This document shows positions 1-64,000 of a stretch of DNA of 64,000 bases, piece after piece (the stretch's first letter is position 1; each line of letters begins with the position of its first letter). The translations under genes were made by a program, and so were the position numbers. Under the pieces are notes generated by a model. It had not been told where the DNA came from. It did no database searches and worked only from the letters and a program-made list of their open reading frames with translations. Source of the stretch: an uncultured virus (IMG/VR IMGVR_UViG_3300031993_000020) (lineage: Duplodnaviria > Heunggongvirae > Uroviricota > Caudoviricetes); the IMG/VR virus record IMGVR_UViG_3300031993_000020; one strand, 5' to 3'.

Positions 1-18
1 GGGACAACGTCCCTCTTG

Positions 19-126
19 ATGGGGTACTGTCAATTACCCCTAATGTTGGACTTTCCAATATTAATGACGTAACGAACCCTTTGAGGGTTCAGTTGCAAGC
101 CTCCGGCTTTGCCGGAGGTAGTTGAC
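19..126 (+). mobile_element. IS200/IS605-family right end / TnpB omegaRNA-like structured 3' end (element continues left of the window)
   Basis: Subterminal hairpin CAAGCCTCCGGC-TTT-GCCGGAGGTAGTTGAC (96-126). GTCAATTACC (29-38) can pair with GGTAGTTGAC (117-126). Extra hairpin GAACCCT-TTG-AGGGTTC. Read on the minus strand it also resembles an IscB/HEARO 5' end, so the strand is not certain. Confidence 0.6.
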
Positions 127-127
127 T

Positions 128-289
128 GTAGGGCCAGGAGTAGAACTTCAGATCCCCCGAGAGAGTCTGCTGGAGTACAACGAGAACCCGCAGATGTTTT
201 TGGAACACTATGTCGGTCTTGAGACTGATTCTCCTGCAAATGTAAGTAGCGGGAATTGTTCAGGATTTATAATGCAAATCAAAAATTGA
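128..289 (+). pseudogene. Probable 3' remnant of a gene interrupted by the IS end
   Basis: Open, protein-like frame VGPGVELQIPRESLLEYNENPQMFLEHY...IKN* starts right after GTTGAC, with no RBS or start of its own. Confidence 0.3.
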
Positions 290-438
290 GTCTAAGCCAT
301 TTGTGTGTAATTTTGATAAGGACATGAATGTCCCTAACAAACATTTTTCCCTTGACGAAGTAATCAAAACAGCATAAGAATATTTGGTGTGAGGATAAAC
401 CTTGCAACGAGAACTAAAGTAACGAGCCGAGTATCGAG

Positions 439-765
439 ATGCAGAAGAACACGAGAGTAATTGACGACCAAAAAGTATCAACACAAACAGCTAACATGAC
501 AAGCTGCAATATCCTGACGGTTGAGGCCGGTACTAATGGACACCAAGGTGGAGACGCCGGTCATGGGTGCCGGACTTATATTCGCATCGAAGACGAGGGT
601 GGAACGAGTATCAGAGTAAAGCCTCTCGGAAATATGTGGAACGACGAGTACGACGGCGGCGTCGAAATTATACTTGCTGGAGACTGCGAGCTCGACACGA
701 TTATCGACGGATTAAAGTTCATCACTGGGACGCTGGAAGCTCAGAAGAAAGCCCAAGCTAAGTAA
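439..765 (+). CDS. Hypothetical phage protein (108 aa)
   Basis: ORF with Gly-rich VEAGTNGHQGGDAGHG motif, ending 41 bp before cas9. No Cas2 signature. Confidence 0.65.
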   Translation: MQKNTRVIDDQKVSTQTANMTSCNILTVEAGTNGHQGGDAGHGCRTYIRIEDEGGTSIRVKPLGNMWNDEYDGGVEIILAGDCELDTIIDGLKFITGTLEAQKKAQAK

Positions 766-806
766 TAAAAACGTTACACAACCAACAACTTAACGAGGTA
801 ACTAAA

Positions 807-3800
807 ATGAACAAACAAACTTTAAAGAACGAACCGTATTACATTGGATTAGATATTGGAACCAGCTCTGTGGGTTGGTGCTGTACTGATTCTTCCTATA
901 AGTGGCTAAGATACCATGGGAAAAATATGTGCGGAGTGCATCTGTTTCCAGAAGCTAAAACGGCTGAGGACAGACGCTTACATAGAAGCAATCGACGCAG
1001 ACTACAAAGGAGAAGAAAACGGATAGAATATCTCCGTGAAATTTTTGCTGATGAAATTAATAAAGTTGAACCTCAATTTTACAGTGCATTGGACGATAGT
1101 CAGTTCAAAAAGACTAGTCTAGCTGGACTTATGAAACAATATCCGACCATTTTCCATCTTAGAAAAGCCTTAATAGAACAACCGGATATTAAATTCGACA
1201 TAAGGTATATTTACCTTGTATGTGCTAATATACTCAAGCACCGTGGAAATTTTCTATACCCCAGTCTATCAGTAGATAATGTAGTTAACGGCGCATTCGA
1301 GCAAAACTTGAATGATTTTGTGGATACTGTAAAAAATGTGTACAATATAGACATTAACAGTAAAGGACTAGATGAGATAAAAGATGCGCTTTTAAGAGGG
1401 GACTCAGAAGCTCTACAAATAGCGTTCTGGGGAAATAGCGACAAAAAAGATAAGTTGCACGAAGCTCTCTGTGCGACTGTTACAGGAAAAACTCCAAGAC
1501 TTCAGGTACTGCTCTCTAGTGCAAGATATGAAATAGACCCAGAACAGTTAGAATCAGTAAAAAAGATCAAATTAAGCGATGCAAATTTAGAGGAAAAGCT
1601 TCCAGAGTTAGAAGCGATTACTGGAGAAGTCTATGATGTATTTCTTGCGGCTAAGAGGCTCTACGATTGGAGTAAGATGGGGCAAATTATCGGTGAGCAT
1701 AAAAAATATTCAGATGCAATGATTGCAAAGTATAACGCACACAAGAAGAATCTGATACTTTTAAAACAGTTCATAAAACAGAAGGCTCCTGATAAATATG
1801 ATGAGGTGTTCAACAAGCGAGAATCTAATGATTCTTATGATGCTTGGATAGGAAGATCAGTTGCCAAACCAAATAAGAGTACTTGCGATTGGGAAGAATT
1901 TACCAAGGCCATAAAAAAAGTGCTGAATATTGGTAAAGACGAGCCACAAGACCCTGCATTGGCAAAGCTAAAGCAAGACTTGGAAAACGATGATTTTTTA
2001 GGAAAGCAGCGTACAGGTAAAAACGGGATAATTCCATACCAACTACACGAATATGAGCTGAATATCATTCTCGAGAATGCGGCCAAGCACTACCCGTTTT
2101 TAAAGCATGTAGACAGTGATGGCTACAGCAATTTAGATAAAATAAAAGCGCTTGTTACCTTTAAACGTCCATATTATGCAGGAACTGGGTTCATGACTCC
2201 TAAAAAAGGTCTTGAAAAGAAGCAGATTTATCCGTGGAATTTTTTTGATATAGTAGACTTGCCTAAAAGCGCGGAAAAATTTATTGTATCTATGACCAAG
2301 CAATGCCGTTTTATACCAACCTGCAAAGTACTACCGAAACAGTCATTGCTTTATTCGGATTATATTGCCCTTGACCATATCAATTCTTTGTCGATTTTAG
2401 GGAAGAAATTATCCTCAGGACAGAAAGCTAAAATATGGGAACTGTGTCATCAGCAGTTGGTTGTGACGTTCAGTCGTATCGCTAAAGCTATAAATATCGA
2501 CAAAAACGATCTGGGAGGCCTCGATAAAGAAGCTAGTATAAGCCTAAAATCCTACCACGATTTTAAAAGGATTTTGGGTGATAATTTGTGCGAGCACAAC
2601 AAAGACTTTATCGAAGCATGTATATATGATATTACGATTTTCAAAGAAGAAAAGGCGGAAATCTGTAAGCGTATCAAAGCTCATGCTGACGAATATAGTT
2701 TAAATCTATCTGAAGAACAGATTCAAAAGATTTCACGCCTAAACTACAAGGACTGGGGTAGCTTCTCCTGGGAACTATTTACGGAAATTAAAGACGACAA
2801 TATTTCGATTATAGAAGCCCTAACCAACGGAACTGACAATTTTATGCAACTTCTAAGTAAGAGATACAGCTACTCTAAAGCTATTGAAATATATAATCAA
2901 CAGCACGAGGTTACTAAAACAATAACAAGGGCTGACATTGTTTCATCTTTATGTGCTTCTGCTCCCGTTAAAAGAGCTGTGAAAGTTACGCTAAACATAC
3001 TTGACGACATCATCAGACGTTCAAAAGGACTGCCGAAAAAAATCTTTGTTGAGGTTCCTCGCGAGTCATCAGAGAAGAATGCGAGTAAAAAAGGTAAAAA
3101 GACAGTCTCTAGAAAAGCTAGGCTGACAAAAATATATAACATAAAAGGGAACCCTGAGTTAAAAGAACTTTACGAAGAGTTAGAGACATGTGATGAGTCA
3201 ATGTTAAAGAAAGACAAAATCTATTTGTACTTTTTGCAACTCGGTCGCGATATGTATACAGGAGAAAAGATTCATTTTGCTGCATTGAGAGATAGCAATA
3301 GTAAGTGGGACGTGGATCATATATATGCGCAGTCGAGGGTAATTGACGATAGTCTGGACAACAAAGTCTTAACCTTGAAGAGTATCAATAATGACCTTAA
3401 AAAAGACAAATGGCTGTTTGAGGTATGTCAGTCTATTAATGGTTTTGAACAGGCGCGAGAGTTATGGAACAAATTGTATAAACTTGAGTTACTGAGTTCG
3501 AAGAAAAGGGAAAAATTGTATAGGACAACGCCTCTTTCTCCGGACGAACTGGCGGAGTTTAATAGCAGACAGCTCGTGGAGACTAGACAATCTGCTAAAG
3601 CCATTTGTGATATTCTAAAGGAAATATATACTGATACAAAGGTCGAGATAGTCTATGTTAACGCTGACAGAGTGTCTGACTTTAGAACATATTTTAGCTA
3701 TGCTAAGTGTCGAGCTGTGAACGATCTACATCACGCACGAGATGCTTATCTCAATATTATTGTAGGTAATATTTGGTACACTAGGCTAACGAGCAATCCG

Positions 3801-4820
3801 GCATATGTTTTTGGCCATGAAAAAATTAATGTCCAACTTCATACGAACAACAATACGGGTCTGATAGATAAACCAGTGGCTCGAGGTGGGGTTACTGCTT
3901 GGACGTATGACTCACGACAAATCGTGGATAAATGGATGAGCTGTAATCAAATTCAGGTAACGAGGAAAATGATTGAGAGAACGGGGGAATTTTATAGTCA
4001 GAACCCCATTAAGGGTATTAAATGTAATAACAAGGTGCAAATACCAAGAAAGACCAGTGAACCACGATTAGCTGATACAAGTAAATATGGAGGATATGAT
4101 AATCAGAAAATCGCATATTTTGCTTTCATAGAATATACCAAAGAAGCAAGCCGAAGGAGGACATTTGTACCAATACCGGTCCGTCTAATCAAAAAGACTA
4201 CTCTTGACAAGTATATAAGTTCTTTAGGATATAAGGATGTCAGAGTTATCTTACCGAAGGTTTTGATTGGTACAAAAATATACATAGATGGATATCCGAC
4301 ATGGATTACAGGGAAGACAGAGGATAAATTCACAGTCGATCAGTGCGTACAGCTGATTTTAACCCAGGAGCAAGAGAGATACATCGAAAAGATTATAAGA
4401 TATTTAAAGACACAACAGAAGAATAAAAAGGAGAGCGACGATTCGCAGGAACAGACAGAAAAAGATCCGGGGATTATTGATTCTGATACACTGTACAAAT
4501 TAGTTAAGGAGCTAGTTCGCAAGTTTGCTGACGAGAATGGCATATTTAGTAAGAGACCGAATAATTTCTTTAAAGGTAAGGTTGAAACTGTGCTCAATGA
4601 ATTCAAAACGAATTCAGTTGCGAAACAATATGTTGTCGTAAAAAACATCGTACAATTTTGTCAAGGGAGCGGAATTGCTGATTTTAGTGGTATTGGTGGG
4701 AAGAAAAATGCAGGTAGTATAAGTATTAAGATGGATATTACTGATTGTAAATCCGCCTATATTCTTCTTGAATCATCAACCGGACTCGGTGTCGAAAAAA
4801 TCGATCTCCAAAAAAGATAA
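807..4820 (+). CDS. cas9: Type II (II-A-like) CRISPR endonuclease Cas9, 1337 aa
   Basis: RuvC-I IGLDIGTSSVGW (D16), Arg-rich bridge helix RRLHRSNRRRLQRRRKR, YPTIFHLR, KHRGNFL, RuvC-II IFVEVPRE, HNH DVDHIYAQS...DDSLDNKVL...N, RuvC-III HHARDAYL, KYGGY. RBS GAGG upstream; tracrRNA and array adjacent. Confidence 0.98.
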   Translation: MNKQTLKNEPYYIGLDIGTSSVGWCCTDSSYKWLRYHGKNMCGVHLFPEAKTAEDRRLHRSNRRRLQRRRKRIEYLREIFADEINKVEPQFYSALDDSQFKKTSLAGLMKQYPTIFHLRKALIEQPDIKFDIRYIYLVCANILKHRGNFLYPSLSVDNVVNGAFEQNLNDFVDTVKNVYNIDINSKGLDEIKDALLRGDSEALQIAFWGNSDKKDKLHEALCATVTGKTPRLQVLLSSARYEIDPEQLESVKKIKLSDANLEEKLPELEAITGEVYDVFLAAKRLYDWSKMGQIIGEHKKYSDAMIAKYNAHKKNLILLKQFIKQKAPDKYDEVFNKRESNDSYDAWIGRSVAKPNKSTCDWEEFTKAIKKVLNIGKDEPQDPALAKLKQDLENDDFLGKQRTGKNGIIPYQLHEYELNIILENAAKHYPFLKHVDSDGYSNLDKIKALVTFKRPYYAGTGFMTPKKGLEKKQIYPWNFFDIVDLPKSAEKFIVSMTKQCRFIPTCKVLPKQSLLYSDYIALDHINSLSILGKKLSSGQKAKIWELCHQQLVVTFSRIAKAINIDKNDLGGLDKEASISLKSYHDFKRILGDNLCEHNKDFIEACIYDITIFKEEKAEICKRIKAHADEYSLNLSEEQIQKISRLNYKDWGSFSWELFTEIKDDNISIIEALTNGTDNFMQLLSKRYSYSKAIEIYNQQHEVTKTITRADIVSSLCASAPVKRAVKVTLNILDDIIRRSKGLPKKIFVEVPRESSEKNASKKGKKTVSRKARLTKIYNIKGNPELKELYEELETCDESMLKKDKIYLYFLQLGRDMYTGEKIHFAALRDSNSKWDVDHIYAQSRVIDDSLDNKVLTLKSINNDLKKDKWLFEVCQSINGFEQARELWNKLYKLELLSSKKREKLYRTTPLSPDELAEFNSRQLVETRQSAKAICDILKEIYTDTKVEIVYVNADRVSDFRTYFSYAKCRAVNDLHHARDAYLNIIVGNIWYTRLTSNPAYVFGHEKINVQLHTNNNTGLIDKPVARGGVTAWTYDSRQIVDKWMSCNQIQVTRKMIERTGEFYSQNPIKGIKCNNKVQIPRKTSEPRLADTSKYGGYDNQKIAYFAFIEYTKEASRRRTFVPIPVRLIKKTTLDKYISSLGYKDVRVILPKVLIGTKIYIDGYPTWITGKTEDKFTVDQCVQLILTQEQERYIEKIIRYLKTQQKNKKESDDSQEQTEKDPGIIDSDTLYKLVKELVRKFADENGIFSKRPNNFFKGKVETVLNEFKTNSVAKQYVVVKNIVQFCQGSGIADFSGIGGKKNAGSISIKMDITDCKSAYILLESSTGLGVEKIDLQKR

Positions 4821-4828
4821 AAAAAGTG

Positions 4829-4857
4829 TTGACATAAAATTTTCTGTCTGCTAGACA
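4829..4857 (+). promoter_or_regulatory. Sigma70-type promoter for tracrRNA/array
   Basis: Perfect -35 TTGACA (4829-4834), 17-bp spacer, extended -10 TG-C-TAGACA (4849-4857; imperfect -10). Confidence 0.55.
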
Positions 4858-4903
4858 TTACAAATGTAAGGACGGTCAAAAGACCATCTTACGAACTTAG
4901 TTC

Positions 4904-5021
4904 TTTTTAGATCTCTGAAAAATATCACAGGTTTAAGTTCAAATAAGGCGCGTAGGCTGCTAGTAATAGCAGTCTATAGCCGACAACACGTCGCTTGTAG
5001 CGACGGAGTCACATGTGTGAC
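4904..5021 (+). ncRNA. tracrRNA
   Basis: Anti-repeat AAATATCACAGGTT-TAAG-TTCAAAT pairs with repeat GTTTGAG-AACCGTGATATTT. It is followed by an AAGGC nexus (GGC/GCC) enclosing hairpin TAGGCTGCTA-GTAA-TAGCAGTCTA, then hairpins CGTCGCT-TGT-AGCGACG and GTCACA-TG-TGTGAC. Same architecture as type II-A tracrRNAs (AAGTTAAAATAAGGC in SpyCas9). Confidence 0.88.
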
Positions 5022-5050
5022 ATAAAAGATAGATTAAGTCACAGTTCTCG

Positions 5051-5490
5051 GTTTGAGAACCGTGATATTTCTAAGGGTTCCAATACTGTCTGATAACGAA
5101 AAAGGTAAGGATCATAGTTTGAGAACCGTGATATTTCTAAGGGTTCCAATACATGTTGATCACACTAGGCACAACCTCTTCTGTTTGAGAACCGTGATAT
5201 TTCTGAGGATTTCAATACTCAAGTTTGAGAACTGTGATATTTCTGAGAGTTCAAATCCCCTTGTTTGAGAACTATGATGTTTCACTAGAGGTCCAATACT
5301 GAAAATAATATAGAGAAAAGTAACCCTAGTTTGAGAACTGTGATGTTTTTTTAGGGGTCTCATCCTCTAAATAAATCCAACTTATCATCTAGCTCTTGTT
5401 TGAGAACTGTGATGTTTGTTAGAGTTTCAACACGTGCAAACATGCCCCGTGACGAATACGCGGGTTTGAGACCTGTGCTATTCTTATCAG
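5051..5490 (+). CRISPR. CRISPR array, 36-bp repeat GTTTGAGAACCGTGATATTTCTAAGGGTTCCAATAC, 8 progressively degenerate repeats
   Basis: Repeats start at 5051, 5117, 5183, 5223, 5263, 5329, 5398 and 5464. Spacers are 30, 30, 4, 4, 29, ~33 and 30 nt. R1 and R2 are identical; later repeats diverge mainly in the 3' half. Confidence 0.95.
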
Positions 5491-5534
5491 AAAAAAAAAT
5501 ATAGCTCACCCCGGTTTCCCGAGGCGAGCTATAT
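5491..5534 (-). terminator. Intrinsic terminator facing the CRISPR array
   Basis: Minus strand ATATAGCTCGCCTCGG-GAAA-CCGGGGTGAGCTATAT then a T-run. The G-U pairs and GAAA tetraloop only work on the minus strand. Confidence 0.85.
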
Positions 5535-5556
5535 ACTTGTCATTTTAATTTTCCGA

Positions 5557-5605
5557 GTTTGAGACCTATGATGTTTTTTTAGTTTAAGACCTGAGATTTT
5601 CTCAG
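5557..5605 (+). repeat. Two truncated trailer CRISPR repeat remnants
   Basis: GTTTGAGACCTATGATGTTT (5557) and GTTTAAGACCTGAGATTTT (5582) match the 5' half of the repeat. Confidence 0.7.
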
Positions 5606-5641
5606 AAAAGAAAACCCCCTCCGGAATAAACGGAGGAGGTT
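5606..5641 (-). terminator. Intrinsic terminator of the minus-strand gene block
   Basis: Minus strand AACCTCCTCCG-TTTATTC-CGGAGGGGGTT then TTCTTTT, 5 bp after the 5647 stop. Confidence 0.85.
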
Positions 5642-5646
5642 CAATC

Positions 5647-6276
5647 TTAGCGAACTTCTTGTTCTATCCTTTTCTTCTTTAGTATGGCTTCGTAATTACC
5701 AGCCAACGCACCATTCATATCAATAACACTACAATCCTGTACGCTGTCGAAATACTTCCGTACAATACGAGAGAAATTCTTGAGCTCTGTGTCACTGGAT
5801 AACTGTGTCTGCATAGCAGCCAGCTCTTGTCTTAGTTTTTCGATTTTGGTTTCTAAAGGCGTTCTCATCCCGGGAGGGAATGAGCCTAATTTTCTGAACC
5901 ATAGGCCGTCTGGGTCAAAGCACAATATTCTAGAATTATTGAATACATCGTCACGTTCTGCTATTTTGTCATCAACAAATATAGCAGTTGTTCCTTTGGG
6001 AATAAACTGTGATTTGGGTGTGTCACCTACAGAAACAATCTCATCAAAGAAGGAAGGCTCTATCCCAGCATTAGGGAGTACCCAGTCTGGATTAGGCGCG
6101 CGAGTAAGAACAACAATCTTTTTGCCAAGAGCTTTCTGCCTTTGTAAGAATTCAAGCAAATTATTGTTTACTGCGCCATAGGCCCAGAGAACAAGAGTTG
6201 AATCCATGTCAGTGTAAATAATATCATAGCTGTCAGCGGGCAAAAGAATATCGATTATAAATATATTTTCATCCAT
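5647..6276 (-). CDS. HAD-superfamily phosphatase-like protein with C-terminal coiled coil and NF-tag module
   Basis: Motif I YTDMDSTL, motif II VLTR, Lys in PKS, motif IV FVDD. Paralogue of 22179-22697. C-terminus KNFSRIVRKYFDSVQDCSVIDMN is shared with 9011-9226. Confidence 0.7.
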   Translation of the reverse strand: MDENIFIIDILLPADSYDIIYTDMDSTLVLWAYGAVNNNLLEFLQRQKALGKKIVVLTRAPNPDWVLPNAGIEPSFFDEIVSVGDTPKSQFIPKGTTAIFVDDKIAERDDVFNNSRILCFDPDGLWFRKLGSFPPGMRTPLETKIEKLRQELAAMQTQLSSDTELKNFSRIVRKYFDSVQDCSVIDMNGALAGNYEAILKKKRIEQEVR

Positions 6277-6925
6277 CCTTTTTCACCTTATCCTTCAAGA
6301 TTGTCTCGCCTTTAACTAGCCACGCAATTCCGAAGAATTCCAAGCCAATGCCTTCTCCGATGTAAGTTGTGTAAGGAAGGTTAAAGAGAAAGTTTAGTGC
6401 GCCGCCCAGGAAGATGGAGACGATCATTCCTATGCCACAAGTCCGGTATAAAATATTGCGTTTCTTCTTTTCGTCTGTCATATTACCCGATGTTTTTGTG
6501 AATTGCCAAATTTCCATAAAAGCTAGGCCGAAGAAAAAAGCTATCGCTGTGATATTATGAATCCATTTCGTAATGCCTGCATCTATTCCCATAAAATTGT
6601 ACGCTTCTGGATAAAATTGAACTTGAGTTGGAAAAAGCGATAGGAGTAGTGCCATGATTCCGCTTACAGTTGTGATCCAGAAGTCTGCAATATCATAGCC
6701 TCTATAGCAGATTAGGAAGCAGCCAGTCGCGAAGACGATTCCCTCAAAAAGAAGTGATGATGTAGCATAGTGTGACGCGGATATAGAATCAAAAAGTAGT
6801 GGTTCTATCTCCCGACTCATCACAAATCTACAAAAAAAGTAGCCGAAGCCCACATCTAAGATAGGTAAAAGCATTCCGAGGATGCCAAGAGTCCTGCGGA
6901 GATATATTTCTGTTTTGTCTGTCAT
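6269..6925 (-). CDS. Multi-pass membrane protein (DUF998-like), paralogue 1
   Basis: About 6 hydrophobic helices, SISASHY and WIH motifs; aligns end to end with 7706-8377. Confidence 0.75.
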   Translation of the reverse strand: MTDKTEIYLRRTLGILGMLLPILDVGFGYFFCRFVMSREIEPLLFDSISASHYATSSLLFEGIVFATGCFLICYRGYDIADFWITTVSGIMALLLSLFPTQVQFYPEAYNFMGIDAGITKWIHNITAIAFFFGLAFMEIWQFTKTSGNMTDEKKKRNILYRTCGIGMIVSIFLGGALNFLFNLPYTTYIGEGIGLEFFGIAWLVKGETILKDKVKKDG

Positions 6926-6927
6926 GG

Positions 6928-7740
6928 TTATTCTTTCTTTGCAAGACCCTCGAGAAAATCTTGCTCAAAATAACGATCCATATCACCGTTGATCGTCTGG
7001 ATCACGCCATTAAGAGACAGAAAATCACGGCGGTAAGATAAATCGAGTATATCTAGTATTCCAGTTAGTTTACTTACCCAGCCTGCATGGAAACTGTCAT
7101 CCGTGATGATGTTTTCTGACTGATCTACAATAGCTGATAAAAATTGATTATAGGTATCGTCAAACTTAGTATATAGCATACAAGGGATTCCCTTATGCTT
7201 ATAAATTTTCCCGTTATATTCGATGTCTATAATCTTTGATGTTATATTATCATGGTATTTAGATTTCAGTCGATCAACAATTGATCCATCTAGAATGGCT
7301 GTCATGTCATGATTGGGGTCATCAATGATTTTTGTAACTTCGTTGCCTAGCACTTCAAGTAAAGTTTTGCTGTAGATTAGCATAAACTCACGAATAAACT
7401 GTGCTTTTATTACTGAGTGACATGTAACCTGGGGTCCTATATTAATCACTCTTTTTAAATCTCTAAAGTACATGTGGCCGAGAAGATTAGTATAAATTAC
7501 GTCGCTCTCGTCGCTTTTGTTTGACTTTGGAATAGCAATATGGTCGTTTGAATGATGGTTAGCCATTTCCAAGGCTAATTTCCCGTTTGTGATTTTGCTG
7601 ACATTTAGTGCCTTCATGATTTTTGTGAGCACGAAACCAATAGAAAAGACACTGATAACAATCATTGCTAGAATGATTGCGCCAATGCCTGCCAATTTGT
7701 CGATATCAAGAGTTAATAACTGATTCATCGCCTTCATCAC
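6928..7740 (-). CDS. Single N-terminal TM protein (possible holin-like)
   Basis: One TM segment (LAGIGAIILAMIVISVFSIGFVL) followed by a helical soluble domain; holin role is only a topology guess. Confidence 0.45.
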   Translation of the reverse strand: MMKAMNQLLTLDIDKLAGIGAIILAMIVISVFSIGFVLTKIMKALNVSKITNGKLALEMANHHSNDHIAIPKSNKSDESDVIYTNLLGHMYFRDLKRVINIGPQVTCHSVIKAQFIREFMLIYSKTLLEVLGNEVTKIIDDPNHDMTAILDGSIVDRLKSKYHDNITSKIIDIEYNGKIYKHKGIPCMLYTKFDDTYNQFLSAIVDQSENIITDDSFHAGWVSKLTGILDILDLSYRRDFLSLNGVIQTINGDMDRYFEQDFLEGLAKKE

Positions 7741-8377
7741 TATCTCTAAAGATAGTAGCTCCTTTCACTAGCCAGGCAATTCCGAAAAATTCTAAGCCTA
7801 GTCCCTCACCTGCGTATAAAAGAAAGGGAACGTGAAATAGAAAATTTATTGCTCCGGCAACCAAGATTGATACTAACATGCCTATGCCGCAGATACGGTA
7901 GATTGTGTTGCGTATTTTTTTGTTACGAGTAGGTTCTTTGTTGCCAGTTTTTGTGAATTGCCAAAGTTCCATGATGGCAAGGCCAACGAAGAATAGTATG
8001 GATGTGGTATAATGGACCCACTGTGTAATTGAGGGAGGTAAGCCAATGAAGTTGTAACCATCGAAGCCGCCTGTTGCAGTGGGAAATAGTGTTAGAAGAA
8101 TACCAAAAACACCAGTGATAGTGGTCAGCCAGAAGTCTTTTACATCGTATCCTCGGTAACAAATAAGAAAAACAGACACAGCGAGAACGATGCCCTCAAA
8201 AAACAAATAGCTATAGGAATAATGAGTGGAAGAGATCGACTCAAAAAGACTTTGATTAATATCTAATCCCATCAAATATTTGCACCAGAAATAACCGAAG
8301 CCGATGTCAACAATCGGCAATAACATACCAAGGATACCCAATGCTCTTCTTTGATAAATTTCAGTTTTGTCTGTCAT
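7706..8377 (-). CDS. Multi-pass membrane protein (DUF998-like), paralogue 2
   Basis: MTDKTEIY.RR.LGILGMLLPI and GEG.GLEFFGIAWLVKG are shared with 6269-6925. Confidence 0.75.
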   Translation of the reverse strand: MTDKTEIYQRRALGILGMLLPIVDIGFGYFWCKYLMGLDINQSLFESISSTHYSYSYLFFEGIVLAVSVFLICYRGYDVKDFWLTTITGVFGILLTLFPTATGGFDGYNFIGLPPSITQWVHYTTSILFFVGLAIMELWQFTKTGNKEPTRNKKIRNTIYRICGIGMLVSILVAGAINFLFHVPFLLYAGEGLGLEFFGIAWLVKGATIFRDSDEGDESVINS

Positions 8378-8996
8378 TGTTATTTCCTATATAAGTTAAG
8401 TTTTCTTTTCTACAGATGGTACTCATCATGGTGACAAAATCCATACCCCAGTACACTGGATCAGCCGCATCGTATTGATACAAACGAATACCTCGTTTGG
8501 CCTGCAATTCCTGTTTGCACCATACAGTATATAGATCTAATGCTCCCTTCAGGGTAGGAGAAAATTTTAGAATTCCCAAGTCTTCTTGATATTCAAAAGA
8601 CATATCACCACGAATCCAACCTGCTGCAACTTGACAAAATATTGTACAATGTGATGAAACATCTAATGGCTTACCAATGACATTAGTCACGAATGCGGCT
8701 GTAGGAATTCCTACCTGCTGGCAGTCATATGCAATCAAAGCAGCAATGGAGTCGCACATACCAACATGATATCTCTTGGTCTGAGCAGGTGACTGACAAG
8801 GGAAGTCAAATGGTACCCGATAATTTTGGCTGTCATAATAGACTTGATTAATGTATAGATTATTTTTATTCTTGATCACCTTGCCATCGTAAGTAATGCC
8901 AATTAAATATATGTGATCAATTTGCGAAAGAATCGAATGCAACTGAGCAATTTGCTTATTAGGTTCTTCATTATGTAATGGAAGATGAGCTTGCAT
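8361..8996 (-). CDS. Possible transglutaminase-like (Cys-His-Asp) protein
   Basis: GMCDSIA...SHCTIF...GWIRGD order matches a transglutaminase-like triad. Confidence 0.45.
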   Translation of the reverse strand: MQAHLPLHNEEPNKQIAQLHSILSQIDHIYLIGITYDGKVIKNKNNLYINQVYYDSQNYRVPFDFPCQSPAQTKRYHVGMCDSIAALIAYDCQQVGIPTAAFVTNVIGKPLDVSSHCTIFCQVAAGWIRGDMSFEYQEDLGILKFSPTLKGALDLYTVWCKQELQAKRGIRLYQYDAADPVYWGMDFVTMMSTICRKENLTYIGNNNDRQN

Positions 8997-9010
8997 ATTC
9001 AGTATCCTTG

Positions 9011-9226
9011 TTAAACAATCCTTTTTTGCTCTTGCTGTTCTTGCTGTTCTTTTTCTTTAGCTAGAGCTGCAATGCGTTGTTGCAGCATAAGATTCTTGCT
9101 GTGGTCTAATGCGGCATTCATATCGATAACGCTACAATCTTGAACACCATCGAAATAATGCTTCGTAATGTTGGCGAAATTCTTCAGCTGAATATTGTCG
9201 CTTTGTTGCATTTTGGCTAACCTCAC
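9011..9226 (-). CDS. Small NF-tag protein, paralogue of the C-terminal module of 5647-6276
   Basis: QLKNFANITKHYFDGVQDCSVIDMNAAL versus ELKNFSRIVRKYFDSVQDCSVIDMNGAL. Confidence 0.6.
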   Translation of the reverse strand: MRLAKMQQSDNIQLKNFANITKHYFDGVQDCSVIDMNAALDHSKNLMLQQRIAALAKEKEQQEQQEQKRIV

Positions 9227-9482
9227 AGATAAAAAATACTGGCTACCCTCTGACTGCTATGGAGGAAGCAGCCAGAGGTGTGGTTTCAAGGAGAGTTGCT
9301 GTGCCTTGACGAGAAATCTCGATACCCAAAATAGCCAGTTTTCTGCTACAGAAATTAAGACTGACTCTCGTACCCGCTAGTTTCACAACTATAACAAATA
9401 CGCATGAACAATTTAAGTGTTTTGAGGAGGATTTAAATGTTATGGCTCAATCTTCAAATTTCTGTAGCAAAATCAATTAAAA

Positions 9483-9584
9483 TCAACAATAAGTTAAAGC
9501 TAAAATTAATCCAATACCAAAAAGTGCTGCATAAACAAATGGTAATACATTATCATGTACCCATTGCTTTGTATCATCATCCAT
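9483..9584 (-). CDS. 33-aa single-TM peptide (not in the ORF track)
   Basis: MDDDTKQWVHDNVLPFVYAALFGIGLILALTYC*; ATG overlaps the upstream stop (TGATG). Confidence 0.6.
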   Translation of the reverse strand: MDDDTKQWVHDNVLPFVYAALFGIGLILALTYC

Positions 9585-10099
9585 CATGCTGCCTCTAGTT
9601 CATCAGCGGCAATAACAATGTGACCACAGGCTTGTACAGAATTAAATACCAAGATTTTGTGTTCTTTATCTTCAATACCTTCATTAATAGCATACTCTGT
9701 TATCAGTTGATCATCTTTAAAGGTAGCAATCTTTTTAAAAACACCATCAACCCAGAACTTATCACTATTATCATCATCAGTTACAATATGATAAAAGTTT
9801 TTGAACTCTTGCAGATTATTCTCATCTTTAATCCAGATATTGAGAGCGTCAATATCTTCCTGCGTAGGCAACCGATAAGAATTGAGATCACCATGGAAAT
9901 CAGGACAATTACCTAGCACTTTGAAAAAGGTTGAAGATGGTACTTCTTCGGTTTTAGTATTAACATCTGTCCAAGCATCATGTAGCCAAGCGATATTACC
10001 GACTTTTAGTGCTTCAGTATAGTATTTACAAGTTCCGTCTGCGCGTTTCTGTTTGTAGATTAGCATTAGATGCTCCTTTTTGTTATCTGTCGCTGTCAT
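9584..10099 (-). CDS. Hypothetical protein (171 aa)
   Basis: ORF with GAGG RBS, on the operon strand. Confidence 0.65.
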   Translation of the reverse strand: MTATDNKKEHLMLIYKQKRADGTCKYYTEALKVGNIAWLHDAWTDVNTKTEEVPSSTFFKVLGNCPDFHGDLNSYRLPTQEDIDALNIWIKDENNLQEFKNFYHIVTDDDNSDKFWVDGVFKKIATFKDDQLITEYAINEGIEDKEHKILVFNSVQACGHIVIAADELEAA

Positions 10100-10128
10100 G
10101 TCATGCCTGCCTCGTTCAAATATCTCTG

Positions 10129-10368
10129 TTATGCTTTATCTGACCCGGCATCAGAACCGGCATCGGATTTAGCATCACTAGCACCATCGGAATTGCCATC
10201 GGCTTTCTTATCGGTACTAGCGTCGGACGAAGCGTCTGATTTTGCATCAGAAGCACCATCATGGGTGGCTACTTTGCCGTCTGGTACCACTTGCACTTTG
10301 TCATGATGACAGGACAGAGTAGCGGTCAGCAGAAGAGCCGAAAGTAAAGTGATAGTTAAGTTTTTCAT
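10129..10368 (-). CDS. Small lipoprotein with D/S/A/G tetrapeptide repeats
   Basis: Signal peptide MKNLTITLLSALLLTATLS-C (lipobox), repeats DGAS-DAKS-DASS-DAGS, strong RBS AAGGAGG. Confidence 0.75.
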   Translation of the reverse strand: MKNLTITLLSALLLTATLSCHHDKVQVVPDGKVATHDGASDAKSDASSDASTDKKADGNSDGASDAKSDAGSDAGSDKA

Positions 10369-10384
10369 AATAAAACCTCCTTAA

Positions 10385-12814
10385 TTAAGATACCCAAGAA
10401 CGCTTGAGTATACTGTAGACAGCACGACTGGTACTGTCATTATATGAATAGCCATAATCGTTAGCATTTTCTGCAATGACACCTTTTATGTCATGCCCGA
10501 TTACTGGCCCTCTATCAAGAACGCCATCAAGAGACATAGTCATAATACAATATGAGGAAGAATTTCCCATACTTGTAATATGAAATCTGTTCTCGTTCTT
10601 GTTAAAATAAACGCTGGTGAACATGACGAGTTCTTCAACAGTTTGAGGATCTTCTTCACCATAAAACGATGTACGAACAATAGTACCATCTGCTCGTAAT
10701 TTGATTACAAAGCTTTTTCCTAAGAGCAAATTTGTCACACCAAACAAATAGATTCTATCAGCATTGTCTATTAACAGATTAACAATGAATGGCGAACCTA
10801 AATCTAAATCAGCTATACTAGTTTCCCAGACAGCTAAGCCAGTATTGACATCAATTCTTATAACTTTAGTTTTGTCAGCAATGATATAATCACCGCCACC
10901 GTTATTTAGAATTGCTGCACAAGGGAATTTAGCTGACATTGCTCCATTATGATTCACAACTTGTTCATGAACATGTTCTGTAATAAAAGTACCTGCATTC
11001 CAGACTTGAATAAGGTCACAACTAGCATTATTAGTAGGGTCAGATACTGTAAGAGCATATAGCCCGCTTCTATTCTGTGTAACAGCAACATGCTCCGGAC
11101 GGTAACCTGTGGGCAATGAGATTGTTTCCATCAATGAAGGAACAAGTGTACTTGTATTAACTTGGTACAATCCAATAGAACCGCTGTCTAGGCTTAAAAG
11201 TACATATAAATTACTATTAGAGATGAACAGTGCAGCAGCATCCAGAAAAGTTCGTACTGTAATGTCTGAAGCAGTATAGGTATTAGGATTAGTAGTTACG
11301 CCTAAAGACAGCTTGGCAAAGTGTGGATGAAAACTAGAGTCTATAGCTACGATATAGACACCTGTACTATCAGAAATCATATCTTTAATACGGACATCAT
11401 TGCCAAAAATGTCTTCAGTATAACTGTCTTCATAAAACTTAGCATGTTGTCTAAAAGCGCATAGTTCTTCAGTCTCTTCTTTAGTATAATCAGGATTCCA
11501 GCCGAAACACATGTAGCTGGGACCCATGATGTAATTGCCACCATTGAGCTTAGCACCATGAGCAGGCAATTGTGCATAAATATTTTCTGATGTTGATTTA
11601 AATTCGCAAGCTAATGCTAAGTCTCGGCGAATGATACCTTTAACGGCAGTTGTAGGTGTAGGCGACCTGGTATCAGAGTTCCAGTTTTTATTCATGACGT
11701 TGGTACCAGCTATCATTGGATAAAAATGAATAGTCGCGGGATCTGTTTCGATCTGGTCTGAAACGAAACCACCAGTGATATAGGAACCCATACCTGTTCC
11801 TATGCCTTTTAAATAGTAGGTTGTGTTACCTGAACATTGGTTAAATCTTCTACCATCAGCTGTAAACCAGCCCATAGCACCACGTTCATATGCAGCCTCA
11901 GAACCACCTATGCCAGCACTACCTGTGACGCTCTGTAACGTATAAGGATAGAATGCACGACATTGATTCGCGTACTCACCATAACGACAGTCCCAAGCCC
12001 AATTCTCAGTACGATTTCCTGCATTATTACGATAAGCGCTAAAATTACCACAAAGCCAACCAAAGCGAGAATAAGGTGCATTGTCATTAGGATTAGTTGC
12101 TTCGAATATTTTACCTGTGATATAGCCTTGCGTCCTGGGACAGAAAGTGCAATCTAAACCATTGGTAGCACCTGCCCAAGGAGATGATTGAACTAGTACC
12201 ATAAAGCATTCGTCCTGATTTATAATATAGAGATGTTCAGGAGCAGTAAGCGTTGAAGACGTGGTACGCATTGAAGGAGTATCTCTAAAGGACGCATAAT
12301 ATCCACATATTGGTGTAGCGTGAGCAGGAAACCAATCTGGAGAAGTAATAGTAGGAGTGCCATAGCTTTCGTTTAAGCCAGCAGGGAGAAGTGACATTAA
12401 TAGTCCACCCTGCCAGCCTCCGCCGTCATCATCGACAAAGAAACTAGTACCATTCTTATCTATCAAAGCCGGAAAGATAGAACCTGTGTTGGCTGCTGTA
12501 TTTTTACCCTGTCTCACCTGAGAAAAACATTTATAATGGAGAGGAACTCCGAAGCCGGTGAATGCTATCCATAATGTAGTACCATTAGAATAGGTTAAAG
12601 TTGTATAAGCCATACCATAGCCGACAATAACGCTGCTGTCATCTAAAACACTAACAGTGTCGTTCCAAGACCAGCCAGTACCGAGTCCAACAATGGCATT
12701 TGCTACAGCAGTAAGAGTTTTCTGGCAATAATCCATAACACGAGCATGACCGGAAAGTGTACTACCTGTATAAATAGCAGTAACTTCAGTTGCTTTCCAT
12801 TTTCCAACTGCCAT
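10385..12814 (-). CDS. Putative tail fibre / receptor-binding protein with C-terminal beta-rich domain
   Basis: G/T/S/N-rich. The first ~440 aa resemble 22709-24124 (e.g. GGNYIMGPSYMCFGWN versus NGDFIYIGGGLCLGWD); extra ~370-aa beta-strand-rich tail. Confidence 0.55.
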   Translation of the reverse strand: MAVGKWKATEVTAIYTGSTLSGHARVMDYCQKTLTAVANAIVGLGTGWSWNDTVSVLDDSSVIVGYGMAYTTLTYSNGTTLWIAFTGFGVPLHYKCFSQVRQGKNTAANTGSIFPALIDKNGTSFFVDDDGGGWQGGLLMSLLPAGLNESYGTPTITSPDWFPAHATPICGYYASFRDTPSMRTTSSTLTAPEHLYIINQDECFMVLVQSSPWAGATNGLDCTFCPRTQGYITGKIFEATNPNDNAPYSRFGWLCGNFSAYRNNAGNRTENWAWDCRYGEYANQCRAFYPYTLQSVTGSAGIGGSEAAYERGAMGWFTADGRRFNQCSGNTTYYLKGIGTGMGSYITGGFVSDQIETDPATIHFYPMIAGTNVMNKNWNSDTRSPTPTTAVKGIIRRDLALACEFKSTSENIYAQLPAHGAKLNGGNYIMGPSYMCFGWNPDYTKEETEELCAFRQHAKFYEDSYTEDIFGNDVRIKDMISDSTGVYIVAIDSSFHPHFAKLSLGVTTNPNTYTASDITVRTFLDAAALFISNSNLYVLLSLDSGSIGLYQVNTSTLVPSLMETISLPTGYRPEHVAVTQNRSGLYALTVSDPTNNASCDLIQVWNAGTFITEHVHEQVVNHNGAMSAKFPCAAILNNGGGDYIIADKTKVIRIDVNTGLAVWETSIADLDLGSPFIVNLLIDNADRIYLFGVTNLLLGKSFVIKLRADGTIVRTSFYGEEDPQTVEELVMFTSVYFNKNENRFHITSMGNSSSYCIMTMSLDGVLDRGPVIGHDIKGVIAENANDYGYSYNDSTSRAVYSILKRSWVS

Positions 12815-12816
12815 TT

Positions 12817-13134
12817 TTAAACTCCTAGAGTTTTAGAACAATCAGATAATTCTTTACAAGAAATAGGTTCTTCTTGGTATTCGGACAGCCAGATCAAAAA
12901 GCCATCGGGACAGACTTCAATTTCTGATGTTTCTTCCATATCTTTAAAGAAGTGGATGTGCCCACAATTGCAAGGGAAAACGCCACCAATATAATCTTTG
13001 ACCAGCTCGGAATTAATTAGGTCTTTTGACAATTTCACGGTTGAATCTTCAATTTTATAAGCGCCATAACCGTCCCAGTCATCTTTTAGTTTTGAAAATT
13101 CATCAACTTTTTCAAGCATTTGTTCTTTTGTCAT
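12817..13134 (-). CDS. Hypothetical protein (LKDDWDGYGA motif)
   Basis: 105-aa ORF, ATGA-coupled to the upstream gene. Confidence 0.65.
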   Translation of the reverse strand: MTKEQMLEKVDEFSKLKDDWDGYGAYKIEDSTVKLSKDLINSELVKDYIGGVFPCNCGHIHFFKDMEETSEIEVCPDGFLIWLSEYQEEPISCKELSDCSKTLGV

Positions 13135-13985
13135 TCTACTAACCCCAAAACCGGCATATAGATATTGTTGGTATTCTCAGCTAAAGCTAAGAGTTTCTTT
13201 AGCTTTTCTTCATCTAACACAGTTTCACCGATCTGTATATACGGTTGTGCACCCCATTGTGTTTTTAGCTTGATATTGTCCCAGGAGATATCTATATTAT
13301 CAGTAGAGATAAAACCTGTTCTAACGCTTTCGTACGAAATGTATGTACGATTGTGTATGTTAGACTGAGTGCTTCTGAACAGAAGAGTATCCGGTCTTAA
13401 AACAGCGTAGCATTGAGTGTCATTGTCCTGTAATTTGATTTCTTTGGAAAGAATATCTGGAGCTTCGATGTATTCCAGTTTCAGTTCCCAATCTTGTGGC
13501 CAGGAATCCTTATATGTTTTCAAATAAGGGTGATCATACCAACAATCAAATGTTTCTTGTACGCCATCAATTATCTGTTCTCCAGAAAATCCATACACAG
13601 TGTCAGTAGTATCATTGGTGTTCATATACCAGATCCATGGTACTGATACATAAGTCTCGCCATAAACAGTAAAGGTAATCTGACTTAAATATGGAATACT
13701 GATCTCACATTGATAAATGTTAGCTTCGCCTGTTGGCTGAAAATCAGATTCGTGCAACGTCACTACTTTCTTCGTTGCATTAAAGTTAAGAGTACTCAAT
13801 GGAGTGGCAGTTCCATTATTCATGTACACAGGCACCGTAGAACCGCCAGCATTTGGTTTATCTGTTAAATCATTATAACTACCAGTCGTGGCCGCAGTTG
13901 ATAAGCCAGAGACATTAGAAGCATCAACGACAGGAAACCCACCTGCACCCATTGGCACAATAGTATCTGCGACTTTAACTGACAT
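13131..13985 (-). CDS. Putative tail fibre component (start re-assigned to MSVKVADT)
   Basis: AGGAG RBS before ATG 13985. N-terminus matches that of 14072-15406. LSTAATTGSYNDLTDKP is a fibre-type motif. Confidence 0.6.
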   Translation of the reverse strand: MSVKVADTIVPMGAGGFPVVDASNVSGLSTAATTGSYNDLTDKPNAGGSTVPVYMNNGTATPLSTLNFNATKKVVTLHESDFQPTGEANIYQCEISIPYLSQITFTVYGETYVSVPWIWYMNTNDTTDTVYGFSGEQIIDGVQETFDCWYDHPYLKTYKDSWPQDWELKLEYIEAPDILSKEIKLQDNDTQCYAVLRPDTLLFRSTQSNIHNRTYISYESVRTGFISTDNIDISWDNIKLKTQWGAQPYIQIGETVLDEEKLKKLLALAENTNNIYMPVLGLVE

Positions 13986-14071
13986 GGGTATCACTCCTAA
14001 AAATAAAAGGACGCCCCTGGGTGCGCATCGGCAAGAATTGCTGCTAAGCGTGGGGCGTTCTCTCCGGATAA

Positions 14072-15406
14072 TCATTCATAAACAAAAGTAATTGTACCAA
14101 GGCTAGGATTGGTTGTCTTGTATAACTTATATTCGGCAGTAGCACCAGAAGCATTAGTGACATTAAAGGTACCAGCGAGTTCCATTTCAGTATCAAAGCC
14201 ACCGATCTTACATTGCGCAGGAGCATTCATGCTGCTCGGGAAAGCAATGAAGCCGTATTCGTTTGTTGCTACTGTAAGAGCATAAGAACCTTTGTAATTC
14301 GCCTTCAATGCAGAATTACTCAAAGCACGAACGAAGGCAGAATTGTAGGTACCAGTAACGGATGAACCCCAGTAGACGGAGTCATAGAAGTTAAACGTGA
14401 TGCTCTTCGATGCAGTTTGACTACCTGCAGTAGCAGTAAGCGTAAATGTCTTAGACGATGAAACGGCACTAGCGTTAGTACCAGTAGTAGAGCTAGTGGC
14501 TACTGAAGTTCCATCAAATGTCAAAGCGGTCAGCGGCTTATTAATGCTCCAGGTGAACGTAAGAGACTCTGCAGCAATAGTGGAGCCTTTCTCAAAATTG
14601 AGAGTAGCAGGAGACACAGTATAAGATTTGATTACCAAATCAATTGCCGCATTAAGAGTAGCCAAATCAGTAATTACCTGATCCAGTGAAGCAGCGACGT
14701 TAGTCACACCCGGTTGAGAAACATTGGTATAGGTAATATCCGAAGCACTCATAGAGAGCTGAGTACTGCCAATTTTCTCGTATCCATAAGTGGCAGGAGT
14801 AGTAGAAGAATCTACTACCACCCAGACGTATTCATCATAGATATCAGGGGTCGTTCCGCCGGAGGATTTCAAATACAGAACTCGTTCTTGACCGGGATTG
14901 GGAAGATCTCCGCTAACAACAGTAGTAGTCCAAGCAACACCCGTAACATCATTAATAGTTGCTACTTGAATCGTATCAATGGTGATACCATTAGGAGAGA
15001 TGACTACTTCATGCGACGGAGAAGCACTAGTGAGAGTAATAGACTCTGCTGTAATATCTCCAGAGGCATAATTAGCACCGAAGACGGTAGATAAAGCTGT
15101 ACCGATAGCGGTACTAACATCAGAACCAGTTTGATATCCTGCTGAGTTTCCTAATTCATCGTTGTCGGCATCGACTTCAGCCCAGACATAGCCAGTAGCA
15201 GGAGCGGTTGCTGCTTTAGATACTAACATCTTACCAGCAGCTTCGGGATCTTTCAAACCACCAAGCTCTTTATCGTCATATAGTTTCTGGATAGTTTTCT
15301 TTGTGTGTAATGTATGGTCAGTTTCAATAACTAAATTTTCAGCTTCAGCTACAGGAAATTCACCTGCGCCCATCGGTTTTATTGTATCAGCAACACGTAC
15401 AGCCAT
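14072..15406 (-). CDS. Putative virion structural / tail fibre protein
   Basis: T/S/A-rich. LYLK...YDEYVWV...YEKIGST motif. C-terminal domain shared with 15422-16567. Confidence 0.65.
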   Translation of the reverse strand: MAVRVADTIKPMGAGEFPVAEAENLVIETDHTLHTKKTIQKLYDDKELGGLKDPEAAGKMLVSKAATAPATGYVWAEVDADNDELGNSAGYQTGSDVSTAIGTALSTVFGANYASGDITAESITLTSASPSHEVVISPNGITIDTIQVATINDVTGVAWTTTVVSGDLPNPGQERVLYLKSSGGTTPDIYDEYVWVVVDSSTTPATYGYEKIGSTQLSMSASDITYTNVSQPGVTNVAASLDQVITDLATLNAAIDLVIKSYTVSPATLNFEKGSTIAAESLTFTWSINKPLTALTFDGTSVATSSTTGTNASAVSSSKTFTLTATAGSQTASKSITFNFYDSVYWGSSVTGTYNSAFVRALSNSALKANYKGSYALTVATNEYGFIAFPSSMNAPAQCKIGGFDTEMELAGTFNVTNASGATAEYKLYKTTNPSLGTITFVYE

Positions 15407-15421
15407 CGAAATCTCCCAAGC

Positions 15422-16567
15422 CTAGACAAATAACATACTGAAACTGCCTAGTCCAGAATGTGTTGTTCTAAAAATATGATAAGTACTAAATATACCGTAG
15501 TCACTATAGAAAGAAATAGTGCCACAATCATATAAATCCGTTAGCCAGGAATTAATGTAGCACTGTCCAACAGGACTATATGCTTCCGGTATAGCGATAA
15601 AAGCGTATTTGTTAATGGTTGCTTCAAAGGAATAGCTACCTTGATAAGTGGCAGACAATTTATTATTCGACAAATTTTTGATCCACTGTGATGTGATAGC
15701 AACAGGATTTTCAGCAGCACCCCAATAAATACGATTAGTAAAAGTGATAGGAACAGAACTACTAACAGAGCCTTCAGTATCAGCAGCGGACAGAGTAATA
15801 TTCTGTGTACTATCTAAATCTTGTATTGTGTAAGAACGAATAGAAACTGGTAGTTCTACACCAGCTAATGTCTGAGACGTAATTTCTTTATTATACGTCC
15901 AGGTAAAAGTCAGTGAGACTACCGCCCCTATTTCGAACGTAGTATTCAAAGTTGAAAAAGAAGTAATCTCTAACGGGTGATAATTAATCTGTGCATATAT
16001 ATTGTCCAGTGCCTCTTTAATATTAGATACAGCGGGAGAATACACAGTCTCGTATTGCGCTGCTGTATCGATCATACTCTTAGTAGCAACAGGCTGCATA
16101 ACTGCCAGATTATCGCTTCCATTAGAAGCCGTATCGTAGCTACCTTCAGTCTCATTAGCTAATCGTACAACACCCTTTTGGGTAGTCGTAGCATCTGACA
16201 TACCTGCACCAGCAAGACCCGCTTCAATCATTGCTTTAATGAGAGAAGGAGACACTGATACAGGCATACCATCTGCATAATCCTGTGGATTATCCCAATT
16301 AGCCTGTAAAGCGGTAGCTAGACGAATGATACCCATCTGTTCTTGTGTAGCGATGGGTAATTCTAATTTGGAAATAGAAGTGTTTCCGTCGGAATCAACA
16401 GTGAGTAGCATCTGTACTTCTGCTAATTCCACTAAATCTAAACAACGAGGAGAGTATTGATTCAAGAGCTCTTGATATTTTAACTCTGCCTCGCGTTTCT
16501 CTTGAAACTGATAACAGTAGCTATAATCAGGAGCAAGTGCATCTATTTTTCTAAAAATTACATACAT
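15422..16567 (-). CDS. Putative tail fibre protein (start re-assigned to MYVIF)
   Basis: ATTTQKGVVRLA fibre repeats. N-domain shared with 24143-26611; C-domain shared with 14072-15406. Confidence 0.65.
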   Translation of the reverse strand: MYVIFRKIDALAPDYSYCYQFQEKREAELKYQELLNQYSPRCLDLVELAEVQMLLTVDSDGNTSISKLELPIATQEQMGIIRLATALQANWDNPQDYADGMPVSVSPSLIKAMIEAGLAGAGMSDATTTQKGVVRLANETEGSYDTASNGSDNLAVMQPVATKSMIDTAAQYETVYSPAVSNIKEALDNIYAQINYHPLEITSFSTLNTTFEIGAVVSLTFTWTYNKEITSQTLAGVELPVSIRSYTIQDLDSTQNITLSAADTEGSVSSSVPITFTNRIYWGAAENPVAITSQWIKNLSNNKLSATYQGSYSFEATINKYAFIAIPEAYSPVGQCYINSWLTDLYDCGTISFYSDYGIFSTYHIFRTTHSGLGSFSMLFV

Positions 16568-16659
16568 GATGGTCCTCAAGGACCATCAGCGTCATCATGC
16601 TTTCGCCTGATGCCCGCATTGGCCCATCTCTATAAATATAAGATTTCTCCAGTGATACC

Positions 16660-16692
16660 CTGACCACTTCCACGACTGAAGTCATGAGGTTC
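16660..16692 (-). mobile_element. Orphan IS200/IS605-type end hairpin
   Basis: Minus strand GAACCTCATGACTTCAGTCGTGGAAGTGGTCAG resembles the CCCACGACTTYAGTCGTGGGAG..TCA end of tnpB elements; intergenic. Confidence 0.45.
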
Positions 16693-16813
16693 TGCACAAA
16701 CTAAACTTGTGTTTAAAAATATAAGATATCATACATCTCTCTATCCATGTCGTCTAGCAATCTCTCAGCTACACTGCCTTTTCTTTTAAGTGTTTGTATG
16801 ATATATTTCCTTA

Positions 16814-17338
16814 CTACCACCAATGACAAAGTTTGCCAGTTGTCCAAATAACAATTGCAGCACCGGTAATTCCAAGACCAGAATAAACGACAGCATTGTT
16901 TTGTTTAATTCCACCGCCGATCATTAGAGAAACACCGGTTCCTAATGCAACCCCGGATATAATTCCAGCAACTGTAGCGGCACGGTATTGACGATTAGCT
17001 TCTGCTAATCTATCCTGTAAGAGTTTTTGATACTCGGCCTGTCTCTCGTTTTCGTCTTTTATAGTATTGAGATTGTTCTGTAACTCGAGAATAAGATTCT
17101 GTGAGTCCTCCAGTTGAAGAGTCAGATCCTTATTCAGAGATTCTAGTGTAGAAATTTTGACCTGCATCATATTCCAAGACGTCTCAAGTTCATCAAGAGA
17201 CTTGTCCTGAATATCTAAAAGATCAATCAGAGTGTTAGTATCTGTTGTTAATTGTAACGGTGCTACTTGCAATTGTAAAGACTGTGCCAGAGCATTTGTT
17301 GGCAATAATAAAATTAGTACAAAAATTAAACGGTGCAT
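16814..17338 (-). CDS. Signal peptide, coiled-coil, C-terminal TM protein (spanin-like candidate)
   Basis: Signal peptide ending TNALA, long heptad region, two C-terminal hydrophobic segments. Confidence 0.5.
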   Translation of the reverse strand: MHRLIFVLILLLPTNALAQSLQLQVAPLQLTTDTNTLIDLLDIQDKSLDELETSWNMMQVKISTLESLNKDLTLQLEDSQNLILELQNNLNTIKDENERQAEYQKLLQDRLAEANRQYRAATVAGIISGVALGTGVSLMIGGGIKQNNAVVYSGLGITGAAIVIWTTGKLCHWW

Positions 17339-17441
17339 GATTTAGTTCCTTTGTTGGTATGGGTTCTGTCTACTTGTGCGCCTCTATAGCCTTTCGGAAA
17401 ATTCTCGGGAGTTCGCTGCCTTTGCTAATATATCCGTATTC

Positions 17442-17939
17442 CTAAGGTTCTGTGTTCCCATCTTCGCTCTCCTGAAAGGCTTCTAGTATCCGATTATAAT
17501 CTTCAATAAGACTAATAACGGTTTTCTTAATCCTTTCTTGATTGTCTCGAATATCTTTTATCGTATTACCCGTAGTAGAGGCAGCCACTTTAAGCTCGTC
17601 AATTACTACGGAGGTGCTTTCAACTAGCTCCGTCGCTTTTTGTTGTTTGTTTTCTAAAGCGGTAAGGTCAGACTCGACTCTCGTTAGAGCTTTCTCAAGC
17701 TCTTCGTTTGCCTGTGAAAGCTCAATTAATTCTTTTTCTTTTTCTTCCATGACCTTTTTATGGTGTTGGTAGACAAAGAATACTGTTCCAGCCCAACCGA
17801 GAGCTAAAACAATAATAGCAATCCAGAGTTTTAGACTTGTTCCTGCAGGAGCGCTGGAGACAGCTACCACGACAGGGGAAACAGTTTGCTCTTCAGATTT
17901 TACTTCTTCTACTTTGCTTTCTGTATTTTCTTCTGTCAT
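17442..17939 (-). CDS. TM plus coiled-coil protein (i-spanin-like candidate; start re-assigned to MTEE)
   Basis: AAGGAG RBS before ATG 17939, one TM (LWIAIIVLALGWAGTVFFVY), then a coiled coil. Confidence 0.5.
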   Translation of the reverse strand: MTEENTESKVEEVKSEEQTVSPVVVAVSSAPAGTSLKLWIAIIVLALGWAGTVFFVYQHHKKVMEEKEKELIELSQANEELEKALTRVESDLTALENKQQKATELVESTSVVIDELKVAASTTGNTIKDIRDNQERIKKTVISLIEDYNRILEAFQESEDGNTEP

Positions 17940-18034
17940 GGTAGGACTCCTTTTAGGTAGATATAAAATAAAATTACCAAAAACCGTTGGCACCAACAAC
18001 TTCTAGATAAGCTTCGCCATCTGCCCCTGGTTCG

Positions 18035-18076
18035 CTATCGCCGGACGATTCTGGCGAAGTTACGTAGGTGATTCAT
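18035..18076 (-). CDS. 13-aa mini-ORF consisting only of the NF tag (MNHLRNFARIVRR*)
   Basis: AGGAG RBS 7 nt upstream of ATG; the translation matches the shared N-terminal motif. Confidence 0.5.
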   Translation of the reverse strand: MNHLRNFARIVRR

Positions 18077-18098
18077 CGAGAAACTCCTGAACATAAAA

Positions 18099-19340
18099 TC
18101 AGTTAATAAATTTGTATGTTCTTAAGAAAACATCCTCAGCTACACCATAAATATCCTTAGGATTCGTAGGATCTTGGAGAATATATCCACCCTTTTTCAA
18201 GGTCATTTCTTCCCCACCCCACATGGGAGGTTGGAAGATTATATCCTCTGTTACTTTTGTAGCATTCATGGGGCCGCCTTTAGTAAAGGCAGTCTTTGTT
18301 AAATCTGACATACTGGGGAAAACTTCATCAAGAGCTAGCGTTCCATCTTTAAGTTGCTTTAAAACTTCTTCTTTGGAAAGTCTTAGTCTGTTGAGTGCTT
18401 CCTGTGGAATATCAGTAGGAAGATATTTCTTTTCAAAAACATTCTTTTTAATTACCCAATGTTCAGGACCATTAATGTTCTGAACAATATAATCGCCTGC
18501 ATTAGCGAGGTCATGGGAAAACTCTTTAGTTCCATCAGCCAAGACAGTTTGGACTCGTTCGCCTTGTTTTGCTAATTTTTCTACTTTGATCTTTTCAACT
18601 TTGGCTGCTTTTCTAAATTTAAGACCTTCTTTAGCAATATATTTTGAAATATCCGAAACATTTATAGGTGGTAGCTTAGGATAAAATTTCCGTAAATCTT
18701 GAGGCAAAACTTCAAAAAGATTATTGAGTTCTCTACGTTCTGCCTCAGATAAATTTTTACCTGAGGCCAATTTCTTCAGGCTAACACGTTCTCCCTCTCC
18801 CAGTAATCTTTCAAATTCTTTCTGAATTAGCTTATCGGGACAACCTTCTTTTCTAAGTAATTCTAAGAATTTTTGATTAAGAGACTTACTGTCTAAACGT
18901 GCACCAGAAGCATGTTCACGAGCTTTCTTTAGAAGAAAGTCTTGCCACTCTTTTGTAGCGGAAGCTTTTTCAATCCAATCCTTGGAAGCTTCGATCGGTA
19001 TTTTCCGACGGTCAAACACAAAAGGAGGCGCGTCGTATCTTCCTGCACCAACAAAATCCGGTGTTGCCTCTTTAAATATCTTTTCAATTGCACGATCATC
19101 CTCTGCTGTCAGGAGATTTCGCCAATCTCTGAAATCTATTTTAACATTAGAGGGACGTTTATAAGCAATGTTCCCCACATCGTCGCCATATTTAGAAACA
19201 GCTTTGGCAGCATCATCACCGTATTTGCGAAATACTTTGCCCACTGTGCTAGTGATTTTTTTGCCTATTTTACTGCCAAGCCCAAAATTATATGCATTGG
19301 CTACTCTACTGAAATTTCTTAACATCTGTTGTTCGTTCAT
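18099..19340 (-). CDS. NF-tagged protein with C-terminal PGDYG-like domain
   Basis: N-term LRNFSRVANAYNFG. Twin motifs AGDYIVQN..GPEHWVIKKNVFEKKY and GGYILQD...YGVAEDVFLRTY. Confidence 0.6.
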   Translation of the reverse strand: MNEQQMLRNFSRVANAYNFGLGSKIGKKITSTVGKVFRKYGDDAAKAVSKYGDDVGNIAYKRPSNVKIDFRDWRNLLTAEDDRAIEKIFKEATPDFVGAGRYDAPPFVFDRRKIPIEASKDWIEKASATKEWQDFLLKKAREHASGARLDSKSLNQKFLELLRKEGCPDKLIQKEFERLLGEGERVSLKKLASGKNLSEAERRELNNLFEVLPQDLRKFYPKLPPINVSDISKYIAKEGLKFRKAAKVEKIKVEKLAKQGERVQTVLADGTKEFSHDLANAGDYIVQNINGPEHWVIKKNVFEKKYLPTDIPQEALNRLRLSKEEVLKQLKDGTLALDEVFPSMSDLTKTAFTKGGPMNATKVTEDIIFQPPMWGGEEMTLKKGGYILQDPTNPKDIYGVAEDVFLRTYKFIN

Positions 19341-20362
19341 CTGTGTGCCCTCCCTGTGCGAGTATTGGCTTTTAAAAAGCCGGTAAAGAAATCTGACAAA
19401 TTTTTATGTTTCTCTTTTTGATGTTTTTTTGCTTCTTCAGCATCAAAGTCATCTTGAGCTGAATTGCCACTATAGATATTTGTGTAATAACTGTTTAAAA
19501 ACTCCTTGCTAAATTTTTGCAAGAGAGCTACTGTAGAAAGGTTTTCATCCAGGTCTAAAATCTCCAATATACGACATTCAATCTTGTCTATTTTATGTAA
19601 TACACTTACCATAGAAAAATAACAACGAGTTAAATCATCATCACACTTTTCAATAGCTTCTTTGTCTCGTGAATGAACATCGCAAGCTATAAGACAAGCT
19701 AGAGCAAAAGGAGTAAACACTGCTTCAAAAAGAAAAAATTCTTTTAAAGCATGTGGTATTATTTTTAAAGCTTTAGCTGCTCTAACAGCTTTAGTTAATT
19801 TTTCTGGATTCTTAAAAGAGCCTTTAATAAAGTCTAAACTAAATGGCAATACTCCTCCCCAAAGAGCATAATCAGCGGATTTTTCTGATAAACCTTTGGC
19901 CCAATTTTTTACCAGTTTGGGTGTAATTAAACCAAGGTCAGCAAAGAATTTAATTGTGCTCATGATGGGAAGGCCACCATTAGATATATGATCAGGCTTA
20001 CTTAATTCAGTTGCAGATTTACGTAATTCCTTGAATCTTTCACATAGTTTTTCACGTTTTGCTAGTAAGTCAAAGACATAGTTTTTAAGCTCCGCAGTGG
20101 TGCCATGATAATTTTCAGGAATTTTCAATAAAGAATCAGGTGTTTTAATTAAAACTTGCTTACAGAAATTATCAAAACCAGATTTGGAATTTTCGTCTGC
20201 AAAAAGATCAGACAAATCAGTACTCTGAGATTCAACACTTTCTCTGAATCGTTCTTTTTTGTCCTGCTCTATCCTTTCTTTTTCTTCTTCACTTAATTCC
20301 TTTTTTTCTTTACTTTCAGAGAAATCGAAAAATCTCTTTGTTACTCTGGCAAAATTTCTCAT
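19337..20362 (-). CDS. NF-tagged hypothetical protein (start re-assigned to MRNFARV)
   Basis: ATGA overlap with the upstream stop at 20359-20362; begins MRNFARVTKRFFDFS. Confidence 0.65.
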   Translation of the reverse strand: MRNFARVTKRFFDFSESKEKKELSEEEKERIEQDKKERFRESVESQSTDLSDLFADENSKSGFDNFCKQVLIKTPDSLLKIPENYHGTTAELKNYVFDLLAKREKLCERFKELRKSATELSKPDHISNGGLPIMSTIKFFADLGLITPKLVKNWAKGLSEKSADYALWGGVLPFSLDFIKGSFKNPEKLTKAVRAAKALKIIPHALKEFFLFEAVFTPFALACLIACDVHSRDKEAIEKCDDDLTRCYFSMVSVLHKIDKIECRILEILDLDENLSTVALLQKFSKEFLNSYYTNIYSGNSAQDDFDAEEAKKHQKEKHKNLSDFFTGFLKANTRTGRAHR

Positions 20363-21573
20363 GCTATAAATGTATGAGCCCATTTCTTGCCCTGTCCTTT
20401 CTCTTTGATATATTTCATAAAGTAATCGTGCGGTAAGCGAATATCGTTGCCTGACCCTTCCCAATCTCCGAGAGTATTACCATAAGGATCATCAATAATC
20501 CAGAAGTCGGGAATATCCGTACTATTACCTTCATTAAAGATACAGCCCACGAGACAGACAATATGCCCGAGAGTTTTCCCGTTAGACTTTGGAAAATCAC
20601 CAGAAATCACCACTGGTCTACCAGCCTTAATTTCTTCAATTAGTTTTTCCAGAGGAACTGTCATGGAGAATTTTGTAACTTTTTCTCCAACGAATTGATT
20701 AAACGCTTTCAACAATTCCTCGTGATACGTCGGTCTTAGCCCCGCGTCTAACATGTACTGCTGCAAGCAATCTTCCGGCTGATCAAATTTCTTGGAATAC
20801 TTCTTATAAAGTTCCGATGATGTAAACTTCTGCCAGATAGACGGTATATATGAAGCCGCCATCACCATAGAAGTCGTATTACAAGATTTATTAGGATTTA
20901 CCTTATTATTGCGCTGAGAGTAATTTACTTTGTTTGTAGATACATTGTAGATTCGCATACTGTTTTCCTTCGGAGCTGTAAATACTGGTAGATTGTTTGT
21001 CCATTTTAAGAGCGTCTTGTGGAGATTTTCAAGATAATCGTTGTACTTATCGAGATCGTTCCCTAAATTTAAATCCAGAATGCTTTTAAAATAAACACCG
21101 ACTTTATGTAGCATCAACTCTTTATGAATCGCACTTATCTCTGATAACGGCAAAAAATCATTACAAGGGGCACAGGACAAGTCAAAGTAAATATATGGCC
21201 GACAGTCAGGTGAGAAATCATGTCCAGAACAGCAAGCAACAGTCTTGTAGCCTTTGAGGTTAAGAATGGTGATAATCTCAGCAAAGTCATTATCTAGAAT
21301 CACTGGCTCTTTACCAATTAGATATAGTCCTTCGTGAGGAGCGAGGAAAGTTTTGTTATCCTTCCAACGTTTTACTGCGGATTCACTAACGTTTTTTAAT
21401 GTGGCTAGCTGTTTGATGGTAAGAGAATCAATGGCTACGCGCTGTGCGTGTGATTTGGTTGCTTTTGTGACCATGTCGGTTTCCTTTTTTGTTCTAATAC
21501 TGTTTGGTCTTCTTCTCTTAAAAATACTTCCGGGCAATACGAGAAAAATTATGCTGACTGCCGTACTCATCAT
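20359..21573 (-). CDS. C39-like peptidase (putative endolysin) fused to an N-terminal KGYKTVACCSGH domain
   Basis: NYSQRNN...SCNTTSMVM...GRPVVISG...GHIVCLVG...IIDDPYG gives the Gln/Cys/His/Asp pattern of Peptidase_C39-like enzymes. Possible internal start at 20958. Confidence 0.72.
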   Translation of the reverse strand: MMSTAVSIIFLVLPGSIFKRRRPNSIRTKKETDMVTKATKSHAQRVAIDSLTIKQLATLKNVSESAVKRWKDNKTFLAPHEGLYLIGKEPVILDNDFAEIITILNLKGYKTVACCSGHDFSPDCRPYIYFDLSCAPCNDFLPLSEISAIHKELMLHKVGVYFKSILDLNLGNDLDKYNDYLENLHKTLLKWTNNLPVFTAPKENSMRIYNVSTNKVNYSQRNNKVNPNKSCNTTSMVMAASYIPSIWQKFTSSELYKKYSKKFDQPEDCLQQYMLDAGLRPTYHEELLKAFNQFVGEKVTKFSMTVPLEKLIEEIKAGRPVVISGDFPKSNGKTLGHIVCLVGCIFNEGNSTDIPDFWIIDDPYGNTLGDWEGSGNDIRLPHDYFMKYIKEKGQGKKWAHTFIA

Positions 21574-21606
21574 TTAAGCCATACAGGTTTAACAAAGAGC
21601 TATAGA

Positions 21607-21644
21607 CTGACTACTCCCATGATTTTAGTTGCGGGAGTAGTCAG
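21607..21644. repeat. Palindromic miniature element resembling an IS200/IS605 end
   Basis: Perfect 12-bp inverted repeat CTGACTACTCCC / GGGAGTAGTCAG around ATGATTTTAGTTGC. Confidence 0.55.
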
Positions 21645-21664
21645 AATAGAAAAGAACTAAGATA

Positions 21665-22186
21665 CTATTTACGAGTATTTCCAGCCAAGAAAAATTGTTT
21701 ACAAAATGATTTGGGATCCTGTGATTGACAAGCTTGTATTACAATTGGTAGAATAGCTTGCATGAATTTCCTAGCTGGAGAATTAGGAAACGAAAAGTCG
21801 AAATATTCAATTATTTCATCTTGACTTTCAAGCATTTGTGCTTCAATAGACTGTTCTAAGACTGGTCTTAGTCTTGAAATCAATAAATTAAATAGTAAGT
21901 CACATTCTTTTGGCGTACGTCGTTGACCTTCATTATGAATTTCAGCAATGATCATTCCCCAAAGTTGTCCTTTATTATGAGGATGAGAATTTTCAGCTTC
22001 TTTTAAAGCATCTTGTAAAATCTGTTGTGGGGTACGTGCAGCTCGTGCAGATCGTTGTTTCGACCGCTCGTCGTCAATTTGTTTTAATTCTTCGCCAAAT
22101 ACCTTAGAAGTTAATTTATTCAGTATAGCCTCTTCTGCACTAAAGTACTTCTTAGTTACTCTGGCAAAATTGATTAATTTATTCAT
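21665..22186 (-). CDS. NF-tagged hypothetical protein
   Basis: Starts MNKLINFARVTKKYFS. Confidence 0.7.
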   Translation of the reverse strand: MNKLINFARVTKKYFSAEEAILNKLTSKVFGEELKQIDDERSKQRSARAARTPQQILQDALKEAENSHPHNKGQLWGMIIAEIHNEGQRRTPKECDLLFNLLISRLRPVLEQSIEAQMLESQDEIIEYFDFSFPNSPARKFMQAILPIVIQACQSQDPKSFCKQFFLAGNTRK

Positions 22187-22697
22187 TATAATTTCTCCTA
22201 TTTCTTCTATTAAAGCATCTCGCCACTAACGCCCTATCTGCAGATTCAACTGTAGGATAGGAAGTGACTCTTCTGAAGAGGTGACTTGCGGGATTAAATA
22301 CAGGGATACCGAGGGTGGCATGAACGGTGTCTCGTTCTTCCTGCTTATCATCAATGAAAATACTATCAGGTTGCATATACTGGGCCTTGGGGCCTTCAGC
22401 TGTGATAATATTATCAAATAATGAAACATCAATATCAAATAAGCTAAGGTAGTTCAAGGGTACATGAGTACGAGTGACGATATTTTTTTCCTTGCCACGC
22501 TTCTTAGATTCCGTTAAGAAATCTAGCAATGTCTGGTTAGGCATATAGTAGTTCCAGAGTAATAAAGTATCATCCATATCCGTGTATATACGATTGTATG
22601 AGTCTGGTGAGACTTTTCTATCAATCTGGAAGATTGCCTCTTCCACTGGTGGCAGAGAGAAGTATTTCTTTGCGATTCTGCTAAAATTCATTGGCAA
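22179..22697 (-). CDS. NF-tagged HAD-superfamily phosphatase-like protein
   Basis: MNFSRIAKKYFS, then YTDMDDTL, IVTR, PKA, FIDD; paralogue of 5647-6276. Confidence 0.7.
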   Translation of the reverse strand: MPMNFSRIAKKYFSLPPVEEAIFQIDRKVSPDSYNRIYTDMDDTLLLWNYYMPNQTLLDFLTESKKRGKEKNIVTRTHVPLNYLSLFDIDVSLFDNIITAEGPKAQYMQPDSIFIDDKQEERDTVHATLGIPVFNPASHLFRRVTSYPTVESADRALVARCFNRRNRRNYNE

Positions 22698-22708
22698 CCA
22701 CTCCTTCT

Positions 22709-24124
22709 TTAAGCGGGCATATTGTTATCAAACGGGCTCAAGGTATTGCTACTATCCCACCCTAAGCAGAGACCACCACCAATATAGATGAAATCGCCAT
22801 TGTCAAATGTTCTGCCACGTGCAAAAGGCTCAGTTCCAGCAGGATAATCGTTTCCACTTATATAACTACCAATATTTAAAGGATTATAGATAATTCTTAA
22901 TAGATCTGATTTAATCCATCCTTTGAATTGGTCCTGTCCATATATCTTTGTAGCATTAGGGTAACCTAAACCTATGCCCAATTGAATAAAACGCGCTTTT
23001 TCGGACTCTACACATAAAGCAGCTAATCCAGCACAAGAAACTAAACAAGTACCACTAGCATTAGAAGTAGAATTAATATCAGACAAATTCTCAGATATTC
23101 CACCCTTTATGTTGCCATTACTATTAAAAAGTTCTACTAAATTTAATTTTAAATCATTGTATTTGTTGAGTGCAGTTCCATGCAAGATAAATGCATTAGA
23201 AGCTTTGTTACTAGTATAATAATTACTTAGTGGATTAAAATATTTTGTGTCACTACTATTATTAGCTGTTGTGTTGTTATCTTGTTCTCTTGAAGTGTTT
23301 GTTCCAATATCCCGCATTAAATGAAATGCACCATAGTGATAAACATCTTCTTCGTGGAAATTATCAAATAATTTTCCAATTATGAATCCTTTACTGTTAG
23401 TATAAGACCAATTTGACGCCTTTAGTATAACGGTAATATCATCTTCTTTACAAATAAAAGACCAAGAATATTGTACATCAACTGTATTACTTATACCTAT
23501 GCCAGCATTATTGTACATACTTGAATAATTACTACCACCACCTACAGAACCCATATTACAAGACATTGGTGCTACCATAGAGCTTTTACACCAATTATCA
23601 GAGGACCAGTCATAAGAAGACCAAGTTTGTTGACTTTCAAAAGGCATCATAGCGATAGATAAACCGACAGGATGCCTAATTAAAATTGAACAGTTACTAG
23701 CATAAAAAGGACTACCTGTATTAACAGATGACAGCGCTGTATAATAATCTTTATACAAATTAGCAAAATAAATTAAGGCTATTTTAGTATTCGTAACAGA
23801 ATTTACAAAATAAACACCACAGCTATAGTTATAACGATTAGATCCTGACCTATCTAGATAGCATTCTAATATTCTAGGTAAAGCTGTAGTTAAATCTAAA
23901 TCTGTAGTATTGACAGTAATATTACCAGTATCTACAGAGGGCATGTCAGTATCGAATTCCCACTGAGGATTGGCTTGCATCAATGCTTTAGCACAACCGA
24001 TGAGAATAGTGCGGCAATTTTGTTTCATGGTAGCAGTGATTTCAACTGCAGATGTGGAGCCGTTCCAAGCACTACCATCACCAGTAAATGTATATTTAGC
24101 TATTTTATATCCACCTGAAGCCAT
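22709..24124 (-). CDS. Putative tail fibre tip / receptor-binding protein
   Basis: N/S/G/T-rich, follows the fibre gene, paralogue of the 10385-12814 N-region. Confidence 0.55.
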   Translation of the reverse strand: MASGGYKIAKYTFTGDGSAWNGSTSAVEITATMKQNCRTILIGCAKALMQANPQWEFDTDMPSVDTGNITVNTTDLDLTTALPRILECYLDRSGSNRYNYSCGVYFVNSVTNTKIALIYFANLYKDYYTALSSVNTGSPFYASNCSILIRHPVGLSIAMMPFESQQTWSSYDWSSDNWCKSSMVAPMSCNMGSVGGGSNYSSMYNNAGIGISNTVDVQYSWSFICKEDDITVILKASNWSYTNSKGFIIGKLFDNFHEEDVYHYGAFHLMRDIGTNTSREQDNNTTANNSSDTKYFNPLSNYYTSNKASNAFILHGTALNKYNDLKLNLVELFNSNGNIKGGISENLSDINSTSNASGTCLVSCAGLAALCVESEKARFIQLGIGLGYPNATKIYGQDQFKGWIKSDLLRIIYNPLNIGSYISGNDYPAGTEPFARGRTFDNGDFIYIGGGLCLGWDSSNTLSPFDNNMPA

Positions 24125-24142
24125 TATTCTTCACTCCTCTTC

Positions 24143-26611
24143 TTAACCTGTAGAATCTGCAGTCATAGAGCCTGCGGTAAATACAATTACTTGACTTCCA
24201 CTACCACCGCCTCCCGCAGCATCAATCATTGCTTTAATCTGACTGGCGGTAAGTATAATAGGAACTCCGTCAATACTGTCATATTGTGAAGGATCAGCAT
24301 AAATCTCTGCACCAGTTGCTGTTGTCGTCTTAACATTACCGGCTACGCTCGTTGAAGCGATAGCGCCGATAGCGCTAATCTTGCCTTCCGTTAACGTCGC
24401 TTCATTAATTGTTAATGCAGTTTCCGTTAACGTAGTAGTATTCCCAACGGTTAATTTTCCGACGGAAGATACACCGGCATCAATTTTAATTTCTGCGATA
24501 GGATTGCTTCCTGAACCGTAGCTAAACCAGATCGTACCATTCGGGAAAATATTAATATGGAGAGTACGACCACCAGGACGATAAGTACCATAAGCAGAAT
24601 AAAAATCCATATTCTGTTCATAGATATCTGAATATTCATTCTCGTGGTATGTAAAAGTTGGTACAACTTCATAGACGCTGTATCCATCCGCCCAAGTAAA
24701 AGAAATATCAGAAGCGGAAGGAATGCCATAGAAATTAAAGTGGTTATAATGCCAGACTTCATAGCTCTCTTCAGTGGTTACTTCATCAGCGTTAGCTGCT
24801 GTATAACTTCCAGATGCGGTTTTACTAATCTTAACGTCAGCGAGTCTAAACTGTTTCTCTAAAGGAGTTTCCCTGGTTAGCAAGGATTGACCATTAATGA
24901 AAATATCCTGCTCAGTGATTATAACACCATTAGGAGAGCCGATCTGAGCAGTACCAGTATACAGAGGCTGAGTGTATTGCAACATCAAGTGCGGAATTAA
25001 CACGTCAGCTTCAGCAGTATCTTCTGTTGAGACCTCAATGCGACCATTAGCAAGGAGTAAATTAAATCTACCAACTACAGGATCCGTTGGAGCTTCGGGG
25101 AATGTCTTACCAATTATGATAGGATTAATTGTCTGTAAGGCTTGTTCACTTATTCCAGTAATAGGATTTGTGACTGTAACAACTTCGTAATTGTTGTCTG
25201 GATAAGAAGCGTAACCATTATCAAGAACATCATCAATAGCGATGCAAACAGGCCAGTCTTCTATGTTCGCAGGCAAAGCAATAGTAGGACAGCTAAAACT
25301 CCAAGTATAACCGTTTTGACCTTGAGCTGGTTCATCCAACGCAAAAGATAATACTGATTGAGCGGGAGCATCAAATCCTATAGTTCTAATTTCATCTAAC
25401 AAGTATTGGTATTCTGAGTCCCAAGCATATAGTGCTATTAGTCCATTAAGAATAATTATACTAACTTCTTGACCATCAATAGTGCCATCGATAGAAGTGA
25501 ATCCAGCATGATAATAGAAACTTTCTTGCTCAAACGTAGAAGCAGTATCAAATGTTATGGTTAAGTTTTCTACTACCGGCGAAGCTGCTAATCGAGAATC
25601 ATTACAACATCTAAATCCGAAGGCATCTTCTTTGAATTGATTTTGATAATAAATAAAGCTTCTTGTGTCAACAGTTTCAGTTGCTACCGTTAAATAATCG
25701 CCAATGCTAATATCGTGCATTGCTTCTGCGATAGCTTCTTCTACTTCTGTACCGGTTTGATAATCTGCATCATTATTGAACGATGATACATTAGTAGGAA
25801 TATCACTAGAAGTAATAAATCCAGAATCATTAGTTAATTGACTAGTAGCAGAAGGAATACTAGGAATATCACTTGAGGTAATGTACCCTGCATCATTATT
25901 GAACGATGATACATTAGTAGGAATATCACTAGAAGTAATAAAACCAGAATCATTAGTTAATTGGCTAGTAGCAGAAGGAATACTGGGAATATCACTTGAG
26001 GTAATGTACCCTGCATCATTATTGAACGATGATACATTAGTTGGAATGTCACTAGAAGTAATAAAACCAGAATCATTAGTTAATTGGCTAGTAGCAGAAG
26101 GAATACTGGGAATATCATTCAGTGTAATATACCCAGCCCCGTTAGTAAGTTCTGCAGTGTCCGTAGGAACCGTCATAGTGACAGTACCATGGTCTACAGG
26201 CAGAGTCTCATCGTTAACAACAATATCCCGCACGTATCCGCCCTGGATAGTTTCTACGGCATCATCAACGAAGACTTTGACTTGACTCGGTTTTAATATA
26301 ATCGGAATACCCTGTACTTCATCGACAGGATTTTCATAAGAAACCTCTCCTGGCTTCGTTAATTGAATAAGACCGGGAGCAGTTTCAGTCGCAACAGGAA
26401 TTCTTAAGGGTGATACTTCAACACCTTGAGTGTCAGCGTCCACAGCGACAGTAACGCCAACGGCAGCAGATTCTACTAAATCAAGCTGATCGGGATCATA
26501 TTGAAGTAAAAGATCCTGATACGCCTGTTCAGCAGTGGCCAGATCTGTATATGTTTTGCAGATTTTATAATTCTTCTGCTGACGATCGATTCGCAGTAAA
26601 ATAAGATACAT
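24143..26611 (-). CDS. Tail fibre protein with 41-aa tandem repeats
   Basis: ATETAPGLIQL fibre motif and TSQLTNDSGFITSSDIP repeats. AAAGGA RBS before ATG 26611. Confidence 0.7.
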   Translation of the reverse strand: MYLILLRIDRQQKNYKICKTYTDLATAEQAYQDLLLQYDPDQLDLVESAAVGVTVAVDADTQGVEVSPLRIPVATETAPGLIQLTKPGEVSYENPVDEVQGIPIILKPSQVKVFVDDAVETIQGGYVRDIVVNDETLPVDHGTVTMTVPTDTAELTNGAGYITLNDIPSIPSATSQLTNDSGFITSSDIPTNVSSFNNDAGYITSSDIPSIPSATSQLTNDSGFITSSDIPTNVSSFNNDAGYITSSDIPSIPSATSQLTNDSGFITSSDIPTNVSSFNNDADYQTGTEVEEAIAEAMHDISIGDYLTVATETVDTRSFIYYQNQFKEDAFGFRCCNDSRLAASPVVENLTITFDTASTFEQESFYYHAGFTSIDGTIDGQEVSIIILNGLIALYAWDSEYQYLLDEIRTIGFDAPAQSVLSFALDEPAQGQNGYTWSFSCPTIALPANIEDWPVCIAIDDVLDNGYASYPDNNYEVVTVTNPITGISEQALQTINPIIIGKTFPEAPTDPVVGRFNLLLANGRIEVSTEDTAEADVLIPHLMLQYTQPLYTGTAQIGSPNGVIITEQDIFINGQSLLTRETPLEKQFRLADVKISKTASGSYTAANADEVTTEESYEVWHYNHFNFYGIPSASDISFTWADGYSVYEVVPTFTYHENEYSDIYEQNMDFYSAYGTYRPGGRTLHINIFPNGTIWFSYGSGSNPIAEIKIDAGVSSVGKLTVGNTTTLTETALTINEATLTEGKISAIGAIASTSVAGNVKTTTATGAEIYADPSQYDSIDGVPIILTASQIKAMIDAAGGGGSGSQVIVFTAGSMTADSTG
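25766..26117 (-). repeat. 123-bp in-frame tandem repeat, ~2.9 copies
   Basis: TGCATCATTATTGAACGATGATAC recurs at 25766, 25889 and 26012. Confidence 0.95.
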
Positions 26612-26655
26612 GTCGCCTGTTCCTTTCGAAAGTGTTGACATCCCTCCGGAACGAT

Positions 26656-26991
26656 TTATCCGCGCGTTCCAGCTACAGCATTAGTAGCAGAGGGAGCTTT
26701 GCCTGTTTCTAATTTTCTCGCAATTGTCTTTAACAAGGAGATGAGTTGTTTACCTTTCTCTGGATGGTCCGTAGATTCTAAGATTTTAGTAAACTCACCA
26801 AGAGCGGCAACGGCTAATCGGTTTGATTTATATTTCTCTTTGAGCTCATCAATGTCTTTTGCGAGCTCCTTTAATTCTTCATGGATGGCGAAATTACGTT
26901 TACGATTTTTAACCGCTTTACGCATTTCGTCAGAGACGATGTAATAGTGTTCTTTATACATAAGGAACTCCCTAGGAATTTTCAGGTACAA
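26656..26991 (-). CDS. Hypothetical protein (contains KRNFA)
   Basis: 111-aa ORF in the operon. Confidence 0.6.
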   Translation of the reverse strand: MYLKIPREFLMYKEHYYIVSDEMRKAVKNRKRNFAIHEELKELAKDIDELKEKYKSNRLAVAALGEFTKILESTDHPEKGKQLISLLKTIARKLETGKAPSATNAVAGTRG

Positions 26992-27187
26992 TCGTATATT
27001 CTTTAGTTTCTGGGCAGTAATCGACGTGCATATCTACGACTTCAGAGATAAACACATCAGTCAGTTTGCGCGATTTAACGAGAGTAACGTACTTCTCTAC
27101 TGCCTCTTCGTATGTACTAGCTGTAGTAGCTAGATTATAAGCGCCAGTTGGCGTCTTCGTATATAATTGGTATAGCATGAGAGACAC
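26972..27187 (-). CDS. Small protein, weakly similar to the fibre N-terminal domain
   Basis: YNLATTASTYEEAVEKYVTL resembles YKICKTYTDLATAEQAYQDL. Confidence 0.5.
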   Translation of the reverse strand: MSLMLYQLYTKTPTGAYNLATTASTYEEAVEKYVTLVKSRKLTDVFISEVVDMHVDYCPETKEYTIVPENS

Positions 27188-27199
27188 TCCGTAGAAAAT

Positions 27200-27979
27200 T
27201 TAAGAGACAGTGTCGCTATATTTGTTGGGTGCAGCAAAAATAAGCCCAAGGACCCGCTCATAGTCTGTATCATCAACTTCGCTACCATAATTAGACATTT
27301 GGTTATAATAGATTAATCTAACCTGGTTGTTCCAATCTTGGGCCAGAATAACAGTAAAAGGAGTACCCAGTGCAGCCGCTGGGCCTTGGCTGTTTGCCCA
27401 GTCAGCGCTAGCTAAATATCTTATATTGCCAGCTTTAGTGTTAAGAGTTACCGTTATGTTCTTACTGTGGTTGATATTCCAGTGCTGCGCAGCATCGGTA
27501 TGATAAAAGTAAAACCATGCGAGAATACCATTTTGACCATACAAGTTTGCATAGGAATCAATAACACTGGTGTAACTATTGCTACTGCTATTATATACTG
27601 CGAATTTCCTAGCGGTAATCTGTGCACTACTCATGGTTGTTCCAGTACTATTACTGATACTAAAATTTGCAGCCTTTACACTGTTACTAAAGGTGGTACC
27701 GGCGTTATCAGTAGTAATATTACTTGGCAGAGTTAAAGTACCGCTAATGGTAGTGTTTCCTGATAAATTGTTTGTACCGTTAAAATTAATTGTACTATTA
27801 GAAACGGATAAGCCACCATTACAAGTAAGAGTTCCGTCACAAGTAACATCGCCTTTAAATTCAGCGTTCGGACCAACAGTAATATCACTATCAGTCAACT
27901 GAATAACTCTTTTAGTAGCTTTTCCCTGAGCGTCGATTACTCTACAGCCGATCGAATAAAGCGGATTATATGAACTCAT
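27200..27979 (-). CDS. Putative baseplate-associated fibre/spike protein
   Basis: Beta-helix-like GDVTCDGTLTCNGGLSV repeats; lies after the baseplate wedge genes. Confidence 0.5.
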   Translation of the reverse strand: MSSYNPLYSIGCRVIDAQGKATKRVIQLTDSDITVGPNAEFKGDVTCDGTLTCNGGLSVSNSTINFNGTNNLSGNTTISGTLTLPSNITTDNAGTTFSNSVKAANFSISNSTGTTMSSAQITARKFAVYNSSSNSYTSVIDSYANLYGQNGILAWFYFYHTDAAQHWNINHSKNITVTLNTKAGNIRYLASADWANSQGPAAALGTPFTVILAQDWNNQVRLIYYNQMSNYGSEVDDTDYERVLGLIFAAPNKYSDTVS

Positions 27980-27982
27980 GTT

Positions 27983-29266
27983 TTACTCCACAATATCAAA
28001 CCAGTTGTAGTTTCGAGAATTGACGTTGACCTGATGAATTTCATCATTAACAGCGTTTACTTCATAGGTAATATAGAAATTAATCTCAGGCGTTCCGTAA
28101 TAGAACAAAAGCTCCTGTACGAGGTATTTAAATCTCGTTTGGAAGAGCTCATTATCCTTGAAAATCTCTCCGGTGGTGGAGACGGATATTTTGTAATACG
28201 GAGTAGCAGAAGCTGCTCCTGAATCTCCAGAACGAGGTGGTACATAATAAGTACCACCACTGTAAGCATTCAGCAATTGCAAACAAGGATTACATTTGAA
28301 AGCGTAAAGAGTATTAGAGATAAATGCTATTTGAGACTTTAAAGCAGTTGCGTCTCCGGTGATCTTAAAGAAATTCTTACCTAGGTCACTATTACGATAA
28401 CGAGAAAATGTCATACTCTGCGAAGTATCGTGATATTTAAATGACACCAAAGTAAACGCAGGAGAATGATCCATATTCGTTTGCAAAATCCAATGACCAC
28501 TTGAATCTTGCCGGAGCTGCCAATACTGAGTAAGAGAATCTAACTGCACTGGAGAGCTAGCACTAGCATTAAAAACATGAGTTATTTGCCGCTGAGTATT
28601 GTATTCATCTATGTAGATGAATTCAAATTGGTCATTATTCTGTATAACACTGTCTATGTAGGGACTCTCTCCAAACTTAACATATTTGTTTGGTAGATCA
28701 CCAATTAAATCAGCAAGAGAAATATCTGCAAAATCTATCCACGGTGAAATATACCAAGTATATGGAGTGGAATAAGGTGATATATGGGGGTTATAAAGCA
28801 GGTGGTTATAAGAATCTTCGCCGATCCCTGCTAATTTTAGATTCCAGTTGTCACTGCCATAATCAAAAACACTTGTCCAGTATGTATACTCTGTCTCATT
28901 AACCTTATTCAACAGCATATAAGCGCCGTAGTTATATGTTTCGGCTTTTATTTCAATCTTTAACCCATTAACGAAGAATTCAAGATTCTTGATGGCATTT
29001 TCAAAACCGGCCTGAGAGTACAACGATTTATAGATAAAGAGTCTTTCATTATCATCGTACTCTTGGAAGAGATTCTGGAAGAAATCATCTACTGGTTTTA
29101 ATTCTTCGTATTTAATCTTCTGACGGAAATTGCTTTCAATCCAATCTGGAGTGAAGTTCTGAATACCCTTTTTGAGTAATGCTATGTACTCAGAATTCTG
29201 AGCAAGACGGTCTTCTATAAAGTCTGCATACACGGGAAACCTCCAGAAAAATGAACGATAAATCAA
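27983..29266 (-). CDS. Putative baseplate wedge subunit
   Basis: Directly follows the gp6/J-like gene; call is from synteny. Confidence 0.45.
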   Translation of the reverse strand: MIYRSFFWRFPVYADFIEDRLAQNSEYIALLKKGIQNFTPDWIESNFRQKIKYEELKPVDDFFQNLFQEYDDNERLFIYKSLYSQAGFENAIKNLEFFVNGLKIEIKAETYNYGAYMLLNKVNETEYTYWTSVFDYGSDNWNLKLAGIGEDSYNHLLYNPHISPYSTPYTWYISPWIDFADISLADLIGDLPNKYVKFGESPYIDSVIQNNDQFEFIYIDEYNTQRQITHVFNASASSPVQLDSLTQYWQLRQDSSGHWILQTNMDHSPAFTLVSFKYHDTSQSMTFSRYRNSDLGKNFFKITGDATALKSQIAFISNTLYAFKCNPCLQLLNAYSGGTYYVPPRSGDSGAASATPYYKISVSTTGEIFKDNELFQTRFKYLVQELLFYYGTPEINFYITYEVNAVNDEIHQVNVNSRNYNWFDIVE

Positions 29267-30702
29267 GAACGATCAGAAATATAATTAATAATTGGTGTAT
29301 AAGTGATGCACTGATTCTTTTGAAGAATTACCGGCGCGGGAGTCACTTTGTCTCCCTCATTATTGGGGTCATAAATCTCCACGAGAGAAACTTTTCCCAA
29401 AAGACTAGGATTGGCCATAATATCAGCAATCATCTGATACGGATTCCAAGTCTGTCCTACTACGTATCTAGGAGCATTAACGATCTCCGAACAGAGAGTC
29501 AGATCTAACAGATCCGTATAATGAATATCAATATTTAACTGCGAAGCCGAAGAAGAAGATGTACCGTCAAGTTTGTAATCTTTCGGGGTAGCTTCTGTAA
29601 GGTATACAGTTTGATTGATATTATAAGATTTTAATGCGTTCTGTAAACTTTCTTGGTATGTCTCAGGCAGTGCCCCGTCGCTAGTATAGTAAACATTAAT
29701 AGTTTGGCCGTCTATATCCGTATAAAAGCCCTTGATAAGAGGACAGGTTACAGTTATGATTTCGTCAATTGAGTTGATTGACTTCATTGTGCTCTGGAAC
29801 TTCTGACCAACAGCAGCTAATAGATAAATTCTATCTGGATCTTCTTCTTTGGGCTCTTGAGAGCTTTTAACTGTAATTGTTGTCGTTCTACCATTAGCAT
29901 TCATTGAGAATCCGGGGATTGAACGAATAGCGTTCGGTAATTCTAATTCCTTCTTCGTTAAATCAGGACTCTTTAGGAATTTAATGATATAAACATAATT
30001 CTCCTGGAATTTATCAGCCTTCCAAAGTCTTACGCCGTAATTAGGCAGAGTCATTGCACAGATCTCTGCTTTCATACCGTTACCGACATTTTCCGTGTCT
30101 GTACTTTTGTCTTCTTCGTAGAGATCTGTTAATTTACCGGAAATCTTAAATACATGATAGACATCATCAGATTCGTCAATAGTACCGCCGTCATCCAGAG
30201 ATGTGACAGTAATATTTTCCGAAATATTCTGAATCAAATTACCGTCGCCGTCTTCAAGGTCAATATAGTATTTACCATTACCTTGAATTGTTAATGTCTG
30301 AGCTGGTTCTACGGTCAGATAAGCCTGAATAGAGACTACTTGATCTGTATTCATAAAGGCATAATCTTCAGCGTATACTAATTTATACTGACCATAAGAG
30401 GCAATCGTGTCGAATTTCTTAGCAACAGTAGGAGCGAGACAACCGAGATTATCGATAGTAATCAGTCTGTTGCTTCCTCTGTTGATAGAACAAAAATTAT
30501 CTGCTGCGTGTTGGATTTTGCTCGTCAGAAGCTTAGAACGCAGGAATGAATCTTCCAGAAGAATAGAGACATCTTCCAATTGGTGCAGATATAGATAATC
30601 GGCTAAAATATTAGAACAGAGGTCTGCTAATTCACCCTGAACATCCATTGCCTGATATGAGGCTTGCAATTTATTATAAAGGTCCGTCCGTGTGTAAGCC
30701 AT
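29263..30702 (-). CDS. Baseplate wedge protein (T4 gp6 / P2 J-like)
   Basis: N-term GELADLCSNILADYLY...EDSFLRSKLLTSKIQHA fits the gp6/J helical pattern; follows a gp25-like gene. Confidence 0.6.
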   Translation of the reverse strand: MAYTRTDLYNKLQASYQAMDVQGELADLCSNILADYLYLHQLEDVSILLEDSFLRSKLLTSKIQHAADNFCSINRGSNRLITIDNLGCLAPTVAKKFDTIASYGQYKLVYAEDYAFMNTDQVVSIQAYLTVEPAQTLTIQGNGKYYIDLEDGDGNLIQNISENITVTSLDDGGTIDESDDVYHVFKISGKLTDLYEEDKSTDTENVGNGMKAEICAMTLPNYGVRLWKADKFQENYVYIIKFLKSPDLTKKELELPNAIRSIPGFSMNANGRTTTITVKSSQEPKEEDPDRIYLLAAVGQKFQSTMKSINSIDEIITVTCPLIKGFYTDIDGQTINVYYTSDGALPETYQESLQNALKSYNINQTVYLTEATPKDYKLDGTSSSSASQLNIDIHYTDLLDLTLCSEIVNAPRYVVGQTWNPYQMIADIMANPSLLGKVSLVEIYDPNNEGDKVTPAPVILQKNQCITYTPIINYISDRS

Positions 30703-30703
30703 A

Positions 30704-30997
30704 TCAATCCTCTTTTGCGTAAACGATTAGTTGTTCATCAACTCCCGTAAAGGAAGCTGTTATCGTCTGGTTGGAATTCTTTTCAACTTTCTGCAGAACG
30801 ATAGCATGAGAGCTATCCCTCAGAGAATCCTCTATAGCCGTCTGTACGGACATAACGGAAGATTCGTCCAAATCCTTATACCCGAACTCATTATTGCAAA
30901 ATACGGCACCAGAGGGCGTATAAAGATATAGTTTGACATAATCAAGGAGTGCTTCTCCCTGATAATTGGTTTTGGAACCATCTAATTTAAGGTACAT
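30704..30997 (-). CDS. Baseplate wedge gp25-like protein
   Basis: LYLYTPSGAVFCNNEFG matches the gp25 TxxG....xFG motif; 97 aa. Confidence 0.6.
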   Translation of the reverse strand: MYLKLDGSKTNYQGEALLDYVKLYLYTPSGAVFCNNEFGYKDLDESSVMSVQTAIEDSLRDSSHAIVLQKVEKNSNQTITASFTGVDEQLIVYAKED

Positions 30998-31047
30998 CCC
31001 CTGTGCCCTCCTACTACATTAATACACGAAACTAACAACTATCCTAG

Positions 31048-31091
31048 AAAAAGAAAAACCGGAGGCACGATTTTTACGTCGCTCCTCCGGT
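31048..31091 (-). terminator. Intrinsic terminator
   Basis: ACCGGAGG / CCTCCGGT stem followed on the minus strand by TTTTCTTTTT, downstream of 31117. Confidence 0.6.
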
Positions 31092-31116
31092 CATATTTTT
31101 TGTGTTTTAAGGTTGT

Positions 31117-32121
31117 TCACTTTGGCAACGTATTTCGATCATATTGCAGATACTGAGCTATGTCTGCCGGACGTTCTTTGTCTTGTGGTAAGCAGAAAAG
31201 AAGCTGTTTTGGAAAACTACTAACATCTTTCTGGAATCCTTCAACAGGACAGCCTTTCCAAGCCTTATATGTCAGCTCCTTAATCATCTGTTCTCCGTTT
31301 CCCCATGTCTTGATTCGTCCTATACCATATTGGTATGGTACGACAAAGCAACCATTGGTGTGGCACTTGACTGCTCTGGAATTATTAATCCCGAGTCTGT
31401 TATACGCACAAGAGAGAACATCAGCTACGTCCAGGCAATTTTTATAGAGGTCAGTCTGAATATTCCAATTAAGTCTTCTCATCCAGTGTGACAAGTGCAC
31501 CCCCGCTATGAGCATGTTAAGATCCCAATTTTTTGCATAATCGGGAATTCTTAGGGCACTTTTTTCATCAGACAGCAAACATTTAAGCTGAGCATTTACG
31601 AATTTGCTGTTATGAATGGGGCTTTCACAAATACGGATAATTTTCTTCAAATCTTCCGGTTGAAGCCTCACATCTTCCCAGTTGGCACCAAGGCCGCCTT
31701 TTCGGATTGGTGTAAAGCAAATATCGAGACTCTCTAACTCACTTTTAGCAGAGGGGTCATCTGTAAACCAAAATTCCAGAACCTTTGGTAAATCGCCCAT
31801 CGCACTAAATCCGATACCCAGCGTAAACCCCTGATCGTCATATGTATTGATTGACGACCAGTTTCCTTCAGCACAGATGAGACTACCGAGCATACATTTC
31901 TGTTCCAAGGAAAGCCCAGAATGTTCAGGAATGAACGTTTTGGTTCTACCGTAGTAAATGTACCCACCACGATATTTTTGTAAATTACTAGGGCCTGCAA
32001 CGCTTTGATTGAAGCGTTTTCTGAGCTTCTCTAATAGGGCTTGAGCTTGTTCTTCTAGAGCTTGTTTTTTAGTGTTACTAAAGTAGAACTGGGCAATTCT
32101 GGCAAAATTCGAGAGTTGCAT
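31117..32121 (-). CDS. NF-tagged lysozyme-like (peptidoglycan hydrolase) candidate
   Basis: MQLSNFARIAQFYFS. AEGNWSSINTYDDQGFTLGI resembles the EG....NxYD...sxG motif of lysozyme-fold enzymes. Confidence 0.5.
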   Translation of the reverse strand: MQLSNFARIAQFYFSNTKKQALEEQAQALLEKLRKRFNQSVAGPSNLQKYRGGYIYYGRTKTFIPEHSGLSLEQKCMLGSLICAEGNWSSINTYDDQGFTLGIGFSAMGDLPKVLEFWFTDDPSAKSELESLDICFTPIRKGGLGANWEDVRLQPEDLKKIIRICESPIHNSKFVNAQLKCLLSDEKSALRIPDYAKNWDLNMLIAGVHLSHWMRRLNWNIQTDLYKNCLDVADVLSCAYNRLGINNSRAVKCHTNGCFVVPYQYGIGRIKTWGNGEQMIKELTYKAWKGCPVEGFQKDVSSFPKQLLFCLPQDKERPADIAQYLQYDRNTLPK

Positions 32122-32132
32122 AGAAAGACCTC

Positions 32133-32690
32133 TTAGGAGTTAAGCGGTGGATTTTCTGCAAGTATTAAAATGTTGTGTAAGGCGCTTGAGGCTTCACTTG
32201 CTGAGGTACAAGTCTTGCAATACCTTTTCAGTAGAGGATAAAGCTTTTCACCTTTTTTAGTGGTTGGCTCAAAATCAATCTTAATCACAGAATTATCAGT
32301 AACTGTATTGTTCTTTGTCTTCGGATTCTTTGAATCTATCTCGTCTAACTGACGGAACATATTAATATTCCAACGCGGGCTTTTTTGCTTAACAGGCTTT
32401 TGGTATTCAAAAGAGGCTTTGCCGAGACCTGGAAAAGAAATTGTTTGACAAATTATATTGTTATTTTCTTTAGGCTCATTAACAATACACTTATTATCGT
32501 TTATTAAGTCATTAATTTTTGATAAGCAGAAGTAAACCTGTTCGTTTGACGTATCTGTTTCCTCGTTTTTAAGACAGCGAGAGAGTTCCATCGCGTATTC
32601 AATAACAGTACACTCTTCTTCTGACTTCTGAAAATACTTCCGAGCAAAATTAACTACAGTTCGATTCAACATATTAAATTCCTCAAACAT
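32133..32690 (-). CDS. NF-tagged hypothetical protein
   Basis: VVNFARKYFQ near the N-terminus. Confidence 0.6.
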   Translation of the reverse strand: MFEEFNMLNRTVVNFARKYFQKSEEECTVIEYAMELSRCLKNEETDTSNEQVYFCLSKINDLINDNKCIVNEPKENNNIICQTISFPGLGKASFEYQKPVKQKSPRWNINMFRQLDEIDSKNPKTKNNTVTDNSVIKIDFEPTTKKGEKLYPLLKRYCKTCTSASEASSALHNILILAENPPLNS

Positions 32691-33456
32691 TTACGGAGAT
32701 CGCTGCATGGCCAGCGACGTTAAATGTGTTTAATCCCAGCCAAGCTACTGATCCCGTGGATTCTCCATGAGTAGCAGCCATAGCAGGTGTACATGTAACA
32801 GTTTGCACTGCCGTTTGAATAGCAGTTCCCATAATATTACTACAAATATCAAAATCGTTGCCGTTTCCAAAAGGCGGCATGACTAAAGTACATGTTATAA
32901 TCTGTAACGTACCTGCTACTACTACAGAATTGTTTAATGATAACTGCGCTGTCATCATCATCTGATTAAAATAAGTAGCAAAATTAAACTGAGAACGATT
33001 TACAGGTAAACTAAATGAAATACTCTGAATCGTTCCCTTTGCGTTTATTATCTCTGTAGCTCCATTTGGTAACACGCCAGTATATAGATACTGTGTCTCG
33101 AATTGATCCTGAATCAATTTCTTTAGCACTGTAAACTGAGCGTCAGTCACAAGATGATATTTTAAATCATCAGGACAGAGATAAGCGTATGTGTTGTCGT
33201 ACTCTAATTCAGTTAATCTGTAATCTGAATCCTTGAGACTCTCTTCACCGGGATAACCGGGAATACGGCTATTCGAGAGCATAAATACGCGTTCTTTATT
33301 GAATTGTACCGCCGTATCTTTCCACCAAGCTCCTACTGTAGACGGTGAGGAACCACCAACACTAAAAGGCGCTGAACGATTATGTACTGCCTTCGCCGAG
33401 TTATAATCAGCTGCTGATACTTTTATTGTACCGCGAGGTTCTGGATTAAGAGCCAT
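32683..33456 (-). CDS. Hypothetical baseplate-region protein
   Basis: 257-aa ORF after the spike gene, GAGG RBS. Confidence 0.6.
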   Translation of the reverse strand: MALNPEPRGTIKVSAADYNSAKAVHNRSAPFSVGGSSPSTVGAWWKDTAVQFNKERVFMLSNSRIPGYPGEESLKDSDYRLTELEYDNTYAYLCPDDLKYHLVTDAQFTVLKKLIQDQFETQYLYTGVLPNGATEIINAKGTIQSISFSLPVNRSQFNFATYFNQMMMTAQLSLNNSVVVAGTLQIITCTLVMPPFGNGNDFDICSNIMGTAIQTAVQTVTCTPAMAATHGESTGSVAWLGLNTFNVAGHAAISVNV

Positions 33457-33468
33457 TGAAAACCTCGT

Positions 33469-34158
33469 TCATTGAAAAAGAATAAAATTACCGCAATGAG
33501 GAGCGCCAGTGTAAGGACAATTTGGAAGGATAGAAAAGCCTGATGTCTGTATGATCGCTCCATCAAGAGTCAACTGTGAACCAGCTTTACCTTTAATGAC
33601 GATATTACCCATATCACACTGAACAGTTATCTCTGAACCACCTGCTTTAATAGTAACGATTCCCTGCGTGTTGTCAGCTATGGTTTTGGTATCGTCCTGT
33701 TCTTCCGTCAAAGTCCTATCGAAGATTATCTCGCAATTTGGTAATTTGAATCGAGCATAATTCTTTTCCGTAAGATTTATCTCGTTAGGACCATTGGTCT
33801 CATCATTTTCGTAGTTTCTAATACCAGTAAAACGCTTTTCTCCATCATCCTGATAGATCGGCAAATAGAGAAAGGTATGGGCCGCCATATTACTATCGCA
33901 AATATCATAGATAAATACGATGTCGTTTGCTTTTGGCGGTCTCGTACAATTTCCAAGAGGAATAGCTACAGGCCATTCATCCTGAAAATCTGGTAAGCCT
34001 ATGATATTAAATTTAATCTTGTAATTACGAGGGTCATCATCAGATTCATCGAAACATTCAACTACTTTACCTAAAAAGTGCTGTTGCTTTTGAGGTACTT
34101 CTTTAATAAAGTCATTAACTTGCGTTGTCGTTAAGAAATTGTTGCTGCTCGATAGCAT
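33469..34158 (-). CDS. Baseplate central spike (gp5/gpV-like OB fold)
   Basis: FLGKVV...DPRNYKIKFNIIGL...WPVAIP...PKANDIVFI OB-fold pattern, beta-repeat region, C-terminal CPYTGAPH metal-binding tip. Confidence 0.7.
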   Translation of the reverse strand: MLSSSNNFLTTTQVNDFIKEVPQKQQHFLGKVVECFDESDDDPRNYKIKFNIIGLPDFQDEWPVAIPLGNCTRPPKANDIVFIYDICDSNMAAHTFLYLPIYQDDGEKRFTGIRNYENDETNGPNEINLTEKNYARFKLPNCEIIFDRTLTEEQDDTKTIADNTQGIVTIKAGGSEITVQCDMGNIVIKGKAGSQLTLDGAIIQTSGFSILPNCPYTGAPHCGNFILFQ

Positions 34159-35062
34159 CTGTCACTCCGTAATACTGCATTTGACAGTCTACATTCTGTC
34201 GAGTATACCGATACATAATAGATGTCAATACCCACCTGGTTATATCAGGGAATAGGTCAGTTCTACTATTCTTATACTCTGTACCGATAACCTCGTCTGT
34301 TTCTGCGTCTAAATGCTTATTTAGCATTAGCTTAGGTCCGGTGGTAAATGACTTCTTATTGTACGCCATCGTATGATGTAGATCATGATCATCTACAAGA
34401 TGATAGTCCAGTAGAGATTTGTTTTGTGAATATGATAGCCACGGGGAATCATCATTATTCTCCGGCTGAACAGGTAGAGTGTCTACATTCGTAGAAATAA
34501 TCAGATTATCACTGGAGGCAAAAACATTAAGGTCAGATTCCTCTGATTTGGGCTCCAAATTGATCTGATATCTGCCAATATACCAATATGGTGTTTTAGC
34601 GCACATCTGGCAGATACCAAGTGCCTGCTGCAGATTAGTCGTATTTACCTGAAATATTTTTCCGGGAACATCATCATTAAAATTGATATTCTCTCGGATA
34701 TTGATATTCTGAAGGGCTTCTTTAGCTGAAGCCCCCAGATATTTAGTTTGTGGCACGCGTATATCAAGATAGCGAACCATCCAACCTCTAATCAGAAGGA
34801 TATTATCTTTAGGAATCATATTGATGACGCCTAAATTAACATCGTAATTTAAACTCTCTGATTGAAAGGTTAATTTGAAATCTTTATAAGAAAGCAGATC
34901 CAGATAATTATTACCTGTCAGATAAAGCTCAAAGTAAGGCACATAATTTATAATTTCGTGAACATACATCTCAGAAAAGATGTATTTGTCGAATACATCG
35001 TATGTATTACCCTGACTATCTGTCATAGTTAGGCCGAGCTGATAATTATCTACAGAAATCAC
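34115..35062 (-). CDS. Putative baseplate hub (gp27/gpD-like)
   Basis: 315 aa, directly upstream of the spike; call is from synteny. Confidence 0.45.
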   Translation of the reverse strand: MISVDNYQLGLTMTDSQGNTYDVFDKYIFSEMYVHEIINYVPYFELYLTGNNYLDLLSYKDFKLTFQSESLNYDVNLGVINMIPKDNILLIRGWMVRYLDIRVPQTKYLGASAKEALQNINIRENINFNDDVPGKIFQVNTTNLQQALGICQMCAKTPYWYIGRYQINLEPKSEESDLNVFASSDNLIISTNVDTLPVQPENNDDSPWLSYSQNKSLLDYHLVDDHDLHHTMAYNKKSFTTGPKLMLNKHLDAETDEVIGTEYKNSRTDLFPDITRWVLTSIMYRYTRQNVDCQMQYYGVTDAIEQQQFLNDNAS

Positions 35063-35079
35063 GATCTACTCCGCTTAAT

Positions 35080-35352
35080 TCACCGAGGTGCCGCATATTG
35101 AGATGTCGTAACGGTAATAGCAGTGTCTCCAGTAAAGAGGACTTCCTGCAAATACATTGTCCGTTCATCTCCGGTAATTCTATTAAATAGCACAGCGGCA
35201 TCTAAATTATTGTTTGATAGTGTAAGGTCGATGCGTCTATCTTTGATTGTATTTACTGCCTGTAAAGGCAATTTATCCAAAGCACGCATTAAAGGAGAAC
35301 CGAAAGGATCATCACTAATTTTCTCGATCTGGGCAAATTTAGCCATCATCAA
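35080..35352 (-). CDS. Small baseplate protein (gp53/gpX-like position)
   Basis: 90 aa, RIDL motif; call is from synteny. Confidence 0.35.
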   Translation of the reverse strand: MMMAKFAQIEKISDDPFGSPLMRALDKLPLQAVNTIKDRRIDLTLSNNNLDAAVLFNRITGDERTMYLQEVLFTGDTAITVTTSQYAAPR

Positions 35353-36845
35353 CCTCCGGTATTTGTTTTAACACATCCGTCTGCAAAACAGAAGAGCTGT
35401 TGCGTAGCAGTGAATCCATCGTAGGGCTCGACGTTACAGAGCTCCACATCAATATTAATCCATTGAGGAAACAGCCAGCCTTCGCGGTACTGAGCTAATT
35501 GGTCACTGCTGTCTCCTGCTGTTGTGGCAGAAGTATTTGTTGCTGTATTATTCTTGGAACCATACAGAGTAACCTTACGACAGAGATTACTCTTTTTCCA
35601 AGCGTCAATGAATTTCTGCGCGGGATCCTGCTGAGTAGAAGCCTTATAGTTAACAAAGCTCAACGTAGAATCTGCGTTGCCGTCAGAATTTGATTTAGCT
35701 CTGTCTTTAGATGTGTCTGATCCTAGATCTTGAAACGGGTCGCTTTCTAGTAAGAGCATATCAGAAGAAGCTGTAATAGTCACTTGTTTAGGTACAAGAT
35801 TTCTATAAATAGAATACCCTTGTCTTAGCTGTAGCTCTCCACGATATTTAAATAAATCAAAATTTACGGGCTTTCCTTCCTCTTTTGACGTATTTGTCTT
35901 GAAACCACCAGATGCAACAGTGTTTTTGTCAACAGGCTTAATAGCAAAAGAGTTCGGAGCTGTATAGTACATAGCAGCTTTAGACCAAGTATCCTGATCT
36001 GATTGATAGTAAAAATTTGGGGCCACAATCGCAAGATATGAAGCTAACTTTTTTATACACTCTGCTGCAGTCTGAACGGAGCTATCTTTGCAAACAATGG
36101 ATTTCTCTATTGCCAAATTTTCTGCAGATCTCCCTCCGTAATTCACAGTAATACTATTTAAAGTAGCTACAAGGTTATCAGGATTGAGAAGAAAACCATA
36201 AGATAAGTCATTATCTAAAGGACTATCTGCATTTTGTTTAGCATTGTCTGGTACAGTATTTGTTGTTGACGATTTTTCAATAGGATTCCTCTTTAAAAAA
36301 CCATCTAAAAAATTATCCACTGCTGATTTTATTTGATTTGCCTTTTTCTTTACTCCACCTACCGTTCGCTGAAATTTTGCGAATTCATCGTCGAATCCCA
36401 TTGTGCCGAAAAATATGCGCAAAGTACTCATAGTAGGAGAATTGTCGGTCAGGTCTATCTCGTGACCGCCTTTTGCAAGGTCTTCGATATAATTCTGGAA
36501 CAACTGAATACGTCGATTTCTCCATCCTACCTGCGCGTCTGTTCTTGAACCGTGGGTAGAGTCTGAGTATTTTTGTAAACCGAACTGTCCGATATCACTA
36601 CTCCAATTGAGTCCCATCTGTGCAGTTCTTTCAATTGAATTACCAGACCAAGGAGCGGAGAATAACTCTTTGTAATCCTGTGTACCGTAATCAGTACTGC
36701 AATTGTAATACAGGGTTTGTGTATACGGGATTAATTCGGGAGGAATAGACGTCTTAGAATTGCCCGTTGATGAACTAAATTCATATAGATCACAAAAGAA
36801 TGGCATGAATTCCTCCAACTGATCATGATAATTCTGTAATTCCAC
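35349..36845 (-). CDS. Hypothetical tail/baseplate protein
   Basis: 498-aa ORF within the tail module. Confidence 0.6.
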   Translation of the reverse strand: MELQNYHDQLEEFMPFFCDLYEFSSSTGNSKTSIPPELIPYTQTLYYNCSTDYGTQDYKELFSAPWSGNSIERTAQMGLNWSSDIGQFGLQKYSDSTHGSRTDAQVGWRNRRIQLFQNYIEDLAKGGHEIDLTDNSPTMSTLRIFFGTMGFDDEFAKFQRTVGGVKKKANQIKSAVDNFLDGFLKRNPIEKSSTTNTVPDNAKQNADSPLDNDLSYGFLLNPDNLVATLNSITVNYGGRSAENLAIEKSIVCKDSSVQTAAECIKKLASYLAIVAPNFYYQSDQDTWSKAAMYYTAPNSFAIKPVDKNTVASGGFKTNTSKEEGKPVNFDLFKYRGELQLRQGYSIYRNLVPKQVTITASSDMLLLESDPFQDLGSDTSKDRAKSNSDGNADSTLSFVNYKASTQQDPAQKFIDAWKKSNLCRKVTLYGSKNNTATNTSATTAGDSSDQLAQYREGWLFPQWINIDVELCNVEPYDGFTATQQLFCFADGCVKTNTGG

Positions 36846-37737
36846 TAAATCCCGGATAACTTAGAAACCTTGTATGGGGTTCTTCGACTGTAACATGAGT
36901 TCTAATAAGACTAGAAGACTGTGTATTAACCGGCGCAGACGGTGGTTCTGGTATAGAAGAAAAATCCGGTAAAGATGGATACGAAGAAGGTTCTGTTGAA
37001 CCTTCTTTATAAGCTGAACCACCAGCATTTTGAGGTATTTCCTCGACCAATTTACTGTTTACAGTGTCTAATTTGCTTGTTTCTGTCGTCTCTATTGTAA
37101 CATTTTCCGCTGTAGGAGTCTCCTGAACAATATTCTGTTCGATATTCTCTACAGTTGTCTCTGTAATGTTATTTTTAGTAACAGAAACGCCGTTATTATT
37201 GACTGTTTTATTGAAAATCTTCGTTAGAGTCTCTTGAACTACCTCAGGAGCGACTCTCGTGAACTCATTTAACACGTCTTCATGGTAATTTTTGAAGATT
37301 CTGTTGTCTTGAATCACATTTTCTATCGTTTTCTGAATAACATTCTGGTAATTCTCTACAGATTTATCAATATTAACGATATTATTCAGCACTTTTTCAA
37401 TTTTATTACTGATGTACTGTTGAATATCTGGCTCTTTTACTAAAAAATACTGCTCCACGACCTCTTGAATGTAATTTTGCAGCTGTTCCTGCTTCTTTTG
37501 GTCTTGAATTTGCAGTTCCTGTACGAATTTCTGGGCAAAGTCATCAATATTTTGTATCTGACTGACTTTTATAATGCTCTGTTCGATGTTTTCTGGTTCT
37601 GAACTCTCTAATTCAACAGTAACGGACTCTTCTTCAGCCGGTTCTTCACTACTAAAGAGCCTTGCTGCTCTAGTTTTGAGACTTTCCAGAGCAGTTTCTA
37701 TAGGACTTTTGAGAATTAATGCGTTTTCTTCTTCCAT
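36823..37737 (-). CDS. Acidic E/Q/N-rich protein at the tape-measure position
   Basis: 304 aa, low complexity, follows the chaperone-like genes. Confidence 0.55.
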   Translation of the reverse strand: MEEENALILKSPIETALESLKTRAARLFSSEEPAEEESVTVELESSEPENIEQSIIKVSQIQNIDDFAQKFVQELQIQDQKKQEQLQNYIQEVVEQYFLVKEPDIQQYISNKIEKVLNNIVNIDKSVENYQNVIQKTIENVIQDNRIFKNYHEDVLNEFTRVAPEVVQETLTKIFNKTVNNNGVSVTKNNITETTVENIEQNIVQETPTAENVTIETTETSKLDTVNSKLVEEIPQNAGGSAYKEGSTEPSSYPSLPDFSSIPEPPSAPVNTQSSSLIRTHVTVEEPHTRFLSYPGFSGITELS

Positions 37738-37738
37738 A

Positions 37739-37864
37739 TTAGTCTTGCCCCTTCATCTTTTTGTTAATCTCGTCTATACATTGTATATACAGAGCAATTT
37801 CCTCTAGAGTTAAGTGGAAGATATTAATCCTCGTTATCCTTTCTAAGATCAAAGGCAGCTTCAT
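37739..37864 (-). CDS. 41-aa baseplate/tail assembly chaperone-like ORF (gp51-like; not in the ORF track)
   Basis: MKLPLILERITRINIFHLTLEEIALYIQCIDEINKKMKGQD*; fills the gap and overlaps the end of the gp26-like gene. Confidence 0.45.
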   Translation of the reverse strand: MKLPLILERITRINIFHLTLEEIALYIQCIDEINKKMKGQD

Positions 37865-38612
37865 CAAGGTTTTCCGACTCGAGAATATTTTGAAAGATGT
37901 CCGTGACAGGAGAAATACTATTTAATCTCACAGCCACGGGCTCACTTTCATTGTTACATGTTACCATAAAGCCATTGAAGGCCCCGGTAATCATTTCGTA
38001 TAAAGAATTTAACACCACAATATCTTTACTCGTAGCAGTCTTTAACGCTCCCAGTATCTCTAACTGATGTTTAGGATTGTATGCATCTTTAAACATCGAG
38101 AGCAGATAAAAATACTTGAGAGCGTTATTGACTGGAGCTTTAAGCCTAAAGGTCTCTGTAATCTCAATAAAATCTTTAACTGTAGGCATGACGAAATCAT
38201 ACGCTTTGCCGTGAATTGTGACAGCTTTGATTTTCTTAAGCAGAGGATTCATGTCATTAAACCGAAAATTCTTCAGTCTAACTTCGAGTGTTTCTTTCTT
38301 GTGGTGGACAGGACACTCATATTTGATCTTAATAAAATCAGTTAATGTTTCTGCGGTAGAATTATAGATTCGCACTGCTATAATCGGAATAGCGTCATAC
38401 AGCAGGATATTCTCTCCGTTAGGAATAGTAAGAACGATGTCTTTTAGTAGAGTAATGAACTCAGACGTTTCATTCTTGCAACGTTCCATATCCGCCTGAT
38501 AGTCCAGTATTTCAGAGAAAACCATACGCGGAATATTTACGGCTTTGAATTTGTAATTATAGCCCTTACTAGGAAGGGTCTCTACCGGTAAACTGATAAT
38601 ATTGTTGGTCAT
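37824..38612 (-). CDS. Baseplate hub assembly protein (T4 gp26-like)
   Basis: TLPSKGYNY N-terminal motif, IKYECP, FVMPTVKD. Confidence 0.55.
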   Translation of the reverse strand: MTNNIISLPVETLPSKGYNYKFKAVNIPRMVFSEILDYQADMERCKNETSEFITLLKDIVLTIPNGENILLYDAIPIIAVRIYNSTAETLTDFIKIKYECPVHHKKETLEVRLKNFRFNDMNPLLKKIKAVTIHGKAYDFVMPTVKDFIEITETFRLKAPVNNALKYFYLLSMFKDAYNPKHQLEILGALKTATSKDIVVLNSLYEMITGAFNGFMVTCNNESEPVAVRLNSISPVTDIFQNILESENLDEAAFDLRKDNED

Positions 38613-38637
38613 ATTTGTTTATCCTTAATGTTGTTAA

Positions 38638-40875
38638 TTAACTGCCTGGTAGAGCGGGTGCAGTATCCGCACTAGACCGTCCAATAACATTGCCATCCTG
38701 AGGAGGTACACTGGCTGGGTCACCTTTATAATTATTAGCCAATGCTTCTGCGGGTACCTTTGTTGCAGCTTCACTCTTATTCATACTTGTGGCTGTTTCT
38801 TCGGAAAGTGTTCTGGTCTGACCGATGGTGGTCTTATTATTCCGAAGCTCATTCTCGATAGAAGTCTCTTCGGCTTTATAATTATCTGTTTTGACTTGTC
38901 CGATGACTGTCCACTGAATATCATATGTCTGATAGGTATAACTGTTTTCTGGTGTAACAGTTACATTAAACGTTGGGACTACCATATAAATCGCATGTCT
39001 AAATTCAGGTTCAAAATCCCGCATGTACATCAATTCGAGATAATAATAACTCTCGTAGGGAGATCTATGCACCATGTCCGTCGTGAATGTTAACCAATAA
39101 GAGGTATTCATCGACGGTATTTCTTGTTTTTCGCGATAATAATAATAGCGGTAGTATCTAGCCATCCACTTGTAGAAATCGTAATTATCGGTCTCGTGGG
39201 CTGTCATAGTGAATTTGTCAGGGCAGCTTGCGAGTTTTCTATGAGTTCTAAAGGTACTGAAGCGTCCCTGGTTAATACCAGCTTCGTTTGAATATGATCT
39301 AGACTCGCTATCCCAGCCGAGAAGATTCAGGGCTTCATTTTTACTTAAATCGCAGATACGACTTAAATCTTTGATTTCGTTTTTATCTGTATAAGAGAAT
39401 TCAGGGAGACCGTAATTAATCTTAGTTTTTTCGTCGATCTGTTTCAAGCGTTCTGGTGTATGAATTAGAAAATCTATCTGTGCCGTCTTACCAGCAGCGA
39501 AATCTAAATTCGTAAAAATACCTTTAAAATAGTCATTAGAGACGGATGACATCAATGGATACGAAAACTCATAGAATGTATAAGCGTCATATAGAGACGG
39601 ATTATCCATGATGTTGTCACCGAGAGCGGCTTCCTGCCGTTTTTCTCTCAGAACAGCACCCGTAAAATCAGATCCCTGCTGTCTTAATCCATAATGATAT
39701 GTCCCCAGATTGGCATTCTTGTTGTAAGAGTCTTTGACTCCCACACTGCTTCGTCTACCATTCTCACAGTCGTTACTGAGAAGAATACGGTTTTTCTTGA
39801 AGTCATCTGCGGCAGTAGCCCTCTTACCTTGATTCCATGAGGCATTTGTTAAGTCTCCGACTTTAGACCTCGCATAATTAATCAGCGTTTTATTATAGCC
39901 GATATTGAAATTCTCTGCAAAGCTCACAGCAGAATTAGCTGCTGAGCTCAAAGAAGACCCAAGAGAAGCATCACTCGGATTTCCGGAGGGAATCATATCT
40001 CTAACGATTCCTGCTTTGTTCCATACCCAAGAGATTCCCGGAGGCAGAATATAAGCGTAGCTAGGACACGTCCAGTTAAGCCAGGACATAGCTGTTGCTG
40101 CTTTGCCGCCCATACCACCTATAGCAGAGAGACCTCTTGTAAGGAGCTTCTGTGCTCCGCCAACTACCTCTCCTAATCCAGATCCTTGCTCTTCAGCAAT
40201 CATTAACGGATTCGGAGCAAAGCCTACCATTTTTACATTCGTATTAATATGAACGCGCTTGCGGTATATAGCAGAGTTTTCGTCTCTGCGTTCCTCTTTG
40301 TGTGACTCAAAATTCTTTTTAAGTAAAGAAGCCGAATCCTGCACATTAGAAGCGTATTTGCTCCAGATCTTCTTCTGATCTGTACTATATTTATCTGAAG
40401 AAGCTGCCTGTTTCTGTTCTGGATCTATAGTCGGGGCATATCCGGTAAACATAGGAGAATCAGAACCGGTAGCATTATTTGGAACATCGGAATCCTGGGC
40501 GTTTTTCTCTACACCTTTACCACGGAAGCTATCTTTTGCCGCATAATCCTGCTGTGCATCATTAACAATAGCAGGAGAATACCCAAAACCCTTCTTGTTA
40601 TTCGTGTTCTGAATATTAGTTACAGACTGATTTTCTTCCGCATAATCTGTTGTATAGTTATAGCTTTCTTTAGGATTATCTGTTAAAGCCGGAGAGTAAC
40701 CATCAAAGAGATTCACCTGTTCGTTCTGTACTGGCTGTTCAGTATCAGAAGCCAGCGGGTTAGACTCCTTGATGTACTCTCCGTACTGCGAACCGATCTC
40801 CGGCTCGCTTAACTTTGGATTCAATCTACCAGAAATAGGAGTATTAGAAGATTGAATCATTTCAAGTAAATCCAT
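38638..40875 (-). CDS. Hypothetical tail-associated protein (745 aa)
   Basis: Long ORF right after the tube gene, with internal GYSPA/GYAP repeats. Confidence 0.6.
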   Translation of the reverse strand: MDLLEMIQSSNTPISGRLNPKLSEPEIGSQYGEYIKESNPLASDTEQPVQNEQVNLFDGYSPALTDNPKESYNYTTDYAEENQSVTNIQNTNNKKGFGYSPAIVNDAQQDYAAKDSFRGKGVEKNAQDSDVPNNATGSDSPMFTGYAPTIDPEQKQAASSDKYSTDQKKIWSKYASNVQDSASLLKKNFESHKEERRDENSAIYRKRVHINTNVKMVGFAPNPLMIAEEQGSGLGEVVGGAQKLLTRGLSAIGGMGGKAATAMSWLNWTCPSYAYILPPGISWVWNKAGIVRDMIPSGNPSDASLGSSLSSAANSAVSFAENFNIGYNKTLINYARSKVGDLTNASWNQGKRATAADDFKKNRILLSNDCENGRRSSVGVKDSYNKNANLGTYHYGLRQQGSDFTGAVLREKRQEAALGDNIMDNPSLYDAYTFYEFSYPLMSSVSNDYFKGIFTNLDFAAGKTAQIDFLIHTPERLKQIDEKTKINYGLPEFSYTDKNEIKDLSRICDLSKNEALNLLGWDSESRSYSNEAGINQGRFSTFRTHRKLASCPDKFTMTAHETDNYDFYKWMARYYRYYYYREKQEIPSMNTSYWLTFTTDMVHRSPYESYYYLELMYMRDFEPEFRHAIYMVVPTFNVTVTPENSYTYQTYDIQWTVIGQVKTDNYKAEETSIENELRNNKTTIGQTRTLSEETATSMNKSEAATKVPAEALANNYKGDPASVPPQDGNVIGRSSADTAPALPGS

Positions 40876-40894
40876 TTAATACTCCCATCAATTT

Positions 40895-41491
40895 TTAGAT
40901 CGCAGTTAAGTTTTCAAATTTCGGAGGCATCAGAATGCCTTTGAATGTAATCTGGGAATCTTCCCCGAGTGGAATTTTCTCACCACTCATCTGGTCATCA
41001 GTCTGATACCCATCAATAATGCAATGTTCCTGTACCCAAGAACGTACGGGTTGATTCAGAGAATTCAGACGATAGTATTTGTTGCGACTCCGAAGATCCC
41101 GAGCGCGGTAGCTTTTCTGTGTATAAGGGTCGCAGCATTTAAAGGACCAGTCCGTAAGCCAAACGTAAACAGTCTGGTCTTCAAAATCAGCAAGAGTGAC
41201 TTGAACATTAACATTTTTTAGAGTAATCTGACCGGGCTGTGCAGGAAGAGCAAAGCCACGAATTGTTTGATCACCAGCAATAGAATTGTGTTGAAAATTA
41301 TCACTGGTGCCGACACCGGTGATACTTTTCACGCGGCGTTTAATAAAGTCCATACCGGGGAAATAAACAGCAGCCGGAGGTTCCAGAATTTCCCAGTCCC
41401 ATTTATCCGACGTTAACAGTTCCACGGTGCCATCAATCATATTAGCGTAATTAAGATAGTTTAACATATCGTTTTCTTCTAAATTAGCCAT
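40895..41491 (-). CDS. Tail tube protein (gp19-like)
   Basis: 198 aa; PGQITL...VQVTLADFEDQTVYVWLTDW...YRLNSLNQPVRSW pattern; downstream of the sheath. Confidence 0.7.
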   Translation of the reverse strand: MANLEENDMLNYLNYANMIDGTVELLTSDKWDWEILEPPAAVYFPGMDFIKRRVKSITGVGTSDNFQHNSIAGDQTIRGFALPAQPGQITLKNVNVQVTLADFEDQTVYVWLTDWSFKCCDPYTQKSYRARDLRSRNKYYRLNSLNQPVRSWVQEHCIIDGYQTDDQMSGEKIPLGEDSQITFKGILMPPKFENLTAI

Positions 41492-41506
41492 CTAAAATCT
41501 CCTAAA

Positions 41507-43270
41507 TCATTGGATTTGGTCCGCAGAACCATATAAATCCAACAAAAGATCAATTGTTTTTACTTCGGATAAATCACTTACCGTATATCCGATAGATACT
41601 TGTGCTTTATTTTGAGACCGGTCTTCTCTGTAGGAACGAATAAACAATTCTGGGTCATACCCAAAACGTCTACTGAAATAATACGTTAACGTCTCAATTA
41701 AATCATAAAAATACATCATATTCTTCGTCGAATCAGAAGAATTTGTCTGACTGTTTACGCATGAAATTACTAGCATATCGTAAACGTAATATAGCTTATT
41801 CTTCAATAGTGTCTTGATTCTCTGAAAATTGATGTATTCAAATCCTACTCTCGGTTTATTAACGAAATATGGCAGATTGTCATAATCTGGATCCTGCTCA
41901 GTTTGTACAATATCATTCAAACTGACATTCTTACTCCCCGCTACTAACATTTTCAGTATCAGCATCTTCGTATTTAATCTATCAGTTCTATAAAGATACT
42001 GTGAATTATCAAAATAGCAAGTCAGATTATTATCCTGTAATCCTATATAATTACAGAATTTTATACACATATTGTTAATATTATAGAAAGTGTTATTCAT
42101 TCTCTGCTGAATCTTTAAAGCGTCTTCTTTGTTCAGCCCGAGATCTGGCTCTAATACTATATTAGCGTTAAAATCGTATTCTTCGTCTACATATTCCTTG
42201 AGAAAATCAAAAGCCGTCAGATAATCATCTAGTGTGATTTTCTTCTGGTCGTGTAACTGCCTTAGCTTAAATGTTCCTATAGGAAACTCATCAGTATACG
42301 GTTCTACGCGAATATATCGAGATTTGTAATTAATCAATGAGTATAGCTGTGATAGCGAAACGTCTGAAAAATTCTCCGTTACCGCTATCGTATTACCATT
42401 CTGGTATTTATATACAGCAGCATAATAAGTCTGCGATTGATAAGAAAACTCTACGGCTAAATCCTCTAGGTCAGAATTATATTTACTGTAAATATTCAGT
42501 ATCTTCTCTTTGTACTGAACATTATTACAATACTGAGCTAAGAACACCTCATCGTACTGCATAGGTATTCTTCGAGGATCACTTTCAAGCCCCGGCTCTT
42601 CTTCCGGAACTACAAATTCGTAGGGATACATAATGTGCATATAGCCATCAGATGTATATGCACAAACATAAGACTCCTCTTGAGATAGAATTCTCATCAG
42701 AGTCTGTACCGAAGCCTCTGGATTATTCTCATCGTACACAAATTCTTTGTCTGCACCATAAGCGTAATTTATAGAAGAGATTAACGGCTGTCCGTTTGCC
42801 TTTGTTCCTACATAACAATTGGCTGCTTTGCCGTTAATTAAATGCTCAAACAAAGCATAGCGACCTGATGTCAAATCAGATACCTTAAATTTGATAGCAA
42901 GGTGTTTGTCGCTATGCAGTGTAGTATTGATTGGCTGTACGTCCAATTCTAAATCAAACCAGGAACCCTTATAGTTCCCTTCGCTATCCTTGTACACACG
43001 TACAGTCTCAGGATATTCACATTTTCTTACGTTATAAGCAAGAACATTATAGCCGTAGCTTAGTACCTGCTGAGCTTGAGCTAAACTCTCTGAATAATCA
43101 ATGTACCTGTCATTGAAATAATACTCAAAGAGACTTCTGCTCGGCAGATACTGAAGCGTGCTTTTAGAAAAATTGGATTTGGAGTCGACAAGTGTCAGCA
43201 CCGTTAACATGTTTGGATCCGAAGTAATAACTACCGGATGTAAATTCACTTTTGTATTTACTGTGTACAT
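41507..43270 (-). CDS. Possible divergent second sheath-like protein
   Basis: SRSLFEYYF...AQQVLSYGYNVLAYNV resembles the sheath N-term SQKEFLDKY...AYVTLANNPVYLMR. C-term NKAQVSIGY resembles NKLVISLY. Confidence 0.4.
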   Translation of the reverse strand: MYTVNTKVNLHPVVITSDPNMLTVLTLVDSKSNFSKSTLQYLPSRSLFEYYFNDRYIDYSESLAQAQQVLSYGYNVLAYNVRKCEYPETVRVYKDSEGNYKGSWFDLELDVQPINTTLHSDKHLAIKFKVSDLTSGRYALFEHLINGKAANCYVGTKANGQPLISSINYAYGADKEFVYDENNPEASVQTLMRILSQEESYVCAYTSDGYMHIMYPYEFVVPEEEPGLESDPRRIPMQYDEVFLAQYCNNVQYKEKILNIYSKYNSDLEDLAVEFSYQSQTYYAAVYKYQNGNTIAVTENFSDVSLSQLYSLINYKSRYIRVEPYTDEFPIGTFKLRQLHDQKKITLDDYLTAFDFLKEYVDEEYDFNANIVLEPDLGLNKEDALKIQQRMNNTFYNINNMCIKFCNYIGLQDNNLTCYFDNSQYLYRTDRLNTKMLILKMLVAGSKNVSLNDIVQTEQDPDYDNLPYFVNKPRVGFEYINFQRIKTLLKNKLYYVYDMLVISCVNSQTNSSDSTKNMMYFYDLIETLTYYFSRRFGYDPELFIRSYREDRSQNKAQVSIGYTVSDLSEVKTIDLLLDLYGSADQIQ

Positions 43271-43300
43271 GCCTACTCCAAATAAAGATTACGAACCGAT

Positions 43301-44826
43301 AAGGCTCTGTTTGAAAATCTGATTGATAGTCAAACTTCATACTCTTTCGAGTAATAGCTAGAACCCTTAGCTTCTACTCGGTTAGACTTTTTAAAGTTAT
43401 ACCCAAGTTTCTTCGGTTGAATTACTTCAATATTTTCCCTGTATTTGATAGGGATATCGAGTTCAGAGTTAAATTTCTTCATGATCTGATAACTTCCATT
43501 TACATCTGCATTGATCGAGATACCTTGATTACTCAAAAAGAGACCTCTATACTTACGTCTCTTTTTGTTATAGTTCTCTTTTATTGGTAGTTCTTGATCT
43601 AAATACGATGTACCGGAAGTATAACTTTCTTCTACCTCAACTACACTGATTCCTAGCAACTCTGCTTTATAAGAGATCATATGTACCAGTCTATTAAAGG
43701 GAATTTCTACAAAATTTTGATTATTCTTAGAACCAAGATTACATTCTTGTTTCCAACCTACATTCTTCCCTATGATAATAGTACATATACTGTTCTCTTT
43801 AGCTTTATTGACTAAAAATCTTGATGCTTGATGAAGATAGTTATGAGTCAGATTGTTTCTCTTGAAAGTTGTCCTCAATATTCGATTTGTTGTGTCTCTC
43901 TTATTGAATGTTTTTGCAAGAGAAGCCAAATCTGAAATCCTTTTGTTGTAGTATTGGTTGATTGATTTTAAAGGTCTTCCATTAATAATAAAAGGTGATA
44001 GCTCAGTATTTGATGTTACGGTAGCGAGGTTATTGATTCCTAAGTCTATAGAGTAGTATCTTCCATTATCTTTGAATTTTGGTAAAGTATCTTTCTGATA
44101 GTTGCATCTTATCATAACACCTTCAGAACAAACTTTGAGAGATACTGACGTGATCTTATGCTTTACTCGAAGCTTAATGTCTTTGAACTTTGCAAGAGTA
44201 ACAACATCTTCGTTTTGATGGAAGGAGTCTCCAACAAAAGAAATCCAATTCCTACCCTTCTCTTTGTCTAAATATCTAGGAGTTCTTGGTTTACCTTCGA
44301 ATAATTGAGGCTCTTCTTGAAAAAGTTTAAGAGCCTCAAAGTAAGAATTCCAATTGCTACAGATTTGCTTTAAGCATTGTTGACCTACTACTGTACCTAC
44401 TATTTTAAACTCATCTGTATACTTCATATACCAAGCTAAGAAGTTATAGTTTATAACCGGATTCTTCTCTGAAGATAGCAAAGACATCTTATGATTTGGT
44501 TTTTGATTGTATTCTTCGATGGCTTTGTTGGTATCTTCAAAAAGCTTTTGTTGAAACTCATCTAAAGACTTATCTTTCTCAAGATTATACTTTATTTGAG
44601 AACATTGTCTAATAAAATACTGAGTAGCATTGTAAAGATTTTTACTTTTATACCAGTAATCATCAACAGACTTCCATAGAGAGGAAGTCTTTGATGTTTT
44701 CTTGATAAAGTGTTCTTCAACAAGATTCATCAAAGACCTCCTTTCTATAGAATATTATTCTAGATTATCTGTTTTTTTGTCAAGCGTTTGTTAAAAAAAA
44801 ACAATCATTATTTCAAACAGAGCCTT
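43301..44826 (-). mobile_element. Solo tnpB element bounded by terminal inverted repeats
   Basis: AAGGCTCTGTTTGAAA-ATC-TGATTG (43301-43325) versus the reverse complement of 44802-44826, AAGGCTCTGTTTGAAA-TAA-TGATTG: 16 bp perfect, 22/25 overall. No transposase inside. Confidence 0.7.
43330..44733 (-). CDS. tnpB: IS200/IS605-family RNA-guided nuclease TnpB (467 aa)
   Basis: SKNLYN, RuvC-I SIDLGINNL, NGRPLKSINQYYNK, IIIGKNVGWKQ, YKAELLGI, EESYTS, RuvC-III INADVNGSYQI. AGGAGG RBS. Confidence 0.93.
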   Translation of the reverse strand: MMNLVEEHFIKKTSKTSSLWKSVDDYWYKSKNLYNATQYFIRQCSQIKYNLEKDKSLDEFQQKLFEDTNKAIEEYNQKPNHKMSLLSSEKNPVINYNFLAWYMKYTDEFKIVGTVVGQQCLKQICSNWNSYFEALKLFQEEPQLFEGKPRTPRYLDKEKGRNWISFVGDSFHQNEDVVTLAKFKDIKLRVKHKITSVSLKVCSEGVMIRCNYQKDTLPKFKDNGRYYSIDLGINNLATVTSNTELSPFIINGRPLKSINQYYNKRISDLASLAKTFNKRDTTNRILRTTFKRNNLTHNYLHQASRFLVNKAKENSICTIIIGKNVGWKQECNLGSKNNQNFVEIPFNRLVHMISYKAELLGISVVEVEESYTSGTSYLDQELPIKENYNKKRRKYRGLFLSNQGISINADVNGSYQIMKKFNSELDIPIKYRENIEVIQPKKLGYNFKKSNRVEAKGSSYYSKEYEV

Positions 44827-47800
44827 CAGTAATCTGGTCCAAAGAAACAATATAATGATCAATCAGAATATAATGAATACTCGGTGTAAAGCTCGCATAC
44901 AGAGAAATTACGAGTTTGTTCTGCTCGATAACAGAAGTAGGATTATTAGAATCGTCACAAACAGCCATATACTGAGCAGGAGTATAAGCTTTACCGTTAA
45001 ATAACCGATCCTGAATCGCTTTATTCACATTCTCCTGTACTTTATCACGTAATCTCTTAGTATTTAACTCATGCAGATAATTAACAGCTAATGTCTGTAC
45101 CACGTGAATTGCAGCATTCGTCATACGAACATTCTGCTCTTCAAGCATATAGCTCTTAGCATTCTGTAACGTATAATTCTGGTTCACATAATACGGAGTA
45201 GTGATCCCGCCTTTCAGAGTACAAACACGATAGTCAAGCAGAGTCTCTCGAGCCTGTTTCTTCCAATTCTGAATCAGATTAACAGTACCAACTGTACCAT
45301 GATTCAAACCAGCAATAGGAGCAAATTCCGCAGAACCGCTTCGTGAGGCTTCAACCATCTTATTGATACATTTGTAGCTGCCGGGCATTTCTGCAGAGAA
45401 CGTACCAACAGGGATACGATCAGCAATAGCCCAAGCACGAGCTTCAAAATTATCAATTTCAGTAGCAGAGATATAATTGATAACGTCTTTGTAATTCGTA
45501 TAAGCAGGAATACTAACCGGATAAACTGCCCACAGCTTCTTAGTCAAAGCGTTAATCGCTTTAGCTAAGTTCGGAGAACAGATACCAGCGTCTGAAATAA
45601 TCTCGTATTGAATGCCATCTTCATAATCAGTAATTTTCTGAATAGCGTCGATAGCAAACTGATCGTCATACGCAGGAATAGATAACGCTTTACCAAAAGC
45701 AGGACTATTAAAGCTAGCCATCGGTTCAGCTTCAGTATTCAAAGGTACGACTTGGAAATAATCGCTCTGAACTCGAGTATACCACTGATCAATACCATAG
45801 CCATCAGTTACACCAGGAACAAACGACATTGTCCAATCTTCAGTAATAATACCGGACTTATAATTAAAGTGTAAGTCAACGATCTTAGTATCACTGTCAT
45901 AGGTGTAATTAAACCGCATTAAAGCAGTGCTACACGGGAATTTAGAAACGATAGCGAAAGTATCCGAAGGATTCTGTGTCACTACAGACGTATAAATATC
46001 CATGTGACAATTTGAGCTGCATTCACCAGCATGAACATCCAAAGAAGAATCCGTGCTAATGAATTGCCCATTATACAGATATACATCAGACATCAACAGC
46101 GCTTTTTGTAACAAGGCTAAGAATTCAGTCTCATCACAGGGACCATCAGAGAGTTTCGCAATTTTCGGAGCGATTGGAGCTTCACCAACATAGTAAAGTG
46201 TATCACCGACAGTAACCTGAATCTTATCAAATTTAACTTTCTCGTCATTGTTCTCAGCACTGATAGAATAGTAATAAGTAGGCACACCGTTACCGACATC
46301 AGCGTCAGCAATAAGCGAAATAGCCGGAGAATCTGTATTCACATCGGCGGTACTGTAAGAAGGAACAAAGAGGTCCAGACTACCATTAAAGGCAACATCA
46401 TAGACGCCGCTCGGGACATTAGTACCGGGGATCTGCTCTTCACCGCCAATATAGGCTGCACCATCTGAATTGAGAATATCTGACAAACAAGAAGTTACAA
46501 ATTCTACGGAAGTACCGCAGGACTTAACAACGGTTTTGAGATTATCATCATAGCCGAGAGCAGACAGATAGTTCACATTCTTAGCCAGATACTCATCAGA
46601 GTTAAGAAAATGGAACGTATGACCAGCAATATCAGCAGTCATGTCAATAATAGGAGTGTCAAACCCAACAAAAGTACCAGTGCCTTCTTCTGTACTCCAA
46701 CTAACTACATGATTAAAATTAGACGGAACAGCGCTTTCTTTGATTGTAGAGGTAACAGGAGCAATAAATACTTTAACAACCCCGTCTTCCTCGGTAAATT
46801 CAATAGCGGTTTTTCCGAGATGAGATACAACATAACCTTCAGTTGTTTCAACAATACTATCATTATAGTCGTCAGGCACACCGTTAGAAATATACTGATT
46901 ACTATTGCTAAGGTCGAAGTATTTGATAACTCCGCCCGGATATTTAGCGATCATCTTCGGACCATAAATATCGCCGCTGTCGTAATTATGAGAGAACCGA
47001 ACTTCGTATTCGTCTAGTTCATCAGCATCAGGATAATTACTGCCGTCAATATGGTTACCATCACCAGAATAATTAGCGACGGTAAAGATGTTCTGTTTAG
47101 CTAACGCAGAATCGATCCTATTCACTAAATGTTCAATATCCTCTCTGTCGATATAGCCGTCGTGATGATAGCGAAGAATATCATAACTGATATCGTTTTC
47201 ACCAATAGCAAAATAGTAATAAGCGTTTTTATCTAGAATAATATCGCCGACTTTAATATCTGAGATGTACGTACAGAGGATATTTTTGTTGTAATTCTGA
47301 TCTTCTAAACCGCCATTATTCATTACGCTCGCATCGAGTTTACCGCGAATACGGGAATTAGTTAAAACGCCCAGCGTACCTTTTTCGATTGGCACATTGG
47401 CATAGATCTTAATCCAGTCTTCTTCGGTAAAGTAACCGAGCTGTGCGTCAGTGTCCCCATCGCGAGTAGCCCCACCTTTACGAAGATTGACAGGAGCAAC
47501 AGATTTGACAAGCGGATTTGATGGCCCATTCTCCTGAAAATTCCATTGACCGTCATAAAACCATGATTTACTATAGAACTCTACACCACGACATTTACAG
47601 GTCGCACCCCAAATACGCGGGAAATTGTACTGTTCATTGCTGCTGTGGAGAGCCTTTGGCTGTTCCCATTCGGTAAGAGGTTCTCCAACGGTTCCCCAGT
47701 GGTTAGGATTATTATGAAAATTAATCTTAATACCAGACCCATCTTCAGACATAATGTCCACGCCCTTGAGAGAACTCAGACAGTTCTCTTTACCAAGAAC

Positions 47801-48607
47801 GCAGAGACCTTCCCAGACGGGATTCATCGGCTCGAAGTAAATAGGCGTATTGTTCGCAGTATTGCTCGGAACGTTAGCCGGAGTATTCAGAAATTCATAT
47901 GTGTTACCATTAATAGCAACTGAATCTTTAACTTTAAGACTCGCTTCGCCATCGTTGACATTTCTGAAGGACATCGTGGAGAAGGAGTTCATCTTCACTG
48001 ATTCGTCGAATTTACCAGTATTCGTAGCTGTCAACGGTACACGAGAGATAATCTGAGTATCAGAAGTCGACAGAATACCTGCTTCATTGCCGGTAGGACC
48101 ATTGCTGTCAGCTTTCTTAATCATAATATCATCGACGAGTTCAGAGAAAGAAGCTTCATGCTCTTCTCCTGGATCCTCGCTATTTACGTCACTCCAGGTA
48201 TTGCTTCCTGAAGTAATAGAATACCCAGAGCTATTATCAAGACTCAAATCGATCTTGAAATTCATATAATCGCGGATAATCTGATAATCAGCATCAAACA
48301 ACCAAGTGGTACCTTCGGAAGTCATACCTTCATGTAAAGCAGAAGGACAGGCTCTCATTAAGTACACTGGATTATTTGCTAACGTCACATACGCGAACTG
48401 AGCAGATATATGATCATTCGGCATAATCTTGCTGCTGGTCATATATTTGTCTAAGAATTCTTTTTGACTCGATACTCTAGTTTTCTCAATAGGACCTGCA
48501 GGAGTGTAAACCGGCATTACGATATTGTAGCCAGTATCCGCAGGAACCGGTAATAAACCACCACTTAAATCATAAACGTTAGATTCAACAAAAGGCTCCA
48601 AAGCCAT
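44813..48607 (-). CDS. Contractile tail sheath protein (1264 aa)
   Basis: N-term AGPIEKTRVSSQKEFLDKY. C-term APIAGLNHG...QNVRM...YLHELNT...VCDDSNNPTSVIEQNKLVISLYASFTPSIHYI, typical of the sheath C-domain. Confidence 0.9.
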   Translation of the reverse strand: MALEPFVESNVYDLSGGLLPVPADTGYNIVMPVYTPAGPIEKTRVSSQKEFLDKYMTSSKIMPNDHISAQFAYVTLANNPVYLMRACPSALHEGMTSEGTTWLFDADYQIIRDYMNFKIDLSLDNSSGYSITSGSNTWSDVNSEDPGEEHEASFSELVDDIMIKKADSNGPTGNEAGILSTSDTQIISRVPLTATNTGKFDESVKMNSFSTMSFRNVNDGEASLKVKDSVAINGNTYEFLNTPANVPSNTANNTPIYFEPMNPVWEGLCVLGKENCLSSLKGVDIMSEDGSGIKINFHNNPNHWGTVGEPLTEWEQPKALHSSNEQYNFPRIWGATCKCRGVEFYSKSWFYDGQWNFQENGPSNPLVKSVAPVNLRKGGATRDGDTDAQLGYFTEEDWIKIYANVPIEKGTLGVLTNSRIRGKLDASVMNNGGLEDQNYNKNILCTYISDIKVGDIILDKNAYYYFAIGENDISYDILRYHHDGYIDREDIEHLVNRIDSALAKQNIFTVANYSGDGNHIDGSNYPDADELDEYEVRFSHNYDSGDIYGPKMIAKYPGGVIKYFDLSNSNQYISNGVPDDYNDSIVETTEGYVVSHLGKTAIEFTEEDGVVKVFIAPVTSTIKESAVPSNFNHVVSWSTEEGTGTFVGFDTPIIDMTADIAGHTFHFLNSDEYLAKNVNYLSALGYDDNLKTVVKSCGTSVEFVTSCLSDILNSDGAAYIGGEEQIPGTNVPSGVYDVAFNGSLDLFVPSYSTADVNTDSPAISLIADADVGNGVPTYYYSISAENNDEKVKFDKIQVTVGDTLYYVGEAPIAPKIAKLSDGPCDETEFLALLQKALLMSDVYLYNGQFISTDSSLDVHAGECSSNCHMDIYTSVVTQNPSDTFAIVSKFPCSTALMRFNYTYDSDTKIVDLHFNYKSGIITEDWTMSFVPGVTDGYGIDQWYTRVQSDYFQVVPLNTEAEPMASFNSPAFGKALSIPAYDDQFAIDAIQKITDYEDGIQYEIISDAGICSPNLAKAINALTKKLWAVYPVSIPAYTNYKDVINYISATEIDNFEARAWAIADRIPVGTFSAEMPGSYKCINKMVEASRSGSAEFAPIAGLNHGTVGTVNLIQNWKKQARETLLDYRVCTLKGGITTPYYVNQNYTLQNAKSYMLEEQNVRMTNAAIHVVQTLAVNYLHELNTKRLRDKVQENVNKAIQDRLFNGKAYTPAQYMAVCDDSNNPTSVIEQNKLVISLYASFTPSIHYILIDHYIVSLDQITEGSV

Positions 48608-48619
48608 GGCATTAACTCC

Positions 48620-49831
48620 TTAAGGTCTATCATCTGTAGGAACGAATCTGGGTGTATTATCATTATACTCAAACCAGATGTGCTCCTGTTGATTTTTATT
48701 ATCAAATATTGGGATACCCAATAATACTTTTCGAATTTCGGGATAATCACGTGCTACCCGATATATTGTCATAACTATCTTAATATTTGAAGAGAACCTG
48801 TAATGTCCTTTATTTCCTTCATTCATACTGGTGCCAACATTTAAATCATCACTGCCGTCAGCAGTAGCACCACGATCCCAATGAGCAGTAAATTTCATTG
48901 TTCTGTCTGTATTAGGGAATTTTAATGTACCTACAGTATTGTCAGATAAAAATTTGTTTATCTGATAATCAAATCGTCTTCTGGAAAATTTTAACAGATC
49001 CGCTGTATGATACTCAAAATCTATCTGTAATGTAGTCGTCATTACAGAACCATAAATAGGATCATCATATACCGGCGTCGTTAATAATGAATTATTAAAC
49101 TCACCCATCTGAGCTTTGTATTTAAAAAATTCATTATATGTTGAGTCATCCAAATCTGAGTCTACATTGTAAAACTGTACGTTCGGATAATTCTGTCTTA
49201 ATTGTTCAATAAAGGAAGCAATATAATCAGCCTCTTCTATCAACAATCGATCTTCCGTTAATTTAATTACGTTATGACTGTCCAGTTTTGTTTTGTTACA
49301 ACGATTCAATATAATACCGTATATTGAATCTAAATGTGCATCTGCATCGACATCTATTACATAAAATAGCCCAGAGTTATTTAATAACTCCACGTAATCT
49401 TCAATAGACATATCGCAGTTGAGCTTTATGAGAATATTATCTTTTTCCCTTACCACTTCCGGCATAATCGGTGGGTCCTTAACGACGTACTGATTGATGG
49501 ATATATCAATCGATCCATCGGCTACTGCCATGTGAAACCCATTAATTACAACTGAACGATATAAGAGGTACGTACCTACTTCTATAGGAACCTTGTCGTC
49601 CTCAAGAGTGTACTTTTTCTTGATAATATTGCTACCCAGCTCTGCACACGTTACATTGTTTATATCGGGTACTGTGATTTTTGTGAGTTTATTCTGAAGG
49701 TCATCTTCTATCATTACCATCGGTACTGTAGGGTCTTCGATAAACTCTATAGCTGTAAATTTTGATTTCAGGACGACGTTAAAGATAGATAGATAGTAGG
49801 TCGAGCTGTGTTTTAACATGCTGCCCTCCAC
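48620..49831 (-). CDS. Putative tail terminator/neck protein
   Basis: Directly upstream of the sheath; call is from synteny only. Confidence 0.4.
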   Translation of the reverse strand: MEGSMLKHSSTYYLSIFNVVLKSKFTAIEFIEDPTVPMVMIEDDLQNKLTKITVPDINNVTCAELGSNIIKKKYTLEDDKVPIEVGTYLLYRSVVINGFHMAVADGSIDISINQYVVKDPPIMPEVVREKDNILIKLNCDMSIEDYVELLNNSGLFYVIDVDADAHLDSIYGIILNRCNKTKLDSHNVIKLTEDRLLIEEADYIASFIEQLRQNYPNVQFYNVDSDLDDSTYNEFFKYKAQMGEFNNSLLTTPVYDDPIYGSVMTTTLQIDFEYHTADLLKFSRRRFDYQINKFLSDNTVGTLKFPNTDRTMKFTAHWDRGATADGSDDLNVGTSMNEGNKGHYRFSSNIKIVMTIYRVARDYPEIRKVLLGIPIFDNKNQQEHIWFEYNDNTPRFVPTDDRP

Positions 49832-49835
49832 TTCT

Positions 49836-50597
49836 TTAAGATCTTGTCCGCCATTTATCGTAAATACAGCTTGTTTTCAATCTGTTCTCATCTACTCTTG
49901 TCTGTAAACGAGAGATGATATCATCTAATTGTAACTGACCGGAAAATCCTTCCAGTGTAATCATCTTTGAATACATCTGAATTCTGGTCAGCACATTCAG
50001 ACTTACCTGATCAATAAAATAATCTGGATCCTGTACTAGATACACACCGGATGTGCTTGTCCAGACAGGAACCTGTTCCGTAGCAGATTTTGAGATCTCA
50101 TGTCTGTACGGATATTGCGTATAGTAATGAATCTTGTAAGTGCTCCACATTGAAGAAAAACGACCAGTAACCTTATCGTAGTTCCACTGTGAAGCAACAC
50201 GAACCTGCGGCATATTATACACCGTATTGGTCATGTGAATGATTGCTGTCGGAAAGAATTCAACTTCTGAAGCTGGAATCTTTTCGTCAATCCAATCAAA
50301 GAAATTATTTTTGAACATATAAGGTTCGTCTGCATCCAGATCGAACATCATCTGAATTTCCAGAGCATTATACTCTTCAAATTCATTCTTTCCCTCAAGA
50401 ACAAGATCAGCGAAGTTCTGCATACCATCAATCTTGTTGCTAGCAGAACCACCACCAAGCAGAGAATAGAGGTCTGTACAGAAAGGTAAATTACGCCTGC
50501 GGATAATATTATGAATCTTATCCATCGGTAAAAAAGTGTTATCACAAGCTCTGAGAAGATTCTCACAGTTTGTACAATAGGCACCACCTATATTCAT
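49836..50597 (-). CDS. Putative neck (head-tail adaptor) protein
   Basis: C-term YSKMITLEG..GQLQLDDI resembles gp13-like neck proteins; synteny. Confidence 0.4.
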   Translation of the reverse strand: MNIGGAYCTNCENLLRACDNTFLPMDKIHNIIRRRNLPFCTDLYSLLGGGSASNKIDGMQNFADLVLEGKNEFEEYNALEIQMMFDLDADEPYMFKNNFFDWIDEKIPASEVEFFPTAIIHMTNTVYNMPQVRVASQWNYDKVTGRFSSMWSTYKIHYYTQYPYRHEISKSATEQVPVWTSTSGVYLVQDPDYFIDQVSLNVLTRIQMYSKMITLEGFSGQLQLDDIISRLQTRVDENRLKTSCIYDKWRTRS

Positions 50598-50609
50598 AAA
50601 AACCTCCTG

Positions 50610-51194
50610 TTACCAGTATTCGTTCTCGTCTTGTCTTATTGGTTCACTTTCTTTTTGTATTAAATCTGTCGCCTTGTATTTATCGACGTATCTCAGATTT
50701 AAACGATATAGTATCCCCGCGTATGATTCCGGTTGATCGACTATTTTTAATCTGAAGAAATATTCATTCAGTTTAAAAACGATCAAATCACCTTGAGTGT
50801 ATTCGAATCTATCATCATACGGGGCATTTATAGTAATCGTATCGGAATATTGATTATCAATTTTTGTATAGGATTCAGTTTCAATAGGTAAATGCGTCCA
50901 ATAATCAATATAAGCCTCAGTATTCTGTGTAAATGTTGCTGCCTGTTTGCCGTAGGCAATAATGAATTTATCGACTTTAGAGAAGTCTGTAGGCCCCGTA
51001 GTGAGATTAGCGTCTTCTCGCTTAATCTTCTTATATAAACAGGGTCTACAGAAAACTCTGCACCAATTGGCATACATTTGCCGATTGATAATATTGTACT
51101 GAAGGAAATTCGATTGTGGATGGTTATCCATATCAAAGATACCCTGAAACCCACTGAAATCGCCATTAACATCAGGTAATCCAGATTGTGTCAT
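50610..51194 (-). CDS. Putative neck/head-closure protein
   Basis: FCRPCLY and QGDLIVF patterns resemble gp14-like proteins; synteny. Confidence 0.35.
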   Translation of the reverse strand: MTQSGLPDVNGDFSGFQGIFDMDNHPQSNFLQYNIINRQMYANWCRVFCRPCLYKKIKREDANLTTGPTDFSKVDKFIIAYGKQAATFTQNTEAYIDYWTHLPIETESYTKIDNQYSDTITINAPYDDRFEYTQGDLIVFKLNEYFFRLKIVDQPESYAGILYRLNLRYVDKYKATDLIQKESEPIRQDENEYW

Positions 51195-51221
51195 GGTTTT
51201 CCTCCAAGAAAAAATTGTAGG

Positions 51222-51851
51222 TTAGTCTGCGTCATCTAATGGATCACCGGACGATTTTTCTTCTTTGTCTGGAAGTATCGCATTCCCAATTCGTTTTCTC
51301 GCTTTATCAAACGCTGATTCTGATTGTGGCTCTGTCAACCGCTTAATTGCAGCATCAACTCTGCTTATATCACCGGTAATGCCTCTACCGTAAATATCGG
51401 CTTTTTGTGCGGAAGAACTTTGTTTTGAACTGCTTCTTACACTAGTTTTAGAACGAGATATATCTTCACTATCGTTATCTTCATCAGAAGAATCGGCATC
51501 GTCTAAAGGATCATAATCTTCGTTACCATCAGTATTGTCTGTACTTCCGGCAGAGACTTCAATACTTTTCAGTGTCCGCTCGTACAGATCTGAATGTTTT
51601 TCAACATCAGCCTCTAATAAGTCTTGTGTTTGTTTAATATAATCTGCGAGTTGCTTTTTTGCCTGTGCTTGGTCTTGTGGATCAAAATGTTTGTTCTGGT
51701 AAAAAGCTTCTCTGAATATACAAGACAAAATACGGTTACAGAGGGTATGTAATTCATTTAGCTCTTTGTTTTTATCTTCGGAATTCGGCTCAACAGTCCT
51801 AATGCGGTTTTGCAGATATCGAATACATAAGAGTAAATTCTCATCATCCAT
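51222..51851 (-). CDS. Hypothetical protein with acidic tail
   Basis: 209 aa; DPLDDAD occurs twice. Confidence 0.65.
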   Translation of the reverse strand: MDDENLLLCIRYLQNRIRTVEPNSEDKNKELNELHTLCNRILSCIFREAFYQNKHFDPQDQAQAKKQLADYIKQTQDLLEADVEKHSDLYERTLKSIEVSAGSTDNTDGNEDYDPLDDADSSDEDNDSEDISRSKTSVRSSSKQSSSAQKADIYGRGITGDISRVDAAIKRLTEPQSESAFDKARKRIGNAILPDKEEKSSGDPLDDAD

Positions 51852-53106
51852 TTGCTACACCTCCATACCGCGTATATTTAGCTTCCTGACGATCTCTATC
51901 CTGTTTTCTCTGATACATCGTTAACCCTGCAATAGCAGCGGCTCCTAAACCAATAAGACCTCCATATTTGAGACACGTATTGGTTAAAAGAGATTTTGCT
52001 TGCGGTTCCTGTTCACAGACTTTGAAAACGTTTTTGAAATCTTTCATCGAAAGGAAATCTTTGATCTTATCAATAGCACTTCCAGCAATCTTATTCTCAG
52101 AAGCGAACTTACTAACTTCCGCAGCTATAGCCTCGCCTTTATCTTTAATATTCTTTGCAAGACTCGTAGTAGCATCAGCAGAGACTCCCGCTAATTTTAC
52201 ACCACTCTTGGTTAAATCCTGAGCGACTGCCGTCATAGCGTTAGCTTCTTTAGATAACCAGTTAAAGAATCCGGCTTTATTTCCGGATTCAATCATTTTA
52301 TCAATAGAACCAAGTATAGCAGGATCAGAACCTTCCAGGATAGCTCGAGTCAATTTTACCTGAGACGAATCCAGTCCGAAGCTAGATGCGAGTCTTTCGA
52401 TTCTACTCGTTATAGCACTGAAGTCTGGTTTATACGTATAGAACTCTTTAGGTGTAATCTGTTTCTGCCAAGGCAACTTTACGACCTTACGGAAAGCTTC
52501 ACCAACTGCTCTTAGTTTAGACTCTGCGTTCTGAAAACCGGAAAATGCTTTGTTAATGTCCAACACATTCCTGTTCAGTCTAGCTACTGCATCTGATACA
52601 GCTATAACGCCTTTGTTCCCTCGTAGCTTCTCAGCTACCTCTAATTCACCTTTAATCACGTCATCAATAGCAGAAGTAAGACTATTGGCAGCGGCAGAAA
52701 GTGTTCTACGTTCATCAGCTAGTGCGTTACCACTAAAACTAGAAGCCATATCCTTGCTGTAGGTAATAACCTTGGAACTCATATTGTGAGCATTTTCCAC
52801 GAAGGAGCTCAGTGCGTCAGTATAATCCCTATAAGCCTGTCCATGAGGAATACCACTTTGTAGCTCAGTGATCGCTTTTGTACGCAATTTGGATATATTA
52901 TTAAGAGACCGATTAAAGAGCCCCTCTTTTACATCCAATATTGTACGAAAAGGAGCATTAAGCTGAAATGGAGTCATATACTCCAAGCTTTCAATAGGAG
53001 AGATAGAAGAGTACGGAGCTCCATGCCGTAAAAGCTCTGTAGCCCCATACCCTAATTCAAAATTACGTTTTTGTAAAATAGCAGGAGTTCTAATTTCATT
53101 AGCCAT
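51844..53106 (-). CDS. Helical protein with KRNF near the N-terminus and a C-terminal TM (candidate ejection protein)
   Basis: LQKRNFELG; C-terminal GGLIGLGAAAIAGLTMY. Confidence 0.65.
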   Translation of the reverse strand: MANEIRTPAILQKRNFELGYGATELLRHGAPYSSISPIESLEYMTPFQLNAPFRTILDVKEGLFNRSLNNISKLRTKAITELQSGIPHGQAYRDYTDALSSFVENAHNMSSKVITYSKDMASSFSGNALADERRTLSAAANSLTSAIDDVIKGELEVAEKLRGNKGVIAVSDAVARLNRNVLDINKAFSGFQNAESKLRAVGEAFRKVVKLPWQKQITPKEFYTYKPDFSAITSRIERLASSFGLDSSQVKLTRAILEGSDPAILGSIDKMIESGNKAGFFNWLSKEANAMTAVAQDLTKSGVKLAGVSADATTSLAKNIKDKGEAIAAEVSKFASENKIAGSAIDKIKDFLSMKDFKNVFKVCEQEPQAKSLLTNTCLKYGGLIGLGAAAIAGLTMYQRKQDRDRQEAKYTRYGGVANG

Positions 53107-54802
53107 CTAGTCCTCCCTTTACTTTTTCCCAGAGCTCTTGCGTCTTATCAAGACTGCCTTTAACAATGTCATTGTTCAAGAAATCAGTTGTTAATTTAGT
53201 ACGTACCTTATCCAGATACCCGATATAATTATTAAGACTGTCTTTCTGCTCTTTAGTGAAGCTGTTCCACTGATTCTTCGGAATGTTTGTAATCTTCAAC
53301 ATAGCAGATTCTGCACCTTTTGCAACAGTCTCTGCAAGATTCTGAGCTGTAGGAGCAGTACTATTATCAGATATAAATTTATTTATCTGGTCTACCGAAA
53401 GAGCATTGCCAATTAATTTCTGAACGAGATTGCTTGATAACGCATCTAACTTATTGTTGAATTTAACGAAATTCTCCATGTAGTTACAGATATCATTTGT
53501 AATATAGGCCTTCGCTTCTGCAGCGTTTTGCTCTATTTTATCTTCCAGCTTTCTGCTATTTTCTCTCGTAAATTCAGTACCGCGATAATAAGCACTCTTT
53601 AATAAGTCTAAACCCTGTAAGATACGATCATCAACATTCCAGAAACCTCCAGAAGAGACGATCGTTTCATTTCTTACGAGTAACATCTGATTACGGAATA
53701 AATCTTCCAAAGCATTACGGGCACTCTCTTCAGAATCACCAGAAATAAAGTCTAACCCGTTCTGTACAGTATCTGTGAAGAGTTCCTTAAAGAACGTCTT
53801 AGGACTATCAAACAGTTTGCCTACATAGCTAGAGATAGAAGAGAAAATGTCGTAAGTCTTATCATTACCTTTAGAATTAATAATTGTCGATTTATTAGCT
53901 AAAAAGTTCTGACAGCTTGTTGAAGCACTACGCATCAAATCGTCGAGGATAATTTTAGCGTTTTGGAAAGCAGCACTCGAAACTTTTCCGTCACCAGGCT
54001 CAATATTTGCCACATAGCGATACATAAAAACCAAAAGACGCCGCAGATTAATAAATTCAACCTGCTGTCTAATGACATCCTCCCAGAGTTTACTCCCAGC
54101 TAAATCAAACAGATTAGGTTCTCTGGTTTTATCGGTCCACTTTGCTAATTTACCGGCAATAATAATAGATGCCCAAGCACAAACGATACAGCGTACAAGA
54201 TCGAAGTAGCAATTAATTAATTCTGGTCTTAAAGGTGCAGGAGCAGAAGAGACCTTTTTCTGTTCAGGGTATCTGATAGCAGAAATAAAATCGTTCATCT
54301 GCTCCCGTGTAAAGCCTTTGGGAGTCTTATCGTCTCGGTCCAACCAGACCGCAAGCCCGATATTAAAACCGAGAAGACTTCTTAATTTTAAATTGCATTT
54401 GAGGAATTCTTCGAAATTATTCGCAACAGTGACAAAGCCATTATCACGGGCTTTCTGTAACGTCTTAGCTAAATAAGCTTGTTCTGCATATTCACGTTCA
54501 ACAACAGCTGTTTGAATCTGCTGATACAAAGGACTATCTTTAGAAATACCAGCTGTCAGCTCAGCCGTTCGCTCTTGAATAAAGCGATCCTTCGCTATAG
54601 CTTCAGCCGCAGGAGTACCAACAGGAGGAGGATTCTGAGCAGTATTTTGAGCGGTTAACTGAGCTTCAGCAGCAGCTTTCTTCCGAGCTTCGATCTTCTC
54701 TTGTCTTTTCTGCTTCCGTAATTCTCTCTCTCGTGCCTGTTCTAGCTGTTTAACTTGTCTTTTAGCTTGTAAGCTTGTTCTATTCTTGGATTCCTCTGTC
54801 AT
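53099..54802 (-). CDS. Hypothetical helical protein (567 aa)
   Basis: Long ORF overlapping both neighbours. Confidence 0.7.
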   Translation of the reverse strand: MTEESKNRTSLQAKRQVKQLEQARERELRKQKRQEKIEARKKAAAEAQLTAQNTAQNPPPVGTPAAEAIAKDRFIQERTAELTAGISKDSPLYQQIQTAVVEREYAEQAYLAKTLQKARDNGFVTVANNFEEFLKCNLKLRSLLGFNIGLAVWLDRDDKTPKGFTREQMNDFISAIRYPEQKKVSSAPAPLRPELINCYFDLVRCIVCAWASIIIAGKLAKWTDKTREPNLFDLAGSKLWEDVIRQQVEFINLRRLLVFMYRYVANIEPGDGKVSSAAFQNAKIILDDLMRSASTSCQNFLANKSTIINSKGNDKTYDIFSSISSYVGKLFDSPKTFFKELFTDTVQNGLDFISGDSEESARNALEDLFRNQMLLVRNETIVSSGGFWNVDDRILQGLDLLKSAYYRGTEFTRENSRKLEDKIEQNAAEAKAYITNDICNYMENFVKFNNKLDALSSNLVQKLIGNALSVDQINKFISDNSTAPTAQNLAETVAKGAESAMLKITNIPKNQWNSFTKEQKDSLNNYIGYLDKVRTKLTTDFLNNDIVKGSLDKTQELWEKVKGGLDG

Positions 54803-57638
54803 CGTTATTGTCTCCTGCTTTCCAACAATTTTCGGTAAAGTTGTAACGGGGATTACTCATCGAGTATTTGTAACGAGCAGGCATCCCTTGTAATTCAACA
54901 AGCTCATAATTTTCATTGCTGAAATTTTTACGAGCTCTGGAGAACATTTTACGGCCTTTATTCACAGACCCAGTAATATGCACCATTGCTTCACGAGTCA
55001 TAGCATCAACGTCAATACATTCAGATGGTAAACGACTGAATAGACGACCGGAGGTAACAGGTTCGATGTCTTTGTAAGAAAAACCAGCTCTAATCAAACG
55101 TTCAGCAACGCGGTTTGTAGCTCTATCTAAAGCAGTAGTTCTGGATAAGAAAGTGCCAGCAGCTGCTTTGGCAATATTTCCGAGGCTTTCTTTGTTACGC
55201 AGAATAGTACCAAGACCACCCCACAACATTTTGTCTACCATCGGATTGTCTTTCATTAATTTATTACCAATCACCCTATCATAAACGCTCATAAGTTTAT
55301 CTTGAGGCAATTCGGCAACAATAATGTCAACCATACCATTTGTAGCAGCCTGACGGAACATTTTAGCATTAGCTTCCTTGTCAAGAATCCGCTGTTTAGC
55401 AATTAAATAATCAGTATCTCTGCCAAGATTCTGCATCTGATACTGAGCCGCGATATCCTGTCTAGCCTGTTCTAAAGCAACCTCGTCCTGCATGTATTTG
55501 TCGCGCAGTTGAATTTCTTGCTGTTTGTGCCAATCAGCGTCTTCCGCTTCTTTCTGATGATCATATTCTTTGAACATCTCTTCCAGCTGACGACGCTGTG
55601 CTCCAGCAGTAGCCTGTTTCATCAATGCCAAATGCTGGAACTCCGGACGAAGGCCGATGAGGTCCTCTTGAGCTTTCTTATAAGCTTTTTCCTCAGGAGT
55701 TTCTTTGGAAGAACCACTCAAAAGACTCTTGAACTGCTTATATTCTTTATAGCCCTCGTCATCATCACGACTTTTTGGTTTAATGTCATGTTCATCGTTG
55801 CTGTGATTCCGATCATCACGACTATCGAAATTCTTAGCTACTGGAGCCTCTTCAGTTGCCGGAGCATTGTCAGACACTGGGGCCTCTTCAACTACGATCT
55901 CTTCTTTTGGAAGCATTAAATCAGCAAGCTCTTTCTTGTACTGACTACTGGTCTCACAACCAATAACATCAGTAAACTCTTTCTGCTTGGCTAACAAATC
56001 AGAAATAACTTGAGCCCCTTCGGCAATCTTTTCATCCAACTCGGCGTTCTTCTGCTCGTACTCCTTACAGGCCTCATTAATCTTCTCGTCAGTAGCAGCA
56101 TTACCAGTCAATTTCATCTGTAATTCATCGATGATTTCCTGATTCTGCTCTTTTAACCCCAAGCTAGCTTCGTATTCATTTGTACGGGCCTCTAATTCCT
56201 CCATTGTAGCGACATATTGATTAGTAAGGTCATCTACAACGGCGGTAGCGATCTCCGCAATCTGAGACGCCGTAGCGGCTTTATCGAGAGGCTGACTAGC
56301 AGCGAAGTTCTTTGAACGAGCTTCGTTCTTGTATTCAATCTCTGTAGCCCAATAAGAAATCAGAGCATCAATATCTGACATAATATCAGAACTGTATTTA
56401 CGACAACGGCGTAAGGCACCGAGAATAATGCCGCCTTTGCGATTCAATTCTGATTCCATACGATCAATATCAACATCGCCTTCGGTAATGGTATCATAAA
56501 TACTAGACACAATAGACTGAGCATCAGAGAAATTACCAATCTGCTCGCCGACACGGATAGCCATTTCAGCTAATTTATCTACATCTTCACCGGCGCGTTC
56601 GTAAAGATCCTGTGTGATCTTATGAACAGTATCAAACTCATCACCGGCAGAATGATGATGCATGTAAAGCAGATCATTCTGGAAAAGAGACATGATATTG
56701 GCTAACTGAGCAAGAGTCAATTCATAGTCATTAGCAGTCTGTTCTTCAGTTTGTTCGATACTCTCTGTACCTTCTGCTATAGTTTCCAGATGTTCCTCTT
56801 CCGCAGGAGTCTTATCATCTGAATCAGCAAAATTTTTCGGAGCAGAGAAGTAATACTGTAATTCCGGAGGCTCTTTCATGACAAGATCAGTTACAAAAGC
56901 CTGAATGTTTGGAAAACTATGACCATTACCCATGCGGTCTTCTATACTAAAAGCACCGCTGTGAAGATAAGGTTCAGTCTCCACCACATAATCCAGAGAG
57001 CCATTAGAAATCAGAACATGAGATTCATCGTAATTATTAGCCTCAAAGCCATGTTCTCTTAACAGCGGTTCGTTATTCAGCATATCAATTACAGAACTGT
57101 TCTCGCGATCGAAATTACGAGACTTCCGATTAAAGTAAACAGCGTTCTGACTGTTGTCCTGAGCAGCTACTCTATGAGCAGACTCATATTTATCTTGGGT
57201 AATATAATCACCAATACGCTGTCTCTGAACAGTATTCTGAGGCACTCTACCAGGCTCTTTATGCTCTTTTGAAGGCGGAGCATCATTAATCATAGCGTTC
57301 CAGTCACCTGGTCTATTGTTTGATTTCGGTAATTCGCTGACAGTTTCAGGAGTAAGTACCTGATTGTTGTCTTCGACATTATCCATTATATATGTTTTGG
57401 AAATGATACCGTAGATCTCATTAACCGCTGGTTCAGTTATCTGCGGATTCTGAATAATATCTACAATAGCTTTATCCAAAGTGGCATCGCCGTATAAGAA
57501 CAGCGGAATTGTCTTATATTGATCCAAGGGAATAAGAGGCACCTGAGCTGCCCATTGCATAATATCGTTTTTTGTTACATTGGAGTTAATCGCAGCTAGT
57601 TTATCAACCCAATTTTGTAAATTCTCTGTATTATCCAT
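54780..57638 (-). CDS. 952-aa multidomain protein with an internal Dps/ferritin-like domain and five (K/R)NF sites
   Basis: MHHHSAGDEFDTVHKITQDLYE...DKLAE matches the Dps H..G..F...H....Y....D..AE pattern. RNFD, KNFA, KNFA, KNFD, KNFS punctuate the chain. Confidence 0.7.
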   Translation of the reverse strand: MDNTENLQNWVDKLAAINSNVTKNDIMQWAAQVPLIPLDQYKTIPLFLYGDATLDKAIVDIIQNPQITEPAVNEIYGIISKTYIMDNVEDNNQVLTPETVSELPKSNNRPGDWNAMINDAPPSKEHKEPGRVPQNTVQRQRIGDYITQDKYESAHRVAAQDNSQNAVYFNRKSRNFDRENSSVIDMLNNEPLLREHGFEANNYDESHVLISNGSLDYVVETEPYLHSGAFSIEDRMGNGHSFPNIQAFVTDLVMKEPPELQYYFSAPKNFADSDDKTPAEEEHLETIAEGTESIEQTEEQTANDYELTLAQLANIMSLFQNDLLYMHHHSAGDEFDTVHKITQDLYERAGEDVDKLAEMAIRVGEQIGNFSDAQSIVSSIYDTITEGDVDIDRMESELNRKGGIILGALRRCRKYSSDIMSDIDALISYWATEIEYKNEARSKNFAASQPLDKAATASQIAEIATAVVDDLTNQYVATMEELEARTNEYEASLGLKEQNQEIIDELQMKLTGNAATDEKINEACKEYEQKNAELDEKIAEGAQVISDLLAKQKEFTDVIGCETSSQYKKELADLMLPKEEIVVEEAPVSDNAPATEEAPVAKNFDSRDDRNHSNDEHDIKPKSRDDDEGYKEYKQFKSLLSGSSKETPEEKAYKKAQEDLIGLRPEFQHLALMKQATAGAQRRQLEEMFKEYDHQKEAEDADWHKQQEIQLRDKYMQDEVALEQARQDIAAQYQMQNLGRDTDYLIAKQRILDKEANAKMFRQAATNGMVDIIVAELPQDKLMSVYDRVIGNKLMKDNPMVDKMLWGGLGTILRNKESLGNIAKAAAGTFLSRTTALDRATNRVAERLIRAGFSYKDIEPVTSGRLFSRLPSECIDVDAMTREAMVHITGSVNKGRKMFSRARKNFSNENYELVELQGMPARYKYSMSNPRYNFTENCWKAGDNNDDRGIQE

Positions 57639-57644
57639 AAAAAC

Positions 57645-58067
57645 TTACTCCCTCAATAGCGTGTCATCCGGAACAATCGCTTTCATGCTTAAAACAAAAT
57701 CTTCAACCTCATCATATACGGCTTGAATCTGCTTTTCGTATTCATGAAGCGCATCCAGACTTTCTGAATACAGCTTATTGAACTGTGTATAAGTTAAGAA
57801 ATTATTTAAGTCGACTTCATTCTTCAGATTTTCGAGGGACTGCAGAGCTACCGCCCACTTCGAGGCAATATCCTGCGTTCCCTCTGTAATCTGAACATAA
57901 ACTTCAGAAAAGAGATCGTTTAGCTTCGTCAGCTTATACGTCTCTAACTGTTCATCCAATTCGCTTTTGGTAACCGTATATTTAGGCTTCAGAACCGTCT
58001 GCGGTTTGCCGATCAAATTCTCATAGGCATTTAATAACCGGACATCACTTCTTGTCAGCTGCGGCAT
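57645..58067 (-). CDS. Hypothetical protein
   Basis: 140-aa helical ORF, GGAGG RBS. Confidence 0.65.
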   Translation of the reverse strand: MPQLTRSDVRLLNAYENLIGKPQTVLKPKYTVTKSELDEQLETYKLTKLNDLFSEVYVQITEGTQDIASKWAVALQSLENLKNEVDLNNFLTYTQFNKLYSESLDALHEYEKQIQAVYDEVEDFVLSMKAIVPDDTLLRE

Positions 58068-58428
58068 CTTTAGCCTCCTTTGAACGTTCCATAACGAATT
58101 TTCTATACCAATCTCTGGAATTTGCTAGCTGAATATTCAGCTTTAGATTATCAATCAGCTTAATATCTTCAGCTAGATTCATCATATACTGCGAAGCTTC
58201 CAACAGAACAAGGGTGATTTCCGTATTAATATCTTCAATATCAACGGAATCATAATTCTGTGTAAGCTCCGCAGCAGTCTGTAACCGTTTGAGTAATTGC
58301 GAACCGACCATTGTAGTAGCAAGAGTATGCTGCTTCTGCTCTCTGTTGCAAATCTCAATAGCCTCAGATATTTTCTGTAACGATTGAGGCTCTGCAATAT
58401 TTTCTTTCGGTTGAAATTTTAAACGCAT
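58045..58428 (-). CDS. Hypothetical protein
   Basis: 127-aa ORF, GAGGAG RBS. Confidence 0.65.
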   Translation of the reverse strand: MRLKFQPKENIAEPQSLQKISEAIEICNREQKQHTLATTMVGSQLLKRLQTAAELTQNYDSVDIEDINTEITLVLLEASQYMMNLAEDIKLIDNLKLNIQLANSRDWYRKFVMERSKEAKDAAADKK

Positions 58429-58431
58429 AGA

Positions 58432-60342
58432 TTACTCCTCATCACCAAATGGAGTGGCATTAAGCCGTTTGTCATCGTTGTTTTTAAAACCAAACTTTCT
58501 AAGAGGGCTGGGAATTTTCTCTACATCTTCCTTATAGTAAGCGGTATAGGGATATACTTTGCTAGGCAGATCATTTTTCGCATAATCGTCTTCTTGAATG
58601 TCCCAGTTGAAAATTGGTTTTACATAATCACAAAATGTCCCCGGTTTATTTGCTTCGGTTAGATCGTTCTTCTTAGCAAATGACCAGGGTATATTTTTGT
58701 CTATCACATTATCCATGAAAAGAATCGTGGCAGGGGCACTTGTCTCGTAACGTAATTCGACAACATCGTAGCTAAAGGTATCTATATCCTGCTTTTTACC
58801 CTTTTCCCCATCTTCTTTGTTACGCACTGAAAGCTTAGCTTTGGTTTCGAAATATAGTTTCAGTCGAGCAGAAGGATTCTTTCTGGCGGATTTTTCGTTT
58901 GTAGTACACACCATTGCTACATATCTTAATTCTGGACTGCCAACTTTTACATCACTAACAATAAAATCCGTGTAGGTATCGCCTTTACGATACCAATCTT
59001 TCAGAAATTGTTTATAATATTGAACAACAGTAGGCAAAGACATTTTTGTGGTCAGGTAGTCTTTGATCTTCCCGGTGACTTTGTATCCAAAATGATTATG
59101 AGAGTCTGTTTCTAATATACGATCAATATTGCCTTTTATTGTGGTCGTAAACGATTTATAAATATGATGTCCAACTCCAGCAGCAATTCCAGCAGCCGCA
59201 CCGGCTAAGGCTATTTTACCTTTATGCTTTTTAAAAGAATTTAGAGACTTTCTTAGTACCAACGATTGATGTTTATCTGGGTCCCAAACTTTTTTTGCTT
59301 TTCCTTTGGCCCAATATGTTACTTGCTGTGTTAAATGTCGCTCTCGTGAAGCGATTTCTTGTGCTCGCCGAAAATCTTTTTCAACATTTTTTAGTTCAGC
59401 TAATTGCTTTTCTGATTTCTCTATACGTTGATTTAGTCCAGCAATTTTCTGTTCTTGTCTTGTGACATCTTCCTTTAGGTTTTTTAAAGCCTTATCTTTT
59501 ATACCGGATTTATTATTATTATCAAGCTTCTGTTGAACTTGTTTTAATTCATCTTCAGCAGCCTTTTTTTGAACTTTTAACTCATCAAGGTCCTTCTGTG
59601 CTTCATCTATTTCGGCAGATAATTTTGTCAGATCGTGCCAAAGCTCTTCAGCAAAATCATATTTTCTGAAAGACATTTCTAATTTGGCTTGTGCTTGTGG
59701 ATTGCAATTTTTATACAACTCTTTTACAAAATCAGCATCTGCGGAATTTGTTTTTGCTCGTTGTACTAAATTATCCAGTACTTCCTGGTTCAGAACGCTT
59801 CCTTCTGTACGACTTAAATCAGCGCTTACATTAACATAAAAAGATTTTGCTACATCTTCCTTACCTGCCTGTAGTAAACCCTTGAATATCTCCCGTACAT
59901 GAGAAATATCATCTGCGTCGTTCTGATTTAAGATATGCTTAAACATATTTGCAAGTTGCTGTCCCTGTTTCTCTGTATTTTCACCTAAATTAGTTAAAAT
60001 TTTAGCAAAATCGTTACTACCAATACTACTACCCAACCTGCCCTCTATCTTTCGATAAAAATCAACAAAGTCATCGGGATGATTCATTTTTCGTATTAGC
60101 TCTGCTTTAGAATCGTCGAGGATATCATCGCCGATTTTTGCTATTCCTATTTTTGTTGGCTTGCTTCCATTGTACTCTCTCCAGAGTTCATATCCTAAGG
60201 CCCCCGTTCCAGCAAGAAGCGACGCTTCTCCTGCTTCCTTCGCTCCTTTAAAACCGGAAGAAATATAGCTACTACGTTCAATATCAGCGTCATCCGAAAA
60301 ATTCTTACGTGCGATTAAAATATAGTTTTTATATAAAGGCAT
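58432..60342 (-). CDS. NF-tagged coiled-coil protein with G/A-rich hydrophobic segments
   Basis: KNYILIARKNFSD; central coiled coil; IALAGAAAGIAAGVG. Confidence 0.7.
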   Translation of the reverse strand: MPLYKNYILIARKNFSDDADIERSSYISSGFKGAKEAGEASLLAGTGALGYELWREYNGSKPTKIGIAKIGDDILDDSKAELIRKMNHPDDFVDFYRKIEGRLGSSIGSNDFAKILTNLGENTEKQGQQLANMFKHILNQNDADDISHVREIFKGLLQAGKEDVAKSFYVNVSADLSRTEGSVLNQEVLDNLVQRAKTNSADADFVKELYKNCNPQAQAKLEMSFRKYDFAEELWHDLTKLSAEIDEAQKDLDELKVQKKAAEDELKQVQQKLDNNNKSGIKDKALKNLKEDVTRQEQKIAGLNQRIEKSEKQLAELKNVEKDFRRAQEIASRERHLTQQVTYWAKGKAKKVWDPDKHQSLVLRKSLNSFKKHKGKIALAGAAAGIAAGVGHHIYKSFTTTIKGNIDRILETDSHNHFGYKVTGKIKDYLTTKMSLPTVVQYYKQFLKDWYRKGDTYTDFIVSDVKVGSPELRYVAMVCTTNEKSARKNPSARLKLYFETKAKLSVRNKEDGEKGKKQDIDTFSYDVVELRYETSAPATILFMDNVIDKNIPWSFAKKNDLTEANKPGTFCDYVKPIFNWDIQEDDYAKNDLPSKVYPYTAYYKEDVEKIPSPLRKFGFKNNDDKRLNATPFGDEE

Positions 60343-60352
60343 GAATTACTCC

Positions 60353-60952
60353 TCAGTTCAGTACCGGTATCTTTGCAATCATCGGCTTAAACGATATTCC
60401 GTACTTCTTTAATTCTGCTTCTACTTCCCGAATCTTCTGTAATGTTTTATACGCCTCATCTGGTAACTGCTCTTCCATGTTTGCCAGTGATGTAACGGTT
60501 GCCCCTAATAAAGTCGCTCCAATTACCCAACCGAGAAAAGCGTAGACCGCTTGAGAAGCTGATTTTTTCATCATATACATCACAGCACTATTAGCAAGGC
60601 CCGCTAATGTAGTACCGGGAAGTAGTTTCTTTAGCATACGCATAAAGACCGTATACTGGTCAGGAGAAGCGTATGTATTAACGTCTGCATAAAGCTTTAC
60701 ATAATATTGATTTAACTGTTTTAAGAGCAATTTTGCCCTTGCAGGAAGATCACCAAATGTTTCAGGTGACATTCTCTGCATGAGTCTTTCGTTGACCTCA
60801 GACAACATGGCGTCTGATTCTACATCTAAAGCGTCTGCAGTAATCGTATCATCAATAATTTCATACTCACCTGCGAGCTCTTTTTTATTAATCGCTGCTC
60901 TCAGCTGAGAGAGTAACGCCATATCGTCTCTGGTCATTTTGTTAATCCTCAT
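60353..60952 (-). CDS. Hypothetical membrane-associated protein
   Basis: 199 aa; hydrophobic AVYAFLGWVIGATLLGATV. Confidence 0.65.
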   Translation of the reverse strand: MRINKMTRDDMALLSQLRAAINKKELAGEYEIIDDTITADALDVESDAMLSEVNERLMQRMSPETFGDLPARAKLLLKQLNQYYVKLYADVNTYASPDQYTVFMRMLKKLLPGTTLAGLANSAVMYMMKKSASQAVYAFLGWVIGATLLGATVTSLANMEEQLPDEAYKTLQKIREVEAELKKYGISFKPMIAKIPVLN

Positions 60953-63042
60953 AGATTATTAATCAATGGTTTCCAGGAAGTTTTCCAATCTTCCCAGGCT
61001 TCATCACTAAACGGACAGAACATTAGTTCGACAGGATCAAGAGATCCAGACGTAACGAAATCTTCGCGTCCTTCTAATGCAGCGTCTCTATCTAAAACGC
61101 TTCTTACTAGATTACTAGCAAAATTGATCAAAATTTGTCCGAGCTGTGTTACGAATAAACATAATTTTGTTCGTAACGCCTTGAAAATAGAAGTATTTTC
61201 GAGCTCGACTTTGGTATCTTTCGGTAAAGAATTCGTGTCACAAGTAAATAGATAATACAAATTTTTAGGAATAGTCAAATTAATGAACTGTCTCGGATTG
61301 TTATTAGAACTATATTTATTGTTCATATCAGAAATAGAATTGCCTGTAGATACTACTTGTAATAGTTCAAACATAAAATCGAGCATTAGGTTGCGAGCAT
61401 CGTATGCAACCAACAAGCGACGAGCTTTACTGTCGCCATCTTGTGCGACGAACCAAACAACGTACAATGGCTTTAATTTGATATTTTTCTCGTCTACAAT
61501 TCCACCAGCAGAAATAAAACTACTACGAAGCTCTTCAGGTAAGAATTCCTCAAGATCGCCAGTTCCAGCTTTGTAATTCTGTAGATTACAAACTGAAAGA
61601 TATAACATCCCTACAGGTTTTTTATCTTTATCTAAACAGTAAGCCAGGGGCTCGTATTCTGAATAAGTCATAAAGGGATATAATCCAAGGGAATCTTTTC
61701 TAAAATTATCTGTATTAAAGTTTAAATAGGTAAAGCTCTTTTGGAATTTTGTAGCGACGGAAGTAAGTGAAGTCTTAGCGGCTTTGAGTAAGTCTCCAGA
61801 TTCTACTTTTTCATCCGCAAAATGTGCGAGAGCTTTCCAGAAATTCTCTATCCACCAAACAATAAACTGCAACAAAGCAAGACCTGAAGCAAGACTTCCC
61901 AGTAAAGAGCCGAAGCCTTTTAACAGGGCACTTCCTGTTAATTTAGTTGCACCAGCTTTACCAAACTTTTTGCTAATCATCGCCATAAGCTTAGTGTTAT
62001 CTAAGCGAGCAACTACTTTTATAAGAACGGGTACTAATTTGCTTCTGAAGAACGATCTGAATTTAGCAATCGGGTGTTTCCATCCGGCTTTGGGCCACTT
62101 CTTCAGTGCAGATTCAGCACATTCTTCTACAATATTACTCTTTCCAACAACACTTGCAGCGAACTGAATCTCTTCTGAAAGCATGCTCATAAGAGTAAAA
62201 AACGACATCATCTGAAAAGGTCCACTTAGTAAAGTTGTAGCTAGGGTCCAATATTCCTTCAATGAACCAGCATGTAGCTCATTTACGAAATCCCCGAACT
62301 CAACTTTCATCTGACCCCAAAAACTATTATCGAGTCTATCAGCGTCCGAAATCTCAATCAGATCATTTTTTTGAATTTCGGATTCTAACTCCTCAGCTTT
62401 CTGTTGTAAAATTTTTGCTTTTTGGATCAACTCTCGGGATTCTTCATCGTTTAAGTCCTGTAAGTCGCCAAGCTTAAAGAAATTACTCTTCGAAGAATAC
62501 TGAGATTCTGATTTGTCTTCATTCTTAGGACCTTCCTTAGGTCCTTCTTCTTTACTTTTTTTCTCGGAAACAGAATCAATTCCTTCACTATTTTCTTCTG
62601 CTTCGTTTAAATCGTCTAAGCCAAATTTCTTTGGTTTTTCTTTCTTTTGTTCTTCTGGCTTTACTACTATTCTGGTGTTCTCAACCTCTTGCTTTTGTTC
62701 TCTAAAACCCATCCAAGAGGCTCTTTCTCCTTTAAATAGCTCCGGATATCCAGTAGAAAGCACATCTCTCGCTGTATATTCAGAACCAGCCATAATCTTG
62801 CCGACTTGCTCAATAATTTTACGGTTTCTGTTCTGTAAATCAGCTAAGAGCTTTTTCTGCTTTTCACTTAATTTCGATCTCGCTTCACGTTTCTTTAATC
62901 GGACAATTCTAACACCGTTATTTTCAAAAGCCTTGAAAATATCTCTGCTATGTTTCGTCCTCTTCCGAAACTCTCTAATAGAAGAGAGATCGGAGGCGAA
63001 ATTATAGGTGCTTTTAGAAACCAGTTGAAAATTTTTAATCAT
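60949..63042 (-). CDS. NF-tagged protein with internal hydrophobic helices (697 aa)
   Basis: Starts MIKNFQLVSKSTYNFAS. Confidence 0.7.
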   Translation of the reverse strand: MIKNFQLVSKSTYNFASDLSSIREFRKRTKHSRDIFKAFENNGVRIVRLKKREARSKLSEKQKKLLADLQNRNRKIIEQVGKIMAGSEYTARDVLSTGYPELFKGERASWMGFREQKQEVENTRIVVKPEEQKKEKPKKFGLDDLNEAEENSEGIDSVSEKKSKEEGPKEGPKNEDKSESQYSSKSNFFKLGDLQDLNDEESRELIQKAKILQQKAEELESEIQKNDLIEISDADRLDNSFWGQMKVEFGDFVNELHAGSLKEYWTLATTLLSGPFQMMSFFTLMSMLSEEIQFAASVVGKSNIVEECAESALKKWPKAGWKHPIAKFRSFFRSKLVPVLIKVVARLDNTKLMAMISKKFGKAGATKLTGSALLKGFGSLLGSLASGLALLQFIVWWIENFWKALAHFADEKVESGDLLKAAKTSLTSVATKFQKSFTYLNFNTDNFRKDSLGLYPFMTYSEYEPLAYCLDKDKKPVGMLYLSVCNLQNYKAGTGDLEEFLPEELRSSFISAGGIVDEKNIKLKPLYVVWFVAQDGDSKARRLLVAYDARNLMLDFMFELLQVVSTGNSISDMNNKYSSNNNPRQFINLTIPKNLYYLFTCDTNSLPKDTKVELENTSIFKALRTKLCLFVTQLGQILINFASNLVRSVLDRDAALEGREDFVTSGSLDPVELMFCPFSDEAWEDWKTSWKPLINNL

Positions 63043-63069
63043 AATTTCGCCTCACGATTCGAATATACA

Positions 63070-63999
63070 TTAAGCAAGAATTTCTAAAGCTCTGTGTCCA
63101 ACAGTATCCAAGGCGCTGGCGCGTTGAGCTCCGGAACCAACGTCAATAAGTGCACGATTCTTGAACTGAGTAATAGCCTCGTCCAAAATGGGGCCTTTGA
63201 AGGGATAGAGAATAGCTGATTTCAGTTTGAACCAGAATTTATTGCTTCTCTCGAGTTCTTTCACAACAGCAGCTAGACGTTTTTCAGCATCAATGCTGGT
63301 CATTACGCCACCGGCACCAAAAAGAGCACCGACAGCGGCAAGACCGGCAAGAGCTAAAGTGGTCAGAAGAGAATCGCCATCTTTCTGAATAGAAATGAGC
63401 TGTCCGAGTTGTTTGTTAGCTTGGAGTTCTTGCACGTCCTCAATAATTTCAGCATCAACAACTTCATCATTAGAAAAGTACACTTTAGTCACATTGCTAA
63501 AATGTTTCATTTTAACGAGAGACGACAATTTATCCCCAGCCGTATTGACAAGAGCTAAGCCCTGCTCTTTCAGAGTTGGAAACATCTTTTTAGCTTTATC
63601 AATCGTCTTGAGAGCGGCTTTTTCACCGGCCTTCGGCGCACCGACTGCATAAGCAGCACCTAGACTACCAGCACCACTAGCAAGGCCAAAACCAGCCAGT
63701 GCGGCTGTGTTGGCCCGCATCTCTGCCAGCATCCGCATTCCTTCAGCTCCATATTGAGCCAATCCTGGACCAAATATTTCAGTTAAATACGCCTGAACAG
63801 CACCACCAATCAGCCCCAATGCTGAGAAATACCCTAAAATACTACTGCCAGCAAAAAGCGAAAACTTTTTAAACTGACGCCAAATTACGGAAAGAGGTCC
63901 TAATTTGCTCTGCAAGGCTTTTACAACCTTATTCAGCCGGTTTTGTACCATAGCAGCATTGGCTAAACCTGCTGTACCCACAGCAAGACCAGAAGCTGC
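63070..63999 (-). CDS. Ala/Gly-rich hydrophobic protein, 5'-truncated by the window edge, with an internal NF-like tag
   Basis: Frame stays open to the window end; internal MKHFSNVTKVYFS at 63472-63510. Confidence 0.65.
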   Translation of the reverse strand, partial: AASGLAVGTAGLANAAMVQNRLNKVVKALQSKLGPLSVIWRQFKKFSLFAGSSILGYFSALGLIGGAVQAYLTEIFGPGLAQYGAEGMRMLAEMRANTAALAGFGLASGAGSLGAAYAVGAPKAGEKAALKTIDKAKKMFPTLKEQGLALVNTAGDKLSSLVKMKHFSNVTKVYFSNDEVVDAEIIEDVQELQANKQLGQLISIQKDGDSLLTTLALAGLAAVGALFGAGGVMTSIDAEKRLAAVVKELERSNKFWFKLKSAILYPFKGPILDEAITQFKNRALIDVGSGAQRASALDTVGHRALEILA

Positions 64000-64000
64000 A

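Follow-up and report, generated by a model that had tools for sequence, protein, structure and literature searches.

A probably intact type II CRISPR-Cas locus, reduced to cas9, tracrRNA and a short array, in a large contractile-tailed phage

Near the left edge of the window, by which we mean the whole stretch of 64,000 nucleotides analysed here, a cas9 gene is followed by a predicted tracrRNA and a CRISPR array, and genes for a contractile tail lie further to the right. The features are as follows.

1..130, plus strand: hairpin-rich stretch at the left edge, read from sequence
439..765, plus strand: ORF108, a small protein with no functional name, co-oriented with cas9 and 42 nt upstream of it
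807..4820, plus strand: cas9, an open reading frame of 4014 nt encoding 1337 aa
4909..5021 (about), plus strand: predicted tracrRNA, an anti-repeat (4909-4945) followed by three stem-loops
5051..5433, plus strand: CRISPR array proper, repeats R1 to R7 of 36 nt each
5434..5617, plus strand: decayed array end, with spacer S5 at 5434-5463 and repeat remnants at 5464, 5557 and 5582
5499..5534, no strand assigned: 16-bp hairpin with an A-run and a T-run on its two sides, resembling a two-way terminator, within the decayed array end
5612..5642, minus strand: terminator-like hairpin downstream of the last minus-strand phage gene
5647..6276, minus strand: phage gene nearest the array, 209 aa, no assigned function, with a homologue in a related contig
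40895..41491, minus strand: tail tube protein (66 homologues; PHROGs and structure match)
43330..44733, minus strand: TnpB (IS605 OrfB) insertion (Pfam OrfB_IS605 3.3e-18, Cas12f1-like_TNB 1.4e-10)
44813..48607, minus strand: tail sheath protein, 1264 aa (phrog_23, tblastn)

The cas9 product is matched by the Pfam families Cas9_REC (3.5e-103), Cas9_PI (5.1e-42), HNH_4 (7.3e-15), Cas9_RuvC (2.5e-13) and bridge helix (2e-11), and by the NCBIfam model TIGR01865 cas_Csn1 with 757 bits at a cut-off of 100. In an alignment of 11 sequences, D16, E749, D835/D837/H838, N861, H975/H976 and D979 occupy invariant columns. These residues presumably correspond to D10, E762, H840, N863, H983 and D986 of SpCas9. 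The domains and the invariant catalytic columns bear out an earlier sequence-only reading of this DNA, which had called a full-length Cas9 with RuvC and HNH motifs; the protein is full length and, judged from its sequence, looks catalytically competent. The best relative with a solved structure is FrCas9 (9jwk_A; E 1.1e-172, residues 5-1327), while SpCas9 matches at ~1e-106 over residues 9-1006 and the short Cas9s of the PDB match at ~1e-17 in residues 493-985 only. The Cas9 is of a II-A-like lineage. No other Cas9 found exceeds ~43% identity to it, and in IMG/VR no Cas9 relative exceeds 39%. The phylogeny that had been proposed as a check was built, and it places the protein (P0001) in a clade with three uncultured lineages (P0002/P0156, P0003 and P0004), one of which sits on a 203,912-bp contig. 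The GC content of cas9 matches that of the phage genes, and in codon usage only two of 27 long genes come closer than cas9 to the pooled genes of the window.

Downstream of cas9, the anti-repeat on the plus strand pairs with positions 1-31 of the repeat at -23.4 kcal/mol, a value reached by none of 500 shuffles of the anti-repeat. Shuffled versions of the segment 4905-5035 fold at -25.5 +/- 3.4 kcal/mol, and none of 200 equals the -45.8 kcal/mol of the actual sequence (z -6.0). Pairing energy alone is not unique, other 37-nt stretches of the window going down to -27.4, and the tracrRNA call is therefore based on position, strand, register and hairpins. Neither a U-tract terminator 3' of the tracrRNA nor a sigma-70-like promoter upstream of it was found, and the Rfam tracrRNA model did not match the locus. 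Since the tracrRNA ends ~30 nt before the first repeat, the locus has no ordinary leader.

The first repeat begins 231 nt past the stop codon of cas9; the tracrRNA and array do follow the gene directly, as had been claimed. The repeats start at 5051, 5117, 5183, 5223, 5263, 5329 and 5398. R1 and R2 are identical, and R3, R4 and R7 differ from R1 at 3, 5 and 7 positions, respectively. Of the guide-forming 5' 22 nt, none differs among R1-R3, and one to three are changed in R4-R7; by pairing energy R4, R6 and R7 form a stronger duplex with the anti-repeat than R1 does. Of the ten repeat copies, three are remnants, and the array decays by ~5600. Besides S5, the spacers are S1 (5087-5116), S2 (5153-5182), S3 (about 5299-5328) and S4 (about 5365-5397); these are the five long spacers of the earlier reading, 29-32 nt in length, to which two 4-nt 'spacer' stubs that it did not mention (5219-5222 and 5259-5262) have to be added. 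S1 occurs once in the window. The spacer search suggested for finding targets and PAM, which covered INPHARED phages and PLSDB plasmids together with the related phage, the fetched IMG/VR loci and the window itself, gave no protospacer and hence neither a target class nor a PAM.

Three findings identify the locus as type II: a split RuvC domain with an inserted HNH domain in Cas9 (Pfam, NCBIfam, invariant catalytic columns), a predicted tracrRNA whose anti-repeat can pair with the CRISPR repeat, and an array adjoining the effector (seven repeats plus three remnants from 5051). As regards subtype, the csn2, cas1 and cas2 genes of a II-A locus are absent from the window; the II-C arrangement, cas9-cas1-cas2 without a fourth gene and with a short Cas9, is not seen there either, there being no cas1 or cas2 and a Cas9 of 1337 aa. 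The claim that the window holds no cas1, cas2 or csn2 was upheld by Pfam (none in 52 ORFs of at least 100 aa) and by NCBIfam (none in another 14 ORFs around the locus, including small ones). Gaps of more than 150 nt between the 54 tabulated ORFs number only seven, and the largest is the one that holds the tracrRNA and array. In the canonical bacterial II-A locus of the Streptococcus pyogenes type, cas1, cas2 and csn2 lie between cas9 and the array. The window locus resembles it in Cas9 architecture, in 36-nt repeats starting with GTTT, in 30-nt spacers and in a predicted tracrRNA that has three stem-loops and forms a bulged duplex with the repeat, but it has none of the three genes in that interval and carries the tracrRNA there instead, on the same strand.

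ORF108 has no match in Pfam, PHROGs or NCBIfam; its 18 homologues (40-58% identity), none functionally named, have the motifs GTNGxxGGDxGHGCRTY and LGGDCEL in common, and its AlphaFold2 model (pLDDT 88.8) gave no convincing match among PDB folds. The earlier reading had the locus abut a myovirus structural block. Tail tube and sheath genes are indeed present, but at 40.9-48.6 kb, and the genes immediately right of the array (5647-14075) have no recognised function. In the tail tube family, phrog_45 'tail tube' was found in 22 of 64 aligned members and phrog_4542 in 7 of 64; the best Foldseek matches of its model (pLDDT 90.1) are the tail tubes of a Klebsiella phage (9ev2_T1, 2.9e-7), T4 and phiKZ. 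The sheath protein matches phrog_23 'tail sheath' (4.1e-12) in residues 1099-1252 and, by tblastn, gp18-type sheaths in 51 records of Vibrio phages (1e-4), and no sheath relative above 39% identity was found in IMG/VR. Sheath and tube genes together indicate a contractile tail, that is, the myovirus morphotype; a large terminase, a portal or an HK97-fold capsid was not recognised within the window.

Further evidence came from a related contig from horse faeces, G001:C139 (JAKSLB010000004.1, 203,429 bp), which had been binned as a Paludibacteraceae MAG. Homologues of 31 of the 54 window ORFs were found on it (27-79% amino-acid identity), among them that of the 209-aa gene beside the array (tblastn, 162373-162756, 40% identity, 5e-24), and gene order is common to both over 27.9-58.4 kb of the window. 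The TnpB insertion separates the sheath gene from the one that follows, two genes that are adjacent in the related contig. The latter encodes a large terminase (phrog_2, 3.6e-7), pieces of phage-type RNA polymerase beta and beta' (Pfam 2.3e-24; phrog_3295 9.4e-28), a DnaB-like helicase, topoisomerase II, NrdD/NrdG, nucleotide kinases and a single family of homing endonucleases (phrog_3339) with four members. Here, too, no capsid or portal protein was identified, and the genome of this phage amounts to at least 203 + 15 kb. The contig belongs to the same phage family as the window and likewise carries a CRISPR-Cas system. Unlike that of the window, this is a complete type I-C system with adaptation genes (Cas3, Csd1, Cas7, Cas5d, Cas4, Cas1 and Cas2; at least 23 identical repeats), and no Cas9 was found in the contig. 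On the proposed check of whether the window is viral, tail sheath, tail tube and synteny speak in favour. Its sheath protein, ORF108 (exact) and Cas9 are all recorded on one contig of 198,555 bp, which may be partial, as against the jumbo-phage criterion of at least 200 kb. Taken together, these results support a large contractile-tailed phage as the replicon.

The linkage of cas9 to the phage genes was followed in three runs, X1, X2 and X3, from two samples and two studies, X1 being possibly the source sample of the window. The 5600-5700 junction, which the sequence-only reading had singled out for checking, is bridged by a single X1 contig that covers 5123-11869 with zero differences and joins the array to phage genes. 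On the other side, one unambiguous contig (98-5080) holds cas9, the tracrRNA and R1 next to each other. Depths of cas9 pieces and phage-gene pieces are 10.1 versus 12.8 and 11.2 in X1, 4.9-6.0 versus 3.9-5.5 in X2, and 3.3-4.2 versus 3.8-4.9 in X3, and contigs from the runs of the other study's sample align to cas9 with no difference listed. Since the k=31 contigs are interrupted at 5081-5122, between R1 and its identical copy R2, it is the original assembly together with the matching depth, and not an observed contig, that joins cas9 to the array. The k=31 assembly graph branches at the 30-mer 97-126: three X1 contigs have 97-126/127 in common and then diverge (depths 10.1, 10.1 and 8.8), and the 30-mer has one copy in the window and none in the related contig. 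The parts of the locus are present, intact and linked to phage genes.

Type II systems based on Cas9 have been on record in huge phages since 2020 (Al-Shayeb et al., Nature; PMC7162821). According to the available text of that paper, phage CRISPR systems are generally without Cas1, Cas2 and Cas4, and some phages are known to have arrays while lacking an effector. The rarity of phage-borne Cas9 had thus been overstated in the sequence-only reading; as far as that text goes, Cas9-bearing huge phages without adaptation genes had already been described, and the window locus is real and not unprecedented. It is like the systems described there in having Cas9 on an animal-gut phage genome of ~200 kb or larger, the catalytic residues kept, a compact array and no adjacent Cas1/Cas2/Cas4. 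Judged by IMG/VR (at most 39% for sheath and Cas9), the window phage appears to be of a different lineage.

We consider it probable that the window holds an intact type II locus of the SpCas9/FrCas9 lineage, reduced to cas9, tracrRNA and a short array, in a contractile-tailed bovine-gut phage of ~200 kb. The infecting phage would make Cas9, tracrRNA and pre-crRNA, the anti-repeat would pair with the 5' part of the repeat, and host RNase III would cut the duplex. Cas9 would then cleave DNA that matches one of four or five usable spacers beside a PAM. As targets, rival phages or other mobile elements sharing the host would be most likely, and genes of the host itself less so. The locus by itself would be unable to acquire spacers, and the decayed far end and two spacer-less junctions of the array would fit slow turnover. 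Vibrio phage ICP1 reportedly encodes a type I-F CRISPR-Cas weapon with its own adaptation genes, which is said to target a host-borne anti-phage island. Encoding by a phage and, presumably, use as a weapon are what the two systems have in common, while that of ICP1 reportedly differs in being Class 1, in having adaptation genes and in its known target.

The progressive repeat degeneration and the two spacer-less junctions could also mark a locus that the phage took over from a Clostridia-type host and that has fallen into disuse and is eroding, and the terminator hairpins of the neighbouring operon inside the array end, the missing spacer match and the lack of a clear promoter or terminator would agree with this. 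Such a relic is nevertheless unlikely: the 4014-nt frame is open with all catalytic residues present, the tracrRNA fold is intact, the guide-forming 22 nt are unchanged in R1-R3 while R4, R6 and R7 pair better than R1, the second study's contigs lie on cas9 without a listed difference, and cas9 codon usage is phage-adapted. We give little credence, too, to a split locus, in which cas1-cas2, with or without csn2, would lie elsewhere in the ~200-kb genome and the system would be capable of adaptation and not 'minimal'. The search covered 64 kb of the 198,555-bp contig, with 806 bp to the left of cas9, and the related contig has Cas1, Cas2 and Cas4 with its type I-C system; yet no such gene occurs within 59 kb to the right of cas9, and the decayed array argues against active spacer acquisition. 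From the 64-kb window we infer that cas1 and cas2 are absent from the remaining genome. That a bacterial cas9-tracrRNA-repeat piece was fused in assembly through the identical repeat to a phage with an orphan array, array-only phages being known from the available text of PMC7162821, is very improbable, for although the cas9 piece is flanked by the two graph ambiguities (the 30-mer and R1/R2) and cas9 possibly stands at the very start of the contig, depths agree in all three runs (two samples), cas9 resembles the phage genes in codon usage and GC, cas9-tracrRNA-R1 on one contig without cas1/cas2/csn2 between is not the usual bacterial II-A order, and the unique S1 means that reads of at least 100 nt would resolve R1-S1-R2.

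Returning to the reduced but intact locus, FrCas9 of the Faecalibaculum rodentium type II-A system (PDB 9JWK/9JWN) is its closest solved structure, matching in full length including the PAM-interacting domain, though it is a bacterial enzyme and distant by sequence. Six PAM-contacting residues of FrCas9 are named in the available text of PMC12926199; N1137 and T1214 are identical in the window Cas9, R1213, Y1198, K1321 and Q1334 are replaced by K, G, S and N, and the phosphate-lock D1101-S1102-V1103 reads S-Q-N (reported alignment accuracy 0.78). Because these residues differ, the NRTA PAM is not transferable to the window Cas9. As a distant orthologue with a fully predictable guide scaffold, this Cas9 makes its PAM directly testable; many such orthologues exist, and the practical value will be modest until activity is shown.

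The locus adds a well-documented case of a Cas9 encoded by a phage whose family has almost no annotated relatives, and the parts of the guide RNA are mapped. It is conceivable, if doubtful, that a lineage of ~200-kb herbivore-gut phages uses CRISPR-Cas as an exchangeable cassette (Cas9 only in the bovine phage, type I-C in the horse one), and that the Cas9 clade lives on such phages with PAM and guide rules of its own adapted to phage use. CRISPR systems of different classes in two members of one phage family bear on how such weapons are acquired and swapped.

The sequence-only reading had described a phage-encoded minimal Cas9 system, and its observation of a full locus with Cas9, tracrRNA and array was borne out by the domains of the protein, a predicted tracrRNA and the repeats. 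The locus comprises the following features.

807–4820 (+): cas9
4909–4945 (same strand as the array): anti-repeat of the predicted tracrRNA
5051, 5117, 5183, 5223, 5263, 5329 and 5398: starts of the repeat copies R1 to R7
5464, 5557 and 5582: starts of decayed repeat remnants

The cas9 gene is a single open frame of 1337 codons. Its product scored 757 bits with the NCBIfam Cas9 equivalog model (cut-off 100), and Pfam models revealed the REC lobe (3.5e-103), PAM-interacting (5.1e-42), HNH (7.3e-15) and RuvC (2.5e-13) domains as well as the bridge helix (2e-11). Alignment with ten relatives showed that D16, E749, D835/D837/H838, N861, H975/H976 and D979 are invariant, and we take these to be the counterparts of the RuvC and HNH catalytic residues of SpCas9. 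The nearest solved structure was 9jwk_A (E 1.1e-172, residues 5–1327); SpCas9 chains matched at ~1e-106 over residues 9–1006 only, and short II-C-type Cas9 structures at ~1e-17. According to PMC12926199, 9JWK is FrCas9 of Faecalibaculum rodentium. The FrCas9 PAM contacts N1137 and T1214 are the same residues at the aligned positions of the window's Cas9, whereas R1213, Y1198, K1321 and Q1334 are replaced by K, G, S and N, respectively. As the contact residues are only partly matched, the PAM is not inferable from FrCas9.

The predicted anti-repeat pairs with repeat positions 1–31 at −23.4 kcal/mol, with a 4-nt bulge on the anti-repeat strand and a lone mismatch opposite repeat position 11. None of 500 shuffled anti-repeats reached this energy (mean −8.8 kcal/mol). 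Nevertheless, the pairing energy alone does not single out 4909–4945, because other 37-nt stretches of the window pair with the repeat down to −27.4 kcal/mol. The putative tracrRNA site is identified by its place, strand and register together with three hairpins that follow the anti-repeat (fold z −6.0; 0 of 200 shuffles equally good). A U-tract terminator was not found downstream of the predicted tracrRNA, which leaves a gap of only ~30 nt to R1. Rfam gave no model at gathering score in the window and a single chance snoRNA match, inside cas9, at E ≤1, and a tRNA search of the window returned none.

The array repeat is 36 nt long (GTTTGAGAACCGTGATATTTCTAAGGGTTCCAATAC) and the array holds five spacers of 29–32 nt. 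R1 and R2 are identical, while R3, R4 and R7 differ from R1 at three, five and seven positions, respectively. At the R3/R4 and R4/R5 junctions only 4 nt each (TCAA and CCTT) stand where a spacer is expected, giving 40-nt units (5183–5298). The increase in erosion with distance from cas9 fits a young cas9-proximal end. Of the repeats, the older R6 (5329–5364) gives the strongest pairing with the anti-repeat (−29.3 kcal/mol, 29 pairs, against −23.4 kcal/mol for R1/R2), and the anti-repeat's A opposite repeat position 11 suits the T of R4–R7 and not the C of R1–R3. R1 and R2 may have drifted, or may have been copied once the tracrRNA was already fixed. In repeats that have T at position 11 the sequence is TGTGATATT (5223–5300), which resembles an extended −10 box, and TATGAT within R5 was picked by a promoter scan (5250–5278). 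Repeat-internal promoters occur in type II-C arrays.

Searches for targets of the spacers in the following sets gave no match above chance. The phages of INPHARED and the plasmids of PLSDB produced chance-level matches alone (E ≥2) against region 5040–5640, the spacers found nothing in the window at up to six mismatches, and nothing at up to seven mismatches in the related contig and IMG/VR loci described below. The repeat motif was not found in IMG/VR.

A host cas9 joined to phage sequence by misassembly, or carried by the host of the phage, was weighed with three public bovine-gut sequencing runs in which the region is present. X1 may be the source of the window; X2 and X3 are one sample from another study, and the contigs were of k=31. 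One X1 piece (98–5080) runs from the small open reading frame upstream of cas9 (ORF108) through cas9 and the tracrRNA to nucleotide 30 of R1. A second (5123–11869) holds everything from R2 onward, the eroded array followed by six phage genes, and both are identical to the window. The junction at 5600–5700, for which a check of read continuity had been proposed, is thus bridged by a contig, though of the run that is possibly the window's own source; among the X2/X3 pieces listed, none spans it. The sole break between the X1 contigs falls between R1 and R2, as expected because these repeats are identical and k=31. The depth of the cas9 piece in X1 is 10.1 and that of the phage pieces 12.8 and 11.2. 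The corresponding ranges are 4.9–6.0 and 3.9–5.5 in X2, and 3.3–4.2 and 3.8–4.9 in X3. Such agreement in two samples is not expected of a host gene and its phage. The codon usage of cas9 ranks third of 27 long genes in closeness to the pooled window genes, and its GC content (0.375) lies inside the range of the other genes. The reading of a phage-borne Cas9 is well supported by this matching depth, the tail genes and a syntenic relative (see below). The X2/X3 sample also yielded a contig that matches the window to 5318, in the third spacer (S3), and is dissimilar beyond it; the samples appear not to share the same distal array end. At the other end, three X1 contigs of similar depth diverge at a 30-nt hairpin-containing stretch (97–126), probably a short element with other copies in the phage genome; the assembled contig possibly begins there.

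Nearly all genes of the window besides the locus lie on the minus strand without library matches, and only 6 of 51 matched a PHROG at 1e-5. The C-terminal 150 residues of a 1264-aa protein match tail sheath (phrog_23, 4.1e-12), and tblastn related this protein to the T4-type gp18 of Vibrio phages (1e-4). A 198-aa protein belongs to a tail tube family, 22 of whose 64 aligned members matched phrog_45. Its model is confident (pLDDT 90.1) and had 33 structural matches at E ≤1e-3, led by tail tube proteins of a Klebsiella phage, T4 and phiKZ. Neither the window nor the related contig showed a recognisable capsid or portal protein. A 403-aa protein upstream of the sheath showed weak ESM Atlas similarity to tail-terminator and gp15-like proteins (scores <0.8, TM <0.5), which did not enter the argument. 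The sheath, ORF108 and Cas9 of the window are each on record on a 198,555-bp contig. ORF108 itself (439–765, +) lies immediately upstream of cas9 on the same strand and belongs to a family of 19 unnamed members, itself included, with the motifs GTNGxxGGDxGHGCRTY and LGGDCEL. Its predicted fold is confident (pLDDT 88.8), and comparison with the PDB gave nothing convincing (best Foldseek E 0.48, best VIA-align Z 4.8).

No relative of the sheath was found in IMG/VR with either the single sequence or the alignment as query, and the alignment found one among species-representative genomes, on a 203,429-bp contig (C139) of a horse-faeces MAG labelled Paludibacteraceae. Homologues of 31 of the 54 window ORFs are present on C139 at 27–79% identity. 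Gene order is common to both at window 27.9–58.4 kb and rearranged nearer the array, and the genes adjoining the array (5647–8996) also have homologues there. Two pairs of window paralogues each match a single C139 gene: 6269–6925 and 7706–8377 (56% and 69%), and 5647–6276 and 22179–22697. A TnpB (IS605 OrfB) gene at 43330–44733 (−) separates the sheath gene from the next structural gene, and its insertion is recent since the two flanking genes adjoin each other in C139, which has its own TnpB elsewhere (L013 1810–3399).

Outside the shared block, 88 C139 ORFs were scanned, and typical cellular housekeeping genes were absent from them. PHROGs revealed a large terminase (3.6e-7), a DnaB-like helicase, topoisomerase II and a sigma-like factor, and C139 also carries pieces of RNA polymerase beta and beta′, NrdD/NrdG, nucleotide kinases, dCMP deaminase, PolA pieces with inteins and an RNA ligase. 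In our reading, the window's contig and C139 both represent large contractile-tailed phages belonging to one family. RNA polymerase subunits are encoded by the phage family itself, so standard scans for promoters and terminators may not be valid here. C139 is heavily colonised by selfish elements, found in several places (L005 3197–4828, L005 17725–19362 and L008 11591–15244). Four near-full-length homing endonucleases of one family (phrog_3339, E ~1e-110) were observed, and several large proteins, including one matched by PHROGs to DNA helicase and one to topoisomerase II, bear intein signatures.

The absence of an adaptation module, which made the system interference-only in the sequence-only reading, holds for the 64 kb examined and is limited to them, that is 59 kb to the right of cas9 and 806 bp to its left. 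No match to Cas1, Cas2 or Csn2 was found among 52 ORFs of at least 100 aa, nor, with NCBIfam, among 14 further ORFs near the locus, small ones included. The 54 tabulated ORFs cover ~95% of the window, with only seven gaps above 150 nt, and tblastn with the Cas1, Cas2 and Cas4 of C139 gave chance matches alone (E ≥1.8).

The horse MAG yielded no Cas9 with the window's protein as query. C139 begins within an array of 20 copies of a 33-nt repeat, behind which lie Cas2 (1.6e-24), Cas1 (7.3e-102), Cas4, Cas5d, Cas3, Cas7 and Csd1 (L003 1–9439), a complete type I-C system. Three further exact repeats stand at the end of C149 (L023 14769–14997), a 15-kb contig of the same MAG with 21 ORFs on one strand, nearly all unknown, so that at least 23 identical repeats are split over two contigs. 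The 19 spacers of the C139 array had no match in the window or C139. According to a 2020 survey, most CRISPR-Cas types, Cas9-based type II among them, occur in huge phages, and the catalytic residues are kept in most phage effector nucleases (Al-Shayeb et al. 2020, PMC7162821). Cas1, Cas2 and Cas4 are absent there from almost all phage systems, those with their own adaptation genes being the exception, and a 2026 jumbo phage survey repeats the point on acquisition genes (PMC13037316). The window's locus adds one more case to the known phage-borne Cas9 systems, and its most interesting side is the contrast with the type I-C system of C139.

The best relatives of the window's Cas9 are unnamed metagenome proteins of 37–41% identity (BLASTP, 909 matches, scored on the 8000 candidates sharing most words), followed by named Cas9s at 32–35% from MAGs of Ruminococcaceae, Peptostreptococcaceae, Lachnospiraceae and other Firmicutes. 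In a FastTree phylogeny of 122 sequences, it groups with the uncultured lineages P0002/P0156, P0003 and P0004 (support 1.0) on a branch of ~1.0 substitutions per site, and the sister of the group is a Ruminococcaceae MAG protein (0.986). P0156 sits on a 203,912-bp contig. The Clostridia-type names on the nearest bacterial Cas9s and a Shine-Dalgarno 5-mer ahead of 24 of 54 window ORFs hint at a Bacillota host; the MAG in which the relative is binned, by contrast, is Bacteroidota.

The top INPHARED match was 32% identical. Among JGI metagenomes, 232 stretches were matched by pattern with the Cas9-clade alignment and none was confirmed. IMG/VR gave no relative with Cas9 as single query, and nine loci of 30–39% identity with the alignment. 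Their flanks hold 128 ORFs, of which 107 were scanned, the 21 furthest from the match being left out. These 107 contained no Cas1 or Cas2 and a single Csn2 fragment, at locus L017. Most of the nine loci look like prophage/host borders (integrase, Mu transposase, two-component regulators), and only L016 resembles a genuine accessory region of a phage. This 103-kb contig encodes a 1352-aa Cas9 relative (9995–14053, 30% identity) with no Cas1 or Cas2 in ~9 kb upstream or 6 kb downstream, possibly another true phage-borne Cas9. Its neighbours include SIR2, HipA-like and Tad8 (anti-Thoeris) genes.

Follow-up and report, generated by a model that had tools for sequence, protein, structure and literature searches.

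TnpB nucleases associated with DDE transposases, and solo TnpBs lying inside the inverted ends of such transposons, were already published in 2023 (PMC10691335). The tnpB genes described there lie between inverted terminal repeats, with the 3′ end of tnpB no more than 250 bp from the transposon end, and the transposase-less copies, which keep their ends, presumably moved in trans. One branch of TnpB in that study, DDE-6, corresponds to IS630, and a 2026 review names ISL2, IS630 and IS1031 as DDE partners of TnpB (PMC13565253). The term IS1595 is absent from the main text of PMC10691335 and occurs once in a supplement, in a list of transposase profiles; among the titles and abstract openings of papers containing both words, we found no text that names tnpB as an IS1595 passenger. 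The IS1595 family itself (Siguier, Gagnevin and Chandler 2009, as cited in PMC8101967) is characterized by a zinc finger and a DDE_Tnp_IS1595 domain, and its members usually generate 8-bp target duplications. IS200/IS605 elements, by contrast, have hairpins at both ends and no terminal inverted repeats (PMC13565253), as an earlier, sequence-only reading of this locus had correctly stated. In eukaryotic DDE transposons, Fanzor and TnpB proteins are passenger nucleases between inverted repeats in elements that make target duplications and are often non-autonomous (PMC10711439, PMC10312701, PMC13565253); their hosts, eukaryotes and giant viruses, and their transposon superfamilies differ from those considered here.

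The window, by which we mean the whole 64-kb stretch of DNA that was analyzed, contains a tnpB gene between inverted repeats that abuts a tail-sheath-like gene (Table 1). We posit, with a probability of about 75%, that this insert descends from a cut-and-paste insertion sequence of the IS1595 family (DDE) that carried tnpB as a passenger, and that it has lost the transposase. Like the DDE-linked and solo TnpBs of PMC10691335, its nuclease gene lies between inverted terminal repeats, with 27 nt from the stop codon to the element end, and a DDE transposase is found in relatives with like ends; movement of a transposase-less copy in trans is proposed here as it was there. What sets the window apart from the systems in that paper is its phage host and the direct contact of the element with a structural gene. 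With IS200/IS605, IS607 and IS1341-group tnpB elements it shares the nuclease family, the expected guide-RNA logic and a presumed role in homing or retention, but those of the IS200/IS605 and IS607 types have asymmetric hairpin ends, no target duplication and a Y1 or serine enzyme, whereas the ends here are symmetric and of DDE type. The window element thus adds another case to a kind of transposon known from the literature since 2023 and does not overturn current understanding.

Table 1. Positions of the element, its parts and the adjoining genes in the window
Feature	Position	Strand	Remarks
Mobile element GGCTCT...AGAGCC	43303..44824	-	1,522 bp; inverted repeat
Element including two extra paired bases AA/TT	43301-44826	-	1,526 bp
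Left-end (tnpB-upstream) terminal inverted repeat	44802..44826	-	contains sheath GGC TCT GTT and stop TGA (44824-44813)
Right-end terminal inverted repeat	43301..43325	-	end ~27-29 nt past tnpB stop
tnpB	43330..44730	-	466 aa from ATG 44730; ORF caller start is TTG 44733
Sigma-70-like promoter TTGACA-18-AATAAT	44754..44783	-	11/12, consensus match only; between left repeat and tnpB
Long hairpin at 5′ end of tnpB mRNA	44672..44752	-	fold and inverted-repeat search
Predicted omegaRNA scaffold	43303..43480	-	tnpB 3′ end through right repeat
Predicted guide TTATCGGTTCGTAATCTTTA	43283..43302	-	flank directly 3′ of element; guide also given as TTATCGGTTCGTAATC
Tail-sheath-like gene	44813..48607	-	1264 aa; C-terminus ...ITEGSV* completed by element
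Candidate ancestral sheath stop TAA	43289..43291	-	frame GGT TCG TAA
Next structural-operon gene	41507..43270	-	587 aa; no family match

An inverted-repeat search recovered the two 25-nt arms, which are 88% complementary and separated by 1476 nt; pairing is perfect over the outer 16 positions and extends to 22 of 25 overall. The sole ORF of at least 60 aa, which fills the interval, is tnpB (43330-44733, minus strand), and the arrangement proposed by the sequence-only reading, with tnpB alone between these repeats, was thereby reproduced. At ≤2 mismatches, the window contains just two occurrences of the outer 16-mer AAGGCTCTGTTTGAAA, one per strand; shuffled sequences gave an expectation of 0.09 matches, and two matches arose in 1 of 100 shuffles. 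The tnpB ATG lies 94-96 nt inside the left end. In the right repeat, the inner UCAAAC pairs with a GUUUGA overlapping the tnpB stop codon, and the local fold of this end (-13.5 kcal/mol, z -2.19) was equalled by 5 of 200 shuffles; the fold of the left end is no more stable than those of shuffles (z +0.50, equalled by 128 of 200). The element holds neither a second ORF nor a transposase remnant, and no IS1595 transposase was found anywhere in the window by tblastn or by Pfam searches of the 42 other ORFs, so the element can be at most a non-autonomous IS1595 member. No Rfam family was found in the window.

Mobility is suggested by contigs from two runs, X1 and X4, in which the same end is joined to unrelated flanks: homology to the window stops at 43299 in X1 and at 43305 in X4. 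Such copies of one end beside other flanks argue that the element moved recently. On the choice of AAGG/CCTT or GGCTCT as the terminus, the two differ, the other copy in X1 sharing CCTTAT and that in X4 diverging after CAGAG. Pattern searches for further copies of the window repeat with a cognate transposase, which the sequence-only reading had recommended, yielded none. A 23-nt pattern (CAATCANNNTTTCAAACAGAGCC) had no match in IMG/VR; a 15-nt pattern (GGCTCTGTTTGAAAW) had at least 120, and among the matches listed there is neither a neighboring TnpB or IS1595 gene nor a second end in the right orientation. We take these stretches to be chance matches.

The protein between the repeats is, by its domains, a TnpB of the OrfB_IS605/Cas12f-like TNB family (PF01385, 3.3e-18; PF07282, 1.4e-10; phrog_506, 1.5e-30). 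A profile of the family matched 20 distinct PDB sequences at E ≤0.001, led by TnpB-like IS605 OrfB and Cas12f proteins (8j3r, 5e-11; ISDra2 TnpB 8bf8, 8.4e-8) and followed more weakly by other Cas12 types; the window TnpB as a single sequence gave no PDB match. Three acidic residues, D229 (in IDLG), E368 (VEESYTS) and D409 (NADVN), do not vary across the family alignment, whereas the canonical RuvC-II glutamate is missing, its position being occupied by glycine (IIIGKN) in all 17 aligned sequences. This pattern resembles the “RIIr-5” rearrangement described in PMC10691335, in which Glu changes to Gly and a compensating Glu is present, and likeness to the TnpBs of that type suggests that the window protein could be an active nuclease. 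The window TnpB has no zinc-finger cysteines.

In a FastTree phylogeny of 139 TnpBs, the window protein is sister to all 21 IS1595-linked rows from rumen Clostridia (SH-like support 99), on a long branch (0.69) that the tree tool flagged as unsafe. Its identity to this clade is 39-41%; the highest pairwise value in the tree set, 46%, is to L001, a member of a large sister group that also holds loci read as IS607-type. No relative above ~48% identity was found in IMG/VR, metagenomes or GTDB genomes. An N-terminal insertion (alignment columns ~58-130) is shared by the window TnpB and all five aligned IS1595-linked members and is absent in 10 of 11 others, the one remaining, L009, having a sequence-similar insert at the same place without being IS1595-linked. 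Loci that we read as IS607-type (L013, L019, L031 and others) fall in the other half of the tree from the window; in six loci (L013, L019, L025, L031, L035 and L036) the upstream ORF ends in what we take, from its motif, to be a serine recombinase C-terminus.

The relatives reveal the transposase that the window lacks. Just upstream of tnpB in L083, an ORF (1909-2979) matches DDE_Tnp_IS1595 (PF12762, 1.6e-12) and has a zinc ribbon. By tblastn, full-length transposases occupy this place in eight loci (L083, L170, L173, L164, L092, L082, L162 and L174), the copy in L167 is frameshifted, and 13 other loci retain partial remnants that mostly reflect internal deletions, that of L086 being cut by the contig start; the transposases of the other loci are homologues of that in L083 (48-97% identity). 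An ISL3 affiliation, to which the GGCTCT-type ends had initially pointed since ISL3 ends also read GGCTCTT, was rejected: the L083 transposase has PF12762 and no ISL3 domain, and the others are its homologues. The complete unit of the clade spans 2.6 kb and consists of a GGCTCT-type end, the IS1595 transposase gene, tnpB and the inverted end, and internally deleted, tnpB-only cassettes measure 1.8-2.0 kb. The sequence-only reading had proposed a DDE-type element that is non-autonomous, is bounded by terminal inverted repeats starting GGCTCT and has tnpB as sole cargo, and both the window repeats and the ends of its relatives bear this out; its further idea that a bare shell captured tnpB is probably wrong, since the relatives display a composite unit with internal deletions.

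When element ends in the clade are set where homology between copies stops, the left end reads GGCTCTTTTAAAC... and the right end, as reverse complement, GGCTATTTACC... or GGCTCTTTTCAAC.... Compared with the left end of L163, the window end agrees in 11 of 16 positions, among them the first 6, and of the 18 unique related elements for which both ends were located, 14 have a left end starting with the identical GGCTCT; deviating ends read GGCTCA, GGGTCT, GGCTGT and AGCTCT, and the left end of L174 is GGCTAT. The 23 loci collapse to 18 unique sites with both ends, 17 of them evaluable for target duplications. Eight of these 17 have one (four perfect 8-bp, three perfect 9-bp and one at 8/9), against none in an adjacent-8-mer control, and nine have none. 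Duplications flank full units (L164, L170, L082 and L174) and deleted ones (L163, L166, L168 and L171); deleted units with fresh duplications must therefore have moved in trans. The related elements thus resemble the IS1595 family (as presented in PMC8101967) in their zinc ribbon and DDE_Tnp_IS1595 domain, in ends that start with GG and in 8-9-bp duplications, whereas the window shares the GG-starting GGCTCT ends but has neither transposase nor duplication and carries a passenger tnpB.

A second related subfamily, of phage loci from IMG/VR and metagenomes that encode a 403-aa TnpB, has the same layout: 78-86 nt separate the start of the repeat from the ATG, and its end lies ~31-34 nt past the stop codon, or up to ~46 nt past it in 406-aa copies. 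Perfect 8-bp duplications are present at 13 of its 28 unique sites (control, 0), and the trinucleotide directly 5′ of the duplicated bases is TAA at 24 of the 28; in the IS1595-linked clade, ATA (or xTA) takes this position. In both subfamilies the 5′ trinucleotide is kept even where the right flank no longer matches, and two sets of phages (L042/L045/L046 and L055/L056/L144) each have one common left flank and differing right flanks. A target duplication is missing from the window copy: the 8-nt flanks of its left end (TTACTGAA) and its right end (TTATCGGT) agree at 4 of 8 positions, shifting the boundaries by 0-2 nt reveals none at 8 or 9 bp, and the xTA found ahead of the duplication in relatives does not occur in the left flank. 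Since 9 of the 17 evaluable relatives also have none, its absence is common in the group.

The element meets the sheath gene inside the latter's reading frame. The C-terminal part of this ORF matches phrog_23, “tail sheath” (4.1e-12), and its 3′ end reads ...ACT GAA GGC TCT GTT TGA, as the sequence-only reading had pointed out; because the ORF ends at 44813, its last three codons and its stop lie inside the upstream arm. Downstream, 32 nt separate the element from ATG 43270 and contain the GGAG ribosome-binding site of the next gene. Excising GGCTCT...AGAGCC had been proposed to restore the original sheath end, and the arithmetic is right (GAA joined to TTATCGG gives LSVRNLYLE and TAG, 2 nt before ATG 43270), but the resulting ITELSVRNLYLE* is unlikely to be ancestral because it is 7-11 residues longer than all 16 homologues: 12 residues follow the conserved L-D-Q, vs 1-5 in 16 of 16. 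With no visible target duplication, the empty site is not rebuilt by such a simple removal. Removal of 44824-43298 (1,527 nt, a multiple of 3) leaves the sheath frame continuous to ...ITEGS*, 18 nt before the next ATG, which makes TAA 43291-43289 a candidate ancestral stop; the C-terminus lengths of the homologues and neighboring intergenic gaps of 4-27 nt fit. Searches for an empty allele with the sheath C-terminus (IMG/VR and JGI metagenomes) and with a 17-sequence alignment (IMG/VR) returned pattern matches, none encoding a relative, and when 3.6 kb were compared with 50,697 phage records by blastn, the only similarity was a 200-nt, 68% match inside tnpB in four Lak megaphage records. The sheath homologue P0002, encoded on a 29.6-kb contig, shares 81% identity over the last 364 residues, and run X4 contains a phage variant whose flanks are 95-99% identical. 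No joint skipping the element is present in X1-X4, all four of which are runs represented by contigs; the one joint seen, from 43965 to 44430 and filled by 461 other letters, reflects a diverged tnpB copy and not an excision. Contigs from X2 and X3, two runs of a single sample (S2) in a study other than that of X1, the possible source run, bridge both junctions.

From known TnpB biology, we would expect the stretch from the tnpB 3′ end to the close of the right repeat to be an omegaRNA scaffold. This region has a stable fold (-42.3 kcal/mol, z -3.08, equalled by 0 of 200 shuffles) and can be aligned partially with the segment that is conserved after the stop codon in the IS1595-linked relatives. 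Its guide would be the flank directly 3′ of the element, following the rule for IS605 and IS607 and PMC10691335; since copies in two related subfamilies are homologous up to the outermost base of the repeat, the guide should start beyond it. The first 16 nt of the predicted guide have no second match in the window at ≤3 mismatches. On the expression side, the predicted promoter is to be read against a background of 9 sigma-70-like sites in its region, where 7.7 are expected. The hairpin at the start of the mRNA is very stable (-42.9 kcal/mol, vs -19.6 ± 3.0 for shuffles; z -7.81, equalled by 0 of 200) and pairs both the Shine-Dalgarno sequence AAGGAGG (44743-44737) and the ATG (44730-44728) with codons ~13-21.

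Other readings of the locus compete with the transposase-less IS1595 derivative. The insert could be an ordinary tnpB-only element of IS200/IS605 or IS607 type (the IS1341 group) with an inverted repeat that is incidental or part of the guide-RNA structure, as the Pfam label OrfB_IS605, the 46% identity to L001, whose group includes loci read as IS607-type, and the hairpin between the inner right repeat and the stop-codon region might suggest. Yet the combination of ends without terminal inverted repeats, hairpins at both ends and, in autonomous members, a Y1 TnpA that defines IS200/IS605 (PMC13565253, for the ends) is not found here, the left end being no more stably folded than shuffles and the two ends forming a 22/25 inverted repeat, nor are the serine-recombinase TnpA gene of autonomous IS607 members and the asymmetric ends of that family; the tree and the N-terminal insertion place the protein with the IS1595-linked clade, and terminal GGCTCT is the end sequence of DDE-type units with 8-9-bp duplications. 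The symmetric ends, the tree and the termini make this identity very unlikely. Somewhat less improbable, though still distinctly unlikely as the whole account, is that tnpB has become a fixed phage gene for a free-standing, RNA-guided homing or competitor-killing nuclease, comparable to T4 Seg/Mob, with the repeats as relics of its arrival. The missing duplication and cognate transposase, the gene's own promoter, strong ribosome-binding site and elaborate translational hairpin, an intact ORF with D229/E368/D409 conserved and the X2/X3 contigs bridging both junctions from another study all fit this reading, and homing between coinfecting phages has been described for such nucleases (PMC13565253). 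However, the two repeats still match perfectly over their outer 16 nt, as would be expected if a transposase had used them recently or the element had arrived not long ago, and the same end has other flanks in X1 and X4; besides, a fixed gene is compatible with descent from an IS1595 element rather than exclusive of it.

Two further readings concern the repeats themselves, and we consider both to be barely credible. In one, they are halves of a preexisting hairpin, such as a terminator downstream of the sheath gene, with the insertion in its loop. Structural genes that are highly expressed often have hairpins behind them, and the outer 10 nt of the arms, when joined, form a perfect 10-bp stem around TTGAA. 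Against this, the EGSV end appears in none of the 16 sheath homologues, which end 1-5 residues past L-D/S-Q in unrelated residues; complementarity extends over 25 nt, well into the element; the right half lies beside other flanks in X1 and X4; and GGCTCT is a transposon end of the family. In the other, put forward by the sequence-only reading, the omegaRNA scaffold ends at TTTCAA, so that the guide becomes ACAGAGCCTT; directed by it to the matching left repeat, TnpB would control its own promoter. The 10-nt match exists, but trivially, being the inverted repeat itself, and self-regulation is for this reason unsupported. A guide is by definition variable flank, whereas at least the first five bases of this one (ACAGA), and all ten in the X1 contig, stay constant beside different flanks; in the two related subfamilies homology between copies reaches the outermost repeat base; and the left copy, located 5′ of the -35 box (44783-44778), covers neither the promoter nor the start. 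Known TnpB guides are roughly 16-20 nt long, and 10 nt falls short of that.

If the insert is an IS1595 derivative, its history and present behavior could be as follows. A composite unit of IS1595 transposase and tnpB would have lost the transposase gene by internal deletion, with the 1.52-kb window cassette as the end point of this decay. The cassette would have inserted exactly where the sheath gene ends, or been trimmed to that point, so that its left repeat supplies Gly-Ser-Val-stop, and it would move again only if an IS1595-type transposase from elsewhere, in the host or another phage, recognized its ends. The promoter inside the element would drive expression of TnpB, with the hairpin over the ribosome-binding site as a brake. 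The protein would bind RNA extending from the tnpB 3′ end through the right repeat, with a guide running into the flank (TTATCGGTTCG...), and could then cut element-free copies of the locus, e.g., in coinfecting relatives, whose repair would copy the element in. Cleavage of element-free copies so that repair restores the element is the accepted role of TnpB.

Taken this way, the rumen jumbo-type phage would hold the end state of a decay series, from full unit through internally deleted unit to bare tnpB cassette, with steps that are traceable in rumen Clostridia. The locus indicates that a tnpB cassette can abut an essential structural gene so closely that its repeat becomes the last codons of that gene and, for annotation, that a tnpB between GGCTCT-type inverted repeats is not to be classed as IS200/IS605. 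The related loci supply natural insertion sites, marked by a duplication and a 5′ TAA or ATA, for predicting and testing the recognition motifs of DDE-linked TnpBs. More speculatively, and in our view rather unlikely, the target choice of the transposase and the motif of the nuclease may have coevolved in DDE-type tnpB elements, with the guide starting with the target duplication, such that TnpB cuts empty alleles in coinfecting phages and the ensuing repair rearranges the sequence on the element's right-hand side. If true, cut-and-paste transposons would be RNA-guided homing elements and drivers of phage mosaicism, and the missing duplication and repeat-supplied sheath end in the window would be scars of such an event. 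Apart from tnpB, a Cas9 locus is present in the same 64-kb window.

Around tnpB, every gene is encoded on the minus strand; the genes are tightly packed and read in the standard bacterial code. Metagenomes yielded 16 long homologues (923-1137 aa) of the tail-sheath-like ORF ahead of tnpB. The inverted-repeat arms that bracket tnpB match at 22 of 25 positions, the outer 16 perfectly, and the outer 16-mer has no further copy in the window with up to two mismatches allowed (0.09 matches expected). The sheath ORF terminates GAA GGC TCT GTT TGA, with GGCTCTGTTTGA inside the upstream arm; the repeat and the stop codon that it donates to the sheath gene, both proposed in the sequence-only reading, are thus real and fully confirmed.

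Features of the tnpB locus and of the CRISPR-Cas locus in the window
Feature	Position	Strand	Remarks
Cas9, full-length, 1337 aa	807-4820	+	Pfam REC lobe (3.5e-103), PAM-interacting domain (5.1e-42), HNH, RuvC, bridge helix
CRISPR-like array, ~10 repeats (GTTTGAGAACCGTGATATTTCTAAGGGTTCCAATAC)	5048-5603		after Cas9; mostly 66-nt period, decaying towards 5600
Next structural gene	start 43270	-	comes after tnpB
Inverted repeat, right arm	43301-43325
TnpB C-terminal extension, ~45 residues (...NIEVIQPKKLGYNFKKSNRVEAKGSSYYSKEYEV)	43330-43470	-	absent in relatives
tnpB, 466 aa	ATG 44730, stop 43332-43330	-	Pfam OrfB_IS605 and Cas12f1-like TNB; directly behind sheath ORF
Hairpin, ~24 bp, near-perfect, 5' end of tnpB mRNA	44672-44752	-	predicted fold
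Inverted repeat, left (upstream) arm	44802-44826
Tail-sheath-like ORF, 1264 aa	44813-48607	-	C-terminal match to phrog_23 (4.1e-12)

We consider the cassette to be a non-autonomous IS1595-type tnpB element, a reading to which we give about three chances in four. Four features argue for its kinship with tnpB units linked to an IS1595-type transposase. Its ends open with GGCTCT as theirs do, the first 16 nt agreeing at 11 positions with the left end of one such relative, L163; among 139 distinct full-length TnpBs in a FastTree phylogeny, all 21 IS1595-linked sequences together form the sister group of the window's protein (SH-like support 99); a ~50-residue N-terminal insertion is common to the window and 5/5 aligned members of that clade and absent from 10 of 11 other aligned sequences, the remaining one, L009, carrying a sequence-similar insert at the same position without being IS1595-linked; and the layout is shared, with an end, a sigma-70-like promoter just inside it, the gene or genes, and the right end soon after tnpB. 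The ISL3-like origin first suggested for the ends was not borne out, as the transposase linked to the relatives is of the IS1595 type. As caveats, the tree tool warns of a long branch (0.69) leading to the window's protein, identity to the IS1595-linked clade is only 39-41%, and the highest single identity (46%) is to L001, a tnpB locus in a large sister group that also contains loci which we take to be of IS607 type. Searches of IMG/VR, of JGI/ENA metagenome contigs and of GTDB genomes (one per species) revealed no close relative of the protein, the best matches being 40-48% identical; by E-value, the top matches are TnpBs of 442-453 aa from rumen and gut Clostridia (Blautia, Saccharofermentans, Ruminococcaceae, 'Clostridiales Firm_14').

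When the transposase of L083, one of these relatives, was used as a tblastn query against 240 loci and the window, a full-length gene was found directly upstream of tnpB in eight loci, a frameshifted copy in one, and partial remnants in 13 more, mostly internal deletions, the smallest comprising ~58 N-terminal and 32 C-terminal codons (the L086 remnant is truncated by the contig start); the window gave no match. With element ends set where homology between copies in differing contexts ceases, the left end reads GGCTCTTTTAAACTTCATAGTTGAC... and the right end, as reverse complement, GGCTATTTACCAG... (GGCTCTTTTCAAC... in L174). A scripted count reduced 23 loci to 18 unique sites with both ends, 17 of them evaluable, at which the ends are abutted by perfect direct repeats of 8 bp (four sites) or 9 bp (three) or by an 8/9 match (one), against 0/18 in a neighbouring-8-mer control. 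Duplications flank deleted units (1.80-1.94 kb) as well as full ones (2.59-2.78 kb), so units without a transposase have transposed, necessarily with an enzyme acting in trans. Of the relatives' right region, only the terminal module seems to have a counterpart in the window's short right end. In IS1595-linked elements, an additional end-like site, ...TTAAAGAGCC, lies inside the outer right end, 43 nt past the tnpB stop (L083:4329-4431; same region in L082, L162, L174 and L163-L173), followed by a hairpin that varies in sequence among L083, L082, L162 and L174 with its pairing preserved.

A second, unrelated-looking phage subfamily independently displays the same architecture: 403-aa TnpBs at 47 loci, with ends GGTAACTATATACC...GGTATATAGTTACC. 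Its repeats begin 78-86 nt ahead of the ATG and extend to ~31-34 nt past the stop in 403-aa copies, up to ~46 nt in 406-aa copies, and homology between copies ceases exactly at their outer base. Perfect 8-bp duplications occur at 13 of 28 unique sites (control 0), and TAA directly precedes the 8 bp adjoining the left end at 24 of the 28 (L042-L080, L138-L157), with or without a repeat of those 8 bp in the right flank; in the IS1595-linked clade, ATA or xTA precedes the duplicated bases. Identical left flanks accompany differing right flanks (L042/L045/L046; L055/L056/L144); on their right-hand side, these elements evidently adjoin unstable DNA. Nine further loci of the subfamily (L043, L048, L050, L065, L066, L071, L078-L080) have one common upstream context and wholly lack the left repeat.

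At the window's own site no target duplication is present (TTACTGAA preceding the left end versus TTATCGGT following the right end, 4/8), and its left flank is without the relatives' trinucleotide (TAA, or ATA/xTA). Duplications are commonly missing in both groups (9/17 IS1595-linked sites; 12/28 of the 403-aa subfamily), and the window's element may have inserted cleanly, with later trimming of the site, or may have arrived by recombination. Contigs from four public bovine or other gut sequencing runs (X1-X4) were compared across 42300-45900. Both junctions are spanned by contigs of X2 and X3, two runs of one sample, which means that the insertion did not arise as an assembly artefact in a single sample; X1 is possibly the window's own source sample and therefore provides no independent evidence for the occupied site. 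In one contig each of X1 and X4, unrelated sequence adjoins the right end of a similar tnpB copy, and homology with the window begins at 43299 and 43305, respectively, at most 4 nt from the outer end of the repeat (the X4 piece agrees at 225 of 230 letters). These joints support the right-side boundary and show other insertion sites.

No empty allele was found by blastn against phage records, with sheath queries in IMG/VR and JGI metagenomes, or in the contigs of X1-X4. Excision of GGCTCT...AGAGCC yields the sheath end ...ITELSVRNLYLE*, originally proposed as ancestral; this proposal was not borne out, since the end lies 12 residues past a conserved L-D-Q, versus 1-5 residues in 16/16 homologues, the closest of which (P0002, with 81% identity across the final 364 residues) terminates LDQITTNE*. 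None of the 16 ends in EGSV, in agreement with a GSV* derived from the repeat. The right flank GGT TCG TAA (43297-43289) enters the sheath frame once 44824-43298 (1,527 nt) is excised, and the ancestral gene may instead have ended ...ITEGS*, 18 nt ahead of the next ATG, a reading compatible with the C-terminus lengths of the homologues and with the 4-27-nt gaps of neighbouring genes.

D229, E368 (in VEESYTS) and D409 are invariant in a 17-sequence TnpB alignment, a profile of which matches solved TnpB and Cas12f structures; the canonical RuvC-II glutamate position aligns to IIIGKNVGW, without a conserved acidic residue. The active site would correspond to the 'RIIr-5' rearrangement, in which glutamate gives way to glycine and another glutamate compensates, and TnpB is presumably an active nuclease; the four usual zinc-finger cysteines are missing, as is known for some TnpB branches (both described in passages of PMC10691335). 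The element's final 178 nt have a more stable predicted fold than shuffled sequences (z -3.08, 0/200 as good) and in part align with the conserved post-stop region of IS1595-linked relatives. Since the DNA of the C-terminal extension aligns with this non-coding, RNA-like region, the overlap between coding sequence and presumed guide-RNA scaffold exceeds the usual. In the predicted fold, UCAAAC of the inner right repeat pairs with GUUUGA overlapping the tnpB stop codon. As the repeat is constant between copies, the guide should start beyond it, at TTATCGGTTCG..., which rules out the 10-nt guide formerly placed within the repeat; self-regulation, offered as an alternative, is not supported on the same grounds, the more so as the -35 box lies downstream of the left repeat. 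Both the Shine-Dalgarno sequence and the ATG are buried in the predicted 5' hairpin of the tnpB message (-42.9 kcal/mol versus -19.6 +/- 3.0 for shuffles; z -7.81). Hairpins of this type reduce the translation of transposase genes in IS200 and IS10, among others, and this one is probably a translational brake, which would keep TnpB low despite transcription from a strongly expressed structural operon.

TnpB elements associated with DDE transposases are described in parts of Altae-Tran et al. 2023 (PMC10691335) as six branches, all with inverted terminal repeats and with the TnpB 3' end at most 250 bp from the element end, and the kind is therefore already published. 'IS1595' is absent from the main text of that paper and occurs in one part of its supplement only within a list of transposase profiles; passages of a 2026 review (PMC13565253) name ISL2, IS630 and IS1031 as DDE partners. 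A full-text literature search, judged by titles and abstract openings, returned no paper on a TnpB-IS1595 link.

The only phage-database match to 43100-45900 is a 200-nt, 68% stretch within tnpB, in four Prevotella Lak megaphage records. A metagenome-assembled genome containing another sheath homologue, P0003, is named Paludibacteraceae; since the closest bacterial TnpBs are those of rumen Clostridia and ribosome-binding sites here are of the GGAG type, a Firmicute appears the more likely host. With Cas9 and the array behind it, this phage-like window carries a type II CRISPR-Cas locus at 807-5603, with no cas1 or cas2 among the ORFs scanned. On other phage contigs (IMG/VR loci L016-L018, L022-L024, L026, L028, L033, L034, L037, L038), a ~36-nt repeat (GTTTTAGAACYATGTTAATTTAT..GGTAATAAACC) recurs in at least two copies with ~30-nt unique spacers, ~150 nt upstream of TnpB-like genes (409-433 aa). 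Eighteen such proteins form one clade (FastTree support 100), and the repeat sets resemble phage-borne guide-RNA arrays or type V CRISPR arrays in miniature.
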